A stretch of 61,755 nucleotides of DNA, counting the filler. It is 8 parts of 8 records of this genome, joined end to end, with 100 filler letters (N's around TTAATTAATTAA, not from the genome) between each part and the next. Parts side by side here need not be neighbours in the genome. Positions count along the whole stretch, not along the records: positions 24,458 to 30,896 come from SRR31147125_99175; 7 more parts are not named here. The stretch is one strand, 5' to 3'. This document shows, piece by piece, positions 1-61,755 of this stretch. The notes beneath the pieces are model-generated. The model searched no databases, was not told where the DNA came from, and saw nothing but the letters and a program-made list of their open reading frames with translations. Made by a program: the position numbers and the translations under genes. The first letter of the stretch is position 1, and each line of letters begins with the position of its first letter.

Positions 1-609
1 GAAGCCCTCTGGCAGGCGGGCCGTAAAGATGCCGACCAGAATGTCGTGCATGGCGACGTCTGCCTGCAAAATGTGGATCAATCGTTTATCCACGCTTCCA
101 GTCGTCTGGTCACCGCCGTCGGTTTGAGCAACCATGTGGTGATCGAGACCAAGGATGCCGTCTTTGTGGCCCCCAGGCAGCAGGTGCAGCAGGTGAAGGC
201 GCTGGTCGAGCAGCTCATACGCCGGGAGCGGCCCGAAACCGTCAGCCAGAAACTCGTCTACCGCCCGTGGGGAGCCTATGAGGACGTGGACATCTCGGAG
301 CGGTTTCTGGTCAAGCGCATCACCGTCAAGCCCAAAGCCAAACTCTCCCTGCAGAAGCATTTTCACCGGGCGGAGCATTGGGTGGTTGTGAAAGGGACCG
401 CCCTGGTGACCCGTGATGAGGAGCAGTTCATTTTGCGCGAGGATCAATCCACCTACATCCCCCTCGGAACGGTGCACCGGCTGGAAAACCCCGGCAAAAT
501 ACCCCTGGAGCTGATCGAGATTCAGTCGGGGAGCTATCTGGCCGAAGACGATGTCGTGAGGCTGGATGATGTGTACGGCCGACACAACGATGTGGATGAT
601 CCCTGCTGA
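1..609 (+). CDS. manC: Mannose-1-phosphate guanylyltransferase/mannose-6-phosphate isomerase, C-terminal part (5' truncated)
   Basis: Frame open from base 1 (EALWQAGRKDADQNVVHGD). Cupin PMI motifs RPWG, LSLQKHFHRAEHWVVVKG and HRLENPG...IEIQSGSYLAEDDVVR. Confidence 0.93.
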   Translation, partial: EALWQAGRKDADQNVVHGDVCLQNVDQSFIHASSRLVTAVGLSNHVVIETKDAVFVAPRQQVQQVKALVEQLIRRERPETVSQKLVYRPWGAYEDVDISERFLVKRITVKPKAKLSLQKHFHRAEHWVVVKGTALVTRDEEQFILREDQSTYIPLGTVHRLENPGKIPLELIEIQSGSYLAEDDVVRLDDVYGRHNDVDDPC

Positions 610-653
610 AAACCGGGGTGCTGAAACGCGGTACGATGGGAAAAGGGAAACAG

Positions 654-1541
654 ATGCAACTTCTGATTGTGGGCAGCAACGGCCAACTCGGCCATGATCT
701 GATGATACAGGCGCGCGCAAGGGGGTGGACGCCCATAGCTGCCGATATGCCCGACTGCGACATCACTGCCCCGGACAGCCTTGAAAAAAACATTACCTCG
801 GCAGGGCCGATAGAGGCGATCATTAATGCAGCGGCCTATACCTCAGTAGACAAAGCCGAGAGCGAACCGGAGATCGCATTTGCCGTCAATCGCGACGGTG
901 CCGAAGTGCTGGCCGACGCCTGTCGGGGCCACGGGATTCCTCTCGTGCACGTCTCCACCGACTATGTATTCGAAGGGCTCCAGACCAGCCCCTACCTGCC
1001 CAGCGACCCCATCAATCCCCAAGGCGTTTACGGACGCAGCAAGGCTGAGGGGGAGGAGCGCATCCGCCGAAGCTGCGACCACCATGTGATCGTCCGCACC
1101 TCCTGGCTGTTCGGCCGATATGGGGAGAACTTCGTCAAGACCATGATCCGTCTGGGAACCGAACGTGAAACCCTGAGAATCATTGATGACCAGGTGGGCT
1201 GCCCGACCTACGCCGGCGACCTGGCCGGTGCACTGCTGGATGTCGCCGCATACGTCACGCATAATAAAGAGGGATGGGGAACCTACCATTTCTGCAACCA
1301 GGTGCCGGTCACATGGTACGCCTTTACACGCCGGATTTTGGCCCTGGCCCGCCCCTATGTAAAGTTGCGCATCCGTGAGATCCTGCCCATATTGACAAGG
1401 CACTATCCAGTAGCCGCACCACGCCCCCACTACTCGGTTCTCGATTGCAGCAGTTTCGAAACGCGCTTCGGCATCGAACGGCGGCCTTGGGAGAGTGCAT
1501 TACGCGAAATGTTGGGCCACCTGTATGAAGTGCCGTCTTGA
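654..1541 (+). CDS. rmlD: dTDP-4-dehydrorhamnose reductase
   Basis: GSNGQLG, NAAAYTSVDKAE, VSTDYVF, YGRSK, DQVGCPT and RPHYSVLD motifs. ATG 654 preferred to GTG 618. Confidence 0.93.
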   Translation: MQLLIVGSNGQLGHDLMIQARARGWTPIAADMPDCDITAPDSLEKNITSAGPIEAIINAAAYTSVDKAESEPEIAFAVNRDGAEVLADACRGHGIPLVHVSTDYVFEGLQTSPYLPSDPINPQGVYGRSKAEGEERIRRSCDHHVIVRTSWLFGRYGENFVKTMIRLGTERETLRIIDDQVGCPTYAGDLAGALLDVAAYVTHNKEGWGTYHFCNQVPVTWYAFTRRILALARPYVKLRIREILPILTRHYPVAAPRPHYSVLDCSSFETRFGIERRPWESALREMLGHLYEVPS

Positions 1542-1566
1542 TACTTCAAAGTCACTCTGGTAGAAT
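1538..1566 (+). promoter_or_regulatory. Candidate sigma70 promoter for the selenoprotein gene
   Basis: TTGATA (1538-1543), 17-nt spacer, TAGAAT (1561-1566) with an extended -10 TG. SD AAGGAG follows before ATG 1600. Confidence 0.55.
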
Positions 1567-1599
1567 TCAAGCCACTTGACCACCTATAAAGGAGCCGGT

Positions 1600-2100
1600 A
1601 TGGAAATGAAGATCTCTCTGGAAGAATCCCTATCCCGCGCCAAGGCGTTTATGCGTAAAGGATATCACTGAGGCCCCGCTGTCCTGCAAGTTATGTGGGA
1701 TGCGTACGGAATGGAGAACGAGGAGTTCCTCTGGGCGGGCATACCGTTTCTCTCCGGCATCAGCGGCCAACAGCAGGCCCCCTGCGGTGCTGTCTCCGCA
1801 GCGGCGGTGAGCCTCGGCTTGAGACATCGCTGCTCGCTCTCCGATAAGCCGGGCGCCAAGCGGGCTCGGACCCTTATCAGAAACAACTCCGGTCAATTCG
1901 TAAAAGAATTTAGTGAAAAATTCGGTGACATCTCCTGCCGCAATCTTCTGGATATCGATTTCTCCCAGGAGGGCGAATATAAACGTTTTCGCTCATCGGG
2001 CATTTGGAAGGAGAAGTGCGAAAAGTATGTCCGGTACGCTATCGAACGCCTCTACGCTTTTGAGAACGGCACGGCATCAAACCCTTCATCAGGAGAGTAA
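1600..2100 (+). CDS. C-GCAxxG-C-C family redox protein, probable selenoprotein (UGA at 1669-1671, codon 24; 166 aa)
   Basis: SD and ATG 1600 give MEMKISLEESLSRAKAFMRKGYH-UGA-GPAVLQV, in frame with ORF 1693-2100 (APCGAVSAA, SCRNLL, KCEKYV). The UGA sits where the family's first Cys is expected. Confidence 0.85.
1677..1704 (+). promoter_or_regulatory. Bacterial SECIS-like stem-loop
   Basis: CGC(1677-79)/GCG(1702-04), bulged U, then GUCCUGCA(1681-88)/UGUGGGAU(1694-1701) around loop AGUUA. G is at loop position 2 and 17 nt separate the UGA from the loop. Confidence 0.7.
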
Positions 2101-2160
2101 CTCGGGCGTTGTGGTCTTCAGCGTCTACAGTGGTGGAATACCGCCCCGGCAAACAGGGGC

Positions 2161-4521
2161 TCAAACCTCGAGCAACTGACGAATGGTTGCCGATAGTGAT
2201 TTGGATTGCAGCGGCTTCTGTAGAAACGCCTGGCGGATATCGCGCATCGCGTTTTGTACCTCCTCTGCATCCGGAAAGCCGCTGATGAGGATCACCTTGA
2301 TGTCCGGTACCATCTTGCGCATGGCCTCAACCACCTGCTCTCCGCTGAGGCCGGGCATCACCATGTCCACGATCACCAAGTCGATCTCATCCTGCCTGGC
2401 TTGAAAAATCTCCAAAGCCTCTGCCCCATCACAGGCGATGATCGCCTGATACCCCATCTTGTTGATGATGTCGGATGTCACCTCGCAAATCACCCGTTCG
2501 TCGTCGACCATCAGGATAGTAGGCCTCAAGCCGCTGACGGGCCGTTCCGATGGGGTGTCCTTTTTGGCCGCTTTGGTGATGGCCGGCAAAAAGATGGTAA
2601 ATGTGCTGCCTCTGTCCTTCTCACTCTCCACCAGTATGATACCATTGTGGCTCTGGATGGTACCGTAAACCGATGCCAGCCCCAACCCGGCCCCTCTGCT
2701 GACCTCCTTGGTGGAGAAAAAGGGTTCAAAGATCCGTTCCCGTGTGGCATGATCCATTCCCACGCCGGTGTCGGTGATCGCCATCTTGACATAGGGACCC
2801 GGATTGAGACCATGGGGCGCCACAAAGTGCTCCTTCAGCAGGATGTTCTCCGCTTCCACATGAATGGTGCCGCCACCCGGCATCGCCTCAGCGGCATTGG
2901 CGAAAAGATGCTTAAAGACACCATCGATCTGATCATGGTCGGCCGCTACCGCCCACAGCTTATCAGGCAGATTCAGTGCAACCTCAATCTCCGGCCGGTC
3001 CGTTATTAAAACGTTGAAAGCGGATTTTACGGCAATATTGACATCAACCGGTTTGACGGCAAACCGGCCATGGCGGGCGTATCCCAGCAACTGGGTCGTC
3101 AGGTCGGAGCCGCGCTTGATCAGGTCCTCGATGGTCTTGAGTCTCGAAAAATGGGGATGCTCCCCGTCGATATCGAGAAACATCAAGGAGACAAACCCCT
3201 GGATGCTCATCAATAGATTGTTGAAATTGTGGGCCACGCCGGCCGCCAGGGTGGCGATCGCCTCCAGGCGCTGGGCCTGATTGACCAATGAGATGAGACG
3301 TTCATTTTCAGTTTCGGCCTTTTTTTGTTCAGTGATGTCACGGCATATGCCGCGAAAGCCGACCGCATTACCAGCGCCATCCTTGACCAAGGCGACGGTA
3401 GCATGCAGGTAGCTCTGCGTTCCGTCACCGTGGTGTATTTCATAATCCCGCACCTCTCCCGGACGGCCGGTTCGATAAATCTTGTTGAAAATTCGATAGA
3501 CTCTTTTGGCTGTTTCAGGGGAAGTGTAACTGCGATTGTTCATTCCCAGGAACTGTTCGGCCGTGTAACCGAACATCCGACAGGCCGCATCGTTACAAAA
3601 GGTAATATCTCCCCTGAGATTGGCCTCGAAGCAGCCGTCCCCCACACCTTCCACAAAAGCCTGGTATCGTTCCAGCGCTTTTTCTTTGGTCTTTCTATCT
3701 GTTCGGTCCCGTGTGATGCCGCGAAATCCGCAGGGATGCCCGTCTGCATCTTTTATCAAGGAGGCCGAGACTTCCAAGTTTCGAATCTCGCCATCTTTGC
3801 GGATCACATTGTAATCAAAAATTCTGGCCGGGGCACCTGTTCGGTATATGGAGTTGAAAACTTTGAAGATCGCCCTGGTGTCTTCGGGAGAAGCAAAGTT
3901 GCGATAGCTGGTCCCGAGTAGTTTCTCGTATGAATAACCATGAATACGGCACATGGCTGAATTGAGAAAGGTGAATCTACCTTCGAGATCGACCTCGAAA
4001 CAGCCATCCTCTATGCTTTCAACAAAGTCCCGGTAGCGCTCCAGATCCAACTCTCTTAAGCGTCCTTCGGTGCGGTCGCGCACAACTCCCCTAAAGCCAA
4101 CGGGTTGCCCCTCAGCATTCCGGATCAGCGAAACCGAAAGGTCGATAAAACGAACCTCACCACTTTTATGAACAAACTCGTAGTCGACCAATCTCCCTGG
4201 CCGGCCCGTTTTCAAAACTTGAACGAAAAAATCGTGGGCTTTCGGAAGGAATCTGGAGGAGATAGATTCGCGGCTGTCCAGGCCTATCAGCTCTTCGGCT
4301 GTGCGGCCTTGATATTTGCAGAGGGCTTGATTGACATAGGTATAGTTGCCGTTAAGATCGATCTCGTAATAACCATCGTCGATCTCATCCAAAATGGGGT
4401 TGCGGTGAACATCCACACACTCGCGCCGCTGCACGTCACCGGATGACAGTTCACCGATGCGACGCCGCAGCTTTGCAATCTCCTCTATCAGTTCTGCCTT
4501 GGTCTTTTGGCTTTCCTTCAT
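2161..4521 (-). CDS. Cytoplasmic hybrid histidine kinase (3x PAS-PAC, HisKA, HATPase, REC)
   Basis: Three repeated PAS units ending GFRG(V/I)xRDxT. H-box AHNFNNLL, G boxes DTGVGM, FFSTK and GAGLGL. Receiver VDDE...DMVMP...KP. Confidence 0.92.
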   Translation of the reverse strand: MKESQKTKAELIEEIAKLRRRIGELSSGDVQRRECVDVHRNPILDEIDDGYYEIDLNGNYTYVNQALCKYQGRTAEELIGLDSRESISSRFLPKAHDFFVQVLKTGRPGRLVDYEFVHKSGEVRFIDLSVSLIRNAEGQPVGFRGVVRDRTEGRLRELDLERYRDFVESIEDGCFEVDLEGRFTFLNSAMCRIHGYSYEKLLGTSYRNFASPEDTRAIFKVFNSIYRTGAPARIFDYNVIRKDGEIRNLEVSASLIKDADGHPCGFRGITRDRTDRKTKEKALERYQAFVEGVGDGCFEANLRGDITFCNDAACRMFGYTAEQFLGMNNRSYTSPETAKRVYRIFNKIYRTGRPGEVRDYEIHHGDGTQSYLHATVALVKDGAGNAVGFRGICRDITEQKKAETENERLISLVNQAQRLEAIATLAAGVAHNFNNLLMSIQGFVSLMFLDIDGEHPHFSRLKTIEDLIKRGSDLTTQLLGYARHGRFAVKPVDVNIAVKSAFNVLITDRPEIEVALNLPDKLWAVAADHDQIDGVFKHLFANAAEAMPGGGTIHVEAENILLKEHFVAPHGLNPGPYVKMAITDTGVGMDHATRERIFEPFFSTKEVSRGAGLGLASVYGTIQSHNGIILVESEKDRGSTFTIFLPAITKAAKKDTPSERPVSGLRPTILMVDDERVICEVTSDIINKMGYQAIIACDGAEALEIFQARQDEIDLVIVDMVMPGLSGEQVVEAMRKMVPDIKVILISGFPDAEEVQNAMRDIRQAFLQKPLQSKSLSATIRQLLEV

Positions 4522-4687
4522 CACGCTCCCTTGGGTCGAAGAACCGGCAGGCGCCGGTCTTTTCATTGGCACATCTTCCTCGAGAAGTGATTGAAGCCAT
4601 TGCCGATGCTACGATAGAACCGCTCAACACCAAATCGATACAGGGCAGATTGTCTGCGGCCCTGTCGATGACGCACAGAATACACCA

Positions 4688-5515
4688 TCACTGACCCAAA
4701 ACGCAATGGGGACCGACAAGCAACATGCTGTTGGGCATCCAGGATTGAATCTGCTCCATCTTGCTTCCGAAAAGAAACTCCTTGATCAAACCGTGTCCAT
4801 AAGCGCCCACGATCAGGAGCGCATCGTGGGAAACCGTGTATAGGCTCTCTTCAAATCCGCCTTTTTCGATCTTGTGCCAGGTGCGCACCTTCTCCTGCAC
4901 CTCATCCAGTAACCCCGCGTTGCGCAACTGCTCCTCGAAATAGTCGGGCTTGCGACCTTCCACGTATGTGAACAGATCCACGGGCAGACCGGAGATACGA
5001 TTGAGATGCAGGCCCCAGCGGAGCGCTTTATTGGCATTGTTCGAGCCGCCGTAGAATACGGTGATGCTCGTCCATGGTTTGAATACTCCGCTTGTCATGA
5101 GGACGGGGAATGTAGAGGACTTGATGATGCGCCTCACTTTAGGGCCGATATATCCCAATCCGATTTTAGATGAGAGATCGCTGATAGAACGCGGACAACA
5201 CATATAGCTGAAATGGGACGGAATGTCCGGCAATTGCGATGCGGTAAAATTTTTCGGTACAAAAAAGCTGGGTTGAATATCGAACATCTCCGCCAGCTGC
5301 TGTGCGTGCACCTCTGCGCTCTTCGGAGCGGTAAGGTATGAGCCGTCCAGATCCACCTGCACCATGTCATGGTCGAAATACATAAGGAACTGCTTCGATT
5401 CAGGAACGTAGATGTGCAGGTCGACGCCCAATGTTTTGCAAAAATGCAGGGACTGCAGCAGCGTCTCCCTGCCCAGGGGGGTGTTGCGAAATACATGCAG
5501 CAACCGTTCAACCAT
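4688..5515 (-). CDS. Universal stress protein family (tandem USP-like domains)
   Basis: C-terminal LLIVGAYGHGLIKEFLFGS USP motif and FPVL motif. Confidence 0.8.
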   Translation of the reverse strand: MVERLLHVFRNTPLGRETLLQSLHFCKTLGVDLHIYVPESKQFLMYFDHDMVQVDLDGSYLTAPKSAEVHAQQLAEMFDIQPSFFVPKNFTASQLPDIPSHFSYMCCPRSISDLSSKIGLGYIGPKVRRIIKSSTFPVLMTSGVFKPWTSITVFYGGSNNANKALRWGLHLNRISGLPVDLFTYVEGRKPDYFEEQLRNAGLLDEVQEKVRTWHKIEKGGFEESLYTVSHDALLIVGAYGHGLIKEFLFGSKMEQIQSWMPNSMLLVGPHCVLGQ

Positions 5516-5632
5516 GATAAACTCCTGTATATCTAAAAGATTTTAAGGCTCGCCGCCCAATCGGCAATACGCCTTTGTTTTCATACTTCTTTCTATTACT
5601 CATCCATAAATTGTGTTTTTTGGAGATAGGCT

Positions 5633-7101
5633 CTAATTCCCGGCCTGTACAATCAACTCCTTGCGATAATGATCCAGCAGCGTCGACTTGGAGAGCATAC
5701 CGACAAAGTGATGCTTCTCCACTACCGGCAACGTATTCAGCCCCCGACGCTCCATCAAACCGATCACATCGGCCAGTTCGTCATCCGTAGAAACGGTGGG
5801 CACGCTTTCATCCATCACCTGCTCAACCATCAGAACCGCGTGCATCTGGGAATCGAACAGATAGGGGCGGATGCGATCCACATAAATGATGCCCTGGTAA
5901 TTGCCGCTGTGCCGATCAACCACCGGGAACCGGTGCTGTCGCGAGCCCTCCAGAATCGGCAGAAAATCGCGGAGCAGCATATCGCCCGGCACCGTTGTGG
6001 TCACCTTGTCCACCAACTCTCTGACGGTCAGATCGGACAGGACCCGGGCATCGGTTCCCGGTCTCAGGAACTGTCCCTTCTCGATCAGATCGCGCAGATA
6101 AAATGAGGCCGGTTCAATATAGTAGCAAAAGGTTGAGGTGAGCGCCGAAACGATGATCAGCGGCAACACCACATCATAGCCGCCCGTAATTTCCACCACC
6201 AGGAAGATAGCGGTCAGAGGCGCCTGCAGCATACCGCTCACCAATCCGGCCATGCCCAACAGGGCAAAGCAACCCTCGCTGCTCAATAAAGCCGTGGGCA
6301 TCATCCAGGTCAACAGGCGATGATAGACCAGCCCCACCAAGCTGCCGATCATCAGGCTGTGTGCAAAGATTCCACCCGATCCGCCCCATCCCAGGGTGAA
6401 AGCAGTCGCCACCATCTTGGCCACCATCACCAGTGCCGCCAGCAACAACCCTTGGGTGAAGGTTCCCTGAATCATCTCCTGGATCGAATGGTACCCTTCG
6501 CCGAGCACGTACGGCAGATAGATGCCGATGAGGCCGACAACAGCGCCGCCCACCGCAGGTCTAATCCAGTGGGGAAAGGGTGTCTGGACGGCCACGTGAT
6601 GCATCCCTTTGAGAAGCCGCCCAAGCACCACGGATACTATTGTGGCAACGATCACCACGCCAAAACTGGCAGCGATATCAGGTAGGCCGATGGTAAACTT
6701 CTGGTGCTGAAAAGCGATCTGATTACCTTGCAGCAGCCGGCTCACTTCAGTACCGGCTACAGCAGCGATAGCGATTGGAATGATGTTAAACGAACGCCAC
6801 TCCCCCAAGACCACTTCAACCGTAAAAACAAGCCCCGTAATCGGGGCGTTGAAAATGGCCCCGATAGCGCCGGCCGCACCACATCCGACCAGTGTTATGC
6901 GTTGGCGCTCCCTTAGCGAGAAGAGTTTGGCAATGTTGGACCCCAGCGCCGCGCCGCTCATGACCACCAGGGCCTCCGGGCCGGCCGAGCCGCCGCTGCC
7001 GATGGTGAGGCAGCTGGATACCAGGCGGGAGTAACTGGATCGAAACCGCAGGAGGCCGCCATAGCGCGAGACGGCATAAACCACCTCGGGCACACCGTGC
7101 C
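5633..7101 (-). CDS. ClC chloride channel/transporter with C-terminal CBS pair (5' truncated at contig end)
   Basis: HGVPEV, GGSAGPEA, GAAGAIGAIFNAP, GGSGGIFA and APLTAIFLVVEITGGY motifs, followed by two CBS domains. Confidence 0.9.
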
Positions 7102-7201
7102 NNNNNNNNNNNNNNNNNNNNNNNNNNNNNNNNNNNNNNNNNNNNTTAATTAATTAANNNNNNNNNNNNNNNNNNNNNNNNNNNNNNNNNNNNNNNNNNN
7201 N
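7102..7201. other. Artificial contig linker
   Basis: N44-TTAATTAATTAA-N44, with stops in all six frames. Confidence 0.98.
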
Positions 7202-7445
7202 CTTCAACCCCATTGACGATGAAGTCCATTGCGCCATAGCTAAATTTATCGCTCCCTATCATGGACTCCTTCTCTCCTTGAAGAATCAGATTCATCGCCG
7301 GCTCATACAAGCAGGGCTCTTGGAGCTCTTCTTTTGAACAACGATAAATAGAGAGCCCTTTGACAGGGGTTGGATAGAGTCCGTCCTCTGGAAACAAGGT
7401 TAAAATGGTCTCAAGCATAGACGCTGTGATCAGGCTGTGTGGCAA
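7202..7445 (-). CDS. AraC-family regulator, N-terminal ligand-binding part (3' truncated)
   Basis: SD GGAGG and TTG 7445. TPVKGLSIYR...CLYEPAMNLILQGEK resembles the AraC N-terminal domain and the neighbouring paralog. Confidence 0.75.
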
Positions 7446-7681
7446 TGTTACCTCCAGAGAGTGGCAATAAGGGTGTCGTAGGATTCGATCTATAGCAGAT
7501 CTCTCATCATGCGATATCTAAATAAATAGGAATAGAGACCATATACTACTATTGTTGCCTAATACTGCCGGGTGGGTAAGTTGTAAAAATCAGTTACACC
7601 TTGGATGAGTGCAGAGAACCGATTGCCGGTGTACTCTAACGCTTATGTGGATTTCGCACTTAAGCAGAGACTCAGAGACTT

Positions 7682-8605
7682 GTGAACATGGATAACGGCA
7701 AAGATATGCTTACAGAGAAGCTAAGCAGGCTAAGTCGAATGGTTTCCCAACGAGCATTCAAGCACGGAGACTTTGCAACCAAGATTCCCGACCTTGAATT
7801 GCATCGAAGAGAAATCACGCAGCGGCCTGAGAATTGTTTCAATAAGCCTATTCTGGCTCTGACTGTGCAGGGTGCCAAACGGACTTTAATTGGGGCTCAG
7901 GAGTATCGGTATGGGGCGGGTCACTGTTTGTTGGCTGGTATTGACATGCCGACCATGAGCTATCAAACAGAGGCGTCAAAAGAGCACCCGTATCTGGTGA
8001 TCTCGTTAAAGTTAGACGCTCATCTCACTTCAACACTTTCGGAGCAACTGCCACAAAGTCCATCTGATGAAGTGCGTCAAGGTGCAACCGTGATGCCCGC
8101 CGATGTAGAGCTGGCTGATGCATTTATCCGACTACTCGAGTTGTTAGAGAAGCCTGAGCAGATCCCCCTGTTGGCACCTGTGATTGTGCAGGAAATCCAT
8201 TTGCAACTGCTGCTTGGGCCTCATGGCGATGTGCTTCGAGCCATCAATACTCATGGGACACAAAGTTACCATGTGATGCAGACCATTAATTGGTTAAGAG
8301 AGCATTTTACACAGCCTTTAGAGATTGAGGTTCTTGCAGAAAAAGCCCACATGGCGCCGTCAACATTTCGTAAACACTTTAAGGCCATGACAACTATGAA
8401 TCCCACTGAATATATTCAGCACTTACGTCTTTATGACGCACAGCGTCTAATGCTGGAAGAGGCTTTGGATGCGACTTCAGCGAGTTATCAAGTGGGTTAT
8501 GAAAGTCTTTCCCAATTCAACCGGGAATATAAGCGGCTATTTGGCGATGCACCTATGCGAAATGTGCAGCAACTCATTGCGCAACGTTCTGAAACTGCTT
8601 CCTAA
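7682..8605 (+). CDS. AraC-family transcriptional regulator (YqhC-like)
   Basis: VQGAK N-domain and C-terminal double HTH (FRKHFK...RL..A..LM, VGYESLSQFNREYKRLFG). Start may be ATG 7688 or 7706. Confidence 0.92.
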   Translation: MNMDNGKDMLTEKLSRLSRMVSQRAFKHGDFATKIPDLELHRREITQRPENCFNKPILALTVQGAKRTLIGAQEYRYGAGHCLLAGIDMPTMSYQTEASKEHPYLVISLKLDAHLTSTLSEQLPQSPSDEVRQGATVMPADVELADAFIRLLELLEKPEQIPLLAPVIVQEIHLQLLLGPHGDVLRAINTHGTQSYHVMQTINWLREHFTQPLEIEVLAEKAHMAPSTFRKHFKAMTTMNPTEYIQHLRLYDAQRLMLEEALDATSASYQVGYESLSQFNREYKRLFGDAPMRNVQQLIAQRSETAS

Positions 8606-8650
8606 TCTGTCCTATGCCAAGTCCTGAAGGAAAGGGTTAACTCACGCCTC

Positions 8651-9115
8651 TTATAGCGCTATATCTTTATCATCCAGTCTTGTTATCGAAACCGTAATAG
8701 GTCCATCGTTATCTAAAGCTGACCAATCGCCTTGCAGTGAGCCAAGGTAGATGAGCCCCTTGGCATGATGAAATGGCTTTCTAAAAATCGCTAAGTTGCC
8801 CCAAGGTGCATAGTAAGTGATGTCACCTCGCTTGGCGTCGGAGCCCGCTGGTTCTCCTTCAGTTGATAAAGGCTTTGGCAGATCACTGACTTTTTCGATG
8901 GAAGCGTAATCCGTCAGGGTTAAAGTGAGAGGGAGCAAGGCAGCAAACTCTGTAGCTGCGCGACCCTCTCCCAGTGAGGCTGTGATTGTTTTACCGTTAA
9001 TTTTGAGACCTATCTGCACTGTCTTCTCCAGTTGTTGAGAGTTACTTGCAAGCGTTGCTTCACAAAGCAGAGCCCATATGGTGATTGATGTGGCGAATAA
9101 CTTAGTCAGCTTCAT
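8651..9115 (-). CDS. Exported cyclophilin-like fold protein
   Basis: Signal peptide, then LPLTLTLTDYASIEK...LP and GDITYYAPWGNLAIF motifs. Confidence 0.8.
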   Translation of the reverse strand: MKLTKLFATSITIWALLCEATLASNSQQLEKTVQIGLKINGKTITASLGEGRAATEFAALLPLTLTLTDYASIEKVSDLPKPLSTEGEPAGSDAKRGDITYYAPWGNLAIFRKPFHHAKGLIYLGSLQGDWSALDNDGPITVSITRLDDKDIAL

Positions 9116-10291
9116 GTTGATCCCTTGATTTTGTAACCCTTAGGGTGAAGAGCACATAGCTAGTGCCAATTAGAGCAAGGAGTCCATAGCAAGATGCGAC
9201 TTCAAACAAGTTAAAGTGAGAGGCAAGTTTTCCTGAAATTAAGGTAGGTACTGCTGCCCCTAAATAGGAGGTTAAATGAATCACGGATAACACGCTTGCT
9301 CGTTGTTCTCTTTCAAGTCCTTTGACCATCGAGTGAATGCTGCTACTTAAGAGTGCACCTTGTGCTAAACCTGCCATCAGACTGAACAGTAGAAAAGGGC
9401 CAAGTAATCCAAAGTAAAGTGCTGTTAGCAGTCCACCTAATGAGGTTGTAAAGCCCATCATGCCGTAACGTTGGACACGCCGATGAGGGAGTCGACTTGC
9501 TAAGGAAGCTCCAAATACGCTCGGCGCCATCACTGATGCAAAGACTAAAGCTGCTGCTAAGGCACTTGTTGAGTGTAGTTGTTCTGATGCCATAGCAGGG
9601 CCAAAAGCCTGAAAAAATCCTCCCAGCGACCAGGTTGTGACAAAGACTGCGGCAGCAATGGGGTAAGCTTTGCGAGAGGAGTCAGGTAGTGTTAGTTGAG
9701 GTTTAAGAGAAGCCAAAGCGCCAGGCTTAGTCGGTACAGTCTCGTGTGCCGTTATCAGCATTGCGCCACAAAGCACCATCAACAGAAGCAAGACTACAAA
9801 AGGTATCAACCTAGGGTACAACCCAAAATCAGTCAGAGCACCTGAGCCTAAACTGCCTATGGTCAGCCCAAACATTGGGCCGCAGCTGATCACCGTCGGT
9901 GTTAACCAAGGGGGCATCTTTGTTCCTGAATCCACTAGCCAGGCGGCGACTGCCGAAGAGGCCAAGCCACAGGACAAACCTTGCAAAAAACGGCCAGTCA
10001 ATAAAGGTGCTGGACTGTGGACTCCCATCAGAATGAAGCACCCCAACGCAGCAAGTGCTAACGCCAACAGACTTGTGGAGCGACGCCCCCAGTGGTTGGA
10101 TAGCCGCCCAAGTAATAAAGAGCTCCTAAGGCTCCAATAAAATAGAACACGGCACTTAATGCGAGACTCCCATAGGTAAGGCCATCAACCGTGTGGTAGA
10201 GCCCATAGAGGGGAATGGGGGCAGCGGAAGCAACAAAAATCAGCAGGAGCAAAAAGCCTGCTGAAAAAAAGCTAGTTGTGGTTTTGTTCAA
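9102..10291 (-). CDS. MFS transporter (about 396 aa once one missing base near 10117 is restored)
   Basis: ORFs 10058-10291 and 9102-10067 join if a T is added to CTTTA. This restores motif A GRLSNHWGRR. APIPLY N-terminus and many hydrophobic segments. Confidence 0.85.
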
Positions 10292-10425
10292 CGTAAAATC
10301 TGATTAGAGCTATGACTCTAATTATCATACTCGGAGTTATTCGATATGCAATCGCAACTTTCATCAGACACTCATTGAGTGAATAACATAAATATCAGTG
10401 CAATTAATAGGTGACTTAATGGTCC

Positions 10426-10465
10426 ATTTCAGCATATAGTTGTATATGCAACTATATGCTGAAAT
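10426..10465. promoter_or_regulatory. Palindromic operator, probably MarR-bound
   Basis: ATTTCAGCATATAGTTG-TATATG-CAACTATATGCTGAAAT: perfect 17-bp arms ending 12 nt upstream of the marR ATG, in the divergent MFS/marR interval. Confidence 0.75.
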
Positions 10466-10477
10466 CATAAATGAACA

Positions 10478-10927
10478 ATGAACACATACAAGACTGCGCA
10501 ATCGCACGGCCATCTCACAGGATTAGCCGCTCGACTTTTTAATCAGCTGCTAACGCGCCGGTTTTCTGAAGCAGGCATTCAAATGACGGCTGAACAATGG
10601 GGTGTCATTTTAGTGTTGCTCGATCAAGGCGAGATCAGTCAAGGACAATTGGGCGAAGCCTTGTCCCTTGAGAAGTCGACCATCAGTCGCTCCGTCGCAG
10701 GGCTGCAAACGAGGGGGTGGGTGCGTTGTGAAAAGGCTAAATCGGATGGTCGCCAGAAGTTAGTCGCACTGACGCCTGAAGCGCTAGAGGTGGTAGAGCC
10801 CTGCTCTACAATTGCTCAGGGCGTGTTGGCTGATGCTCAAACCGGCTTCGATCCTGAACAGCTCAAGGCCAGTCAGAGTGTGCTGGGAGGGATTGTTGAC
10901 AATCTTAGGCAGCTGAACAAGTTCTGA
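10478..10927 (+). CDS. MarR-family transcriptional regulator
   Basis: TAEQWGVIL, winged helix EKSTISRSVAGLQTRGWV and DGRQKLVALT. Confidence 0.92.
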   Translation: MNTYKTAQSHGHLTGLAARLFNQLLTRRFSEAGIQMTAEQWGVILVLLDQGEISQGQLGEALSLEKSTISRSVAGLQTRGWVRCEKAKSDGRQKLVALTPEALEVVEPCSTIAQGVLADAQTGFDPEQLKASQSVLGGIVDNLRQLNKF

Positions 10928-10981
10928 TTTCAGTGTGGCGCTGCACATTGATAACGCAACTGCAACGATCGAGGAGATCCT

Positions 10982-11725
10982 ATGACTCAAAGAAATGCTT
11001 TAATTACAGGTGGTGCTCGCGGTATCGGCGCTGCGACGGCAAAACGATTGGCCAAACAAGGGGCTAGAGTATTTATCAATTATGTGAACAGCAGCCAGGT
11101 CGCTGCTGAACTTGCTGAAGAGATTAACAACGCAGGTGGGCAGGCTTTCCCGATTCAAGCTGATGTTCGCGACGATCAACAGCTAGAAGCGATGTTTGAG
11201 CTGATCGAGCGAGAGTATGGCGGTGTGGATATTCTCGTTTCCAACGCCAATATGAATTTCACGGCCAAGTCGTTCGTGGACCAGAGTTGGGAGGAGTTTT
11301 CCCAGAAGCTTAACGATGAGATGCATGCCGCATACGTCAGTGCCAAGCTCGCCGTACAAGGGATGAAGAATAAGCAATTTGGTCGCTTGGTCTTTATCTC
11401 TAGCACTTTGTCAGAAGCGCCAGCTCCGAGCTTTATTGCTCATGGCTCTGCCAAGGGGGCGCTGGACAGCTTTAGTAAATATCTTGGCCAAGAGCTAGGT
11501 CCTTACGGGATCACATCCAATATCGTGGCGCCGGGTTTGGTTGAAACGGATGCTACCAAAGAAGCCCCAGCTGAATTCAAAGAGATGATTAGGCTCCATA
11601 CGCCAACTCAAAAAATTGCAACACCGGACGATGTTGCGAATACGATCGGCTATCTGGTTAGTGATGCCAGCGCTCACATTACAGGCACCTATAACCCTGT
11701 TTGTGGTGGAGCTTACCTACCTTAA
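10982..11725 (+). CDS. Short-chain dehydrogenase/reductase (FabG-like)
   Basis: TGGARGIG, VDILVSNA and VAPGLVET. The catalytic YxxxK reads HGSAK. Confidence 0.9.
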   Translation: MTQRNALITGGARGIGAATAKRLAKQGARVFINYVNSSQVAAELAEEINNAGGQAFPIQADVRDDQQLEAMFELIEREYGGVDILVSNANMNFTAKSFVDQSWEEFSQKLNDEMHAAYVSAKLAVQGMKNKQFGRLVFISSTLSEAPAPSFIAHGSAKGALDSFSKYLGQELGPYGITSNIVAPGLVETDATKEAPAEFKEMIRLHTPTQKIATPDDVANTIGYLVSDASAHITGTYNPVCGGAYLP

Positions 11726-11738
11726 TCCCTGCGTCTTA

Positions 11739-11767
11739 ACGGTGGATAGGTTGAGTCTATCCACCGT
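11739..11767 (+). terminator. Hairpin after the SDR gene (possible terminator)
   Basis: ACGGTGGATAG / CTATCCACCGT 11-bp stem with a 7-nt loop. No strong U-tract. Confidence 0.5.
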
Positions 11768-12060
11768 CATTGACCTCAAACATCCTGAGCCTTGCTCAGT
11801 CATTGTTGGAGCTTTCAATTCAGTCAATGCATTTGAGTATTCGTAAAGGTTTGACGTGATCACGAACATTGGCTGGCTCGGTTTGAGATTCTACAAGCGT
11901 CCTTTAGGTTTAGGTGGACGACTTTTTTGACTGTCAGGTGCTTCAGATAGAATAAGTAAAGTGCAGCCAGACTTTGCTTCTCCCCACATCGTCTTTAAAA
12001 GACGATATTGCCAGCTTGGACTATTCTCAAGTCTATGAGTGACTCATTGGGTTTACTTCC

Positions 12061-13965
12061 ATGAAAAAGCTTGGACTCAAAGCTTCGTTAATCGTTTCTA
12101 TTGTTCTACTAGTGGGTGTTTCTGTTGCAACATCTGGCCTTCTGTCGTATCTGGAGCATGCCGATACGCTTACCGATTCAATCGAGACTCAGAGCCGAAT
12201 CTATGTTGAAAATCGAGCAGCCATCATCGAAGGCATCTTGAATGATAAAGTGGAAGGGATAGATAAGCTCACGGATCAATTGAAGACGATTAGTGCCAGC
12301 AGTTCTAGCTATGAAGTTGTCGAGATGGCAAAGCTGATTGCGAATGTCACTAACACAGGCAGCTCCGTAATTGCCTTTAATAATGGTGATGGTTACTGGA
12401 GTCACACAGGTGCTTCATGGCCCGACCACAAATATGATGGGGATGTGACCGAGAGGCCTTGGTATAAAGAGGCTATGCAAGCATCAGGGGTGACTGTGAC
12501 AGAGCCCTACCTGGGGACAGATGGTGTTTATTGGGTCACCATCGTCGATAAAATTAACGATGGCGCACTCTCTGTCGACATGAAGCTGACCTTTTTAAAT
12601 GCTCTTGTAGAGCCGTCAAAAAATATGAAAGGCACGGTGGCAGTCATATTAAATAGCGATACAACACTGCTAGCATCATCTTCCTCGGCAATACCTACAG
12701 GTAAATCTGCTAATCAATATTCATGGTTCAGAGATGCTGCACAGCATGCAGTTACTGGGGACTATGTTGTCTCTGAATACGTCTTAAACGGCGAAGAGAA
12801 GTTACTCTTCTCTAAGAAAATCAGAGTAGGTGATAAAAGTTGGTTTTATGCGATCGGGGTGAGTAAAAGTATCGCCTATGCGTCACTGTCATCTTCTCGG
12901 AATAGTGCGATTGTCAGTACACTAGTCGCGACGATTGTCAGTGCCACAGTCGCGATTCTGCTGATTCGATGGTTATACACTCCGATCATCTCGCTTCGGA
13001 ATACGATTCAAGAGCTATCGAGCGGCAATGGTGATTTGACTCAGCGACTGGAAGTCAAAACCGAAGACGACATAGGCAATATCTCTTCTGGTGTGAATAC
13101 CTTTATTGCCAATCTTCAGACGATGATGCTTGATGTCAAATCTGCCAGTGAAGAGCTTCAACACAACATCGCCAATCTAAGAGAGCAATCGGCGGAAAAT
13201 AGCGCCACACTCGGTCGCCATGTGACAGAGACGGAGCAAATTGCGACCGCTGTAGAACAGATGGATGTCACGGCGAACTCGATGGCTTTAGACGCGTCCA
13301 ATACGGCGTCAATTACTGAGCAAGCAAGCCAAACCAGTGATGAATCTAAAACAATTGTGCGCCGCTCTGAAGAGACGGTCTCAGCATTAATTACCGATGT
13401 GAATAATGCGGCTGATGATGTTCAAGCCATGAGTGAGCAGGTCAATAGTATTAGCTCTATCTTAACTGTGATTGGTGAAGTTGCCGAGCAGACCAACCTG
13501 TTAGCGTTAAATGCTGCGATTGAGGCAGCCAGAGCTGGCGATATGGGAAGAGGCTTTGCCGTGGTTGCCGATGAAGTGAGGGAGCTCGCGAGCCGGACAA
13601 CAATGAGCACGCGAGAAATTGAACAAGCTATTAACATCCTGTTGGAACGATGCAACAAAGTTGAGCAGTCGATGGCAGAAACTCGAAGTCGCTGTGAAGA
13701 GACCGCTTCGGGGTCTCAAGAAGTTGCGAATAGCCTGGATAGCTTAACGGATTTTGTAAGTAACATTGATGCACTTAGCGGACAAATAGCAACAGCAGCG
13801 GAAGAGCAAAGTTGTGTCACAAAAGATGTAAGCAGAAACATGACAGCGATTAGCGATATCGTTGCTACATTAAATCAACATGGCGAGAAAGTGCTACATG
13901 AGGCTGAAAATATCAGCTCCATTAATAACAAACTGATAACCGTTGTGAACAACTTTAAGCTCTGA
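12061..13965 (+). CDS. Methyl-accepting chemotaxis protein (dCache, HAMP, MCP signal domain)
   Basis: TM1, RPWY...VTEPY Cache motif, TM2, HAMP (GDLTQRL..DDIG) and [31 protein letters not shown]. Confidence 0.95.
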
Positions 13966-13999
13966 TGCAGAAAGTTGCCCTCAGCGGATTGGCTAAAGC

Positions 14000-14287
14000 C
14001 TAGTTAAAGTAGTAGTCGACTGAAATGTAGAATGCGCTAAAGTCACCTTCCATGACTTGGCCGTCCCGGTTGATGTAGCCATCTTGAGTCAGGTATTCAG
14101 CATAGACCCAACCGGGGCCGTAGTCGTAACTCATCCCCGGTGCTATCGCCTGGATGGTGCCCGCCTCATTACCTTGCGTATCGGCGAAGGCCCAGGATGC
14201 ATCTAAATAGTAAAGCCAAGGCCCTTGCTGATAGCTCAGCTCGGCGATGAGCCTGGAGTTCTCTATTTTGTCTGCCAGCGCTGCGGA
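14000..14287 (-). CDS. C-terminal fragment of an outer-membrane beta-barrel protein (porin-like; not in the ORF track)
   Basis: Open frame from the contig end: ...LIAELSYQQGPWLYYLDASW...PGMSYDYGPGWVYAEYL...AFYISVDYYFN*. Amphipathic aromatic strands and an aromatic C-terminal beta-signal. Confidence 0.65.
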   Translation of the reverse strand, partial: SAALADKIENSRLIAELSYQQGPWLYYLDASWAFADTQGNEAGTIQAIAPGMSYDYGPGWVYAEYLTQDGYINRDGQVMEGDFSAFYISVDYYFN

Positions 14288-14289
14288 TT

Positions 14290-14389
14290 NNNNNNNNNNN
14301 NNNNNNNNNNNNNNNNNNNNNNNNNNNNNNNNNTTAATTAATTAANNNNNNNNNNNNNNNNNNNNNNNNNNNNNNNNNNNNNNNNNNNN
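14290..14389. other. Artificial contig linker
   Basis: N44-TTAATTAATTAA-N44. Confidence 0.98.
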
Positions 14390-14391
14390 GA

Positions 14392-15699
14392 GCATCGCTG
14401 GGTGGAAGAAAACCCGCTGATCTGGTTGGAACAAAATGCTATGATTTCTTCAATACAGGACATTGCAAAACTCCTGATTGTCAATGTCATCAGGCAATGC
14501 AAATGGGTCATGCGACCACAGCCGAAACAGCGGCAAATGTTGGTGGTAAAAATATTCCAATCGAATACACAGGCTCACCACTTTATGACGATGATGGCAA
14601 TGTCGTTGGCGCATTGGAATATGTAGTTGATATTACTGAGAGAAAAGATGTTTTAAAAGACATTATTTCCGTTTGTGAATCGATGGCAAACTATGATCTT
14701 ACAAGCAACGCCGATGGCAATTATGAGGGTGATTATCTGGCCATCGCCACCAACTTAAATCAAGGTGTCAGTGCTCAGCATGACGCAATAGTTCAGGTTG
14801 CGACTGCTGTTGATCAAATATCCTCGGCTGCTTCTCAAATTGCTTCAAGTAGTCAAGCGGTTGCCGAAGGAGCTTCAGAGCAAGCAAGCTCTCTCGAAGA
14901 AACATCAAGCAGTCTTGAAGAAATGGCTTCAATGACCAAGCAAAATGCAGATAGTGCAAAAGAAGCAAACACTCTGGCAAACGTTGCCAAACAATCTGCG
15001 ACAAAAGGTTCTGACTCAATGCAAAGCATGCTTTCCGCCATGGTAAAGATCAGGGAAGCAGCAGAAGGTACATCCGCAATTATCAGAGATATCAACGAGA
15101 TTGCTTTCCAGACAAATTTGCTAGCTCTTAACGCCGCCGTTGAAGCTGCCAGAGCTGGAGAAGCAGGAAGAGGTTTTGCTGTTGTAGCTGAAGAAGTTAG
15201 AAATCTGGCTTTAAGATCCAAAGAAGCTGCGATGAAAACAGAAGACCTGATTAAAGAATCTGTTGACTATGCTGCTGAAGGTGAAACAACTTCAAAAGAA
15301 GTTAATACAATTCTTACGGAAATGCTCGAAAACATCTCCAAAGTAACTGATATCGTTCAGGAAATTTCCTCTGCAAGTCAGGAACAAGCCCGTGGAGTTG
15401 ATCAGGTAAACACAGCTGTTGCTCAAATGGATCAGGTTACCCAGCAAAATGCAGCAAACTCGGAAGAATCATCCAGTGCAGCAGAAGAGCTATCAAGTCA
15501 ATCCCATGAATTGGCTGCCATGACCGGACGTTTCACTCTGCATACCACCAATGGCAACGGAAAACCTGTAACCGTAACGCACAATCAATCGCAAAATGGA
15601 AACAATTTACCAGTAAAACAGAAAGCTGTTTCAGAAATTAAATACACACCAGAAGACATTATTCCGATGGAAGATGATCCGGATTTTGCCGATTTTTAA
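14392..15699 (+). CDS. PAS-containing methyl-accepting chemotaxis protein (5' truncated)
   Basis: Frame open from 14392: Cys-rich PAS ([20 protein letters not shown]), PAC ([17 protein letters not shown]) and [34 protein letters not shown]. Confidence 0.93.
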
Positions 15700-15795
15700 A
15701 ACGGCCACGAATGACGAGTAATTTGTCAATACCATGGAAGGTATTTAGCACAAATGGATGAATCATGGACGGAAAATTTAGATGGAGGTGCTAAA

Positions 15796-16230
15796 ATGGC
15801 AAGTCGCCAAGTAAAATGTTCGCTTTTAGATAAAGATATGGAAGAAATCCCGCTAACCATTGACGATATCAACAATATAGCTCAGTTTTACAGAATTAAC
15901 AGAAAAACTGCTTTTAACCGCTTTGTTGATGTCAACCCAAGTAAAAGTGTAGGGACTTTTCAAATGATCAAAACAAAAACCTGCGCTTTTCTGGATGAAT
16001 GTGACTGCTGCATGCTTGGCAACGCACAGCCCACTTTTTGCAAACTGGCAAATAAAACCATTGAAAAAGATGAATGGGGAAAACCGAAAAGCGAAGAAAA
16101 CAGATTCAGAATTGCAGTTATGACTACCCAACAATATATTGAGACTCACACAGCAGGTTATGACAAGCTGGCTTTCGACGCTTTTTCCAAAATCATCCGA
16201 ATCCGCGCATTAAAAGGAGTTGTGAGATAA
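15796..16230 (+). CDS. Hypothetical Cys-containing protein, degenerate YkgJ/UPF0153-like
   Basis: SD GGAGG and ATG 15796. IPLTIDDINNIAQ...CAFLDECDCCMLGNAQPTFCK resembles the LT..DI..IA / C.FL...C.I...RP..C pattern. Confidence 0.55.
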   Translation: MASRQVKCSLLDKDMEEIPLTIDDINNIAQFYRINRKTAFNRFVDVNPSKSVGTFQMIKTKTCAFLDECDCCMLGNAQPTFCKLANKTIEKDEWGKPKSEENRFRIAVMTTQQYIETHTAGYDKLAFDAFSKIIRIRALKGVVR

Positions 16231-16302
16231 CGATGATCTTAAACTCCAATGACAAAAAACAATATACGCAACTCTCAACATTTGCATACGGAGGTTGCCG
16301 GA

Positions 16303-19061
16303 ATGAGTGACCACCAGATCGACAAACTTTTAGAAGAACTATCGATGAAATTTGTCATGGCGGATCATAACGACAAACCGTCATTGGCTGAAATCATGTC
16401 GAGCCTTGAGAATCTGCTCGAAATTGTGAAATCACTCGATAGCGAAAAACTTGATATCGTTATCAGAGAAACTGTCACTATTCTTTCAAACATCATTATG
16501 GATTCTGTTGAAAATATGGATGAATCCATTGCCAATATATCTTCCAACTTAAGTTTAATTCAACAACTTGTCAGAAATCCTGACCAGGAAGAATATGGGG
16601 TGCAAGATGAAGAACCTGATAAAAATGAATCTTCAGAGCAACATGATTCTCCCGATACTGAAGCTGTAGTAAATGACGGCAATATCGAAAGCATTGATAA
16701 CGAGGCTCTGGAGGACTCAGACACCGGCTCGGAAAAACCGAAACTGGAGTTGGCTGATTGGGTGGATGAGAGAGTTTTTCAGGATTTTCTGGCTAATCAG
16801 AAAACAAACATGGAGGATCTTGAGGCTGAGATTCTTGCATTGGAAAACAATGATAAAGCTACAATTGGTGCATTAAAAGAAGAATTCACACCCTTAAAGG
16901 CGAATCTGGTATTATCGCACTGAACGATCTTGAAGAAGTTTGTCATGTTCTGGAAGACTATCTCGATGAGGCCATGGTTTCATCAGATTGGACCGACCTT
17001 TTGTTGATGGTTCACGACTGGCTTAAAGCAACAATAAAATCATATTCTTCATACTCTCTTCCAGATCAACCTGCTGAAAAAATTATAGAAGTCATCCATC
17101 ATACAGTAACTGGGTTTGTTAAATCAAAAGAAGAAACTCAAGAAATCGAAACTCCAACAACTGACGATGTTTTCCCGATGGAGGAAGATAATGGAGAAAA
17201 AGATGATACCAGAGAAGGCGATGTAGAAACAAGCCAAACCAGTCTTTCACTTGATGATGAATCTCTTTCAATGTATGGAGATTTCTTAAACGAAAGTGAT
17301 GAAGGTTTATGCGAAGCGGATCAGATACTCATGTCCATAGAGCATGACGGAATCGATCCAGAAAGAATTAACACTCTTTTTAGAATTTTCCATACCATCA
17401 AAGGCATTGCCGGATTCCTCGAACTGTCCGAAATCAATACCCTTGCTCACAACACAGAAACATTGCTCAATTTAGCTCGAAAAAACAGTATCGATTTTAG
17501 AGGTGAAAATATCGATCTGGTTTTCGATTCTACAGAAATAATGAGAAAACTTTGTGCTGGAATCAAGCATGCTATTGAAGGCGATGGTGCAATCACTCCT
17601 TCGCAAGAATTACCTGTATTTATCGAAAGGCTTAACAAAGCCATTAGTGGCAAGCCTCCTGCTGCCGATATGGAAAAACCCAAAGATGCCCCAATTGGAG
17701 AAATACTTCAGGAAACTGCCGGATTAAAAAAAGAAGAAGTGGACAAAGCACTGGAAAACCAAAAAGAAACCGGCAGAAAAATTGGCGAAGAATTGGTTGA
17801 AACCGGTTTAGCAAAACCCAAAGAAGTTGCAAAAGCTCTTCGCTCTCAAAAAGCCGCAAAAATGCAGAAAAAAGGCGGCATTTTGAAAGAAACGGTCAAA
17901 ATAGATTTGAACAGAGTCGATACTCTCGTTGATCTTATCGGAGAACTTGTAATCGTCGAATCAATGGTTGCCAATGTCCCTGAAATCCTGCAAACACCTT
18001 CAGTTACCTTACGCAACTACATGAACCAGTTCAAAAAAATCACCAGAGATTTGCAGGATGTTGGAATGCGAATGAGGATGGTTCCTATTCGTGGAGTATT
18101 CCAGAAAATGTCTCGTATGGTTCGTGATTTATCCCGCAAAGAGAACAAAAAAATCAAATTCATTCAATCCGGTGAAGGCACTGAACTGGATCGAAGCATG
18201 GTGGATCAAATTGGCGATCCTCTGGTACATATGATCAGAAACGCAATAGATCACGGCATCGAGTCTCCGGAAGACAGAATTGCGGCAGGAAAACTGGAAG
18301 AGGGTCAAATCCAATTATCTGCATATCATGAAAGCGGCAAAGTAATAATAGAAATCAAGGATGATGGAAAGGGCTTAAACCCTGATGTCATTCTAGAAAA
18401 AGCCATTTCCAAAGGCATAGTACAACCGGATGACAACCTTTCCGAATCCCAAATTTTCAATCTGATATTCGCGCCTGGTTTCTCAACGGCAAAGCAAGTA
18501 ACAGAGATTTCAGGTCGTGGTGTTGGTATGGATGTTGTTAAACGTAACATAGAAGCAATGCGAGGAAGAGTTATTACAAGTTCAGTAGAAGGTCAAGGCA
18601 CAACCTTCAAGATCATGCTTCCCCTGACCTTGGCAATCATCGATGGAATGCTAGTTGCTTCCGGCTCGGAAAGATATATTATTCCGACACTACACATCCT
18701 GGAATTGATCCAGCCAAATAAGGAATCAATTTCGACTCTTGTTGGAAAAACAGAACTGATAAATATCAGGGATGAAATCTTGCCACTTGTTCGACTTGAT
18801 TCTCTTTTCGATATTACAGATGCCAAACGAGATGCAACCGATGCGCTTGTAGTCGTTGTGGAAAGCTTTGGCTATAAAGTCGGTTTATTGGTTGATGATG
18901 TACTGGTACAGCAACAGGTAGTTATAAAGCAAATGAGTGGAGATATCGGTGAAGTCAAATGTGCTTCGGGAGTAGCGATTCTCCTTGATGGTCAGGTCGG
19001 AATAATTCTCAATATCGAGGAAATAACACAATCGGTTGAAAAAGACCGGATCGAGGCTTAA
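16303..19061 (+). CDS. cheA: Chemotaxis histidine kinase CheA (about 919 aa; one missing A at 16875-16878)
   Basis: SD GGAGG and ATG 16303. Adding one A to TTAAAAG gives LKRRIHTLKGESG (Hpt1), which runs into ORF 16974-19061 with FHTIKG (Hpt2), HMIRNAIDHGIE, DDGKG, SGRGVGMDVV and the P5 domain. Confidence 0.9.
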
Positions 19062-19074
19062 CGAGAGTTTATAA

Positions 19075-19887
19075 ATGTATGTGGCTGAACGAATGAACAA
19101 CAAAATTTTCAGCAGATTCTGTGAAATAGCATACGCTAAAGCAGGAATCAAACTAAGCAAAGGCAAAGAAGCCCTTGTTGCAGCAAGAGTTGCCAAAAGA
19201 CAGCGAATGCTGAAAATCACCACGCAAAAAGAGTATCTCGAATATCTGGAAAATGACGAAACAAATGAAGAACTTGTAAATTTTCTGGATGTTATCTCCA
19301 CCAACTTCACCAGTTTTTTCCGCGAGAAAGACCATTTCGATTTTTTGAAAACATTAATGGAAAAGTGGATTAAAGGTGGTCAGACAAAATTCAGGATCTG
19401 GTCGGCAGCAAGTTCAAGTGGCGAAGAACCTTATTCGATAGCTATAACTCTGAACGAACTGGTCAGATGTGAAGAACTGGATCAAAAAATACTGGCAACC
19501 GACATATCCACCAGAATCCTTTCCAAAGCTAAAACCGGTATTTACTCAAAAGACAAGCTTGAAAAAATGCCGAAATACTTGCGTTTACGCTACTTTGAAA
19601 AACTGGGAAAAGGAGCAGAGCTGGAGGCCAGGAACACGCTGAAAGACTTGATAATTTTTAAAAGGCTCAATTTGGCATCAAAGCCATATCCGATGAAAGG
19701 GCCGCTCGATGTTGTTTTTTGTCGAAATGTAATGATTTACTTCGACATTAAAGTCAGACAAAATCTGATCTCGCAAATCGAAAAACTTCTAAAACCGGGA
19801 GGCTATCTTTTCATCGGTCATACAGAAACCCTTATGGGGGTGCAAACAAATTTACAGCACGTAAAACCATCGATTTATAAAAAATGA
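19075..19887 (+). CDS. cheR: Chemotaxis methyltransferase CheR
   Basis: TNFTSFFRE, RIWSAASSSGEEPYSIA, ATDIS, FCRNVMIYF and GHTE. Confidence 0.96.
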   Translation: MYVAERMNNKIFSRFCEIAYAKAGIKLSKGKEALVAARVAKRQRMLKITTQKEYLEYLENDETNEELVNFLDVISTNFTSFFREKDHFDFLKTLMEKWIKGGQTKFRIWSAASSSGEEPYSIAITLNELVRCEELDQKILATDISTRILSKAKTGIYSKDKLEKMPKYLRLRYFEKLGKGAELEARNTLKDLIIFKRLNLASKPYPMKGPLDVVFCRNVMIYFDIKVRQNLISQIEKLLKPGGYLFIGHTETLMGVQTNLQHVKPSIYKK

Positions 19888-19950
19888 TAAACCGAGGTGG
19901 TAAATAAATGAAATCAGCAGAAACAAAACAACGAGACGAGGCGATAGGCA

Positions 19951-20442
19951 ATGAATAACGGACTAAAGCAATTGACTGTAGATGTCTCGGATATTAAGGT
20001 TAGTGATAACCCGGAGAGCCTGATTGTTACATACGCTTTAGGTTCCTGTATTGCACTAATACTTCATGATCCAGTTAATAATATAGGTGGGATGATTCAT
20101 TACATGCTGCCCCACTCAAGAACTTCTCCGGACAAAGCCAAAAAGAATCCAGCAATGTTCGCCGATACGGGAATACCGACTCTTTTTAAACAGATGTACG
20201 CACTAGGTTCCAAAAAATCGGATATAATAGTCAAAGTAGCGGGAGGTGGAAAGCTCTGGGAAACAAAAAACTCTTTTGATATCGGCAAAAGGAATTATAC
20301 AATGTGCAGAAAAATACTCTGGAAAAACAGTGTAATGACTACTGCCGAAGATGTAGGAGGCAGTAAATCCAGAACTGTTAAACTGCACGTAGGGACAGGT
20401 AAGGTTACAGTGCATTCAAAAGGGGAGATTACAGAACTATGA
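19951..20442 (+). CDS. cheD: Chemoreceptor glutamine deamidase CheD
   Basis: ALGSCIA, GGMIHYMLP, FADTGI, KVAGG and EDVGG. Confidence 0.95.
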   Translation: MNNGLKQLTVDVSDIKVSDNPESLIVTYALGSCIALILHDPVNNIGGMIHYMLPHSRTSPDKAKKNPAMFADTGIPTLFKQMYALGSKKSDIIVKVAGGGKLWETKNSFDIGKRNYTMCRKILWKNSVMTTAEDVGGSKSRTVKLHVGTGKVTVHSKGEITEL

Positions 20443-21290
20443 TCGATAAGAATAAAATATTAAAACATGTGGATATGTTTCCCACACTACCTTTTGCTGT
20501 ATCTAATGTAATGAAGCTTCTGAATGATCCATCGGCAAGTGCGGCAAAAATCTCTGATGCAATAAAACCTGACCCCGCTTTAACTGGAAACCTGCTCAAA
20601 ATCGTAAACTCGGCCTTTTTTGGCTTAAGGAAAGATATAGTTTCGGTAAAACACGCAGCTACACTGCTTGGCACAAAGCGTCTGTTTGAAGTAACAGTAG
20701 CTGCTGCACTAACACCAATGGTACCAAAAGAAATTCCTGGGTATAATACAAAGGCAAGCCAGTTCTGGTCTCATTCTGTAGCAACGGCAGTTTTAGCTGA
20801 ACAGATCGCTAAAATCGTTGAGATCAAAGAAGAGGAATTGGCATTTACATCAGCTCTTTTGCACGACATCGGCAAACTCGTTATCGGTTCTTTTTTACAG
20901 GAAGAGGAACAGGAGTTACTGAAAAAACTGCAAAGCATGGATAAATCCTTCGTAGAAATCGAGACTGATATCCTAGGGGCTAATCATGCCGAAATTGGTG
21001 GTGATATATGTGACAGGTGGTCATTGCCGCAAAGTATAGGAATGGCAATCAGGTGGCATCATGATCCTTCGGCTAACCCTGATATTGACACCAGACATAT
21101 CTCCGACTTGATAAACATTGCAAATGGTTTGAGCTACGAAATAAGCTTTGGTAACGATCAGGGAGAATTGAGACGCCAGATCTCTGAAAACGCGATTGAA
21201 AGACTTGGAATAAAGGTCCAGCAGCTTGAGCAAGCAGCAAGTGATTCCATGGAACACATAAAAGAACTTAGCAGCTTGTTCAGGCAATAG
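20439..21290 (+). CDS. HDOD-domain protein
   Basis: FPTLP, DPALTGNLLKIVNSAFFG, FWSHS, LLHDIGK, HAEIG...WSLP and WHH. Confidence 0.92.
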   Translation: MIDKNKILKHVDMFPTLPFAVSNVMKLLNDPSASAAKISDAIKPDPALTGNLLKIVNSAFFGLRKDIVSVKHAATLLGTKRLFEVTVAAALTPMVPKEIPGYNTKASQFWSHSVATAVLAEQIAKIVEIKEEELAFTSALLHDIGKLVIGSFLQEEEQELLKKLQSMDKSFVEIETDILGANHAEIGGDICDRWSLPQSIGMAIRWHHDPSANPDIDTRHISDLINIANGLSYEISFGNDQGELRRQISENAIERLGIKVQQLEQAASDSMEHIKELSSLFRQ

Positions 21291-21305
21291 ATTGGAGAGA
21301 GCTAA

Positions 21306-21692
21306 ATGGCTTATAGAATCCTTATAGTAGATGATTCTGAAATTATCAGGTACGCGATTAAAAAATCGATTGGAATGTCTGGACTTAAGGTGTCAGAGAT
21401 TCTGGAGGCGGGTAATGGTGAAGAAGCTTTAGGTGTGATGAACGATGAATGGGTGGATGTTGTTTTCGCCGATCTGAACATGCCTCAGATGAGCGGCGAC
21501 GAAATGGTCGTTAAAATGTCTGAAGACAAAACTTTGTCTGAAATACCGGTAATAATAGTTTCATCAGAGCGCAATAAAGGAAGAATCGGGGAACTTGAGA
21601 AACTTGGTATAAACGGATATATCAAAAAACCTTTCAGACCGGAAAATTTCAGAGATGTTGTTGTTGGTCTTTTCGGCTCAGAAGGAGAATAA
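21306..21692 (+). CDS. cheY: CheY-like single-domain response regulator
   Basis: ILIVDDS, DLNMP and YIKKPF, inside the che operon. Confidence 0.88.
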   Translation: MAYRILIVDDSEIIRYAIKKSIGMSGLKVSEILEAGNGEEALGVMNDEWVDVVFADLNMPQMSGDEMVVKMSEDKTLSEIPVIIVSSERNKGRIGELEKLGINGYIKKPFRPENFRDVVVGLFGSEGE

Positions 21693-21695
21693 CAC

Positions 21696-22160
21696 ATGAA
21701 AAAATCTGTAACTGAAAATGAAGTTTTCGAGCTGTTAGCTAGATATTTTGAAGAAACCGCCTTTATATTCGTGGATATATACGATGATCCCGAACCCTTC
21801 AATGATGAGATAATTACGTCCAAAATTGGGTTCGGCGACAATGACGAAACAGGTACGATGTTTTTCTCGACACCTAAAGAATTTGCAATGGAAATGGCGG
21901 CAAACTTGCTTGGTGTAAATCCCGATGAAGCCAATCTGGAGCAAAAATCCACGGATGCCGTAAGTGAATTGTTGAACATAATCAGTGGTGGTTTAACGGA
22001 AATTTATTTCGGAATCGAGGGAGGAGCCAGATTCGGCTTGCCGGATACTACCACTATTTCCGAAAATGAATACAACAATGTGGCCAAGAAAGCAGATTTG
22101 CACATACCAATGATCTCCGATGAGGGATTCAGACTCGATTTTATTATTCAATGGAATTGA
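21696..22160 (+). CDS. CheX-like phosphatase
   Basis: MAANLLG...DAVSELLNIISG (ExxN motif). Confidence 0.75.
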   Translation: MKKSVTENEVFELLARYFEETAFIFVDIYDDPEPFNDEIITSKIGFGDNDETGTMFFSTPKEFAMEMAANLLGVNPDEANLEQKSTDAVSELLNIISGGLTEIYFGIEGGARFGLPDTTTISENEYNNVAKKADLHIPMISDEGFRLDFIIQWN

Positions 22161-23219
<1,059 letters not shown>

Positions 23220-23348
23220 ATAAGGGTTTTCGATGTAGGTTGTTAGTAGATTCAATTAACCAAAAATAAATTGGAAGGGATCATACTTTAATAACTTGAA
23301 AAAACCTTGGGAGAAAAAGGCACTGTAAATAATTGAAAAGGGGTAAGA

Positions 23349-23818
23349 TGAAAAGCCTAGAACCAAAACTAATGGAACCTTTCATACGGGCGACAATAGC
23401 TTGCTTTGAGACTATGATGGACATAGTTCCCGTACACAAAAGCGTATCAATCGCGCTTCCTCCGATTATGCTATCCGACATCTGTGGAATCATTGGACTA
23501 TCTGGCGATGCAAAAGGGACGGTGAGCATTTCTTTCAAAGAAGATGTTGCCATGAAGGTCGTCGGCAGATTTATCGAGGAAGAGATTACCGAAGTAGACA
23601 AAGATGTCTACGATGCTATTGGCGAAATCGTCAACATCATTGCCGGTGATGCAAAATCTACCCTTGGTGATTTGTCACTCTCGATTTCACTGCCGGCCAT
23701 TATGTCCGGTGAAAAATTAAACATGACTATCCCGGATGACATTTCCTTTGTAAACATCATTTTCGAGTTGCCAGAATTGGGCGAGTTTACATTAATGGTA
23801 GGTCTTGAAAAATCTTAA
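23349..23818 (+). CDS. cheX: Chemotaxis phosphatase CheX
   Basis: PFI.A, ICGIIGLSG..KG, DAIGEIVNIIAG and ISLP. Confidence 0.9.
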
Positions 23819-23897
23819 TCAAGACTTGACTTTAAATTTTTAAAGGTTATTAAAGATACTAATAGTTTAAGGTAAATGACCTTTTTTGGAGGATAGA

Positions 23898-24263
23898 ATG
23901 AAAATATTGGTGGTAGATGATTCTCGCACTATGAGAAAAATTCTTAAGAAAACAATTTTGGCAGCAAATGTAGATGAAGTTGTCGAAGCTGAAGATGGAT
24001 TGGATGCTCTTAAAAAACTGAAAGACGAAACTGGTATTGATATGATTCTGATGGATATCAATATGCCAAACGTAAACGGTGTTCAGGCATTGCAAGAGAT
24101 TAAAAAGATCCCCGCAATTAAAGACATTCCGGTAGTAATGTGCACGTCAGAAGCAGAAAAAGAGATGGTTATCGAGTGTATCAAAAGCGGTGCCAAAGAT
24201 TATATCGTTAAACCATTTTCCAAGGAAATCATTATTGACAAAATCGACAAGATACTTGGATAA
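23898..24263 (+). CDS. cheY: CheY response regulator
   Basis: SD GGAGG. KILVVDDSRTMR, DINMP, CTSE and YIVKPF. Confidence 0.92.
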   Translation: MKILVVDDSRTMRKILKKTILAANVDEVVEAEDGLDALKKLKDETGIDMILMDINMPNVNGVQALQEIKKIPAIKDIPVVMCTSEAEKEMVIECIKSGAKDYIVKPFSKEIIIDKIDKILG

Positions 24264-24303
24264 AAATATAGAACTCTTTTAAAAATGAGTAAGTTAATCT
24301 ACG

Positions 24304-24357
24304 GCCACCTGACAGTCATTATAATTGTTTTAACTTTCCTGTCAGGTGGTTTTGTTT
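24304..24357 (+). terminator. Possible intrinsic terminator closing the che region
   Basis: CCACCTGACAG (24305-15) / CTGTCAGGTGG (24339-49) inverted repeat followed by TTTTGTTT. The loop is long (23 nt). Confidence 0.5.
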
Positions 24358-24457
24358 NNNNNNNNNNNNNNNNNNNNNNNNNNNNNNNNNNNNNNNNNNN
24401 NTTAATTAATTAANNNNNNNNNNNNNNNNNNNNNNNNNNNNNNNNNNNNNNNNNNNN
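24358..24457. other. Artificial contig linker
   Basis: N44-TTAATTAATTAA-N44. Confidence 0.98.
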
Positions 24458-24545
24458 GGCTATCTCTTTTCGAACGGCTATCTCTTTGGTTCATACCGAG
24501 CAAAATAACAGTTCGCGGCCACATGAAGATCCGGCTCAATTTCAT
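24458..24545 (-). CDS. Start of the next operon gene, possibly GspK (truncated)
   Basis: ATG overlaps the gspJ stop (ATGA) and the frame is open to the contig end. Identity is inferred from gene order only. Confidence 0.35.
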
Positions 24546-25342
24546 TGAAGAAGATCGCCTCCGACTTTGAACAACCAGCGGGTGCGGTTGTCCGGATCGT
24601 TTGACGTTTGAGCAAATTCCAGTCTGGCATATATCGGCAATGAATGGTTCGATTCCCACTCCTCTTCAAAAGCGCTGAAATCCAGTTTGGATGCCATCTC
24701 GGATGTCGTTCTAGAACTTCTAATGGTATTTTTTTGCCCACTGCCGCTTAGAAACGATACTTTGAACCGCACAACATCCTGAATCACTGCAGCCGGCATT
24801 GTGGTTGCTGCACCTTTTTTACCGTTTCCCTTATTTCTATTTTCACCATCCTCGATATCTTCGACACCGCCGATGACCTGTTCAAAGACTTCCAGCTTCT
24901 TCTCATCGGGATCATACAGATATCGAACATGAATCACCCCTTTGGCAGGGGTTCCCATCGGAGAGTATTTTGTATAAAATGAGAGCGAATTCCCATCCGA
25001 AAGAAAATCGAGTCGTGTGGCGCTTTGTCCGGCTCTTGAGGATGTTGCGTCTCCGGTATTCAGTGAGTCCGTGGCGATGGCGCCTTTTTCAAATGCCGCT
25101 TGCGAGATGACGGCTCGCAATTGTCGCGCCATCAGATTCGGCAGCACCAATTTGATCTGCACACTCTCTCCCTCGATGTTTCCCCTCTCCCAGGCTTGTA
25201 GGGTCATCCTGAATGCAAGGGCGAGCACCAACGTCAACATGGACACCAACACCATGGCCACCAAGACTTCGATCAATGTGAACCCGTCACCCGTTTTGAT
25301 ATGACACCCGTGTTGCATTACTGTGCCGGTTCCGGTACCCAT
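24542..25342 (-). CDS. gspJ: Type II secretion minor pseudopilin, GspJ-like
   Basis: G|FTLIEVLVAM prepilin site, positioned after gspI. Start may be ATG 25318. Confidence 0.78.
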   Translation of the reverse strand: MGTGTGTVMQHGCHIKTGDGFTLIEVLVAMVLVSMLTLVLALAFRMTLQAWERGNIEGESVQIKLVLPNLMARQLRAVISQAAFEKGAIATDSLNTGDATSSRAGQSATRLDFLSDGNSLSFYTKYSPMGTPAKGVIHVRYLYDPDEKKLEVFEQVIGGVEDIEDGENRNKGNGKKGAATTMPAAVIQDVVRFKVSFLSGSGQKNTIRSSRTTSEMASKLDFSAFEEEWESNHSLPIYARLEFAQTSNDPDNRTRWLFKVGGDLLQ

Positions 25343-25787
25343 CGTTCAATGCAATAGGACTTTTCGGAAAAAAAATGTCGGTGGGCCACGCAAATGCTCA
25401 CTTGAACCATTCCCGTCACTTCAATTTCTTCTCCCTCCTCTTTCACTCCGTGGGCAGACCTCTCATCCGTCATGGGCAAGATAAGATCCGAGCGGTTCAC
25501 AACAAGCGGTGTTGACGTCGCTTTGCAGGACCATTCGTCATCCCCTTCTATGGTTCCTTCGAAAGTCTCCTTGCTCACAATTTCCCGGAGCAGGGGGGAT
25601 TGGTCAGTATGTTTCTCATGACCCGCATCGCCTCCACCGCATGGTCGGCCCGGCCGGAAATTCCTTTAGCGGCCGACAATGCGCCGGTCACGGCAGTGAT
25701 GGAAACGCCCATGATGATCAGGGCGACCATCACCTCGATCAGGGTGTAAGCATCTTGATAGCCCCCATTCTCATCCTCAAAGGCCAC
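25318..25787 (-). CDS. gspI: Type II secretion minor pseudopilin, GspI-like (one-base indel in the run at 25593-25598)
   Basis: A|YTLIEVMVAL prepilin-like site. Adding one C joins ORF 25575-25787 to 25318-25578 (NPPLLREIVSKETFEG). Confidence 0.75.
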
Positions 25788-25802
25788 TGTCTGATCACAT
25801 TT

Positions 25803-26414
25803 TCACCCATCATCTGAATCGACAAAATTGATAGAGCCGGTCAATCGATCCACTTGAAATGTCGTCCCGTCATTTTCACCACTTTGGCCGCTCTCATCAA
25901 AACCAATGGAAAGACGCCCACCGGTTGAACTTCCATCGGGATAGAAGCAGATATAAAAAACCCCTTGGCCGTCGGACATCAGCTGCTCCCCTTCTCTTTT
26001 TGTACTTTCAATCCGCACGCGTTCGGGAATGGCAAGGGGCTTTTGATTCGCCATAGGGATAAATATCTCATTTTCTCCATATGGGGCACGATCCCCCCCA
26101 ACGGTTGTTGACTCGGCACTTGACCCCGGATACCCCATTTGAGCCACACGACATATCCGCTGCTTCGGTTCAATCGTTAAACAGACGGGGTAGGCATCGG
26201 CCTTTGATGCCGTCCGGGCGACTTTGCAAAGCGTCACCAAAGATTCCACAAACAGTCGACTCTGTTTCAATCGTCCGGATTGCCCGACATTCATCAAAAC
26301 CAGAGAACCTGCAATGGCGATCAGCAGCATCACCACCATGATTTCAATCAAGGTAAATCCGTCATGGCGTGGTCGTCCTGTTTGGATGGTGTCGTTGAAG
26401 CGCTGCGTCGTCAA
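25803..26414 (-). CDS. gspH: Type II secretion minor pseudopilin, GspH-like
   Basis: G|FTLIEIMVV, ICFYPDGSSTGG and VDRLTG. Confidence 0.85.
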   Translation of the reverse strand: MTTQRFNDTIQTGRPRHDGFTLIEIMVVMLLIAIAGSLVLMNVGQSGRLKQSRLFVESLVTLCKVARTASKADAYPVCLTIEPKQRICRVAQMGYPGSSAESTTVGGDRAPYGENEIFIPMANQKPLAIPERVRIESTKREGEQLMSDGQGVFYICFYPDGSSTGGRLSIGFDESGQSGENDGTTFQVDRLTGSINFVDSDDG

Positions 26415-27634
26415 AATTGAATCTCGTTGATACCGAAAATGGTGGATAACATGCTCACCACCACACCGCCGATGAGTAGCCCCAGAAAAAGGATGGAAAA
26501 AGGCTCCAACAAGGCGAGATAGGTTTTGATTTTCGATTGGATTTTGCGATCCAGGTCATCTGAGACGGAAACCAGCATATCGCCGATTTTTCCCGTCTCT
26601 TCTCCCAATGACACCATCTGAACCACCATGGGAGGAAAAACGGTGCGCTCACGCATCAATGCACTGACGCTTCGCCCCTCTTTGACCTGGGTGTAGATGT
26701 GATTCACCGCCTCTTTGACTTGACCGTTTATGACCACGGCACCGACAATATGGAGCGCTTTCATGAGAGGTACCCCGCTTTGCACAAGGGTTCCCAATGT
26801 TCGAGAAAATCGGCTCATCTCGATATCCAACAGCACCTCCCCCACATAAGGCACTTTCAAAATAACCTTGTCGTATGCCATGCGTCCTTTTTGAGACTTT
26901 AAAAACCGCCACCCCATTAACCCCAAAAGAATCATCACCGAGAGCAAAAGCCACCACCACACCCGAATGAAGTTACTCAGCTCCAACAATATCAAGGTCG
27001 ACAGGGGGATTTCCTGGCCGAGATCGGCAAAGATGCCTGCAAACTTCGGCACGACAAATCCAAGGATTACCAGCAACGAGAGAAGACCGACGGAGAGAAG
27101 GATGACGGGATAAATGGAAGAGGAGACAACATACTTTTTGATCTCCTCGCTACGCGCGATAAATTCGGAGAGGCGCTCCATCACCGACGGTAGGATCCCG
27201 CCCATTTCACCGACGCGAACCATATTGACATAGAGATCATTGAACTCTTCGGGCTTTTCCGCCATGGCATCGGAGAGGGTGTTTCCTTTCTTGAGGGCCT
27301 CTTGAAGGTAGCGGGTCATGGCCTGCACCTTTTTGTCCGATGTGGCGCTTCCGGCAATGGTCAATGCCCGATCCATCGGAAGGCCCGACTTAAAAAGGTG
27401 GGCAAGATCCGAAGTGAATTGAAGAAGCTTGGCATTGTTCAGGGTTCTGCCCCGGCCGACGCGTAGAAAGGAGCTAAAGGATAACGACGCATTGACGTCC
27501 GTTTCCATCCAGCGAAGCAAGACCGCTCCCCTGGATTGAAGGATCAAAAGAATCTCATCCTTGTCCCTGGCCTCCAGGGTCTCGATTTTTTTCTTTCCCT
27601 GGGCCGTGACGTATTCAAATCGAAAATCCGGCAT
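26411..27634 (-). CDS. gspF: Type II secretion inner-membrane platform protein GspF
   Basis: SGLPMDRAL, YVNMVRVGEMGG, YP, VVPKFA, SGVPL and GEETG...LLEP. Confidence 0.93.
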   Translation of the reverse strand: MPDFRFEYVTAQGKKKIETLEARDKDEILLILQSRGAVLLRWMETDVNASLSFSSFLRVGRGRTLNNAKLLQFTSDLAHLFKSGLPMDRALTIAGSATSDKKVQAMTRYLQEALKKGNTLSDAMAEKPEEFNDLYVNMVRVGEMGGILPSVMERLSEFIARSEEIKKYVVSSSIYPVILLSVGLLSLLVILGFVVPKFAGIFADLGQEIPLSTLILLELSNFIRVWWWLLLSVMILLGLMGWRFLKSQKGRMAYDKVILKVPYVGEVLLDIEMSRFSRTLGTLVQSGVPLMKALHIVGAVVINGQVKEAVNHIYTQVKEGRSVSALMRERTVFPPMVVQMVSLGEETGKIGDMLVSVSDDLDRKIQSKIKTYLALLEPFSILFLGLLIGGVVVSMLSTIFGINEIQF

Positions 27635-29256
27635 CAGCGGGAGACCCTCAACACCTCTTCAAAGGTTGTCACCCCTTGTGCCACTTTTTCCAATCCATCC
27701 AATTTCAATGACCGCATGCCGCTTTTAACCGCTTTTTTAAAAATCCGATTCCTATCGGCACCTGCCGCCACTTCACCCTGTAGTGCCTCATCCATGACCA
27801 TCAGCTCAAAAATTCCAAGCCGGCCTTTGTATCCGGTTTCCCCGCATGCCTTACACCCTTCGCCTCGGCTGAATGATGAGGGGAGCTCATCTTGGGGCAG
27901 GGCAAAGTCCTCCGAAAGCCGTTGACGCTGCTCGTCGGAGAGATGAAACGTTTTAAGGCATTGGGTGCAATTTTTCCGGACCAGCCGCTGGGCCAGAACC
28001 GCCACAAGAGAGGAGGAGATCATAAACCGCTCGATGCCCATATCCTCAAGACGCGTCACAGCGCCTGCCGCATCGTTGGTATGGAGCGTCGAGAAAACCA
28101 TATGACCGGTCAGTGCCGCCTGAACGGCAATCTCCGCGGTTTCTCCGTCTCGAATCTCCCCGATGAGCATGACATCGGGATCATGGCGAAGAAATGAGCG
28201 CAATGTGCCGGCAAAGGTCAGCCCGATGGATGAATGCACCTGCACCTGATTGACCCCATCCAACTGATACTCCACGGGATCTTCCACCGTGACTATTTTT
28301 TTATCCGGCGTGTTGATCTCATTGAGAGCGGCATAAAGCGTGGTGGTCTTTCCCGATCCTGTGGGACCGGTCACCAGAAGAATGCCGAAAGGGTTGGCAA
28401 TAACGGATCGAAATGTTTGGAGAAGCGCACCGCCAAAGCCGAGCTCCACCAGATCGAGGGAGATGTTCTCTTTGTTTAAAAGCCGTAAGACGATACTTTC
28501 GCCGAAATGCGTCGGGATGGTGGAGACACGAATATCGACCTCGTCCTGCCCGGATCGAATTTTTATTCTTCCATCCTGGGGAAGTCGCCGTTCCGCAATA
28601 TCGAGTTTTGCCATCAACTTCACTCTGGATATAATGGCCGCTTTGAGACGGGCCGAGATGGCTTCCTGGTCATGAAGCACCCCGTCAATGCGATAGCGGA
28701 CCAACACCGTATGGCGTCTCGGTTCAATATGAATATCCGAGACACCCAGCTCCAGTGCTCTGTTGATCACGTGGTTGACCAATCGAATGACAGGCGCTTC
28801 AGAGGCAATTCCCTTCAACTGTTCAGGATCGTCCCATAATGCCTCTTCCAGGGAGAGATCCAGCGTTTCAGCCTCATCATCGGCGGTCATATCGGCGTCG
28901 GCCTCGTACCACCGATAGATATATTGACTGATCAGCTCTTTCGACGCGCGAAACACCTCCAACGGCTTTGCGTAGGTTGCCCGAATGATTTCCCTGGTGT
29001 TGAAATCCAAGGGGTCACCCATCATCACCTGAAGCGCCCCATCCTCATCCCGGATAGGAACGAATTGATACCGTTTCAAAAAATTCACCGGAAGCAGCAG
29101 CACGGCAGGTGGATTTTCCGGAATTTCCTTCTCATCCACCATTGGGATTTCAACCGCATTCGTCTCAACCGACTGCGTGGCAGCAGCGGGTGAGGCTTTG
29201 GGCGTCGTCAAGGCTTTTTTACTGCCTCGCCTGGATTTAAATAGAGATGACAGCAT
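27634..29256 (-). CDS. gspE: Type II secretion ATPase GspE
   Basis: SDIHIEP, ERRLPQDGR, Walker A GPTGSGKTT, EDPVEY, LRHDPD...GEIRD, STLHTN and a tetracysteine CxxC...CxxC. Confidence 0.95.
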   Translation of the reverse strand: MLSSLFKSRRGSKKALTTPKASPAAATQSVETNAVEIPMVDEKEIPENPPAVLLLPVNFLKRYQFVPIRDEDGALQVMMGDPLDFNTREIIRATYAKPLEVFRASKELISQYIYRWYEADADMTADDEAETLDLSLEEALWDDPEQLKGIASEAPVIRLVNHVINRALELGVSDIHIEPRRHTVLVRYRIDGVLHDQEAISARLKAAIISRVKLMAKLDIAERRLPQDGRIKIRSGQDEVDIRVSTIPTHFGESIVLRLLNKENISLDLVELGFGGALLQTFRSVIANPFGILLVTGPTGSGKTTTLYAALNEINTPDKKIVTVEDPVEYQLDGVNQVQVHSSIGLTFAGTLRSFLRHDPDVMLIGEIRDGETAEIAVQAALTGHMVFSTLHTNDAAGAVTRLEDMGIERFMISSSLVAVLAQRLVRKNCTQCLKTFHLSDEQRQRLSEDFALPQDELPSSFSRGEGCKACGETGYKGRLGIFELMVMDEALQGEVAAGADRNRIFKKAVKSGMRSLKLDGLEKVAQGVTTFEEVLRVSR

Positions 29257-29713
29257 TATTCCCAGCTAACGATATCTTTATCCATTTTACCCTCCCCCCT
29301 TCCGCACCATCCCCGGCATAACTGAAAAGATCGTATTTTCCATGTTCACCGGGAGATACATAATGAAACGGATTGTCCCAGGCGTCGTTGGGTACCGGTT
29401 TGGGAAGATAAGGGCCGTCCCATTTTTTCAACTCTCCGGGATTTTCCCGAAGTGCGCCCAATCCCTCCTCCGTTGTCGGATATCGTCCATTGTCCAGCCG
29501 GAAACTGTCCAGTGCCGACCCCAGCAATTCAATTTGGGTTTTGGTCGTTTTTATTTTTGCCTGATCAATTTTACCGAAAAATTTTGGCGCAACAAGCGCT
29601 GAAAGTAACCCCACAATGATGATGACCACCATAATCTCAATCAAGGTAAATCCCGCCTGTCGGTTACGCTTCATTTTCTGTAAACAGCGCCGGCACTCAT
29701 TTTCAGAATCCAT
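29256..29713 (-). CDS. gspG: Major pseudopilin GspG (true end EGGEGKMDKDIVSWE* after restoring one G at 29294-29299)
   Basis: G|FTLIEIMVV, FRLDNGRYPTTEEGL..L, WDGPYL, DAWDNPFHY.SPG. The corrected stop overlaps the gspE start (TAATG). Confidence 0.93.
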
Positions 29714-29760
29714 TTTCCACCTATATCCTTCATGTGTTTGTTGACTGCCGGTCATGAGAA

Positions 29761-30870
29761 TCACTCCGGAGTCTTCTCTGTTTCCGCCTTCGTTTCATTT
29801 TCAACGCGTTGATGCTTTTGTCTTTCCTGAGCCTCTTTAATTAACGCCTCAAATTTCTTCTTCAAAGCGGCTGCACGTTCAGGATCTTGTTTTACCGGCT
29901 CCGCTCCTCCGGAGGGTGCCTTTTCTTTTTTCTGTTGCTGCAGCTGCTTAATGACTTCAAGAAAATTTCCCGCACTTTTCGCGTCATCCACTCCGGTATT
30001 TTTACCTTTGACAGCTTGGTTCGCTTGATTTCCTTTAGGGGTCGTCATGCGACCGGCTGAAGGGGATTTGGAATCAAGAAGACGGGCCATCACATTCAAT
30101 TTCATCTCCGGTTGAATCTTACTGTCCGTTTCCAAAATCAATACATCATAATAGGCACCGGCCTCTTCTTTGGTATTTTCGACAGTGATCGTGTATTGCT
30201 TCCGCCCATCGTCCGTTTGCCCTTCCGACAGTTCATATTTGACAAACTCATCTCTATGGGCACGAATCTTCTTTATGACAAACGGGTGCTGAGGCTCAGG
30301 AATCACTGTTACCGTGGCCTTCATGGGTTCACCGACTCTTCCATTGAAACGAACCACACGAGGTGTAATGGTGGCAAAGCGCTCCACCTGACCGGCCACC
30401 GACAATTTTGTTTTTGGAGATGCCGGATCGTCCGACTCCACAGTAATGGTTTTATTTAGATGACGTCCGCCATATCCTTTTGTATTTACTTTAATCGCAA
30501 TTTTTCCCTCTTCACCTGGAGGGATCTCTCTTGAGTAAGAGACGGTAGTGCACCCTCAACCGGTTCGGACCTTCTGGATATGGAGCGGCGCATCTCCTTT
30601 ATTTACAAATGAAAACTCATGAGTCACCTCAACACCTTCCACAACTTTTTTGAAGGTATAATTGGGCGCTGAAAACGAAATTGAAGGAGAGTGCCCACTT
30701 TCAGCTTCATTGACTTTGTCGTCACTCTTTGCCACGTTCTCTTTGACAACCTCACCTTCCATCGCAGCGCGCTTCTCAGCCCCGATACATGGAGTTGACA
30801 ACAGAAAACAAAAAGCCAGCAGGGCAATCCCCACTGCTTTGAACCGACCATTCATAATTATAGACCTCAT
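29761..30870 (-). CDS. Exported DUF1573-like Ig-fold protein, probable selenoprotein (UGA at 30558-30556, codon 105; 369 aa)
   Basis: ORF 30556-30870 continues in frame through the UGA into ORF 29761-30441: HEFSFVNKGDAPLHIQKVRTG-UGA-GCTTVSYSREIPPGEEGKIAIKVNTKGYGG..LNKTITVESDDP. The family's xCGC motif reads G-U-G-C here. Confidence 0.8.
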
Positions 30871-30896
30871 TATTTTTGATTAAGAACCAAACACTC

Positions 30897-30996
30897 NNNN
30901 NNNNNNNNNNNNNNNNNNNNNNNNNNNNNNNNNNNNNNNNTTAATTAATTAANNNNNNNNNNNNNNNNNNNNNNNNNNNNNNNNNNNNNNNNNNNN
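30897..30996. other. Artificial contig linker
   Basis: N44-TTAATTAATTAA-N44. Confidence 0.98.
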
Positions 30997-31024
30997 GGGC
31001 AAAAGACAATTATTCAAGGTTCCC

Positions 31025-32284
31025 TTATGAATCAGCTAGTTTTATCAAGGTCTGAGCCAGAACATCAGCGCCTTTTCGAATATCTTCGAACTCGGTCCAT
31101 TCGTCAGGGCTGTGGCTCACACCTTCTTTACAAGGCACAAATATCATTCCGATTGGGGCGAACTGTGCAACCATAGCAGCATCGTGAAAAGCCCCGCTGA
31201 CAAGCGGTATATTTTCATAACGAAGTTCTTCGGAGGCCTTTTTGATCTCCGCAACGATTGACGGCGCACATGTTACCGTTTCTTCATGGGTGATTACATC
31301 GATCTCAATGCTGACCTTTCGTTTGTCCTCGAGCACCCTGGCATGCTCTTTGAGTGAATTGAGCACCTCACTCTTCGTGTTCATGTGCCGGTCACGCAGA
31401 TCAATTGAAAACTCTACCTGCTTGGGAATAACATTGGACGCATTTGGAGTAACGGACATCTTTCCGATGGTTCCAACCAGGTACGGTTCATCGCTACCGT
31501 AAATCTGTGATTCGAAATGCCGGCAAAACTCACCGAACGCCATCATCGGGTCCACCCGTTCATACTTCGGGGTTCCGCCTGCATGCCCCTGAATTCCTGA
31601 TATCTTTATGTTCAGCGAGGTCATACCATAGATGGCCTCAACGATACCTATCGGAATTTTTTTCCGATCAAGAATCGGTGCCTGCTCAATATGCAGTTCT
31701 ATGAAGGCATGCACATCTTCAGGACCACGGGCAATCGTATCGAACGTATCAATATCAAACCCGATATTCTGCAAAACCGATTCAAGTGTTTTACCTTCAC
31801 CGTCAACGATACGTTGGGTGTCTTCCCGCCTCAGCAATCCGGCTAACGCGTGGCTGCCGATTCCCCATTCACCGAATCTTGTCGGCTCTTCAGAGGTAAA
31901 TACAATAACCTCGAGATTTCGTTTGTGGGCAATACCTGATTTCCTGATAGCGCGTAATGCCTCTATGCCGGCGACAACGCCCGCCATACCGTCGAACTTG
32001 CCTGCGTTGTTTACGGTGTCGATATGAGATCCGGTCCATACCGGTGCGAGACTCGGGTCTGTCCCCGCCAGGGTTGCAAAGATATTGCCGACACCGTCTT
32101 CTCTTACGGTTAAACCTGTTTCCACCATCCGCTGTTTTACATATTCGCGCGCCTTCAATTCTTCATCGGTGAAAAGTATCCGGGTTGTTCCATAGCCTGG
32201 AGTCGAGTTATAGGAGTCTATCGTATCGATGTCTTTCTTTATCGTTTCAAACGATGTACGGGGAAGTTTCATTGCCTCACTCAC
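31025..32284 (-). CDS. M20 Zn-dependent amidohydrolase (allantoate amidohydrolase / N-carbamoyl-L-amino acid hydrolase family)
   Basis: GSHIDTV, GKFDG, EEPTRF, ELHIEQ, HAGGTP, SGAFHDA and SHSPDE. Confidence 0.9.
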   Translation of the reverse strand: MSEAMKLPRTSFETIKKDIDTIDSYNSTPGYGTTRILFTDEELKAREYVKQRMVETGLTVREDGVGNIFATLAGTDPSLAPVWTGSHIDTVNNAGKFDGMAGVVAGIEALRAIRKSGIAHKRNLEVIVFTSEEPTRFGEWGIGSHALAGLLRREDTQRIVDGEGKTLESVLQNIGFDIDTFDTIARGPEDVHAFIELHIEQAPILDRKKIPIGIVEAIYGMTSLNIKISGIQGHAGGTPKYERVDPMMAFGEFCRHFESQIYGSDEPYLVGTIGKMSVTPNASNVIPKQVEFSIDLRDRHMNTKSEVLNSLKEHARVLEDKRKVSIEIDVITHEETVTCAPSIVAEIKKASEELRYENIPLVSGAFHDAAMVAQFAPIGMIFVPCKEGVSHSPDEWTEFEDIRKGADVLAQTLIKLADS

Positions 32285-32462
32285 TAATTATTTCATTCGC
32301 TCGACGAAGGTATCGTATTCCGATCCGTCAATTGTTTCATCACCCCGATATGCAAGGGCGCAGAACACAACCGTCAAATCAGGCAGTACCAATTCAGTTG
32401 TCGCTCGCAACATACGCACAAGTTATTTTGTTATCGGGCAAAGCCAGGACGAAAAGACCTCA

Positions 32463-32646
32463 TTACAGGACTACATCCCGGTTGCAATCCTTTGAGTATA
32501 TGTATGTCAGGCGGGTCGGACCGGTGGTATGCACAGCCTGCAAACCCTGGAATAACATTGATCACACGTCCCTCAGGAAGGATAATTGCGTATTCCCCTG
32601 CTTTGATAACAGCCCTTGTTTTCAGAAGTCCACCCGGATAGCCTAT
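32463..32646 (-). pseudogene. allE: (S)-ureidoglycine aminohydrolase remnant with a large internal deletion
   Basis: N-terminus (ATA)GYPGGLLKTRAVIKAGEYAIILPEGRVINVIPGFAGC is fused out of frame to the AllE C-terminus QAVHTTGPTRLTYIYSKDCNRDVVL*. Total 184 nt. Confidence 0.8.
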
Positions 32647-32919
32647 TTGTTTTTTCTTTGTGAAATGGGCTAATCCGTCCAACAGGGACCTGCCGGGAAC
32701 AGTATCTTACGATAGCCTGAATTCATTCCATGTATAAACCGAGTATTTGTTCTCGTCCACTATCATATTTCAGCAGGTAGTGGTGATCATACGCTTATAA
32801 ATAGGGATCTGCTCCTGTCATGTTCCTCGTTGGGTCGGCGGCATATCTGATTTCGCGTTCGTCGTGGATCTTTTAACTTTCAGTACACCTACGCCCAATA
32901 ATTCAAACAGGCCCATTTT

Positions 32920-32939
32920 TTGTATGTTACATCATACAA
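32920..32939. promoter_or_regulatory. Palindrome, candidate GntR operator
   Basis: TTGTATG-TTACAT-CATACAA in the divergent interval. Related TTGTACAGACAA (33036) and TTGTAGACAG (33116) sites lie nearby. Confidence 0.45.
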
Positions 32940-33157
32940 GATAATGAGCAAAGGATATGTCAAGCCCGGAAAACTGGCAATCGAAAAGAAACGACTTCGT
33001 CACAAAAATAGATAAACAGCTGTAAAGAAAAACTTTGTACAGACAATATGAAGTTGTGAAATGAAAGATAATACTAAATCCGAGATCATATCGATACCAA
33101 CAGTCGCGGACAAATTTGTAGACAGCATACAGTTTTTCAGGTAATTAAATTACAATT

Positions 33158-33802
33158 ATGGAAAGCGTCCAAAAGCCACGGCCCAATCTTGGTGAAATTG
33201 CCTACCAGGAAATCAAGGAAATGATTCTCACCGGAGAGCTCGAACCCGGTGAGCGTATTGTCCTGGGCAACCTTTCTCAACTGCTCAACCTGAGCATTAC
33301 GCCGATCCGGGACGCGCTCAACAAACTGGCTCAGGAAGATCTGGTAATAATTACGCCCAGAACAAGCCACATGGTGGTGAAAATCTGTGAGCAGGATGCA
33401 CGCGATATTATCGACCTGAGACTGACCCTCGAGACGTTCGCCCTCACATCCTCCGGCGCGTCCCTGACTGATTTCCCGGTTGATGCGTTCAGAGCCGTAT
33501 TTTCAGAACAGGGCGCATACATAAATCATAAGCAGTTTTTGAAAGCAGACGCCCTCTTCCACGAATCGATATTGGCGACAAGCCCAAATAAACGGCTTCC
33601 CAAGCTCTATTCGTATCTACAGAATCTGATCCAGGTCCTGTCCGTTCAAGCGATAAAAGTTGAAGGCAGGATGGGCTCTGCAAATGACGAGCACTTTGCA
33701 ATACTGGACGCAATTGAAGAAGGTGATATCACCAAGGTTGAGAAAAGTCTTTCTTATCATTTCAAGCAGATGCGGCAGGCTCTGCTCAAAGTGATCGATT
33801 GA
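33158..33802 (+). CDS. GntR-family regulator (FadR subfamily, FCD domain)
   Basis: AYQEIKEMILTGELEPGER..., SITPIRDAL, and FCD motifs D..FH, NKRL and EH..ILDAI. Confidence 0.92.
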   Translation: MESVQKPRPNLGEIAYQEIKEMILTGELEPGERIVLGNLSQLLNLSITPIRDALNKLAQEDLVIITPRTSHMVVKICEQDARDIIDLRLTLETFALTSSGASLTDFPVDAFRAVFSEQGAYINHKQFLKADALFHESILATSPNKRLPKLYSYLQNLIQVLSVQAIKVEGRMGSANDEHFAILDAIEEGDITKVEKSLSYHFKQMRQALLKVID

Positions 33803-34029
33803 GAGAAGAGCTGACTGAAGAACATATCTTGTGACGCATCACCAGGAGAGAAGAGGGAGATTCTGACGACCAGGCTGGCAGAACTCAAACAGACAGACTT
33901 TGAAAACAGCAGAGAAACTGACCGACATCGGAGGAAGATGTTATTACAATACATAGTACAGTATTCATGATCTGGTATCCTGATTTACCGGGTGAACATA
34001 TAAAAAATCTTATAATTACAAATTAATTC

Positions 34030-34548
34030 ATGCATTCAATCTCAACAAAAGCCATACATGCCAGCAGGCGGCTGAACTGGTTTGTGGAAAGGGCCTGTGT
34101 CGTGTTACTGGTGCTTCTCGTGCTTGATGTTTGGCTCGGAGTTCTTGCCCGCTATGTATTACCGTTCCAAATCACGTTTACTGAAGAACTGGCACGTTAC
34201 CTGATGATCTGGATGGCGCTGATTGCCGTATCCAGTGGCATCAGTCATCGTGAACATATCGGTGTTCTGATTTTGTTCGAGCGGTTTCCGCCATCGGTGC
34301 GTAAATGGCTTGCAGTATCATTTGATGTGATCGTATTCATCTTTTTCGCGATTATTTTTTATTATGGAATCGGCATGGTGGAAAGGGGCTTCAGTCGTTT
34401 CACCATGATTGAGTCGATCCCTAAAGCTTATCCTTTTATGGGCGTACCGCTTGCGGCATTGCTTGCCTGTTTGCAACTGGCGCTTGTCGCTGTTCATGAT
34501 CTTTTCACCGTCGGCAACAGCACCGATAAAAACGGGATGGAGAATTAG
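34030..34548 (+). CDS. dctQ: TRAP transporter small permease
   Basis: Four TM segments, ARY...TEELARYLMIW and EHIGV. Confidence 0.88.
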   Translation: MHSISTKAIHASRRLNWFVERACVVLLVLLVLDVWLGVLARYVLPFQITFTEELARYLMIWMALIAVSSGISHREHIGVLILFERFPPSVRKWLAVSFDVIVFIFFAIIFYYGIGMVERGFSRFTMIESIPKAYPFMGVPLAALLACLQLALVAVHDLFTVGNSTDKNGMEN

Positions 34549-34552
34549 CCAT

Positions 34553-35831
34553 ATGTTACTTGTAGCCACTATTTTCTTTGGTTTACTCATACTCGGTATG
34601 CCTGTTGGTTTTGTTCTCGGTATTGCCGGTATGGTCGGCATTTTTGATATGGGCGGCGGTCATTATCTGGCCATGGCCCCGGATCGAATGTTTGCGGGAC
34701 TGGACCTCTTTCCTTTTCTGGCAATGCCATTTTTTATTCTTGCCGGCGAAATCATGAATCGATCCGGCATTACCACTCACCTGGTTGAATTTGCCGACTC
34801 GCTGGTAGGGTGGCTGCGCGGCGGCATGGCCCACTCAAACATGGTGGCCTCTGTAATGTTCGCAGGAATAACCGGAGCGGCAACTGCTGATGCGGCTGCC
34901 TTTGGCAATACTCTGGTGCCCGCAATGGTTAAACAGGGGTACACGAAACCATTTGCCTGTGCCGTGACGGCGGCAGGTTCAATCATCGGCCCGACGATCC
35001 CTCCATCGACGCTCATGGTCATTTACGGATCGATCATGGGGGTTTCAATTGCGGGACTGTTCGCAGCAGGAATCCTGCCCGGGTTGTTGATCTGTCTGAT
35101 CTGCATGGCTGTTATCGCGGCGCTGGGCAGACGACTGAATCTGCCGAAATCAGACAAGCGACCGAGCCTCTTAAGCATTCTTAAGGCCTTCAGGAAAAGC
35201 TTCCTCGCCCTGGTATTGCCGATATTCATTCTCGGATCCATTCTCGGCGGCGTCGCAACTCCCACCGAAGCGGCTTCAATTGCTGTTTTCTACGCGTTGA
35301 TAGTCGGTGGGTTTATTTACCGCGGAATAACGATGAAAGACCTCTACGAAATGCTGGTTCGTACAACCCGCATTACCGGGGTAATATTTCTGATTATCGC
35401 TTCTGCTTCCATACTTGGCTGGTGGATGACCTTCAACCAGATTCCCCAGATGATCGCCGAGGGCTTTCTGGCATTATCCAGTAACCCTCATGTCATCATT
35501 GCGATGATTATCGGATTATTGCTTTTCATCGGGCTTTTCATGGATATCAACGCCACGTTGATCATCCTCGCACCGGTACTGGCCCCGTTGACCAAGACCA
35601 TCGGCATGGAACCGGTGCATGCCGGGATAATGATTATCCTGGCATTGAATATTTCTTTGATGACCCCCCTGTCGGCGCCTGCCTTTTCGTATTGGCTTCA
35701 GTGACCAAGACCAAGGTTGAGGCCATTGCAAAATCCCTGTGGCGTTCCTGCTTGCAGAAACAGCCGTCCTATTTATGGTTGCCTATTGGGAGGACATGAC
35801 TTTAGCCATTCCACGATTTCTCGGTTTGTAG
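34553..35831 (+). CDS. dctM: TRAP transporter large permease (two single-base losses, near 35664-35669 and 35743)
   Basis: LAMPFFILAG, GAATADAAA, IPPS and TPTEA. Corrected tail: TPPVGACLFV...LWPFLLAE...IPRFLGL*. Confidence 0.9.
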
Positions 35832-35881
35832 AGATCGATGGGAAACCCTAAAACACAGATACTATCAGGAGGTATCAATTT

Positions 35882-36922
35882 ATGAAATTTCGTAACAAGC
35901 TTGGTCAATTCATTGTAGCAGGAACCGTAACCGCCATGCTGTCAGTCAGTGCGTATGCCGCGGATGTAACAATGCGTGTTGCCCATCTTAACCCAGAAGG
36001 TGCGTTTGAAAGCCACTCGGGTGCGATGACCACGATATTCAAATCTCTGGTAGAAAGCGCGAGTGGCGGAGAGATCGAGGTCAAACTGTTCCCCAACGGA
36101 CAGCTTGGAAAAGATAACGAAGTTATCCAGCAGGTGCGCGACGGCATCGTCGAGTCAACCATTTCTTCGGCCGGCGGTATCGCTCAGCATTACCCGCTTG
36201 TCGGTGTCTTCGATATTCCCTTTGCGTTTCCGAATATTGCTGTTGCCAACCGGGTTATTGATAAAGACAGTGAATTCGGTATGAAATTCTGCGCCGACCT
36301 TGAAGCAAAGACCGGATTGAAAGTACTGGGCCTGATTGACTCAGGTGGTTTCTTCGCATTTTCCAACTCCAAACGTCCTATCAAAAGCGTCGAGGATATG
36401 GAAGGACTCCGCATCCGTACGATGACTCTGCCTACACACCAGACCATGGTCAGTTCTCTGGGCGGAAAACCGACTCCATTGCCATGGGCTGAAGTTTACA
36501 CCGCACTGCAAACAGGTGTCGCAGATGGACAGATGAACCCGATTCCGATCATCGCTTTTGCTAAATTTGACGAAGTACAGAAATACCTGTCGATTACCAA
36601 CCATGTTATTACGCCGTATATCTGGACGATGAACATGGACTTCTACAACGGTCTGTCGGAAACACACCGTGGAATCGTTGACTGGGCAGCAGAGGTTGCA
36701 ACCGAAGCCGGCCGCGGCGTGTCACGTGTAATCGAGGCATCTGACAAAGGCCTGCCCGCACTTTCTGAAAAAATGGAAGTCAATGCGGTATCAGCTGAAG
36801 AGTTGGAAAAATTTGCAGCTGCGGCCCAACCTGCAGTACGGAAACTCATTGAAGAGAAACTCGGAGATGAGGGATCCGATATGCTGGATGCAATGCTGAG
36901 TGCAATTGAAACATCGAAATAA
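35882..36922 (+). CDS. dctP: TRAP substrate-binding protein
   Basis: Signal peptide, FPNGQLG, DMEGLRIR and EVYTALQTGVADGQMNP. Confidence 0.93.
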   Translation: MKFRNKLGQFIVAGTVTAMLSVSAYAADVTMRVAHLNPEGAFESHSGAMTTIFKSLVESASGGEIEVKLFPNGQLGKDNEVIQQVRDGIVESTISSAGGIAQHYPLVGVFDIPFAFPNIAVANRVIDKDSEFGMKFCADLEAKTGLKVLGLIDSGGFFAFSNSKRPIKSVEDMEGLRIRTMTLPTHQTMVSSLGGKPTPLPWAEVYTALQTGVADGQMNPIPIIAFAKFDEVQKYLSITNHVITPYIWTMNMDFYNGLSETHRGIVDWAAEVATEAGRGVSRVIEASDKGLPALSEKMEVNAVSAEELEKFAAAAQPAVRKLIEEKLGDEGSDMLDAMLSAIETSK

Positions 36923-36940
36923 ATACACAACTCAGTCAGT

Positions 36941-36978
36941 AAAAATGCAGGCCTGTACCGTTAAGGTCAGGCCTGCAT
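36941..36978. terminator. Terminator-like hairpin after dctP
   Basis: ATGCAGGCCTG (36945-55) / CAGGCCTGCAT (36968-78), with an A-run on the 5' side. Confidence 0.55.
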
Positions 36979-37395
36979 CAGCAGTTTCTCCAGACTCGCC
37001 GTCTCGAATTTCCCCGCGAATATCTTCTGACATTCAGTTTCTGCGTAAGATGGTTAGCTGGAAAAATTAAGATTTTCCCGTACAGTTTATGGCTGAAATA
37101 ACCGTCACATCCCTGGTCCCGAAAGGGGACTGATTTTATTTTTATTTGCTTTGGTTCGGGGGACAGAATGATTTTCACAGAACCCGCGCCCGCGAAAAAA
37201 TTCAGTTCCCTGGGTGTGCGGAAAAAATTAATCTGTCTCCCGGTTTTTAATGCTGGCAGTGGGAGACCAGGGAATTCTCAAGAGCGTAAAGCTGGCAGGG
37301 CATGCCAGTCGGAGCGGCTTGGGGAGTGGATTCTTTATCTGTACAAATTATCAGCAACTAAAAACCCCCACTCAATCCCCATAGAACCACACTTC

Positions 37396-37495
37396 NNNNN
37401 NNNNNNNNNNNNNNNNNNNNNNNNNNNNNNNNNNNNNNNTTAATTAATTAANNNNNNNNNNNNNNNNNNNNNNNNNNNNNNNNNNNNNNNNNNNN
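37396..37495. other. Artificial contig linker
   Basis: N44-TTAATTAATTAA-N44. Confidence 0.98.
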
Positions 37496-38398
37496 CTGCC
37501 AGCGGCTTCATGTACTCGAAAATATTGGCCCCGCTTTCGTGGGGTTTGGTCTCATCGAGGCTGCAGATCCGGTCAAACTGGTCGCGAATCTCTTCAGGTG
37601 CAATCTCGCGGAAGCGTCCCCAATACAGACACCCTGGCCGGAGACCACTGCCGTGCGGCCGTACCAACCGGCACCCATGGCGAACGTCATACCGCTCACC
37701 TTGTTATCTTCGGAGGCAAGGTAAAGCACCATGGGCGAATTGAATTGGGGATTGAGTTTCTTTTCGAACTCGGGCGGGAAAATATCGCTCGTCATTCGAG
37801 AGTAGGCCGTGGGCGCTACGGTGTTAACCTTGATGTCGTAATTTGCGGTTTCCAGCTTGAGCGTGTTCATCAGTCCGACCAACCCCATTTTGGCCGCTCC
37901 GTAGTTGCACTGGCCGAAGTTGCCATAGAGGCCTGACGTGGAAGAAGTGAAAATAATGCGGCCGTAATTTGCAGCTTTCATCAGCTTGAGCGCAGGCTGG
38001 GTAACGCAGAAGGCACCCTTGAGATGGACCGCAATCACCAGGTCCCACTCCTCTTCAGACATCTTCAAAAAGGATTTGTCGCGCAGAATGCCGGCATTAT
38101 TCACCAGAATATCCAGCTGACCGTAAGTGTCGACGGCTGTCTGCACGATACCGGCACCTCCCTTCATGGTGGCCACAGAGTCGTAGTTGGCAACAGCTTC
38201 GCCGCCGGCAGCCTTGATCTCCGCGACGACCTTGTCGGCTGCAGACTGGTCCGAACCAGCGCCATCGCGGGCACCGCCTAAATCATTGACAACCACCTTG
38301 GCCCCCCTGGCAGCCAACTCCATTGCATACATCCGACCAATCCCCTGCCCGGCGCCTGTAACGATTGCAACTCTTCCGTCAAAACTGATTTCCGCCAT
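37496..38398 (-). CDS. SDR, MFE-2-like 3-hydroxyacyl-CoA dehydrogenase (probable indel near 37610; runs to the contig end)
   Basis: [23 protein letters not shown] and [12 protein letters not shown]. The shifted frame gives the typical ..[11 protein letters not shown] tail. Confidence 0.88.
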
Positions 38399-38899
38399 GC
38401 TGAACTCCTTTTTCTCCTGATCATTCCTCTTTTCCGATGTTGAAAGACCGCACCGGCCCTTCCATCTTCAGCCTCCATCCTCATTGAAATCTACAGTTGG
38501 ATTTAGCGGAAAAGCATCCGGGTGTCTACCTATTATTAATGTCTGACCCACCTTTGTTCATCATACCCGGCTCACCGTGCGGAAAGGCAGAGCGCTATCT
38601 ACCCGCCGCCTATATTGGAATTAGAATGCAGCATATATCGGCATATGCTTCAGTGATTGACAATCTGCCACGCTTGGCCGAGAATGGCCCTATCAAAAAT
38701 TGCTTGTCAAGATACGAAAGAGACGTTTATACATCACAAACTTCGTCAGGAATCAGCACTTACGATCTGTTTTGCAGCCCTGTCATATCCCTGAGCCGGA
38801 CATCTCTTCTCTATTCCTGCACACACGCGATACACTTCTGCGTTCTCTGCAGTCGAAAATAACATTCCCCTACTTTCCCATGGTTCAAGGAGGTGACTT

Positions 38900-40635
38900 G
38901 TGATTCATCAATTCGACACCGTGATTGTCGGGTCTGGCGGTGCAGGTCTTTACGCCGCACTGGAAGCCAGCCAGCGGTCAAAAACGGCGGTCCTTTCCAA
39001 ACTCTATCCGATTCGAAGCCACACCGGTGCAGCACAGGGTGGGATCAGCGCCGCGCTGGGCAATGTCGAGGAGGACAAGCCCGAATGGCATGCGTTCGAT
39101 ACCGTCAAAGGCGGTGACTATCTGGTCGACCAGCAGGCAGCTAAAATTCTGGCCGAAGAGGCGGTCCAGGCGGTTTACGACTTGGAGAACAGGGGGTTGC
39201 CCTTCAACCGCACCCCCGAAGGGCGCATCGATCAACGCCGCTTCGGTGGTCATACACGCAATTTCGGAGAAGCCCCGGTCAAACGCGCCTGCTATGCGGC
39301 CGACCGCACCGGTCACATGATTCTACAGACCCTCTATCAACAGTGCATTAAAAACAAGGTCTCGTTTTTCGACGAGTATCAGGTCATGGACCTGATCATG
39401 GACAACAACACGTGCAGGGGGTGGTAGCCGTTCAGCTCTCCACCGGCGACCTGCACATTCTGGCCGCCAAGGCAGTGCTCTTTGCCACCGGTGGTTTCGG
39501 TCGCCTGTTCAAAATCACCTCCAATGCCTTTGCCAATACCGGCGACGGCCCGGCTGTCTGTGCGCGGCGGGGCATACCGCTGCAGGACATGGAATTTTTC
39601 CAATTCCACCCCACCGGCATCATGGGGCTGGGCATTTTGATCTCCGAGGCGGTGCGCGGCGAGGGCGGTATCTTGCGCAACCGGGACGGCGAGCGCTTCA
39701 TGGAGCGCTACACGCCCACCCTGCTGGACCTGGCGCCCCGCGATATCGTCGCCCGCTCGATTATGACTGAAGTGCGCGACGGCAAGGGAATTCGCGGCGA
39801 TCGCAAGATTGACGACTATGTGCACCTGGATGCGACCCATCTGGGCAAAGAGACACTGCTCGGCAAGTTGCCGGATATCACCAGTTTCTGCAAAACCTAT
39901 CTGGGCATCGACCCGGCTGACGCCCCCATACCGGTACTGCCCACTGCTCACTACGCCATGGGCGGCATTCCCACCGATACACACGGCCGGGTGGTCTGCG
40001 ACAGCGAGGGCACAGTGGTCAATGGGCTCTATGCGGCCGGCGAATGCGCCTGCGTTTCGGTCCACGGCGCCAACCGACTGGGCACCAACAGCCTCCTGGA
40101 CCTGGTGGTTTTCGGCCGTCGCGCCGGACAGCATATCGGCGACTATGTCAAACAGGCCGATGCGCCACAAGCCAAGGAAGAGGATGCCGAAACCGCACGG
40201 GCTTGGATCGAGCGTTTGACGGACGGCAAATCAGGCCCCCACGGTGGTCACATCACCGAAGAGATGCAAACCACAATGATGGAGAAGGTGGGCATCTACC
40301 GTAACGCCGGTGACATGCAATCGGCCACGGAGGCCGTCCAGTCCCTTCGAGAGCGCTACTTGGCCGTCCGCGTCCAGGACACCAGCAAGCAGTTCAATAC
40401 CGATCTGCTCGAAGTCATAGAGTTGGGCAATATGCTGGATCTCTCCTTGATCACCGCAGCATCGGCGCTCAACCGCCAGGAGAGCCGCGGCGCCCACAGC
40501 CGGGAAGACTTCCCGGAGAGGAACGATGACGAGTGGCTCAAACATACCCTCACCCACCTGGAAGGCGACACGGTGCGCATCGATTACAAGCCGGTGGACG
40601 CCTCCATATGGACGCCGAAACCGCGCACCTATTAG
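38900..40635 (+). CDS. sdhA: Succinate dehydrogenase/fumarate reductase flavoprotein (about 578 aa; one missing G at 39417-39421)
   Basis: [16 protein letters not shown] (FAD His), [27 protein letters not shown] and ESRGAH. Confidence 0.92.
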
Positions 40636-40677
40636 TTGTCCATGCACACCTTTGGGCAGACACATAAGGAGAGACCC

Positions 40678-41406
40678 ATGAAAATAACCCTTAAAGTACA
40701 ACGATATAATCCGGATACCGATGACCAGCCCTATTTCCAGGAGTACACACTCGAAGCCATGCCCAACGAACGCTTGTTGGACGCCCTGATGACCGTCAAG
40801 CGATTTCATGATGGCAGTTTGGGATTTCGTAAAAGCTGCGCCCATGGCGTATGCGGGTCGGATGCCATGCGCATCAACGGCAAGGATGGGTTGGCGTGTA
40901 AAACGTTGATCAAGGAGGTGGCCCAAAAGGATGGGGACACCATTACCGTGGAACCGCTTCGCTACTTGCCGGTGCAGCGCGATCTGATTGTAGACCAGAA
41001 TGACTTTTTCGAGCGCTACAGGGCGGTCAACCCCTTTTTAATCAACGATGAACCTGTTGAAGAGAAGGAGCGCCTTCAGAGCCAGGAAGAGCGCATGCTT
41101 TTCGACGATACCACCAATTGTATTCTATGCGCCTCATGCTATTCGGCATGCCCAATACCGGAGAAGCTTCCGGCCTTTATCGGTCCGGCGGCCATCGCCC
41201 AGGCCTTCCGCTTTTTAGCCGACAGCCGTGACCGGGGAATGGCGGATCGTCTTCCGGCCCTGGATCGGCCCGAGGGGGTTTGGGCGTGTGAGAACCATTT
41301 TGAGTGTACCAAATGCTGCCCGCGTTCGATACTGATCACCAAACGCATTAACCAGACTAAGAAGATGATCGAAAAGCACAAGGCCACGGGAGAAGCAAAA
41401 CAGTAG
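40678..41406 (+). CDS. sdhB: Succinate dehydrogenase/fumarate reductase Fe-S subunit
   Basis: SCAHGVCGSD...LAC, CILCASCYSACP and CENHFECTKCCP. Confidence 0.93.
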   Translation: MKITLKVQRYNPDTDDQPYFQEYTLEAMPNERLLDALMTVKRFHDGSLGFRKSCAHGVCGSDAMRINGKDGLACKTLIKEVAQKDGDTITVEPLRYLPVQRDLIVDQNDFFERYRAVNPFLINDEPVEEKERLQSQEERMLFDDTTNCILCASCYSACPIPEKLPAFIGPAAIAQAFRFLADSRDRGMADRLPALDRPEGVWACENHFECTKCCPRSILITKRINQTKKMIEKHKATGEAKQ

Positions 41407-41459
41407 CGGACGAAACTGGATTGGAGGAGAGACGCTGAACCATTCGGGATCAATTGCAA

Positions 41460-41977
41460 TCAATGGGGTGTTTCAAAACTATCCAGAAACATCTCCCCGC
41501 TACTCGCATCACCCGGCTTAACATCAGGGTGGCTGTTGATAATGCGGGCACATGAATTCCATCTCAGCACCGCATCCTGATTGTCCGGATCACAACCCCT
41601 CAATGCCCGATCATAGGATTCCAGTGCCTTGGCAAACCAACTGTAGGCCACCTCGCCGGAGCCAGGCCCCCCTGCCTCAGGTGCGCTTTGGCCCGCCGCT
41701 CGTAAATGATACCCGCGTAATACGCTTTACAATAAGTGTCGTTCAGCCGTTCTGCGATCTCGAGGGCCTCCTGGTAAGAGGGACTCAATTCATTGGTGAA
41801 ATTGTCCGTCAGCGCCAGCAGCAACGTGGTGAGGGCCTCCTGGTGGTCGGGCACCACCGTCAGGATATCCAAACAGATGCTTTCAGCTTCATGGGGTTCA
41901 TTGAGCAATCGATAGCGTTTCGCCAACTCGAGGGCTGAAGGAACGGATTCCGGTGAAAGGGATTTAAGATCGACCAT
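41460..41977 (-). CDS. Helical (TPR-like) hypothetical protein, about 172 aa (indel at 41667-41672)
   Basis: ORFs 41600-41977 and 41460-41651 join with one extra G: RYRLLNEP.EAESICLDIL...YYAGIIYERRAKA...LRWNSCAR. Strong SD AGGAGG. Confidence 0.75.
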
Positions 41978-42109
41978 AACCGCCTCCTTTCCAAGTCACC
42001 TTTCTGTGACCCTGGTCTTGCATGATGCTTAATGCTAAGCAGCATCCCTTGCAATGCAAGTTGAGGAAAAGGTGTGCGGCTTATCTACTGCACATGCGGC
42101 TATGGGACT

Positions 42110-43443
42110 TCACTCCTTTAAATACTTTTCGAACACATAGTCGTTGTCAGCCCCCAGATCGGTTTTGATCCACTTTACCCGCAGGGGGTTTCGGACATTT
42201 TGCCGGCCACCGGAAGGGTTACCATACCAAAGTTGGCCGCATCGATCTCTTGAAAAGTTTTTCGCTCCTGCCAGTGCTTCTCCTCTAAAACCTTAGAAGG
42301 CGGCAGCATTTTAGTGGTCACCGGCATTCCGCCGCCGCGCCATTTGGAGCCGGCCGCCTTGATGCTGTATTTGGAAAATTTCTTAACGATTTCATCGTAG
42401 GTGAAATTGCTGACCGCGCCTTCGATATCCTTGTTGAGTTCGCGCACCTTATCGACGTTGTCGGTGATGCGGTCGATCAGGTAGCGCCACTCCTCTTCCA
42501 AATTCCATTTGCCGAGAATCTTCAGGGCCGCCCGGAAATCCTGATCACGGAAGCAGGCGATGGCCACATAGCCGTCCTTGCACTTGAAGAAACCATAGGG
42601 ACAAAGACCGTAGTCGAGTGTTCCGTATCGCGGCCGGGGACGCTTCCACAGATGGCCGACCGTGGGAGGAAAGCCGACACAGGAGGAGTATGCATCAGAA
42701 GTGGCCACGTCGATCATCTGGCCCGTTCCATTCAACCGCTTGAAGAAAAGCGCCGCCAGCGCGCCGCCCACCGCCTCCACGGCGACGGCATATCCGGCGG
42801 CATAAAAACCCGCGCGGGTCGGCCAGTTCTGCGGCTCGGGGGCATCGGGCAGATCCCCGAGAATGGCGGCCAGTCCCGATTCGGCCTGGCTGGTCAGGTC
42901 GGACCACGGGATATGGCCATGGCTTTTGGCGCGCGATCCGGTGTGGCCGTAAGGGGACATGGCGACATAGATCAGACCGGGATTGATTTCGCGCAGCTGC
43001 CGGTAGCCCAACCCGATGGCATCTAGCTCGCCGGGCGCATAAGTCTCGATTACAATGTCCGCCTTGGTCATCAATCGCTTCAGCTTTTCCCGGTCATCGT
43101 CTGCCTCGAAATCGAGCATGACGTGGCGCTTGTTGCGTGACTCGGCGGCATATCCCAGCCCGGTTCCTTCACGATTGGCGCCAAACGGCGTCACCACCCG
43201 TGACGGGTCGCCGCCGGGCGGCTCCACCTTGATCACTTCGGCCCCCGCCTCGGCCAGTATGCCTGCCGCGGTCAGCCCCGCAAAATTGGCATAGCTCAGA
43301 TCGATCACCAGTGTGTCGTCAAGTGCTTCCGGTTTTCCGTCTACAGATGCCATACCCTTGAGCATATTTGACCAGCTGGCGATCCGTTCGGACGTTCCCG
43401 CCTTGCGCACATAACGCGAATAGACTTTTTCTTTTTCAGCCAT
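42110..43443 (-). CDS. Class III (CaiB/BaiF) CoA-transferase, subunit lacking the catalytic Asp (indel in the run at 42184-42188)
   Basis: GAEVIKVEPPGGD, NKR, ADIVIE, NPGLIY and GTGQMIDVA. The corrected tail SETPLRVKWIKTDLGADNDYVFEKYLKE* parallels the paralog. Confidence 0.88.
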
Positions 43444-44797
43444 GATCTTTATCCTGGTAGTTGAACATCGGATCGTTGTCGATATCGTAGTAAACCGGCG
43501 GACGCTGTCCGACCCGGTAATCCCAGTACCCGACCACCCGTGACGCTTCCAGTGCCTTGATCCGCTCCTCCGAAAGGCCGAGCAGTGTTTTGAAGATATA
43601 GCGATTATGATAGCCCAGCGGACGGGTCAACCATTTGATGCGCGACGGCGTTTCGCTCAACCGCACGGTGCTACTCTCCAGTTTTAGCTTGCCATACATC
43701 TCGTCGTCGTAAACCACCACATTTCCGCGCTCCTGGCGCCACTCCTCCTCGGAGATCTCCAGGTCATCCCGGACAGGTGCGGCGGGGAAGCGATGGGTTT
43801 CGGCCGACGCCATGATCTCATCCATGAGCTGACCAGCTACCCACTTGGCTGTCTCCTCGCTGATGACACCGGCATTTTCCCTTTTTAGCCGATCGAGTGC
43901 GCCGGCAAAGCGAGGATCTTCGATCAGTTCCTCCCGCCCCATGGCGCGGCACAACCCCGCGAATTGATCATTGCTCGCAATGGCCAATGCGATGAACGCA
44001 CCCTCCGCGGTTTTGTAAATGCCCGACGGCGCCATGCTGGGGTCCTGGCCGCCGGTGGTGCCGATCTCTTCACCCTCTGCGCAGAAATAAGAGAAGTGCG
44101 GCAGGGCGCGCATCAGAATCTCGGCCTGACAAATATCCATAAACTGCCCTTTACCGGTCCTTTCGCGGTAGTTGAGCCCCATGAGAATCATCATGGCCGC
44201 ATAGAGACCAGGGCAGAAATCGCCGTAGAAGTCGGGCACCTTGAAATATTTTTCAGATTGCGGATGGCCCGTCGCACTGAGCATCCCCGACGCGCCCTGC
44301 GCCAACAGGTCCCAGCCCGGCAAAAATCGGTTGGGCCCGAATTGGCCAAAGGTGCTGCAGCTGGCGTAGATCATTTTGGGGTTCTTCTTGCTCAGGGTCG
44401 AATAGCCGATGCCCCAGGCCTCCACCGTGCCGGGTGAAAAGTTCTCGATGACCACATCCGCCTGCTCGGCAAGGCGCAGGATCAGCTCCCGCCCCTCGGT
44501 CTCCTTGACATCGATGGCGACGAAGTATTTGCTGTGGTTGATAAAATGCCACAGCGGGTTGGAGTGCTTCCAGTATTTGCCCCAATAGGTCGAAGAGCGC
44601 CAGTAATCCCCCACATAGGGAAGTTCCACCTTGATCACCTCGGCACCGTACTGGGCCAACACCCGCGCGGCGGTTGGCCCGAAAATCATGTGGGAAAGAT
44701 CGAGGACCCGAAGTCCTTTCAAGGCTTCAGGTTTTTCGGCCGCCTGGGAAGCGAACAGCTTCTCGGTAAAGGCAAAGTAATCGTCACTCATAAACAT
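43436..44797 (-). CDS. Class III (CaiB/BaiF) CoA-transferase, catalytic subunit
   Basis: LKGLRVLDLS, GAEVIKVE, ADVVIENFSPG, FGQFGP, GWDLLAQ, FYGDFCPG (active-site Asp) and TGKGQFMD. Confidence 0.92.
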   Translation of the reverse strand: MFMSDDYFAFTEKLFASQAAEKPEALKGLRVLDLSHMIFGPTAARVLAQYGAEVIKVELPYVGDYWRSSTYWGKYWKHSNPLWHFINHSKYFVAIDVKETEGRELILRLAEQADVVIENFSPGTVEAWGIGYSTLSKKNPKMIYASCSTFGQFGPNRFLPGWDLLAQGASGMLSATGHPQSEKYFKVPDFYGDFCPGLYAAMMILMGLNYRERTGKGQFMDICQAEILMRALPHFSYFCAEGEEIGTTGGQDPSMAPSGIYKTAEGAFIALAIASNDQFAGLCRAMGREELIEDPRFAGALDRLKRENAGVISEETAKWVAGQLMDEIMASAETHRFPAAPVRDDLEISEEEWRQERGNVVVYDDEMYGKLKLESSTVRLSETPSRIKWLTRPLGYHNRYIFKTLLGLSEERIKALEASRVVGYWDYRVGQRPPVYYDIDNDPMFNYQDKDHG

Positions 44798-44809
44798 GCT
44801 CCTGTTCAG

Positions 44810-45514
44810 CTATCCGCCGATATAGGCCTTTTTCACCATTTCACTGTGGAGAAGTTCTTCGCCGGCGCCTTCAAGCACAATCTCGCCATCCTGAAGGACA
44901 TAGCCGCGATCCGCAATCTCCAGCGCCGCCTGGGCGTTCTGCTCTGAAAGCAGTACCGTGATACCCATCTCCGGAAAGGTCTGGATACTCTCGTAAATGC
45001 TGGCCATGATGGCCGGGCTGAGGCCCAGCGACGGCTCGTCGATCAGCAGCAGCTTGGGCCGTGACATGAGTCCCCGGGCGACCACCAGCATCTGCTGCTC
45101 TCCACCGCTCATCAGGCTGGCCCGCTGATTGGCCCGCTCTCCCAGAATGGGGAACATTTCCGCCGCCTGTTGCAGCATCTTCTGCCGCCCGGACCATGCC
45201 TTTCGCTGGCAGGCCCCCATCATCAAATTCTCGCGCACCGAAAGATATGGGAAAATTTTGCGCCCTTCGGGGATATGGGATATCCCCGCATCCACAATTT
45301 GGTGCGGGGCCAGCCGCTCAATGCGGGTCTGTTCGAAAGTGATCTCACCGTCGTTCGCCTGGAGCAGTCCTGAGATGGTGTTGAGCAGGGTGGTCTTGCC
45401 GGCGCCGTTGGATCCCACCAGCGCCACGATCTCCCCCTTGCCCACATCGAGGTTCAAACCGTGAAGCACCGGGATCACACCGTAAGAAACGTTCAACTGC
45501 TTAATGGACAACAT
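44810..45514 (-). CDS. ABC transporter ATPase, LivF-like
   Basis: GSNGAGKTT, PEGRKIF, MSGGEQQM and DEPSLGL. Confidence 0.93.
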   Translation of the reverse strand: MLSIKQLNVSYGVIPVLHGLNLDVGKGEIVALVGSNGAGKTTLLNTISGLLQANDGEITFEQTRIERLAPHQIVDAGISHIPEGRKIFPYLSVRENLMMGACQRKAWSGRQKMLQQAAEMFPILGERANQRASLMSGGEQQMLVVARGLMSRPKLLLIDEPSLGLSPAIMASIYESIQTFPEMGITVLLSEQNAQAALEIADRGYVLQDGEIVLEGAGEELLHSEMVKKAYIGG

Positions 45515-46235
45515 GGCGGCCTCCCAGATATGCTTCAATCACGCGCTCGTCGTTAATCACCTCCTGCGGCGTCCCCTCCAGCAGCTTCTGGCCGTGCTGA
45601 AGCACCACGATCCGCTGGGCGGCGGCCATGATCACTTTCATGACATGCTCGATCCACAGAATCGTGATACCGAACTGCTCCTGGGCACTCCAGATCATCT
45701 CCAGGGCCTGGGACGCCTCGCCGGGATTGAGACCGGCCATCGCCTCGTCGAGCAGCAGCAGTTTCGGGGTGGTCGCCAGAGCCCTGGCCAGTTCGAGCAT
45801 GCGCAGCTCGTATAAGTTCAGGTCCCGCGCCAAGGTGTCCCGCTTGGCAAAGAGGCCGACAAACTCCAGGTAGTACGACGCTTCGAAAGAGGCATCGAAA
45901 AGGCTCATGTTAGGCCGATGCCCGCCGTTGATCACGCTCACCGTCACCGACCCCAGGGCCGTCATGGCGTAAAACGGTTTCGGGATCTGGTAGGTTCTGC
46001 TGATACCCCTGTGGCAGATCTTGTTGGACGGCAGGCCGCCGATCTCCTCTCCCAGGAAACGTATAGCCCCATGATCGGCTTTTAACGCACCGGAGATCAG
46101 ATTCATGACCGTCGTCTTGCCGGCCCCATTGGGGCCGATGAGGCCGACGATCTCCCCTTCCTTGACCGAAAAGCCGACATCCTTTACAGCCTGCAGCCCT
46201 CCGAATGATTTGTGCAGCCCTTGAATTTCAAGCAC
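45501..46235 (-). CDS. ABC transporter ATPase, LivG-like
   Basis: FGGLQAV, GPNGAGKTT, LLLDEAMAGLN, IEH and VIEAYLG. Confidence 0.93.
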   Translation of the reverse strand: MLEIQGLHKSFGGLQAVKDVGFSVKEGEIVGLIGPNGAGKTTVMNLISGALKADHGAIRFLGEEIGGLPSNKICHRGISRTYQIPKPFYAMTALGSVTVSVINGGHRPNMSLFDASFEASYYLEFVGLFAKRDTLARDLNLYELRMLELARALATTPKLLLLDEAMAGLNPGEASQALEMIWSAQEQFGITILWIEHVMKVIMAAAQRIVVLQHGQKLLEGTPQEVINDERVIEAYLGGRHVVH

Positions 46236-46238
46236 GAC

Positions 46239-47282
46239 TCAGTTTCTCCTTACCTTGAGCTGCGGGAAATAATCCCGGTGGTGGCGTTTATGATAGAGGC
46301 CGAAAAGGCCCTCGCCCCGCGGCAGGAAGACGATGGCCGCGACCAGCACGACCGGAAAAACCACGTAGTTGACCGGTCCCAGCGGCGTGATGATCTCTTC
46401 CAGAATGGCAACGAAATAGGCGCCCCATATGGCACCGTATGAATAGGCCCGCCCGCCGATCAGGATGATGATCAGAATCTTGAGCATATAGTCCAGCGGC
46501 AGGTAAGTCACCCCGGCGAAGGTCCGAAAGGTGTGCACGATAAACCACCCGACGATGCCGATCAGCACCGACGGAAAAACGTAGTAAAACACCTTGTTGC
46601 GGCCCACGTTGACGCCCATCATTCGGGCCACGTCTTCGTCTTCGTTGATCGCTGCCAGGGTCACGCCGTAGCGTGAGCGGCCGATCTTGTCCGCCACCAG
46701 CAGGTAAAACAGCATCAGCGCGAGAGATAGATAGTAGTATGAGACATAATTCCACGTCACCCGTCCCAGATCGAAAAGGGGGCTCATGCCGACCAGGCCG
46801 ACCTCACCCCGGAAGAGATCTCCGTAAATGAAGGTCAGGTCGAGAAAGGCCAAAGGCAGAATCAGGGTGATGAGCGAAAAGTAGAGCCCCTTGGCGATCC
46901 AGGTGATGGGACTAAGGATCAGGGCGATGCCCGCGCATACGACGATGGTGGCCAGCAGGGTGAAGAAGGGCGTCCAGCCCAGGTGCAGGTTCAGCAGGGC
47001 CGCCGTGTAGCCACCGATGCCGAGGTAGAGCTGCGGCCCGAAGTTCACTCGCGCCGTACCGATGAGTTGCAGCCCCAATGGGATAGTGATGGCCGCCAGC
47101 AGGTTGGCAGTGGTGAACATGGTCAGATACGCCGGATAGCGGAAGATGATCAACGGCAGCGCCACGAGCAGCAAAATGCCGAGCCATGGGTTGCGCCAGT
47201 AGCGCGGCTCGATGATGTACTCGTACTTCAGATCCCTCCAGCGGCCGATGATGCGGTCACGTTTGAATTCGATCTTTACCAT
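46239..47282 (-). CDS. ABC transporter permease, LivM-like
   Basis: GIGGY.AA, GLYFSLITL and SRYG..L.AINEDE..A..MGVN. Confidence 0.88.
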   Translation of the reverse strand: MVKIEFKRDRIIGRWRDLKYEYIIEPRYWRNPWLGILLLVALPLIIFRYPAYLTMFTTANLLAAITIPLGLQLIGTARVNFGPQLYLGIGGYTAALLNLHLGWTPFFTLLATIVVCAGIALILSPITWIAKGLYFSLITLILPLAFLDLTFIYGDLFRGEVGLVGMSPLFDLGRVTWNYVSYYYLSLALMLFYLLVADKIGRSRYGVTLAAINEDEDVARMMGVNVGRNKVFYYVFPSVLIGIVGWFIVHTFRTFAGVTYLPLDYMLKILIIILIGGRAYSYGAIWGAYFVAILEEIITPLGPVNYVVFPVVLVAAIVFLPRGEGLFGLYHKRHHRDYFPQLKVRRN

Positions 47283-48154
47283 ATGGTTTCTCCGGGATAG
47301 AGGCCGCCCCGCTTAAAGATCATCACCAGCAAGGTGATCACCAACGCGGCAAAACCCATAAAGCGCGACACGTAGAAGAAGCTGACAAATGCATGGACGA
47401 AGCCGATCATGTACGAAGCCACGATACTGCCCTTGAGGTTCCCCAGGCCTCCGAGGATAGAGACCAGCATGGCCGTAATAAGCAGCGGGGCCCCCATGAA
47501 CGGATCCACGCTCCAGAAGGGAGCGATCATCAATACACAGATGGTCGGCGGAATGACCGACAGGGTCATGGCCAGGTAGTACATCTTGTTCACGTCCGCC
47601 CCCATGAGGCGTGAGGCATAGATATCCTGGCTCATGGCACGGATGATCAAGCCGACACGGGTCTTGAGGAACATCCACACGAAGAGAGCGGTGACGAAGA
47701 TCCCGGTCATTGCAGCAAAAAGCATCTGATAGGAGAGTCGGACCTTGCCGATCTTGAAAGTGCCGTCGATGATGGTGGTGGGGATGGAGACACCTGCAGT
47801 CACCGGATAGACGTAGTTGGCCAGATGGGTCACGGCCAGAAAGATCAGCATCGACAAGGTCAGCAGTATCTCCTCCTGTTCGAGATAGCGCTGAAAAATG
47901 CCTTTATAAAAAATCAGTAGCGCGAAGGCGATCTGCACGACGAACATCAGTCCGATGGCAGGCCAGAGGCCGAGATTCAGCTCGTTCATAAAGGCCCAGG
48001 TACCATAGGCCGCCATGACGAAAGTGACCCCGTAGCCCAGGTGGAAAATCCGCAGCACCCCGCAGATGAGCGAAAATCCCAACGAAATCAGCAGGTAGAT
48101 GGACCCCCAGATGAAGGCATAGACCAGGATTGATTGAAGCTTGTACATCAACAT
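47276..48154 (-). CDS. ABC transporter permease, LivH-like
   Basis: GSIYLLISLGFSLI.GV, TRVGLIIRA and ILGGLGNLKG. Confidence 0.9.
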   Translation of the reverse strand: MLMYKLQSILVYAFIWGSIYLLISLGFSLICGVLRIFHLGYGVTFVMAAYGTWAFMNELNLGLWPAIGLMFVVQIAFALLIFYKGIFQRYLEQEEILLTLSMLIFLAVTHLANYVYPVTAGVSIPTTIIDGTFKIGKVRLSYQMLFAAMTGIFVTALFVWMFLKTRVGLIIRAMSQDIYASRLMGADVNKMYYLAMTLSVIPPTICVLMIAPFWSVDPFMGAPLLITAMLVSILGGLGNLKGSIVASYMIGFVHAFVSFFYVSRFMGFAALVITLLVMIFKRGGLYPGETIW

Positions 48155-48187
48155 GACACAGTACTCCTCGGAAATCGATGAGTGGCC

Positions 48188-48243
48188 CGGTCGAGGCGTA
48201 AAATCCGCCTCGACCGATCAGTCTCGATCCCCCGCAAAGGGGG
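48188..48243 (-). promoter_or_regulatory. Intercistronic hairpins after the binding-protein gene (mRNA stabilisation or partial termination)
   Basis: CGGTCGAGGCG / CGCCTCGACCG 11-bp stem (48188-48216), plus a short CCCC/GGGG hairpin next to the stop. Confidence 0.5.
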
Positions 48244-49516
48244 TTACTTTCTAAGTTCCTTGGGGGACATATACTTGGAGTTGGCAAACTGGGGCGGAAA
48301 GATCACCTTCATGGCGCCTTTGCCATTCTCCTTCTGCCACTGAACCACGGGTGTGATGTATTTGGGATAAGGCAGGTTGTAGTGCAGTTTGGGATCCCAA
48401 CCGATGGTACCCAGCACGGCGATCTCTTCCACCGTCTCCAGGCTCTTGATCAGGGCATCGATATTGTCCGCCCCTCCGGCGCTTTCAACCGCTTTTTTAA
48501 AACCGTATAGCGTATCGTAGGTGGTATGAGAGCCAAAGATCGGACCCACTTTATACTTTTTCATTAAATTATCCATGAACGGAATGGTCTTTTCGGAGAT
48601 TGCCACGCGGGTCATCGATGATCCGACCATGACACCGAGGCACTTGCCCTCGGTCACCTTCCAGGCCGGCGGCATACCGGCCAGACCGCCCCAGATGAAA
48701 AAGGGAAGATCCCTGGAACTGGACTGCTCCCACTGTTTGATCAGGGCTCCCTCGTCGATGTAGCCAACGGTGGCGTCGATCACATCCGCTTCCATAGCGG
48801 CGATCTCTTCGAAAACCGAAGTGAACATCTTCTGGTCGGTGGATACGGTGGTTTCATAAACGACATCCAAGCCTTGTTCCTTGTAAACGTCCTTAAGAGG
48901 CGGCGATACATCCTTCAGCCCCTTGCGCAGCGGTTTGGTCCACTCCATGTCCTCGTAAATCAACGCCATCTTCTTCGCGCCAGCCAGGTTTTTGAAAACA
49001 TCCGCGTTAAGCTTGCCCCATATCTTCAGATAGTTGGTCGAAACCGAGTAGTAGGTCTGGAAAGCCGAACTTGTATTTGTCATAGTTATCGCGGACATGA
49101 TGCCAGATCACATCCCCCGAGCCGATAGTGGAGAACAAAATGTGGGGATACTCTTTATACAGCTCGGCACCGATCTCCATGCCGGCCACCGCCATTTCGA
49201 CCTTCTCAGCGATGACCACGGCCGTCACCTTTTCGGTCATGACCAGTTTTTTATAAACTTCGACCGCCTTGGGAATTTCACCTTTAGTGTCCTCTACGAT
49301 GAGTTTCACCTGGCGGCCGTCGATACCACCTGCAGCGTTCATCTCATCCACTGCCATCATAGCTGCTCCTCTGGAGCTGAGGCAGGGTGCCGATGAAAGG
49401 TTCCCCATGAAACCGATTTTCAACGGTTCCTTGGCCTGCACCATTGCACCTGTACAAAGGACCAAGCAAAAACACAGAACAACTATTCCGCTCAACTTTC
49501 CCTTCCACCTGTTCAT
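48244..49516 (-). CDS. ABC substrate-binding protein, LivK-like fold (about 423 aa; one extra base near 49060)
   Basis: Signal peptide, LKIG and NAAGGIDGRQVKLIVEDT. ORFs 49007-49516 and 48244-49098 join as YKFGFQTYYS. Confidence 0.87.
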
Positions 49517-49619
49517 CGGAGCCTCCTTAGATTTTATCTGTTTTCGAAACGCTATCGCCGTTGCCGGCGGCTTCGGCGGTCCTGACTGCCCTTACGCTTT
49601 TTGGTGCGGGTCGATTTTT

Positions 49620-49719
49620 NNNNNNNNNNNNNNNNNNNNNNNNNNNNNNNNNNNNNNNNNNNNTTAATTAATTAANNNNNNNNNNNNNNNNNNNNNNNNN
49701 NNNNNNNNNNNNNNNNNNN
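49620..49719. other. Artificial contig linker
   Basis: N44-TTAATTAATTAA-N44. Confidence 0.98.
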
Positions 49720-50520
49720 CCCAGATTGGTGTTTACAAGTCTCGCATCAAATTCAATTGGAGATACACTAACCGTTGGACAAGGATCAGAGCTAATAAAA
49801 GCAAACCTTTTGAGAGGACACGCACCTGCAAGTGAAATCGCAAATTCTCTACTGCTTTACAACTACTTGCATGTATTTACAACATCCAGTGTTGTAGTGC
49901 TATCGGCAATTTTCGCTCTATTCGCAGCTCCATTTGAGCTAACAATCAGATTGCTGGTTGTCGGTATCGCAATTGCCGTATTAACTGGAGTGACCTTACT
50001 TGGCATCTTGTTAAGAAAAGGTGTTTTCTTTAAACTTTTCAACAAGTTACAAAGATTTCCAATTAAATGGTTACGCCCTTCTGATAGCCTTTTGGAAGGT
50101 GCTACAAAAGTTGATGAACGCTTGGGACACTTTACTTCGGATTCTCCATCTTCGTTATATAAAGCTTTATTCTGGCTTTTTTGGGGAAGAATTTTCAATT
50201 TGATAGAAATCGGTATTATCCTGTATTATCTGGGCCTTCCACATAGCATCGCAGTTGTGGCAATGGTTTACTCAACGACTGCAATCGCTAATTATCTGCT
50301 TATGATTCTGCCTACCAGAGAGGGATTTGTAGAAGGAAGCTCCTACCTCATTTTCGGCTGGATTGGAATGAAAGCAGCAGATGGTCTGTTTTTTGAAATG
50401 ATCAGGAGAATCAGAAAGATATTTTTCCAACTCCTTGGCTTAACTCTATTTGTGGGTTTTTTCAAAGAGTCATCAAAAAACAAGAAAGAACTACCGATAA
50501 AAAACTCCATCGAAAAATAA
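49720..50520 (+). CDS. Flippase-like / lysylphosphatidylglycerol-synthase TM-domain membrane protein (5' truncated)
   Basis: Multi-TM protein with G.E..KA, LP...GFVEG...F..IG and terminal RRIR.IF pattern. Confidence 0.6.
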   Translation, partial: PRLVFTSLASNSIGDTLTVGQGSELIKANLLRGHAPASEIANSLLLYNYLHVFTTSSVVVLSAIFALFAAPFELTIRLLVVGIAIAVLTGVTLLGILLRKGVFFKLFNKLQRFPIKWLRPSDSLLEGATKVDERLGHFTSDSPSSLYKALFWLFWGRIFNLIEIGIILYYLGLPHSIAVVAMVYSTTAIANYLLMILPTREGFVEGSSYLIFGWIGMKAADGLFFEMIRRIRKIFFQLLGLTLFVGFFKESSKNKKELPIKNSIEK

Positions 50521-50798
50521 AAAACCAACTAAAAATTATAAACTCATATTTCCGGCTACTTAAATGTTCATATAGTGTTTTTAATATCATGTAAATATAG
50601 ACGAAGCTATTCGTTTCATGATAAAATTACTTTCAAGTATATTAAAGATGATAACATTGCGTAATATAGCAACAAAGAATCATTTGCTATCGACAACATC
50701 AAGTATTTCTCATATTCTTGATAAAGCAAGAATAATGAATTTAACCATTGCCAGAAAGTTTTGAACAAGAAAAAACAATTGCGCGGGATACCAATTAA

Positions 50799-52457
50799 AT
50801 GAAAATAGCGATAATAGAAAGCTCAAGTACTCTCCAAAAAGTATGGGCAAGTTGTCTTTCCGATACCGGCTTCAACTTCATCTTTCCGGAATTCGACGAT
50901 AATCTAATTAACTCTTTAATAGCGTTTAAAGTAAATATTCTGGTTTGTCCTGGCGTGCTTTATGGACAAAAAATGATCGACTTCATATATCGGATGAAAA
51001 GCTATAAAGAACTCGAAAACATTAAAATAGTACTCTCAACTGCGGGAACGGAAGAAGACATCCGAACTATGTGGGATCCTGATTATTTTGATGCAATACT
51101 CCCCAAACCTTTTACTCGAGAACAAATAATTAACATCATTCTAGGTTTTCAGATAGATTTTTACCAAACTGATCGAGACAAACCTGTTGCGGTAATTGTT
51201 GACGACAGCATTACTGTCCGCAGCATTCTGAAAAAGGAAATGAATAACTTAGGTTTTGATGTCGAAACAGCTGAAAACGGAATGGAAGGCATAGAAAAAA
51301 TCAGTGACTTATTACCAGATATTGCATTGATTGATATAGAAATGCCAGGGTTGAGTGGTCTTGAAATCTGCGAAATGCTTTCATCTGATCCCAAAACAGA
51401 CAAGGTTCCTGTTATCATCATTAGCGGCACATTGGATGATTCACAAATCAAACATGGTTTCATGTCTGGTGCTATTGATTTTCTGCCCAAACCTGTTGAC
51501 AGTTCACAACTTGAAAGAATTGTTTCTCAAACTGTATACAAAAAGGCAAGTACCAGACAAGGCAATGCTCTTATATTAGAGGATAGTCCTGTTACTGCAT
51601 CCATCATTACAAAAAACCTTAAAGAAATTGGCATTACTGCTAATATATGCCCATCTGTTGCTGAATTCAGAATTCATTTGGCAATTAGTGTACCTGATTT
51701 GATTTTTATTGATTTGACTTTACAGGATGGCTCAGGAGTAGATGAAATCTCAAGGGTTCGCGCCATACAAACTCTTGAAACTGTCCCGATAGTCGTAATT
51801 ACAGGCTTATCGGAAAAACAGATCCTTATTGATTGTCTACAGGTAGGCGCAAACGACTATCTGGTTAAACCATTTGTACGTGAAGAATTCACGGCTAGAA
51901 TCAATAATTTGCTTAAAGTAAAAATTCTGTTAAATGAACTTGGGCAAAAAACCAAAGTGCTAGAAAATTTAGCTTTCAATGATGGTCTAACAGGACTCGT
52001 AAATCGTAGATTCATTGACGAAAATATGCCCAGAATGATTAGACAAGCTACCGAACAAGATCAATCGCTTAGTTTTGTAATGATTGACCTTGATTTCTTC
52101 AAAAAAGTTAACGATACATATGGCCATGAAATAGGAGATGTAATTCTCCAGGAAGTTGCTCAAGTCATCAAACAAACAGTTAGAGGAGAAGATGTTCCTT
52201 GCCGATATGGCGGTGAGGAAATGTGTGTTTTCCTGCCAAATTGCTCACTTATGAAAGCAAAAGAAGTCGCCGAGAGAATACGTGCAGGATGTAATAGTAA
52301 CAAGTTTTCAGAACACAACATCGAGCAAACAGTTAGCATCGGTGTTAGCTCCTTCCCTGATCCTTCAGATGAAAACACTCTTGTTGCAGACGCAGATTCA
52401 GCTTTATATAAGGCTAAAGACACAGGAAGAAACAAAGTACTAGTATTCAAAGGCTGA
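50799..52457 (+). CDS. Diguanylate cyclase with three receiver domains (PleD-like)
   Basis: Degenerate REC1, REC2 (VDDS..DIEMP..KP) and REC3 (EDS..DLTL..KP). DGLTGLVNRR, DLDFFKKVNDTYGH, I-site RGED and RYGGEEM. Confidence 0.93.
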   Translation: MKIAIIESSSTLQKVWASCLSDTGFNFIFPEFDDNLINSLIAFKVNILVCPGVLYGQKMIDFIYRMKSYKELENIKIVLSTAGTEEDIRTMWDPDYFDAILPKPFTREQIINIILGFQIDFYQTDRDKPVAVIVDDSITVRSILKKEMNNLGFDVETAENGMEGIEKISDLLPDIALIDIEMPGLSGLEICEMLSSDPKTDKVPVIIISGTLDDSQIKHGFMSGAIDFLPKPVDSSQLERIVSQTVYKKASTRQGNALILEDSPVTASIITKNLKEIGITANICPSVAEFRIHLAISVPDLIFIDLTLQDGSGVDEISRVRAIQTLETVPIVVITGLSEKQILIDCLQVGANDYLVKPFVREEFTARINNLLKVKILLNELGQKTKVLENLAFNDGLTGLVNRRFIDENMPRMIRQATEQDQSLSFVMIDLDFFKKVNDTYGHEIGDVILQEVAQVIKQTVRGEDVPCRYGGEEMCVFLPNCSLMKAKEVAERIRAGCNSNKFSEHNIEQTVSIGVSSFPDPSDENTLVADADSALYKAKDTGRNKVLVFKG

Positions 52458-52619
52458 TAAAGCTCGATTACTAAAAAATATAGGTATTTAACAGTTAAAC
52501 CCCTCTGATTCATACCATTTATTATAAAAATCACACATTTTCCTTGAGTGAGACCAAATTGGTAGTATGATTAAGTTCGTACTATTTTTGTGCTGAAAAC
52601 ACCAATTCGTGAGGTTTAG

Positions 52620-54305
52620 ATGATATTTCGTAATAGTCTTGCAACTGCTTGTCTGTTTCTTTTGGTCTTTTTTTCGATCAATCTATACGCAGAAACTTCT
52701 CAATCTGAAGGTATAAAAAGCTATATTAATAAACCGTTTGAACATCCTGCGATAAAGATGGCAATTGAAAGATATAAAAACAATCTTTCATGGAGTATCA
52801 GAAACGGTGAAAAAACACCTACAGCGTTATCAATTCCTGAAAAACAACAACATTCAATTGTTGCTTTGCAGGCTGGAAATTCTTTCACCGGATATCAGAC
52901 TTTTTGCACCGGAACTTTAATTTCCGATCTCGTAGTAGTTTCGGCTGCTCATTGTGTACATCAATGCGAGGACAACGGAACAAACTGCCGAGATGTGCCT
53001 CCTTCAATGACATCAATTGGTTTTGGGGCTACTATGGCAAATCCAGTTGGAAGAGCAAGCATACAAAAAATATTCTATCATGATAAATACGATGGTGTTT
53101 TAGACTACGATTTTTCAGACTATGATGTTTCTGTATTGATTCTATCAGAACCTGCCTCAACAAAAATTCCGGGTATTGTACCTATTCCGTTAAATGAAAG
53201 CGCAATAAACAATACCAATAAAAATGATGTAGTTCAGGTTGTTGGCTACGGTACAACTTTCACAAACATGGATAATCAGGATAAATTCTGGGCCTCATTG
53301 CAAATTCAAATCATAGGTACTTTAGAAATTGGTGTGTCAGATCCCGCAAACAAGCAAGGTGTTTGCCAGGGAGACTCGGGAGGCCCTTTGCTTCATGATT
53401 TAGGAAATGGCATCGTCACAATCGGAGTTGCTTCCGGCGGTCCAATCGTCAATTCCGGAAACAAAAACTGCGTACACCCGGCATATTATTGTCGAATAGA
53501 CAAGAAAATCGATTATATAAAGAGCATTACAAGACAATTTGAAACTGATTGCAAAGTTGTTTGTGAGGGAAATTCATGTGGCGTTATAAACAAATGCAAT
53601 TGTGGTGATTGCGAACAGGATTATGAATGCAAGAGCAACACATGTGTGAAGGTTGTTGACTGCGAAGATACTTGCAAGCAATTCGAATGTGGAAACGTGC
53701 AAGAGTGCTACTGTGGTTCTTGCGGAGCAAACCAAAAATGCACTTACAATAAATGCTTCGATGATTCTACTTCCAAATGCAAACAAGTCTGTAAAGACAT
53801 TGAATGCGGATCATCTTCAGGTTGCGAATGTGGAACTTGCGAACAGGATCAAACTTGCGAAAGCAACAAATGTATTGATAAATCTCTACCTGAAAGCACA
53901 GATGGCGACATAGATACAACTTCCGGTTGCAGTGGTGACTGCAATCAAGATAATTCAAAAGATTATTGCATGAAAAGTGGAATCCATCTTTGCGCTTGTA
54001 AAGACAGCAGATGGACATTAAACGATTGTGTTATATCATGTTCAACCAATAATGAGGAGTTTTCCACTTGCGGATTTGAACCACTCACCAATGAGGATGC
54101 ATGTATCTGCAAAGCTTCCGCACCACAAATTGATGGTGATTCAATTCAAGGTGAAATTGAGATCTCTGAGCAAACAGATGGTTCTGGAGCAGATGATTCC
54201 GGCTCTTCCGGTGGTTGCAGTTCGCTACACTCCATAAATGCCATTGCCTTGATTTTACTGGTAGTTATTCTGGTTTACTCAAGAAAAAGGTCTTTTCAGA
54301 GCTAA
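52620..54305 (+). CDS. Secreted S1 (trypsin-fold) serine protease with Cys-rich repeats and a C-terminal membrane sorting signal
   Basis: Signal peptide, FCTGTLI, SAAHC, YDVSVL and CQGDSGGP. Ends SGGCSS, TM segment, RKR. Confidence 0.9.
   Translation: MIFRNSLATACLFLLVFFSINLYAETSQSEGIKSYINKPFEHPAIKMAIERYKNNLSWSIRNGEKTPTALSIPEKQQHSIVALQAGNSFTGYQTFCTGTLISDLVVVSAAHCVHQCEDNGTNCRDVPPSMTSIGFGATMANPVGRASIQKIFYHDKYDGVLDYDFSDYDVSVLILSEPASTKIPGIVPIPLNESAINNTNKNDVVQVVGYGTTFTNMDNQDKFWASLQIQIIGTLEIGVSDPANKQGVCQGDSGGPLLHDLGNGIVTIGVASGGPIVNSGNKNCVHPAYYCRIDKKIDYIKSITRQFETDCKVVCEGNSCGVINKCNCGDCEQDYECKSNTCVKVVDCEDTCKQFECGNVQECYCGSCGANQKCTYNKCFDDSTSKCKQVCKDIECGSSSGCECGTCEQDQTCESNKCIDKSLPESTDGDIDTTSGCSGDCNQDNSKDYCMKSGIHLCACKDSRWTLNDCVISCSTNNEEFSTCGFEPLTNEDACICKASAPQIDGDSIQGEIEISEQTDGSGADDSGSSGGCSSLHSINAIALILLVVILVYSRKRSFQS
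53547..53880 (+). repeat. Three tandem 8-Cys protein repeats
   Basis: DCKVVCEGNSCGVINKCNCGDCEQDYECKSNTCV / DCEDTCKQFECGNVQECYCGSCGANQKCTYNKCF / KCKQVCKDIECGSSSGCECGTCEQDQTCESNKCI. Confidence 0.85.
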
Positions 54306-54307
54306 AA

Positions 54308-55537
54308 ATGCCGATTATTACCATCATCAATCCGCTTTATTGCCAAGGCAAAGAAATAGCGGAAAATGTTGCGGATGAGCTTGGCTACAAACTATTGAGC
54401 CATGAAGCAATAGAAAGAGTTGTTCATAAGCTTGGCATAAATATGCGGCGTCTTGAGCAGATTTTAAAGGGACACACGCCTTTTTTCAACACTGTAACTC
54501 ATGAATATGAAAAATGCATTGCACGAATACGCTTATCAGTAATTGAAGATTTCATGTTAGACCAAGTCGTTTCATGCGATATTTGGGGGCCACTTTTTCC
54601 ACCACAGATTACGCATGTTTTGAAAATCGGGTTGTTTGCTTCAAAAGAGTATAGAATAGAAGAAGCTATACGTAAACTTGGAATGAACCGTTCAGCTGCT
54701 AATAAACAAATAGATGCTTCAGATGCAGATCTCTCAAGGTGGATAAAATCAATCACCGGACTAAACCTTGAAAACAATCAACTATACGATATCAAGCTAG
54801 CAATGGATGAAATTTCTGTTGAAAAAGCGGTAAAACTAATTGCAGAAAACTCCAAGAAAATGGCAGTGCAAGTTACAGAACAATCTTTGCAAACTCTTGA
54901 AGATTTTCAGTTAGCAGTGCAAGCAAAGCTGGCTTTGATTGATAGGGGGCATATTTACGGTGTACATGCCCATAAAGGACATGTTGAAGTCTTTGTGGAT
55001 AGATACGTACTTCGATTTGAGAATCTTAAGCATGAAATTAAACACATAGTCGATAAAATGAACGGTGTTGAAGACATAACAATAACAACCGATTTTTACC
55101 ACGCTGAATCAAAAGGAAAAAAATCGCGAAAAGCTGCTAATGTGCTTTTGGTTGATGATGAAAAAGATTACGCCATCACATTGTCGAAGAGGCTTAAGCT
55201 TAGATCATTTGGTACCACAGTTGCTTTTTCTGGTGAGGAAGCTTTATTGGTCCTGCAAAACGAAAAACCAGATGTTATTTTGCTTGATCTTAGTATGCCT
55301 GGAATTGATGGCATTGAAGTCTTAAAACAAGTAAAAAAAGATCACAGCGATATTTCGGTAATTATTATCACCGGACACGGTTCAAAAAAAGACGAAGAAG
55401 CTTGTAAAAAGCTAGGTGCTTTCGCATATTTGCATAAACCAGTAGATTTCAATGATCTGACCAAAATTGTTAACCAAGCTCAACTATCTGTCCAAAAAGA
55501 ATCTCTAAGAATAAACCAAGCAAAACCAAACAATTAA
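54308..55537 (+). CDS. Response regulator: cytidylate-kinase-like N-domain, BON-like domain, C-terminal REC
   Basis: IITI...C.GKEIAENVA..LGY, HVLKI.L.A....RI, YDI, then VLLVDDE...DLSMPGIDG...TGHG...KP. Confidence 0.8.
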   Translation: MPIITIINPLYCQGKEIAENVADELGYKLLSHEAIERVVHKLGINMRRLEQILKGHTPFFNTVTHEYEKCIARIRLSVIEDFMLDQVVSCDIWGPLFPPQITHVLKIGLFASKEYRIEEAIRKLGMNRSAANKQIDASDADLSRWIKSITGLNLENNQLYDIKLAMDEISVEKAVKLIAENSKKMAVQVTEQSLQTLEDFQLAVQAKLALIDRGHIYGVHAHKGHVEVFVDRYVLRFENLKHEIKHIVDKMNGVEDITITTDFYHAESKGKKSRKAANVLLVDDEKDYAITLSKRLKLRSFGTTVAFSGEEALLVLQNEKPDVILLDLSMPGIDGIEVLKQVKKDHSDISVIIITGHGSKKDEEACKKLGAFAYLHKPVDFNDLTKIVNQAQLSVQKESLRINQAKPNN

Positions 55538-55668
55538 CTTATTAAAACATTCAAAATAACTATTTAAAACCAAATGGTTAGGTTTTTAATTTTTCCTTTG
55601 ACTTAAACGTTCAATCCAAACTAAAATAGATTGAATAGATTTTGAAATTTTCAATCAGAGGCTGACTA

Positions 55669-55732
55669 ATGGGTGATCTATTAAAAGAATTGTGGGCATT
55701 TATGAAAATAAGGAAACGCTATTGGTTGTTTC
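55669..55732 (+). CDS. DUF5989/SxtK-like small membrane protein (3' truncated; not in the ORF track)
   Basis: GAGG and ATG give MGDLLKELWAFMKIRKRYWLF, matching the L.ELW.F...RKK.WL.P pattern. Confidence 0.7.
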
Positions 55733-55832
55733 NNNNNNNNNNNNNNNNNNNNNNNNNNNNNNNNNNNNNNNNNNNNTTAATTAATTAANNNNNNNNNNNN
55801 NNNNNNNNNNNNNNNNNNNNNNNNNNNNNNNN
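55733..55832. other. Artificial contig linker
   Basis: N44-TTAATTAATTAA-N44. Confidence 0.98.
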
Positions 55833-56792
55833 CAGGACGATCACACCGACGATCAGGCCGGCCACGATGGTGACGATGATGTTGGCGTTGCGGATGGCAT
55901 GGGAGGCGGCCAGGAATTCATCCTGATTCTGGGTGGCGCTGATGGACCAGCCATTTATGCCAACCGGCGCAAAACCGGCGATTTTGTCGACCCCCTTGAA
56001 GGTGTACTCCTCAACACCAGCCTCTCCAGCTTTCATCCGCCGGATAATCGTGTCCATTTCCGTGATGCTGGAAAAATTTGTCTTGAGAATGTGCTCAGGC
56101 TTGGCGTGGGCGATACAAATGCCAGCTGCATTGGCCATCCATCCATAGCCGGTTTCGCCGATTTTGCGGCTTGAAACCACCTTGGTAAAAAACTCCGCCT
56201 TGACCACCAACCCGAATGCACCCAGAAATTTGCCGCTTTCGGACTTTATGGGGGCACAGGCCACGACGATTGGCTTGCCGGTGCTTTTTGACAGAACCAT
56301 GTTGCCCAGAACGGCATTGCCTTCCCGTCGCACGGATTGAAAATATTCCGTATCACCGACATTGATGCCCTTATATTCCGCACCGCCTTCCAGAACGCCG
56401 GTTATCAGTTGACCGTCGACACCGGCGATGAAAATGCCTTGGTAGTGATTACCCATGTTGCGAAATTCAACCCCTATTTCCTTATAAACTGTCTTAACCA
56501 TCGATTCGTTGGCCTGAATGCCAGAATGATCGACGGCTTCACCCAACTCGATGATTTCCTTCTGGCTGGCCAGGATCCGGGATTTTTCCATTTCGGCCTG
56601 GATGACATTGCGGGTAGTTCGGGACAGGTCCGAAGCGATGCCTTCAGCTTGGTTTTTGGATAGGTCCAACAGCGCAACCTGGGATTTGGAAAATGAAATA
56701 TATCCCACCACGATCAATGGGATCAGCACGGCGGAGACTCCCCCGAAGATGAGTTTGGAAGAAATGGACTGCAGGTTGATCTTCATGTTCAT
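55833..56792 (-). CDS. dCache-domain membrane receptor, probably an MCP (3' truncated)
   Basis: TM1, Y...F, EYF..., SKSTGKPIVVACAPI, KIGETGYGW...AH, WSI, TM2. The signalling domain lies beyond the contig end. Confidence 0.8.
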
Positions 56793-56817
56793 GCTCCTTA
56801 AATTGTTGAATAATAAA

Positions 56818-57066
56818 CTAAAAATATTTATAGTATAATAAATTCAGGCCATGAAGGATCTGGCTGGCCTCTTGCTCGGCCTCGACCATGTTGGCCAAAT
56901 CTGACTTGACATAATGGGGAAGATCCGAGGGCAACAGCATTCCCAGCCGGCTGTTGATCATGGCCAGGTATCGGTTGTACCCTGAAGACCATCCAATAAA
57001 ATTTCCCCGGTTGAACAAGGTTTCCGCGGTGTTGCATTCATTTTCCCTATTAGGTGTCGTGGCCAA
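56818..57066 (-). CDS. Small hypothetical protein
   Basis: 82-aa ORF co-oriented between the LuxR-type gene and the receptor. No recognisable motif. Confidence 0.3.
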   Translation of the reverse strand: MATTPNRENECNTAETLFNRGNFIGWSSGYNRYLAMINSRLGMLLPSDLPHYVKSDLANMVEAEQEASQILHGLNLLYYKYF

Positions 57067-57217
57067 TTGGGGGGGGATCGGTGATCACCGCCCTGCCGCC
57101 GGCCAATTCAATCCCAATTAATGTGTTTGATTCTGTTATCGCCGGTAAGGGGTAGCGCTTAACAATGGAAAAAATGGTGGTTAATGGGGGGGCAAAACAC
57201 CCTGTCATGGGTGGTGC

Positions 57218-59083
57218 CTATTCGGCGAGGGAAGTCAGGTAGGTTTGCAGGTTGACCTTTCTATTAGTCAGACCCAGTTTTTCACGAATATTTTTCCGGT
57301 GCCACTGAACCGAACTCGGCGACAGGCCCAGCATCTGGGCGATGCCTTTGGTGTTCTTGCCGGTTCGGATCAGATCGGAAATCTGAACCTCGGTGGGTGT
57401 CAAATCCTGGTATTTCCAGAAAACGGTCTTGGAAAAACGGGACAACATGTCGTTCAGATTGGTTTCGATGATGTTCAGGTAGGCCCGGGCGTCCGTGTTG
57501 ATTGTGCAATTGCCCAGTTTTTCGAGATAGGGAAAGACAAATCGTTTCAGGTTGACCATCATGTTCTCTTCCACCGCCCGTTTTTCAACCTCGCGATGAT
57601 CAAGGGAGGCTTTAAGTGCCTGGTTGACCTTTTCCAGGTAGCGGCTCTTTTCGCCCAGCTCCTTTTCCCGCTCCTGAAGGTCGCGGATCATCTTTTTCCG
57701 CTTGGTGATATCCCGAACAACGGCCAGGGTGTGGGGCGCATCGCCGATCATGGATTGGGTCACGCTGACCTCTGCATCAAACGGTGTTCCGTCTTTACGG
57801 AAAAACCGCCAATCGAAGGATTGACGAATCCCCTGACTGACGAGGTTTCGCCTTCTCTTGAGTTCATCCATGGATGATAATCCGTCGGGCTGGATCGCCG
57901 GTGAAAAGTTCTCGGCCGCCTGTCCCATTATATCTTCCCGGAAAGCGTGGAACAGCTCCAACGCCTTGTGGTTGCAGTCGACCACAATACCATCCTTGAG
58001 GACGAAGATGCCGTCATTGGCGGAATCGAAGAGCTGATGGCAACGGGCTTCGCTGGCGCGAAGGCATTGTTCAGTTTCACACCTTGCGCTGAGGTCCTGG
58101 ATGGTTTCGATGGCAGCAATCCGTTTTCCCTTGGCGTTCATGATGGGTCCGGCGGTAAAGAACAGCCATTTGCCGGTTTTTCCTATTTGTGGGGAAAATG
58201 TCTCGCCTTCATAGCCATCCTTGATCAAGGGCGACTTGCGATAGTTGCTGCCATATCGCTCCTCAAATTCGTGACGGCTAGCGTTCTTGACGATCAGATC
58301 CGCCATCAGCGGCCGGCGGTCTGGATAGAAGGCCTTTTGATGGTTTTCGGTGCCGATCATTTCCTTTGCGGGAACGCCCGTCAGTTTTTCACAGGCCCGG
58401 TTCCAATGGATAATCCTGGAATCCGCATCGATCACAAACGTGGGGATGGGGTTGCCCTCAATAATCTGGGTTAGTTTTTTGGCCTCTTCCTCGCGCTGTT
58501 TGATTTCTTTTTTCAAGGACGACTGAATGCTGACGATAGCCTGCTCGCCTTGCTCGATTTTCAGGAGGTTGAGCCCCATCTCGCCGATCATTTCGGCCAG
58601 CTGCCTGAGGTATTGTAAAATTGCATTTATTCGATCTTTGGGAACAATGGGGATATCCTGTATGGCTTCAATGAATGCCAATTCGTCAAAATTCCATCTT
58701 TCCGCTTGTTGCTTAAAGTTTGCCATGGCCTCCGCATCGGGCGGCTCGAAAAGGAATTTCCCGGTCAACAGGTTGGCAACATGGGTGTAGTTAATGTGGA
58801 TTGGGGTGGCCCCATTGAACAGGCCGTAAGGACAGTTTTGAACGATGGAGTGTTCTCCACGCATCAACTTCGCCTTGAGCTGGGCCTCATTTTCAAGACA
58901 GGTCGAGGCCGATGCAGGATGTCGCAGATAAAAATCAGAGCAGATTTTTTGATGACCGGCATCGGTGCAGATCTTTCCATCCAGCGAAATGATGGATACG
59001 GTGATACCCGTTGCCGAATAAAATGCATCAAAGAGTTGGCCCAGGTTTTCAAAATCGATTATTTTTCTTAAATCCCAAGGCAT
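57218..59083 (-). CDS. One-component regulator PocR-PAS-PAS-LuxR HTH
   Basis: PocR (F..ATG...I...DG, C..F, C, CPYGL), two PAS-PAC units and LTPTEVQI..LI..G..TK.IA..L.LS..SV..HRKNIREKLG. Confidence 0.88.
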   Translation of the reverse strand: MPWDLRKIIDFENLGQLFDAFYSATGITVSIISLDGKICTDAGHQKICSDFYLRHPASASTCLENEAQLKAKLMRGEHSIVQNCPYGLFNGATPIHINYTHVANLLTGKFLFEPPDAEAMANFKQQAERWNFDELAFIEAIQDIPIVPKDRINAILQYLRQLAEMIGEMGLNLLKIEQGEQAIVSIQSSLKKEIKQREEEAKKLTQIIEGNPIPTFVIDADSRIIHWNRACEKLTGVPAKEMIGTENHQKAFYPDRRPLMADLIVKNASRHEFEERYGSNYRKSPLIKDGYEGETFSPQIGKTGKWLFFTAGPIMNAKGKRIAAIETIQDLSARCETEQCLRASEARCHQLFDSANDGIFVLKDGIVVDCNHKALELFHAFREDIMGQAAENFSPAIQPDGLSSMDELKRRRNLVSQGIRQSFDWRFFRKDGTPFDAEVSVTQSMIGDAPHTLAVVRDITKRKKMIRDLQEREKELGEKSRYLEKVNQALKASLDHREVEKRAVEENMMVNLKRFVFPYLEKLGNCTINTDARAYLNIIETNLNDMLSRFSKTVFWKYQDLTPTEVQISDLIRTGKNTKGIAQMLGLSPSSVQWHRKNIREKLGLTNRKVNLQTYLTSLAE

Positions 59084-59373
59084 GTTGCATCGACTCGCTG
59101 GTATGTGGTTCCATATGAAATCAGTCTATCATGTTTTTCGGATGGTGTGTGGTTTTCTTGAATGACGGCAATCCTGAAGGCAGGACCGCATCGGTAGGCG
59201 GGGAGGGGGACAAACGCCGCTTTCATCGAAGGTTGAGGACGAGGGGAAGGCAGTAATTCCGGAAAAATGACTGGATTCACGGTTAGCGTTAATCATATAC
59301 TGTCAATTACAGCTTTTATCCTATCCGCTGGACTACTGTTTAAGCTCTGCCGGTCTTTCAAGGAGGGTAATCG

Positions 59374-60086
59374 ATGAAACGATGTGTCGTTCCTTTCCCC
59401 CCAAACCACATGCTCTGTATTCTATCGATTGCATTATGCATGCTTTTTGCCGGTTGTAAGGCCAATGAGCCACTTCGGCTGGGGTTTATGGCCGGTATAT
59501 CGGGCCGGGGGGCGGATATCGGAATGGCGGCGCGAGATGCGGTCCAGCTATCCGTGGAGCAGTGCGATACACAAGGGGGGATTCGTGGTCGCCAGGTAAC
59601 GCTTATCATCAAGGACGATCAACAACGTGCCGAAGCCGCCGTTAAGGCCGTGCCGGCATTGATCGATGAACGGGTTGCCGCCATTGTCGGCCCCATGTCA
59701 AGTGCGATCGCCGTGGCCATATCAAACTGGGCGGCGACCCAGCGGCTCATCGAACTGGGCGGGAGGGCCGTGGAAGGGGTGACGGTGCCCATCGCCCTTG
59801 ATTGGAACAGCCCGGCCCCAGCCTACCAACAATTTCGGAAAATATATGTTGACCGTTACAACCGGGAACCAGGGTTTCCCGGTTTCTACGCCTACAATGC
59901 GGCCCAGGTGGTCCTGGCGGCCCTGAAAGCCCAAAGACCGAGCCAATCGCTGAAAGAAACCATTCTTTCAATCGTGCATTCGACGGGCTGCAGGGTAAAA
60001 TCAGCTTTGATACATACGGCGATGTCAAACCATCCGCGGCGTCTATCAGGATAATTCGGAACCAAAAGTTCGTCGCCCTGGAGTAA
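59374..60086 (+). pseudogene. LivK-like periplasmic binding lipoprotein with an apparent in-frame internal deletion near 59721 and an indel near 59973
   Basis: FAGC lipobox, LRLG, GGIRGRQV.L...DD. IVGPMSSAIAVAI jumps straight to SNWAATQRLIELGGRAVEG. Corrected tail AFDGLQGKISFDTYGD...KFVALE*. Only about 237 aa. Confidence 0.65.
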
Positions 60087-60090
60087 TGCC

Positions 60091-61755
60091 ATGAAATCCC
60101 GCATCCCCCTGAAACGGTATCTGTCCCTGCATTTCGGCACGGTGGCGATCTTGCCGGTAGTCATCATTTTTTTCCTGGTTTGGTTCTTTATGATGCCGGC
60201 CATACAGATCCGAACGGAAATTCAACATCAGACCATGGCCCGCTCCATCGCCGGTCACATATCGGCCTACCTGGAGGGCGGTGCACGCCAGCTCACCGCC
60301 CTGTCCGAGTACTTTCAAAACCAGGCCTTTGATTCTGGTCAGACGGCGGTTGACCTGTTGGACGCCCAGTGCGGAGATGGAAGATTTTTCGAGGCATTGT
60401 TTGTCATCGAGGCTGAAAACGGCACCGTTAAAGCGGTGGGATTGGCCCGATCCCGGCGCCAGAACCGTGATGACTATATGGTCTTGGATCTTTCCGGTCG
60501 CGGTTTGACTTCCCTTTTGAACTCGCCGAAGAAGGTCGTTTGGTCAGAAACCTTTCTGTCTACCGTCAGCAGTCGTATGGCCGTGGCGCTGAGCGTGCCG
60601 TTGGATGGCGGTTCGATCATAGGGGAAATCCCCTTGGGCAACCTTGCCGAGTTCATCGGTCTATTGCCGGTGGAATCCGAATTCCTTACGCTGGTGATCG
60701 ATGGCCAGGGATTGATCGTGGCCGACTCCCAACGGCAGCGGTCGGGACAGGTGCTCAATGTGAATTACCCATCCGCAGAAAACGGCGGTATACAATCAGC
60801 TTCCGCGGCGTTTGTGTTGGACGGCGTGAAGATGTTGGGAACGGTGGTGGAGATGGATGCGGTGGGTTGGAAAGTCCTGTTTGCCCAACCGGCTAAACAG
60901 GCTTTCCAGCCGCTTCGGCATACACTCGCGCTGATTGGATTGGGAGTGGCCCTTGCCCTGGGGCTGGCCTTGTTCATCGTCTGGTTTCTGGCCGGCAACC
61001 TCACTGTACTTTTTGCCTCCTACGCGGAGAAGGCCGAATCCATCGCCAACGGGCGTTACAACCTGCAATGGCCGGCGGCCAGGACAAAGGAGTTTTTTCA
61101 GCTCAGCCAAAGCCTGCAGCGAATGGCCGAAAAAATCAACCGGCGGGAAAAGGCCCTGGTCGACAGCGAAGCGCGATTGAGGGACCTCGTCGCCAACGTT
61201 CCCAGTGTGGTCTATCAATTCAAAGCGGACCCCAAGGCGTTCGAATCCAGCTCGCTTACCAGCGTGGTGCGGGAACGGAGCATGGAAGTATTCGGGTTGG
61301 ATACTGAGCAGGAAAAATTTTTCAGCAATTTTGTCCATTGTCTTCCTGCGGATGATCAGTCCCGTTTTGTCAAGTCCGTGAAAACGGTGCTGGAAACAGC
61401 GGCCCCCTGGTACTATGAAGGGCGGTTTACCAAGCCGTCCGGTGAGAAAATCTGGTTTGAGGGTCGTTCCGTACCCCGGCGGATCGACGGCGAGCTCATC
61501 TACTACGGCGTGCTCACGGATATCACCCGGCGCAAGGAGATGGAATCTATCCTGCGGATCACCCAATTCAGCTTTGATAACGCCAATATTGGTATCTACC
61601 GAATAGCGCCGGATGCACGGATTATACAGGTCAACCAAAAAGCCGCGCAACTTCTCGGCTATACCAAGCAAGAGATGGAGGCCCTGTCCATTCTCGACAT
61701 CGACACGTTGGTCACCCGTGAAACCTGGGGGCTGGTATGGCAGGATTTGCTTGAA
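60091..61755 (+). CDS. Membrane sensor: TM, Cache, TM, HAMP, PAS, PAS (3' truncated; probably a histidine kinase; not in the ORF track)
   Basis: 555 open codons from ATG 60091 (MKSRIPLKRYLSLHFGTVAILPVV...). WKVL..QP, HAMP EF.QLSQSLQRMAEKI, PAC GVLTDITRRK and VNQKAAQLLGYT. Confidence 0.88.
   Translation, partial: MKSRIPLKRYLSLHFGTVAILPVVIIFFLVWFFMMPAIQIRTEIQHQTMARSIAGHISAYLEGGARQLTALSEYFQNQAFDSGQTAVDLLDAQCGDGRFFEALFVIEAENGTVKAVGLARSRRQNRDDYMVLDLSGRGLTSLLNSPKKVVWSETFLSTVSSRMAVALSVPLDGGSIIGEIPLGNLAEFIGLLPVESEFLTLVIDGQGLIVADSQRQRSGQVLNVNYPSAENGGIQSASAAFVLDGVKMLGTVVEMDAVGWKVLFAQPAKQAFQPLRHTLALIGLGVALALGLALFIVWFLAGNLTVLFASYAEKAESIANGRYNLQWPAARTKEFFQLSQSLQRMAEKINRREKALVDSEARLRDLVANVPSVVYQFKADPKAFESSSLTSVVRERSMEVFGLDTEQEKFFSNFVHCLPADDQSRFVKSVKTVLETAAPWYYEGRFTKPSGEKIWFEGRSVPRRIDGELIYYGVLTDITRRKEMESILRITQFSFDNANIGIYRIAPDARIIQVNQKAAQLLGYTKQEMEALSILDIDTLVTRETWGLVWQDLLE

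Follow-up and report, generated by a model that had tools for sequence, protein, structure and literature searches.

The window analysed here, a stretch of 61,755 nt, is made up of eight contigs joined by spacers of the form N44-TTAATTAATTAA-N44, and the gene of interest lies on the minus strand of the contig that occupies positions 24458..30896. Translated with TGA read as U, positions 30870..29761 are open throughout as one 369-codon frame closed by a further TGA. This is an OS_HP2/DUF1573 selenoprotein gene (29761..30870) whose only internal stop is a UGA at codon 105 (30556..30558, minus strand). This UGA, which we read as a probable selenocysteine codon, falls in the U-G-C motif of the context ...HIQKVRTG-U-GCTTVSYSREIPPGEEGKI..., that is, KVRTG-U-GCTT. 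In the ORF listing the gene is split into two pieces in the same frame, one of 104 aa that ends at this TGA (30870..30556) and one of 226 aa called from a GTG start (30441..29761). An earlier note on this DNA had taken the two for one gene and the 38 codons between them for a continuous DUF1573 domain, and both points are borne out: a single frame runs through with U105 as its sole interruption, the intervening codons (30555..30442) contain no stop, and the DUF1573 match spans the TGA unbroken. Beyond the UGA come 264 further codons, which are free of stops and conserved.

The true start of the gene is likely the second ATG at 30855 (MNGRF...), since the homologs begin at the second Met and a GAGG lies 9 nt upstream of that ATG. 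Because the contig ends at 30896, 26 nt from the gene start, the sequence past that point is no neighbour of the gene, and an amidohydrolase at 31025..32284 belongs to a different contig and does not adjoin it.

The predicted protein opens with a putative export signal (30778..30870, minus strand) made up of basic residues and a hydrophobic helix, with a predicted Sec-type cleavage site, read by eye, at ...CIGA|EK. This signal-like pattern is conserved in the alignment of homologs, and with P or L ahead of the Cys in those proteins it does not have the look of a lipobox. Behind it, on the same strand, come the DUF1573 Ig-like domain with U105-G-C107 (residues 64-162; 30385..30681), a second beta-sandwich domain that matches no Pfam family (residues 166-265; 30076..30375), and charged C-terminal helices, ...DPERAAALKKKFEALIKEAQERQK..., at residues 302-316 and 330-365 (29776..29967). 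An AlphaFold2 model, built from a 17-row alignment and with a mean pLDDT of 79.3, predicts a helix at residues 10-23, a disordered linker, two beta-sandwiches at residues 64-163 and 166-265 (pLDDT >90) in a tandem Ig/ASH-like fold, and the two tail helices, and it places U105 between strands 96-103 and 108-112 of the first domain. This model agrees throughout with the architecture proposed in the earlier note, in which an export signal precedes two beta domains and a helical tail. The tail motif is conserved within the Desulfamplus clade, in Sec and Cys forms alike, and the Sec forms of other Desulfobacterales are shorter proteins, of about 230-280 aa, that lack the tail.

Structure searches with the model point to a fold class and to little beyond it. 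Foldseek returned chains of the ciliary central apparatus (E about 1e-10) and 2qsv (E 3.5e-9), with query-normalised TM-scores of 0.28 or less, and a profile search of solved structures gave no match at E <= 0.01. A search with a single domain returned only 2qsv (E 0.7), which has no CxC at the aligned place, and the UGC/CGC site is therefore seen in no solved structure. The likeness to 2qsv, an uncharacterised protein of Porphyromonas gingivalis, and to Ig domains of the ASH/HYDIN type thus lies in the fold class of both domains, with 2qsv differing in its low TM-score, its marginal sequence similarity and its lack of a CxC. To our knowledge, no assay and no structure exists for DUF1573.

By its sequence, the gene truly belongs to a known selenoprotein family, OS_HP2 (DUF1573, 'UGC'), and does not represent a new selenoprotein. 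The protein scores 137.9 bits against the NCBIfam model NF041425, "OS_HP2 family (seleno)protein" (cut-off 100), with residues 68-163 aligned to positions 3-98 of the 98-position profile, and it matches Pfam DUF1573 (PF07610) over residues 64-162 at E 1.8e-23 (82.9 bits vs. 26.1). The same domain is also matched by PF22544, the HYDIN/VesB-like Ig model kin to DUF1573 (E 3.9e-13). OS_HP2, or "Olavius symbiont's hypothetical protein 2", was predicted as a DUF1573/PF07610 "UGC" selenoprotein in 2007 (table 2 of PMC1976440), among six selenoprotein families from the delta-1 and delta-4 symbionts of a gutless worm (PMC1976440). A 2008 ocean-sampling table gives 2 Sec and 354 Cys sequences for it, under the entry "OS_HP2, pfam07610, UxC" (PMC2398784), and it is listed in later reviews (PMC9312934, PMC13188914). 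The 2007 paper asks for experimental verification of its further candidates, and the available portion of it holds no experiment on the OS_HP2 family (PMC1976440).

The protein in the window shares with published OS_HP2 the domain, the U-G-C column, the alignment of UGA with Cys, the stem-loop after the UGA and the deltaproteobacterial host, and it differs in that its clade adds the charged helical tail and a place at the head of a gsp operon. Neither the tail nor that position is found in the available portions of the published OS_HP2 descriptions (PMC1976440, PMC2398784, PMC9312934, PMC13188914). For a deltaproteobacterial sulfate reducer the selenoprotein call is an ordinary one, and by itself it adds little, OS_HP2 having been in print since 2007 and being represented in the NCBI annotation models. 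Of the overall reading in the earlier note, a selenoprotein gene ahead of a type II secretion system (T2SS) operon still stands; its description as the best candidate for a new system does not, as the UGC form of DUF1573 is a published family with a curated model whose cut-off the protein passes.

The homologs show how widely the UGA is kept. A protein database search gave 40 matches, and in an aligned subset of 16 (PF07610 at E <= 1e-41) the U105 column holds C in 13 and W in three, where W would most simply be a UGA called as Trp by the annotation pipeline. Many of the database matches are proteins of 206-284 aa that lack DUF1573 and span just the C-terminal 53-70% of the query, as expected where a gene caller cuts the gene at the UGA and leaves its 3′ fragment; a 222-aa database entry from Desulfamplus magnetovallimortis is equal in length to ORF L002:7421-8089, and the ortholog of that species lies at 6968..8089 of L002. 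This is of some practical consequence, as OS_HP2 is still being split by gene callers, and both the window and many database entries show only the C-terminal fragment. When species-representative genomes were scanned, 269 relatives came up, and among the best 80 of these the homologous codon is TGA in 44, Cys (TGT/TGC) in 35 and Ser (TCT) in one. All 44 TGA loci are labelled Thermodesulfobacteriota or deltaproteobacterial MAGs, and the 35 Cys loci comprise four close paralogs together with members of the Planctomycetota, Bacteroidota, Acidobacteriota and others. One genome (G002) has three family members, two with the TGA and one without.

With TGA at the homologous codon in 44 of these 80 loci, the UGA is conserved and not private, which settles against a private nonsense mutation the check on relatives that the earlier note had proposed. 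Its further claim, that the UGA matches a conserved Cys, also holds, the UGA aligning with the first Cys of a CGC motif in the 13 database homologs and the 35 loci just mentioned. The Cys-form DUF1573 proteins (PF07610) of those other phyla share the Ig-like domain, in which C-G-C-T-T/S is invariant; they differ in having Cys for Sec, often other architectures and no gsp neighbours, and several Bacteroidales loci carry two DUF1573 repeats.

Two components of the machinery for selenocysteine insertion are present in the two nearest relatives, the Desulfamplus genomes G001 and G002. In these, selB scores above cut-off (366 and 361.5 bits vs. 242), and tRNA-Sec does so as well (76.6 bits vs. 47). 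None of selA, selB, selC and selD was found within the 61,755 nt of the window, in which ARAGORN and Rfam reported no tRNA and no Rfam match.

Two hairpins lie just downstream of the UGA, on the minus strand. Hairpin 1 (30525..30542), a candidate SECIS stem-loop, has 6 pairs, begins 13 nt after the UGA and has a local dG of -6.9, and hairpin 2 (30506..30523), directly 3′ of it, has a CCCUC/GAGGG stem with GGU in its loop. In all 45 Sec forms, a hairpin begins 10-13 nt past the UGA. Counted in the majority register of the 45-sequence alignment, hairpin 1 shows compensatory changes in five of seven pairs, with two-sided changes such as UCU/AGA, UCG/CGA and UUCG/CGAA. Its 28 cells with a two-sided change compare with 10.8 ± 2.8 after shuffling (none of 500 shuffles reached 28), and, since the sequences are related, neither this test nor the rank tests on the hairpins yield true probabilities. 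Of all cells in the alignment, 80.8% are paired, vs. 35-54% with the partner slid, and the mean local dG is -7.1 for the 45 Sec forms vs. -3.45 once the same peptides are synonymously recoded; the ten Cys/Ser forms are weaker at this place, with a dG of 0 to -6.1. Hairpin 1 was missed by RNAalifold when the 45 Sec-form segments were folded together, with five trivial pairs as the sole output, because the register varies between clades, and the pairs were therefore counted on a named structure.

Taken singly, the hairpin of the window is less distinct. Its dG of -6.9 compares with -2.4 ± 2.1 for recodings with the codon usage of the window (p 0.03), but with codon usage drawn from the segments the p value rises to 0.11, and the hairpin is then inseparable from recodings, both here and in several relatives (p 0.3-0.4). 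In the clade of the window hairpin 1 is short (5-6 pairs, dG -4.9 to -7.3), and in most other Desulfobacterales it is longer, with the register shifted by a few bases. Its loop in the window contains no G; a loop G is highlighted in a figure legend of the 2007 paper (PMC1976440). Hairpin 2 is paired in 93% of the cells of the 45-sequence alignment, with no compensatory change among them, and its dG of -9.3 compares with -4.8 ± 2.3 for recodings (p 0.033); it is the weaker evidence, because it is also kept in the close Cys paralogs. Hairpin 1, perhaps stacked on hairpin 2, may well be the SECIS element of the gene.

Downstream of the gene and on the same strand, the contig encodes part of a T2SS operon, as the earlier note had proposed. 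The next gene is gspG, for the major pseudopilin (29237..29674; PF08334 at E 1.4e-34, TIGR01710 at 152.5 bits vs. 88.85), followed by the gspE ATPase gene (27634..29256; PF00437 at E 1.3e-138, TIGR02533 at 611.6 bits, slightly short of the 630 required) and by gspF, for the inner-membrane platform protein (26411..27634; PF00482 at E 3e-58, TIGR02120 at 365.6 bits, below 424). Minor pseudopilin genes fill positions 24542..26414, with N_methyl motifs and a weak TIGR01708 match (42.7 bits vs. 80), and comprise a gspH-like gene (26414..25803), a split gspI-like gene (25787..25318) and a gene for a 266-aa pseudopilin (25342..24542), shortly before the contig ends at 24458. The distance of 47 nt to gspG given in the earlier note applies only if gspG begins at the ATG at 29713; the ATG at 29674 gives the usual short prepilin leader (MKRNRQAG|FTLIE) and leaves a gap of 86 nt. 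On the minus strand of this 86-nt gap, no terminator-like or promoter-like site was seen. As to the protein itself, searches of Pfam and NCBIfam at E <= 0.1 gave no match to any Gsp family, T2SSC (PF11356) included.

How far this arrangement is kept in relatives was counted by tblastn with the Gsp proteins of the window against the best 80 of the 269 loci. In ten of them (L001, L002, L004-L006 and L008-L012), gspG-E-F lie directly downstream on the same strand; all ten are TGA forms, and all fall in the Desulfamplus clade together with the window. At one further locus (L045), gspG lies upstream in divergent orientation, a GspE-like match occurs 3 kb off at one planctomycete locus, and the remaining 68 have no gsp genes within the flanks examined; the 34 other Sec-form loci and all four close Cys paralogs are without the downstream gspG-E-F linkage. 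The linkage to gsp genes that the earlier note had wished to see in homologs is thus real, yet confined to one clade and absent from the other Sec forms. Upstream neighbours differ, with metK on the opposite strand at L001 and a sulfotransferase and radical-SAM cluster at L002, and what is kept is therefore the junction with gspG. In the relatives, the distance to gspG can be as long as about 400 nt, enough to hold a separate promoter; a sigma-54 pattern gave a single weak match, 443 nt upstream at L004, in a search upstream of the gene and before gspG in the ten relatives.

In the closest genome (G001), the operon continues with gspK, a PilN-domain gspL-like gene, a small ORF, an 884-aa secretin, a histidine kinase and a sigma-54 regulator, and no gene with a T2SSC domain was found in this gsp operon behind OS_HP2. 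The one canonical GspC of that genome, with a PDZ domain, lies in a second, partial cluster of the order K-L-M-x-C-D, which is followed by a CAP-domain protein, and each of the two gsp clusters has genes for CAP-domain proteins next to it. Elsewhere in the Desulfobacterales, Sec forms have priA upstream (L019, L021, L044) and a HAD hydrolase downstream (L021, L038, L044). In a quick IQ-TREE run with SH-aLRT support, L001 comes out as the sister of the window (69% identity, support 99), and a single group (support 93) takes in the 11 T2SS-linked Sec forms and four Cys paralogs, the latter branching from within it; two of these paralogs (L003 and L007) adjoin formate-dehydrogenase-like genes, and the helical tail is common to them. 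Within the clade, which includes the cultured Desulfamplus magnetovallimortis, the Sec form heads a complete T2SS operon and Cys paralogs lie elsewhere in the same genomes. That OS_HP2 heads a T2SS operon in one group of sulfate-reducing bacteria is the only fresh point here: the literature searched yielded no description of a pairing of OS_HP2/DUF1573 with a T2SS, and the word 'secretion' is absent from a 2026 review that covers the family.

The reading that we favor, and hold with good confidence, is that of an OS_HP2 selenoprotein whose UGA is decoded as selenocysteine, which is exported, and which would serve as a probable redox centre, with probable T2SS co-expression in the Desulfamplus clade. 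In outline, the UGA at codon 105 would be decoded by SelB and tRNA-Sec, guided by the short stem-loop that begins about 13 nt past the UGA and has the second hairpin directly behind it. The N-terminal Sec-type signal would then direct export, leaving a mature protein of two Ig-like beta-sandwiches and a charged helical tail, in which U105-G-C107 could act as a periplasmic redox centre, a selenol/thiol pair with a selenenylsulfide as the intermediate of its cycle. In the Desulfamplus clade, where the gene comes first, before gspG-E-F-H-I-J-K-L-M-D, the protein would probably be co-expressed with the T2SS, as cargo or as a periplasmic accessory; the role suggested in the earlier note, that of a chaperone or substrate of the system, is conceivable.

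For the chemistry of the U-G-C dyad, a selenenylsulfide redox pair, by analogy with other UxC/UxxC selenoproteins, appears most likely, and soft-metal binding is the alternative. In thiol oxidoreductases with a CXC motif, such as the Erv2-type sulfhydryl oxidases, a C-G-C arm carries two redox-capable residues with one glycine between them. The spacing is that of U-G-C and the fold is unrelated, so that the comparison is a lead for chemistry only.

The association with secretion is where the favored reading meets its strongest rival, as the odds between co-expression with the T2SS, whether as cargo or as accessory, and a merely inherited gene order are roughly even. It is nearly as probable as its contrary that the protein is a periplasmic OS_HP2 that works independently of the T2SS and whose place beside the gsp genes has been kept by descent in a single lineage. 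Such an incidental linkage would accord with the restriction of the adjacency to ten of the 80 loci, every one of them in the clade that holds the window, and with the different settings of the family elsewhere, Sec forms lying between priA and a HAD hydrolase and the nested Cys paralogs, of the same architecture, lying beside the formate-dehydrogenase-like genes. The long intergenic gaps in some relatives, and a protein that resembles no Gsp family, point the same way. Against mere inheritance, however, the gspG junction is present in all ten informative loci of the clade despite their differing upstream neighbours, it has been kept while protein identity among them dropped to about 42-47%, and the gap in the window contains no terminator-like site. 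A Sec form at the T2SS operon and Cys paralogs elsewhere in the same genomes offer a testable handle on the U-G-C/C-G-C dyad of DUF1573.

A bolder possibility, which we regard as improbable, is that the tailed OS_HP2 was recruited into the T2SS of the Desulfamplus clade, either as a periplasmic selenol-based disulfide catalyst or checkpoint or as an adaptor resembling GspC. On such a reading OS_HP2 would have gained a coiled-coil tail and come to head a gsp operon that lacks a GspC of its own. It could then act on cysteine-rich cargo, for which the CAP-domain proteins encoded nearby might be considered, or it could join the inner-membrane platform to the secretin. GspC itself has an N-terminal hydrophobic segment, one or more periplasmic beta-rich domains and a C-terminal interaction module, and it contacts the secretin; in XcpP, the C-terminal end is a coiled coil. 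The likeness of OS_HP2 to GspC/XcpP is one of outline only, in the hydrophobic segment, the beta domains, the C-terminal module and the position at the start of an operon, whereas PF11356 does not match the protein and the same architecture occurs in paralogs far from gsp genes. The idea of a GspC replacement is further weakened by the canonical GspC found elsewhere in the closest genomes, and OS_HP2 was set aside as a T2SS component proper, given the absence of a Gsp family match and a gsp setting limited to the ten loci and the window. If recruitment were nonetheless true, no selenoprotein before this one would have been linked to a protein secretion system.

A nonsense mutation or sequencing error as the source of the TGA, with the locus then a pseudogene or two small genes, is very unlikely. 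The assembly does have flaws of the indel type elsewhere, a re-assembled public contig having one extra C behind position 29293, sdhA being split at 39412-39427 and the gspI-like gene being split as well. Over the whole gene, the TGA included, the letters of that re-assembled contig are nevertheless identical at a word depth of 102, although it is not independent, as it possibly comes from the source sample; it also extends 28 nt past the end of the contig in the window. A TGA stands at exactly the equivalent of codon 105 in 44 related loci from many assemblies, a stop there would cut a beta-sandwich domain mid-way, and the 264 codons that follow are open and conserved.

Just as hard to credit is a UGA read as a standard amino acid (Trp or Gly, translation tables 4 or 25), to which the W in three database homologs might lend some color: TGA terminates 11 of the 25 long genes in the window, the OS_HP2 gene among them, so that it is not reassigned, the aligned residue is Cys and never a conserved Trp or Gly, and selB and tRNA-Sec are present in the closest genomes.

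Indirect support for Sec machinery in the host comes from a second selenoprotein-type gene, on the plus strand of a different contig of the window (about 1600..2100), in which an H-U-G-P motif contains an in-frame TGA. Its match to the HUGP/GUXX-star model NF045501 covers profile positions 1-157 with 237.7 bits, below the 325 that serves as the cut-off for the fusion form.

Two gsp loci are found in the closest genome, that of a Desulfamplus (G001), at G001:C7:48000-64000 (L081) and G001:C7:688000-707900 (L082). The OS_HP2 gene heads one of them, a G-E-F-H..K-L-M-D operon lacking GspC; the second is an incomplete cluster, K-L-M-x-C-D, in which E, F and G are all missing. Genes for CAP-domain (cysteine-rich secretory) proteins lie near both loci, and these proteins may be cargo. 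Paralogs of the OS_HP2 protein with Cys at the UGA position occur in two Desulfamplus genomes (loci L003, 7004-8092, and L007, 7013-7954), where they share the helical tail of the window's protein and are immediately preceded by large genes for formate-dehydrogenase-like molybdopterin oxidoreductases.

A second selenoprotein-type gene is present at 1600-2100 (+ strand), on a different contig from the OS_HP2 gene. It carries an in-frame TGA within ...KGYH-U-GPAVLQ.... In a profile search it scored 237.7 bits against NF045501 (HUGP/GUXX-star), with the match covering positions 1-157 of that model, and it also matched the C-GCAxxG-C-C family weakly. Gene callers would be expected to split this gene at the UGA.

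Compared with the window, a public contig re-assembled at depth 102 shows a single extra C behind position 29293. The site falls within the 3' portion of gspG, shortly before the start of gspE; the deposited sequence may contain an indel error there that changes the GspG C-terminus. A gspI-like minor pseudopilin gene (25318-25787, - strand) is apparently split into two ORFs that differ in frame: 25787..25575, whose N-terminus is of prepilin type, and 25578..25318. The sdhA/frdA flavoprotein gene (38900-40635, + strand) is divided between two overlapping ORFs, 38900-39427 and 39412-40635, by a frameshift that is either real or an assembly error.

The window is an artificial join of eight short draft-assembly contigs, and gene neighbourhoods are therefore not readable across its seven N44-TTAATTAATTAA-N44 spacers (7102-7201, 14290-14389, 24358-24457, 30897-30996, 37396-37495, 49620-49719 and 55733-55832). 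A complete chemotaxis operon (14497-24263, + strand), encoding an MCP, CheA, CheR, CheD, CheB, CheX and CheY, occupies a contig of its own.
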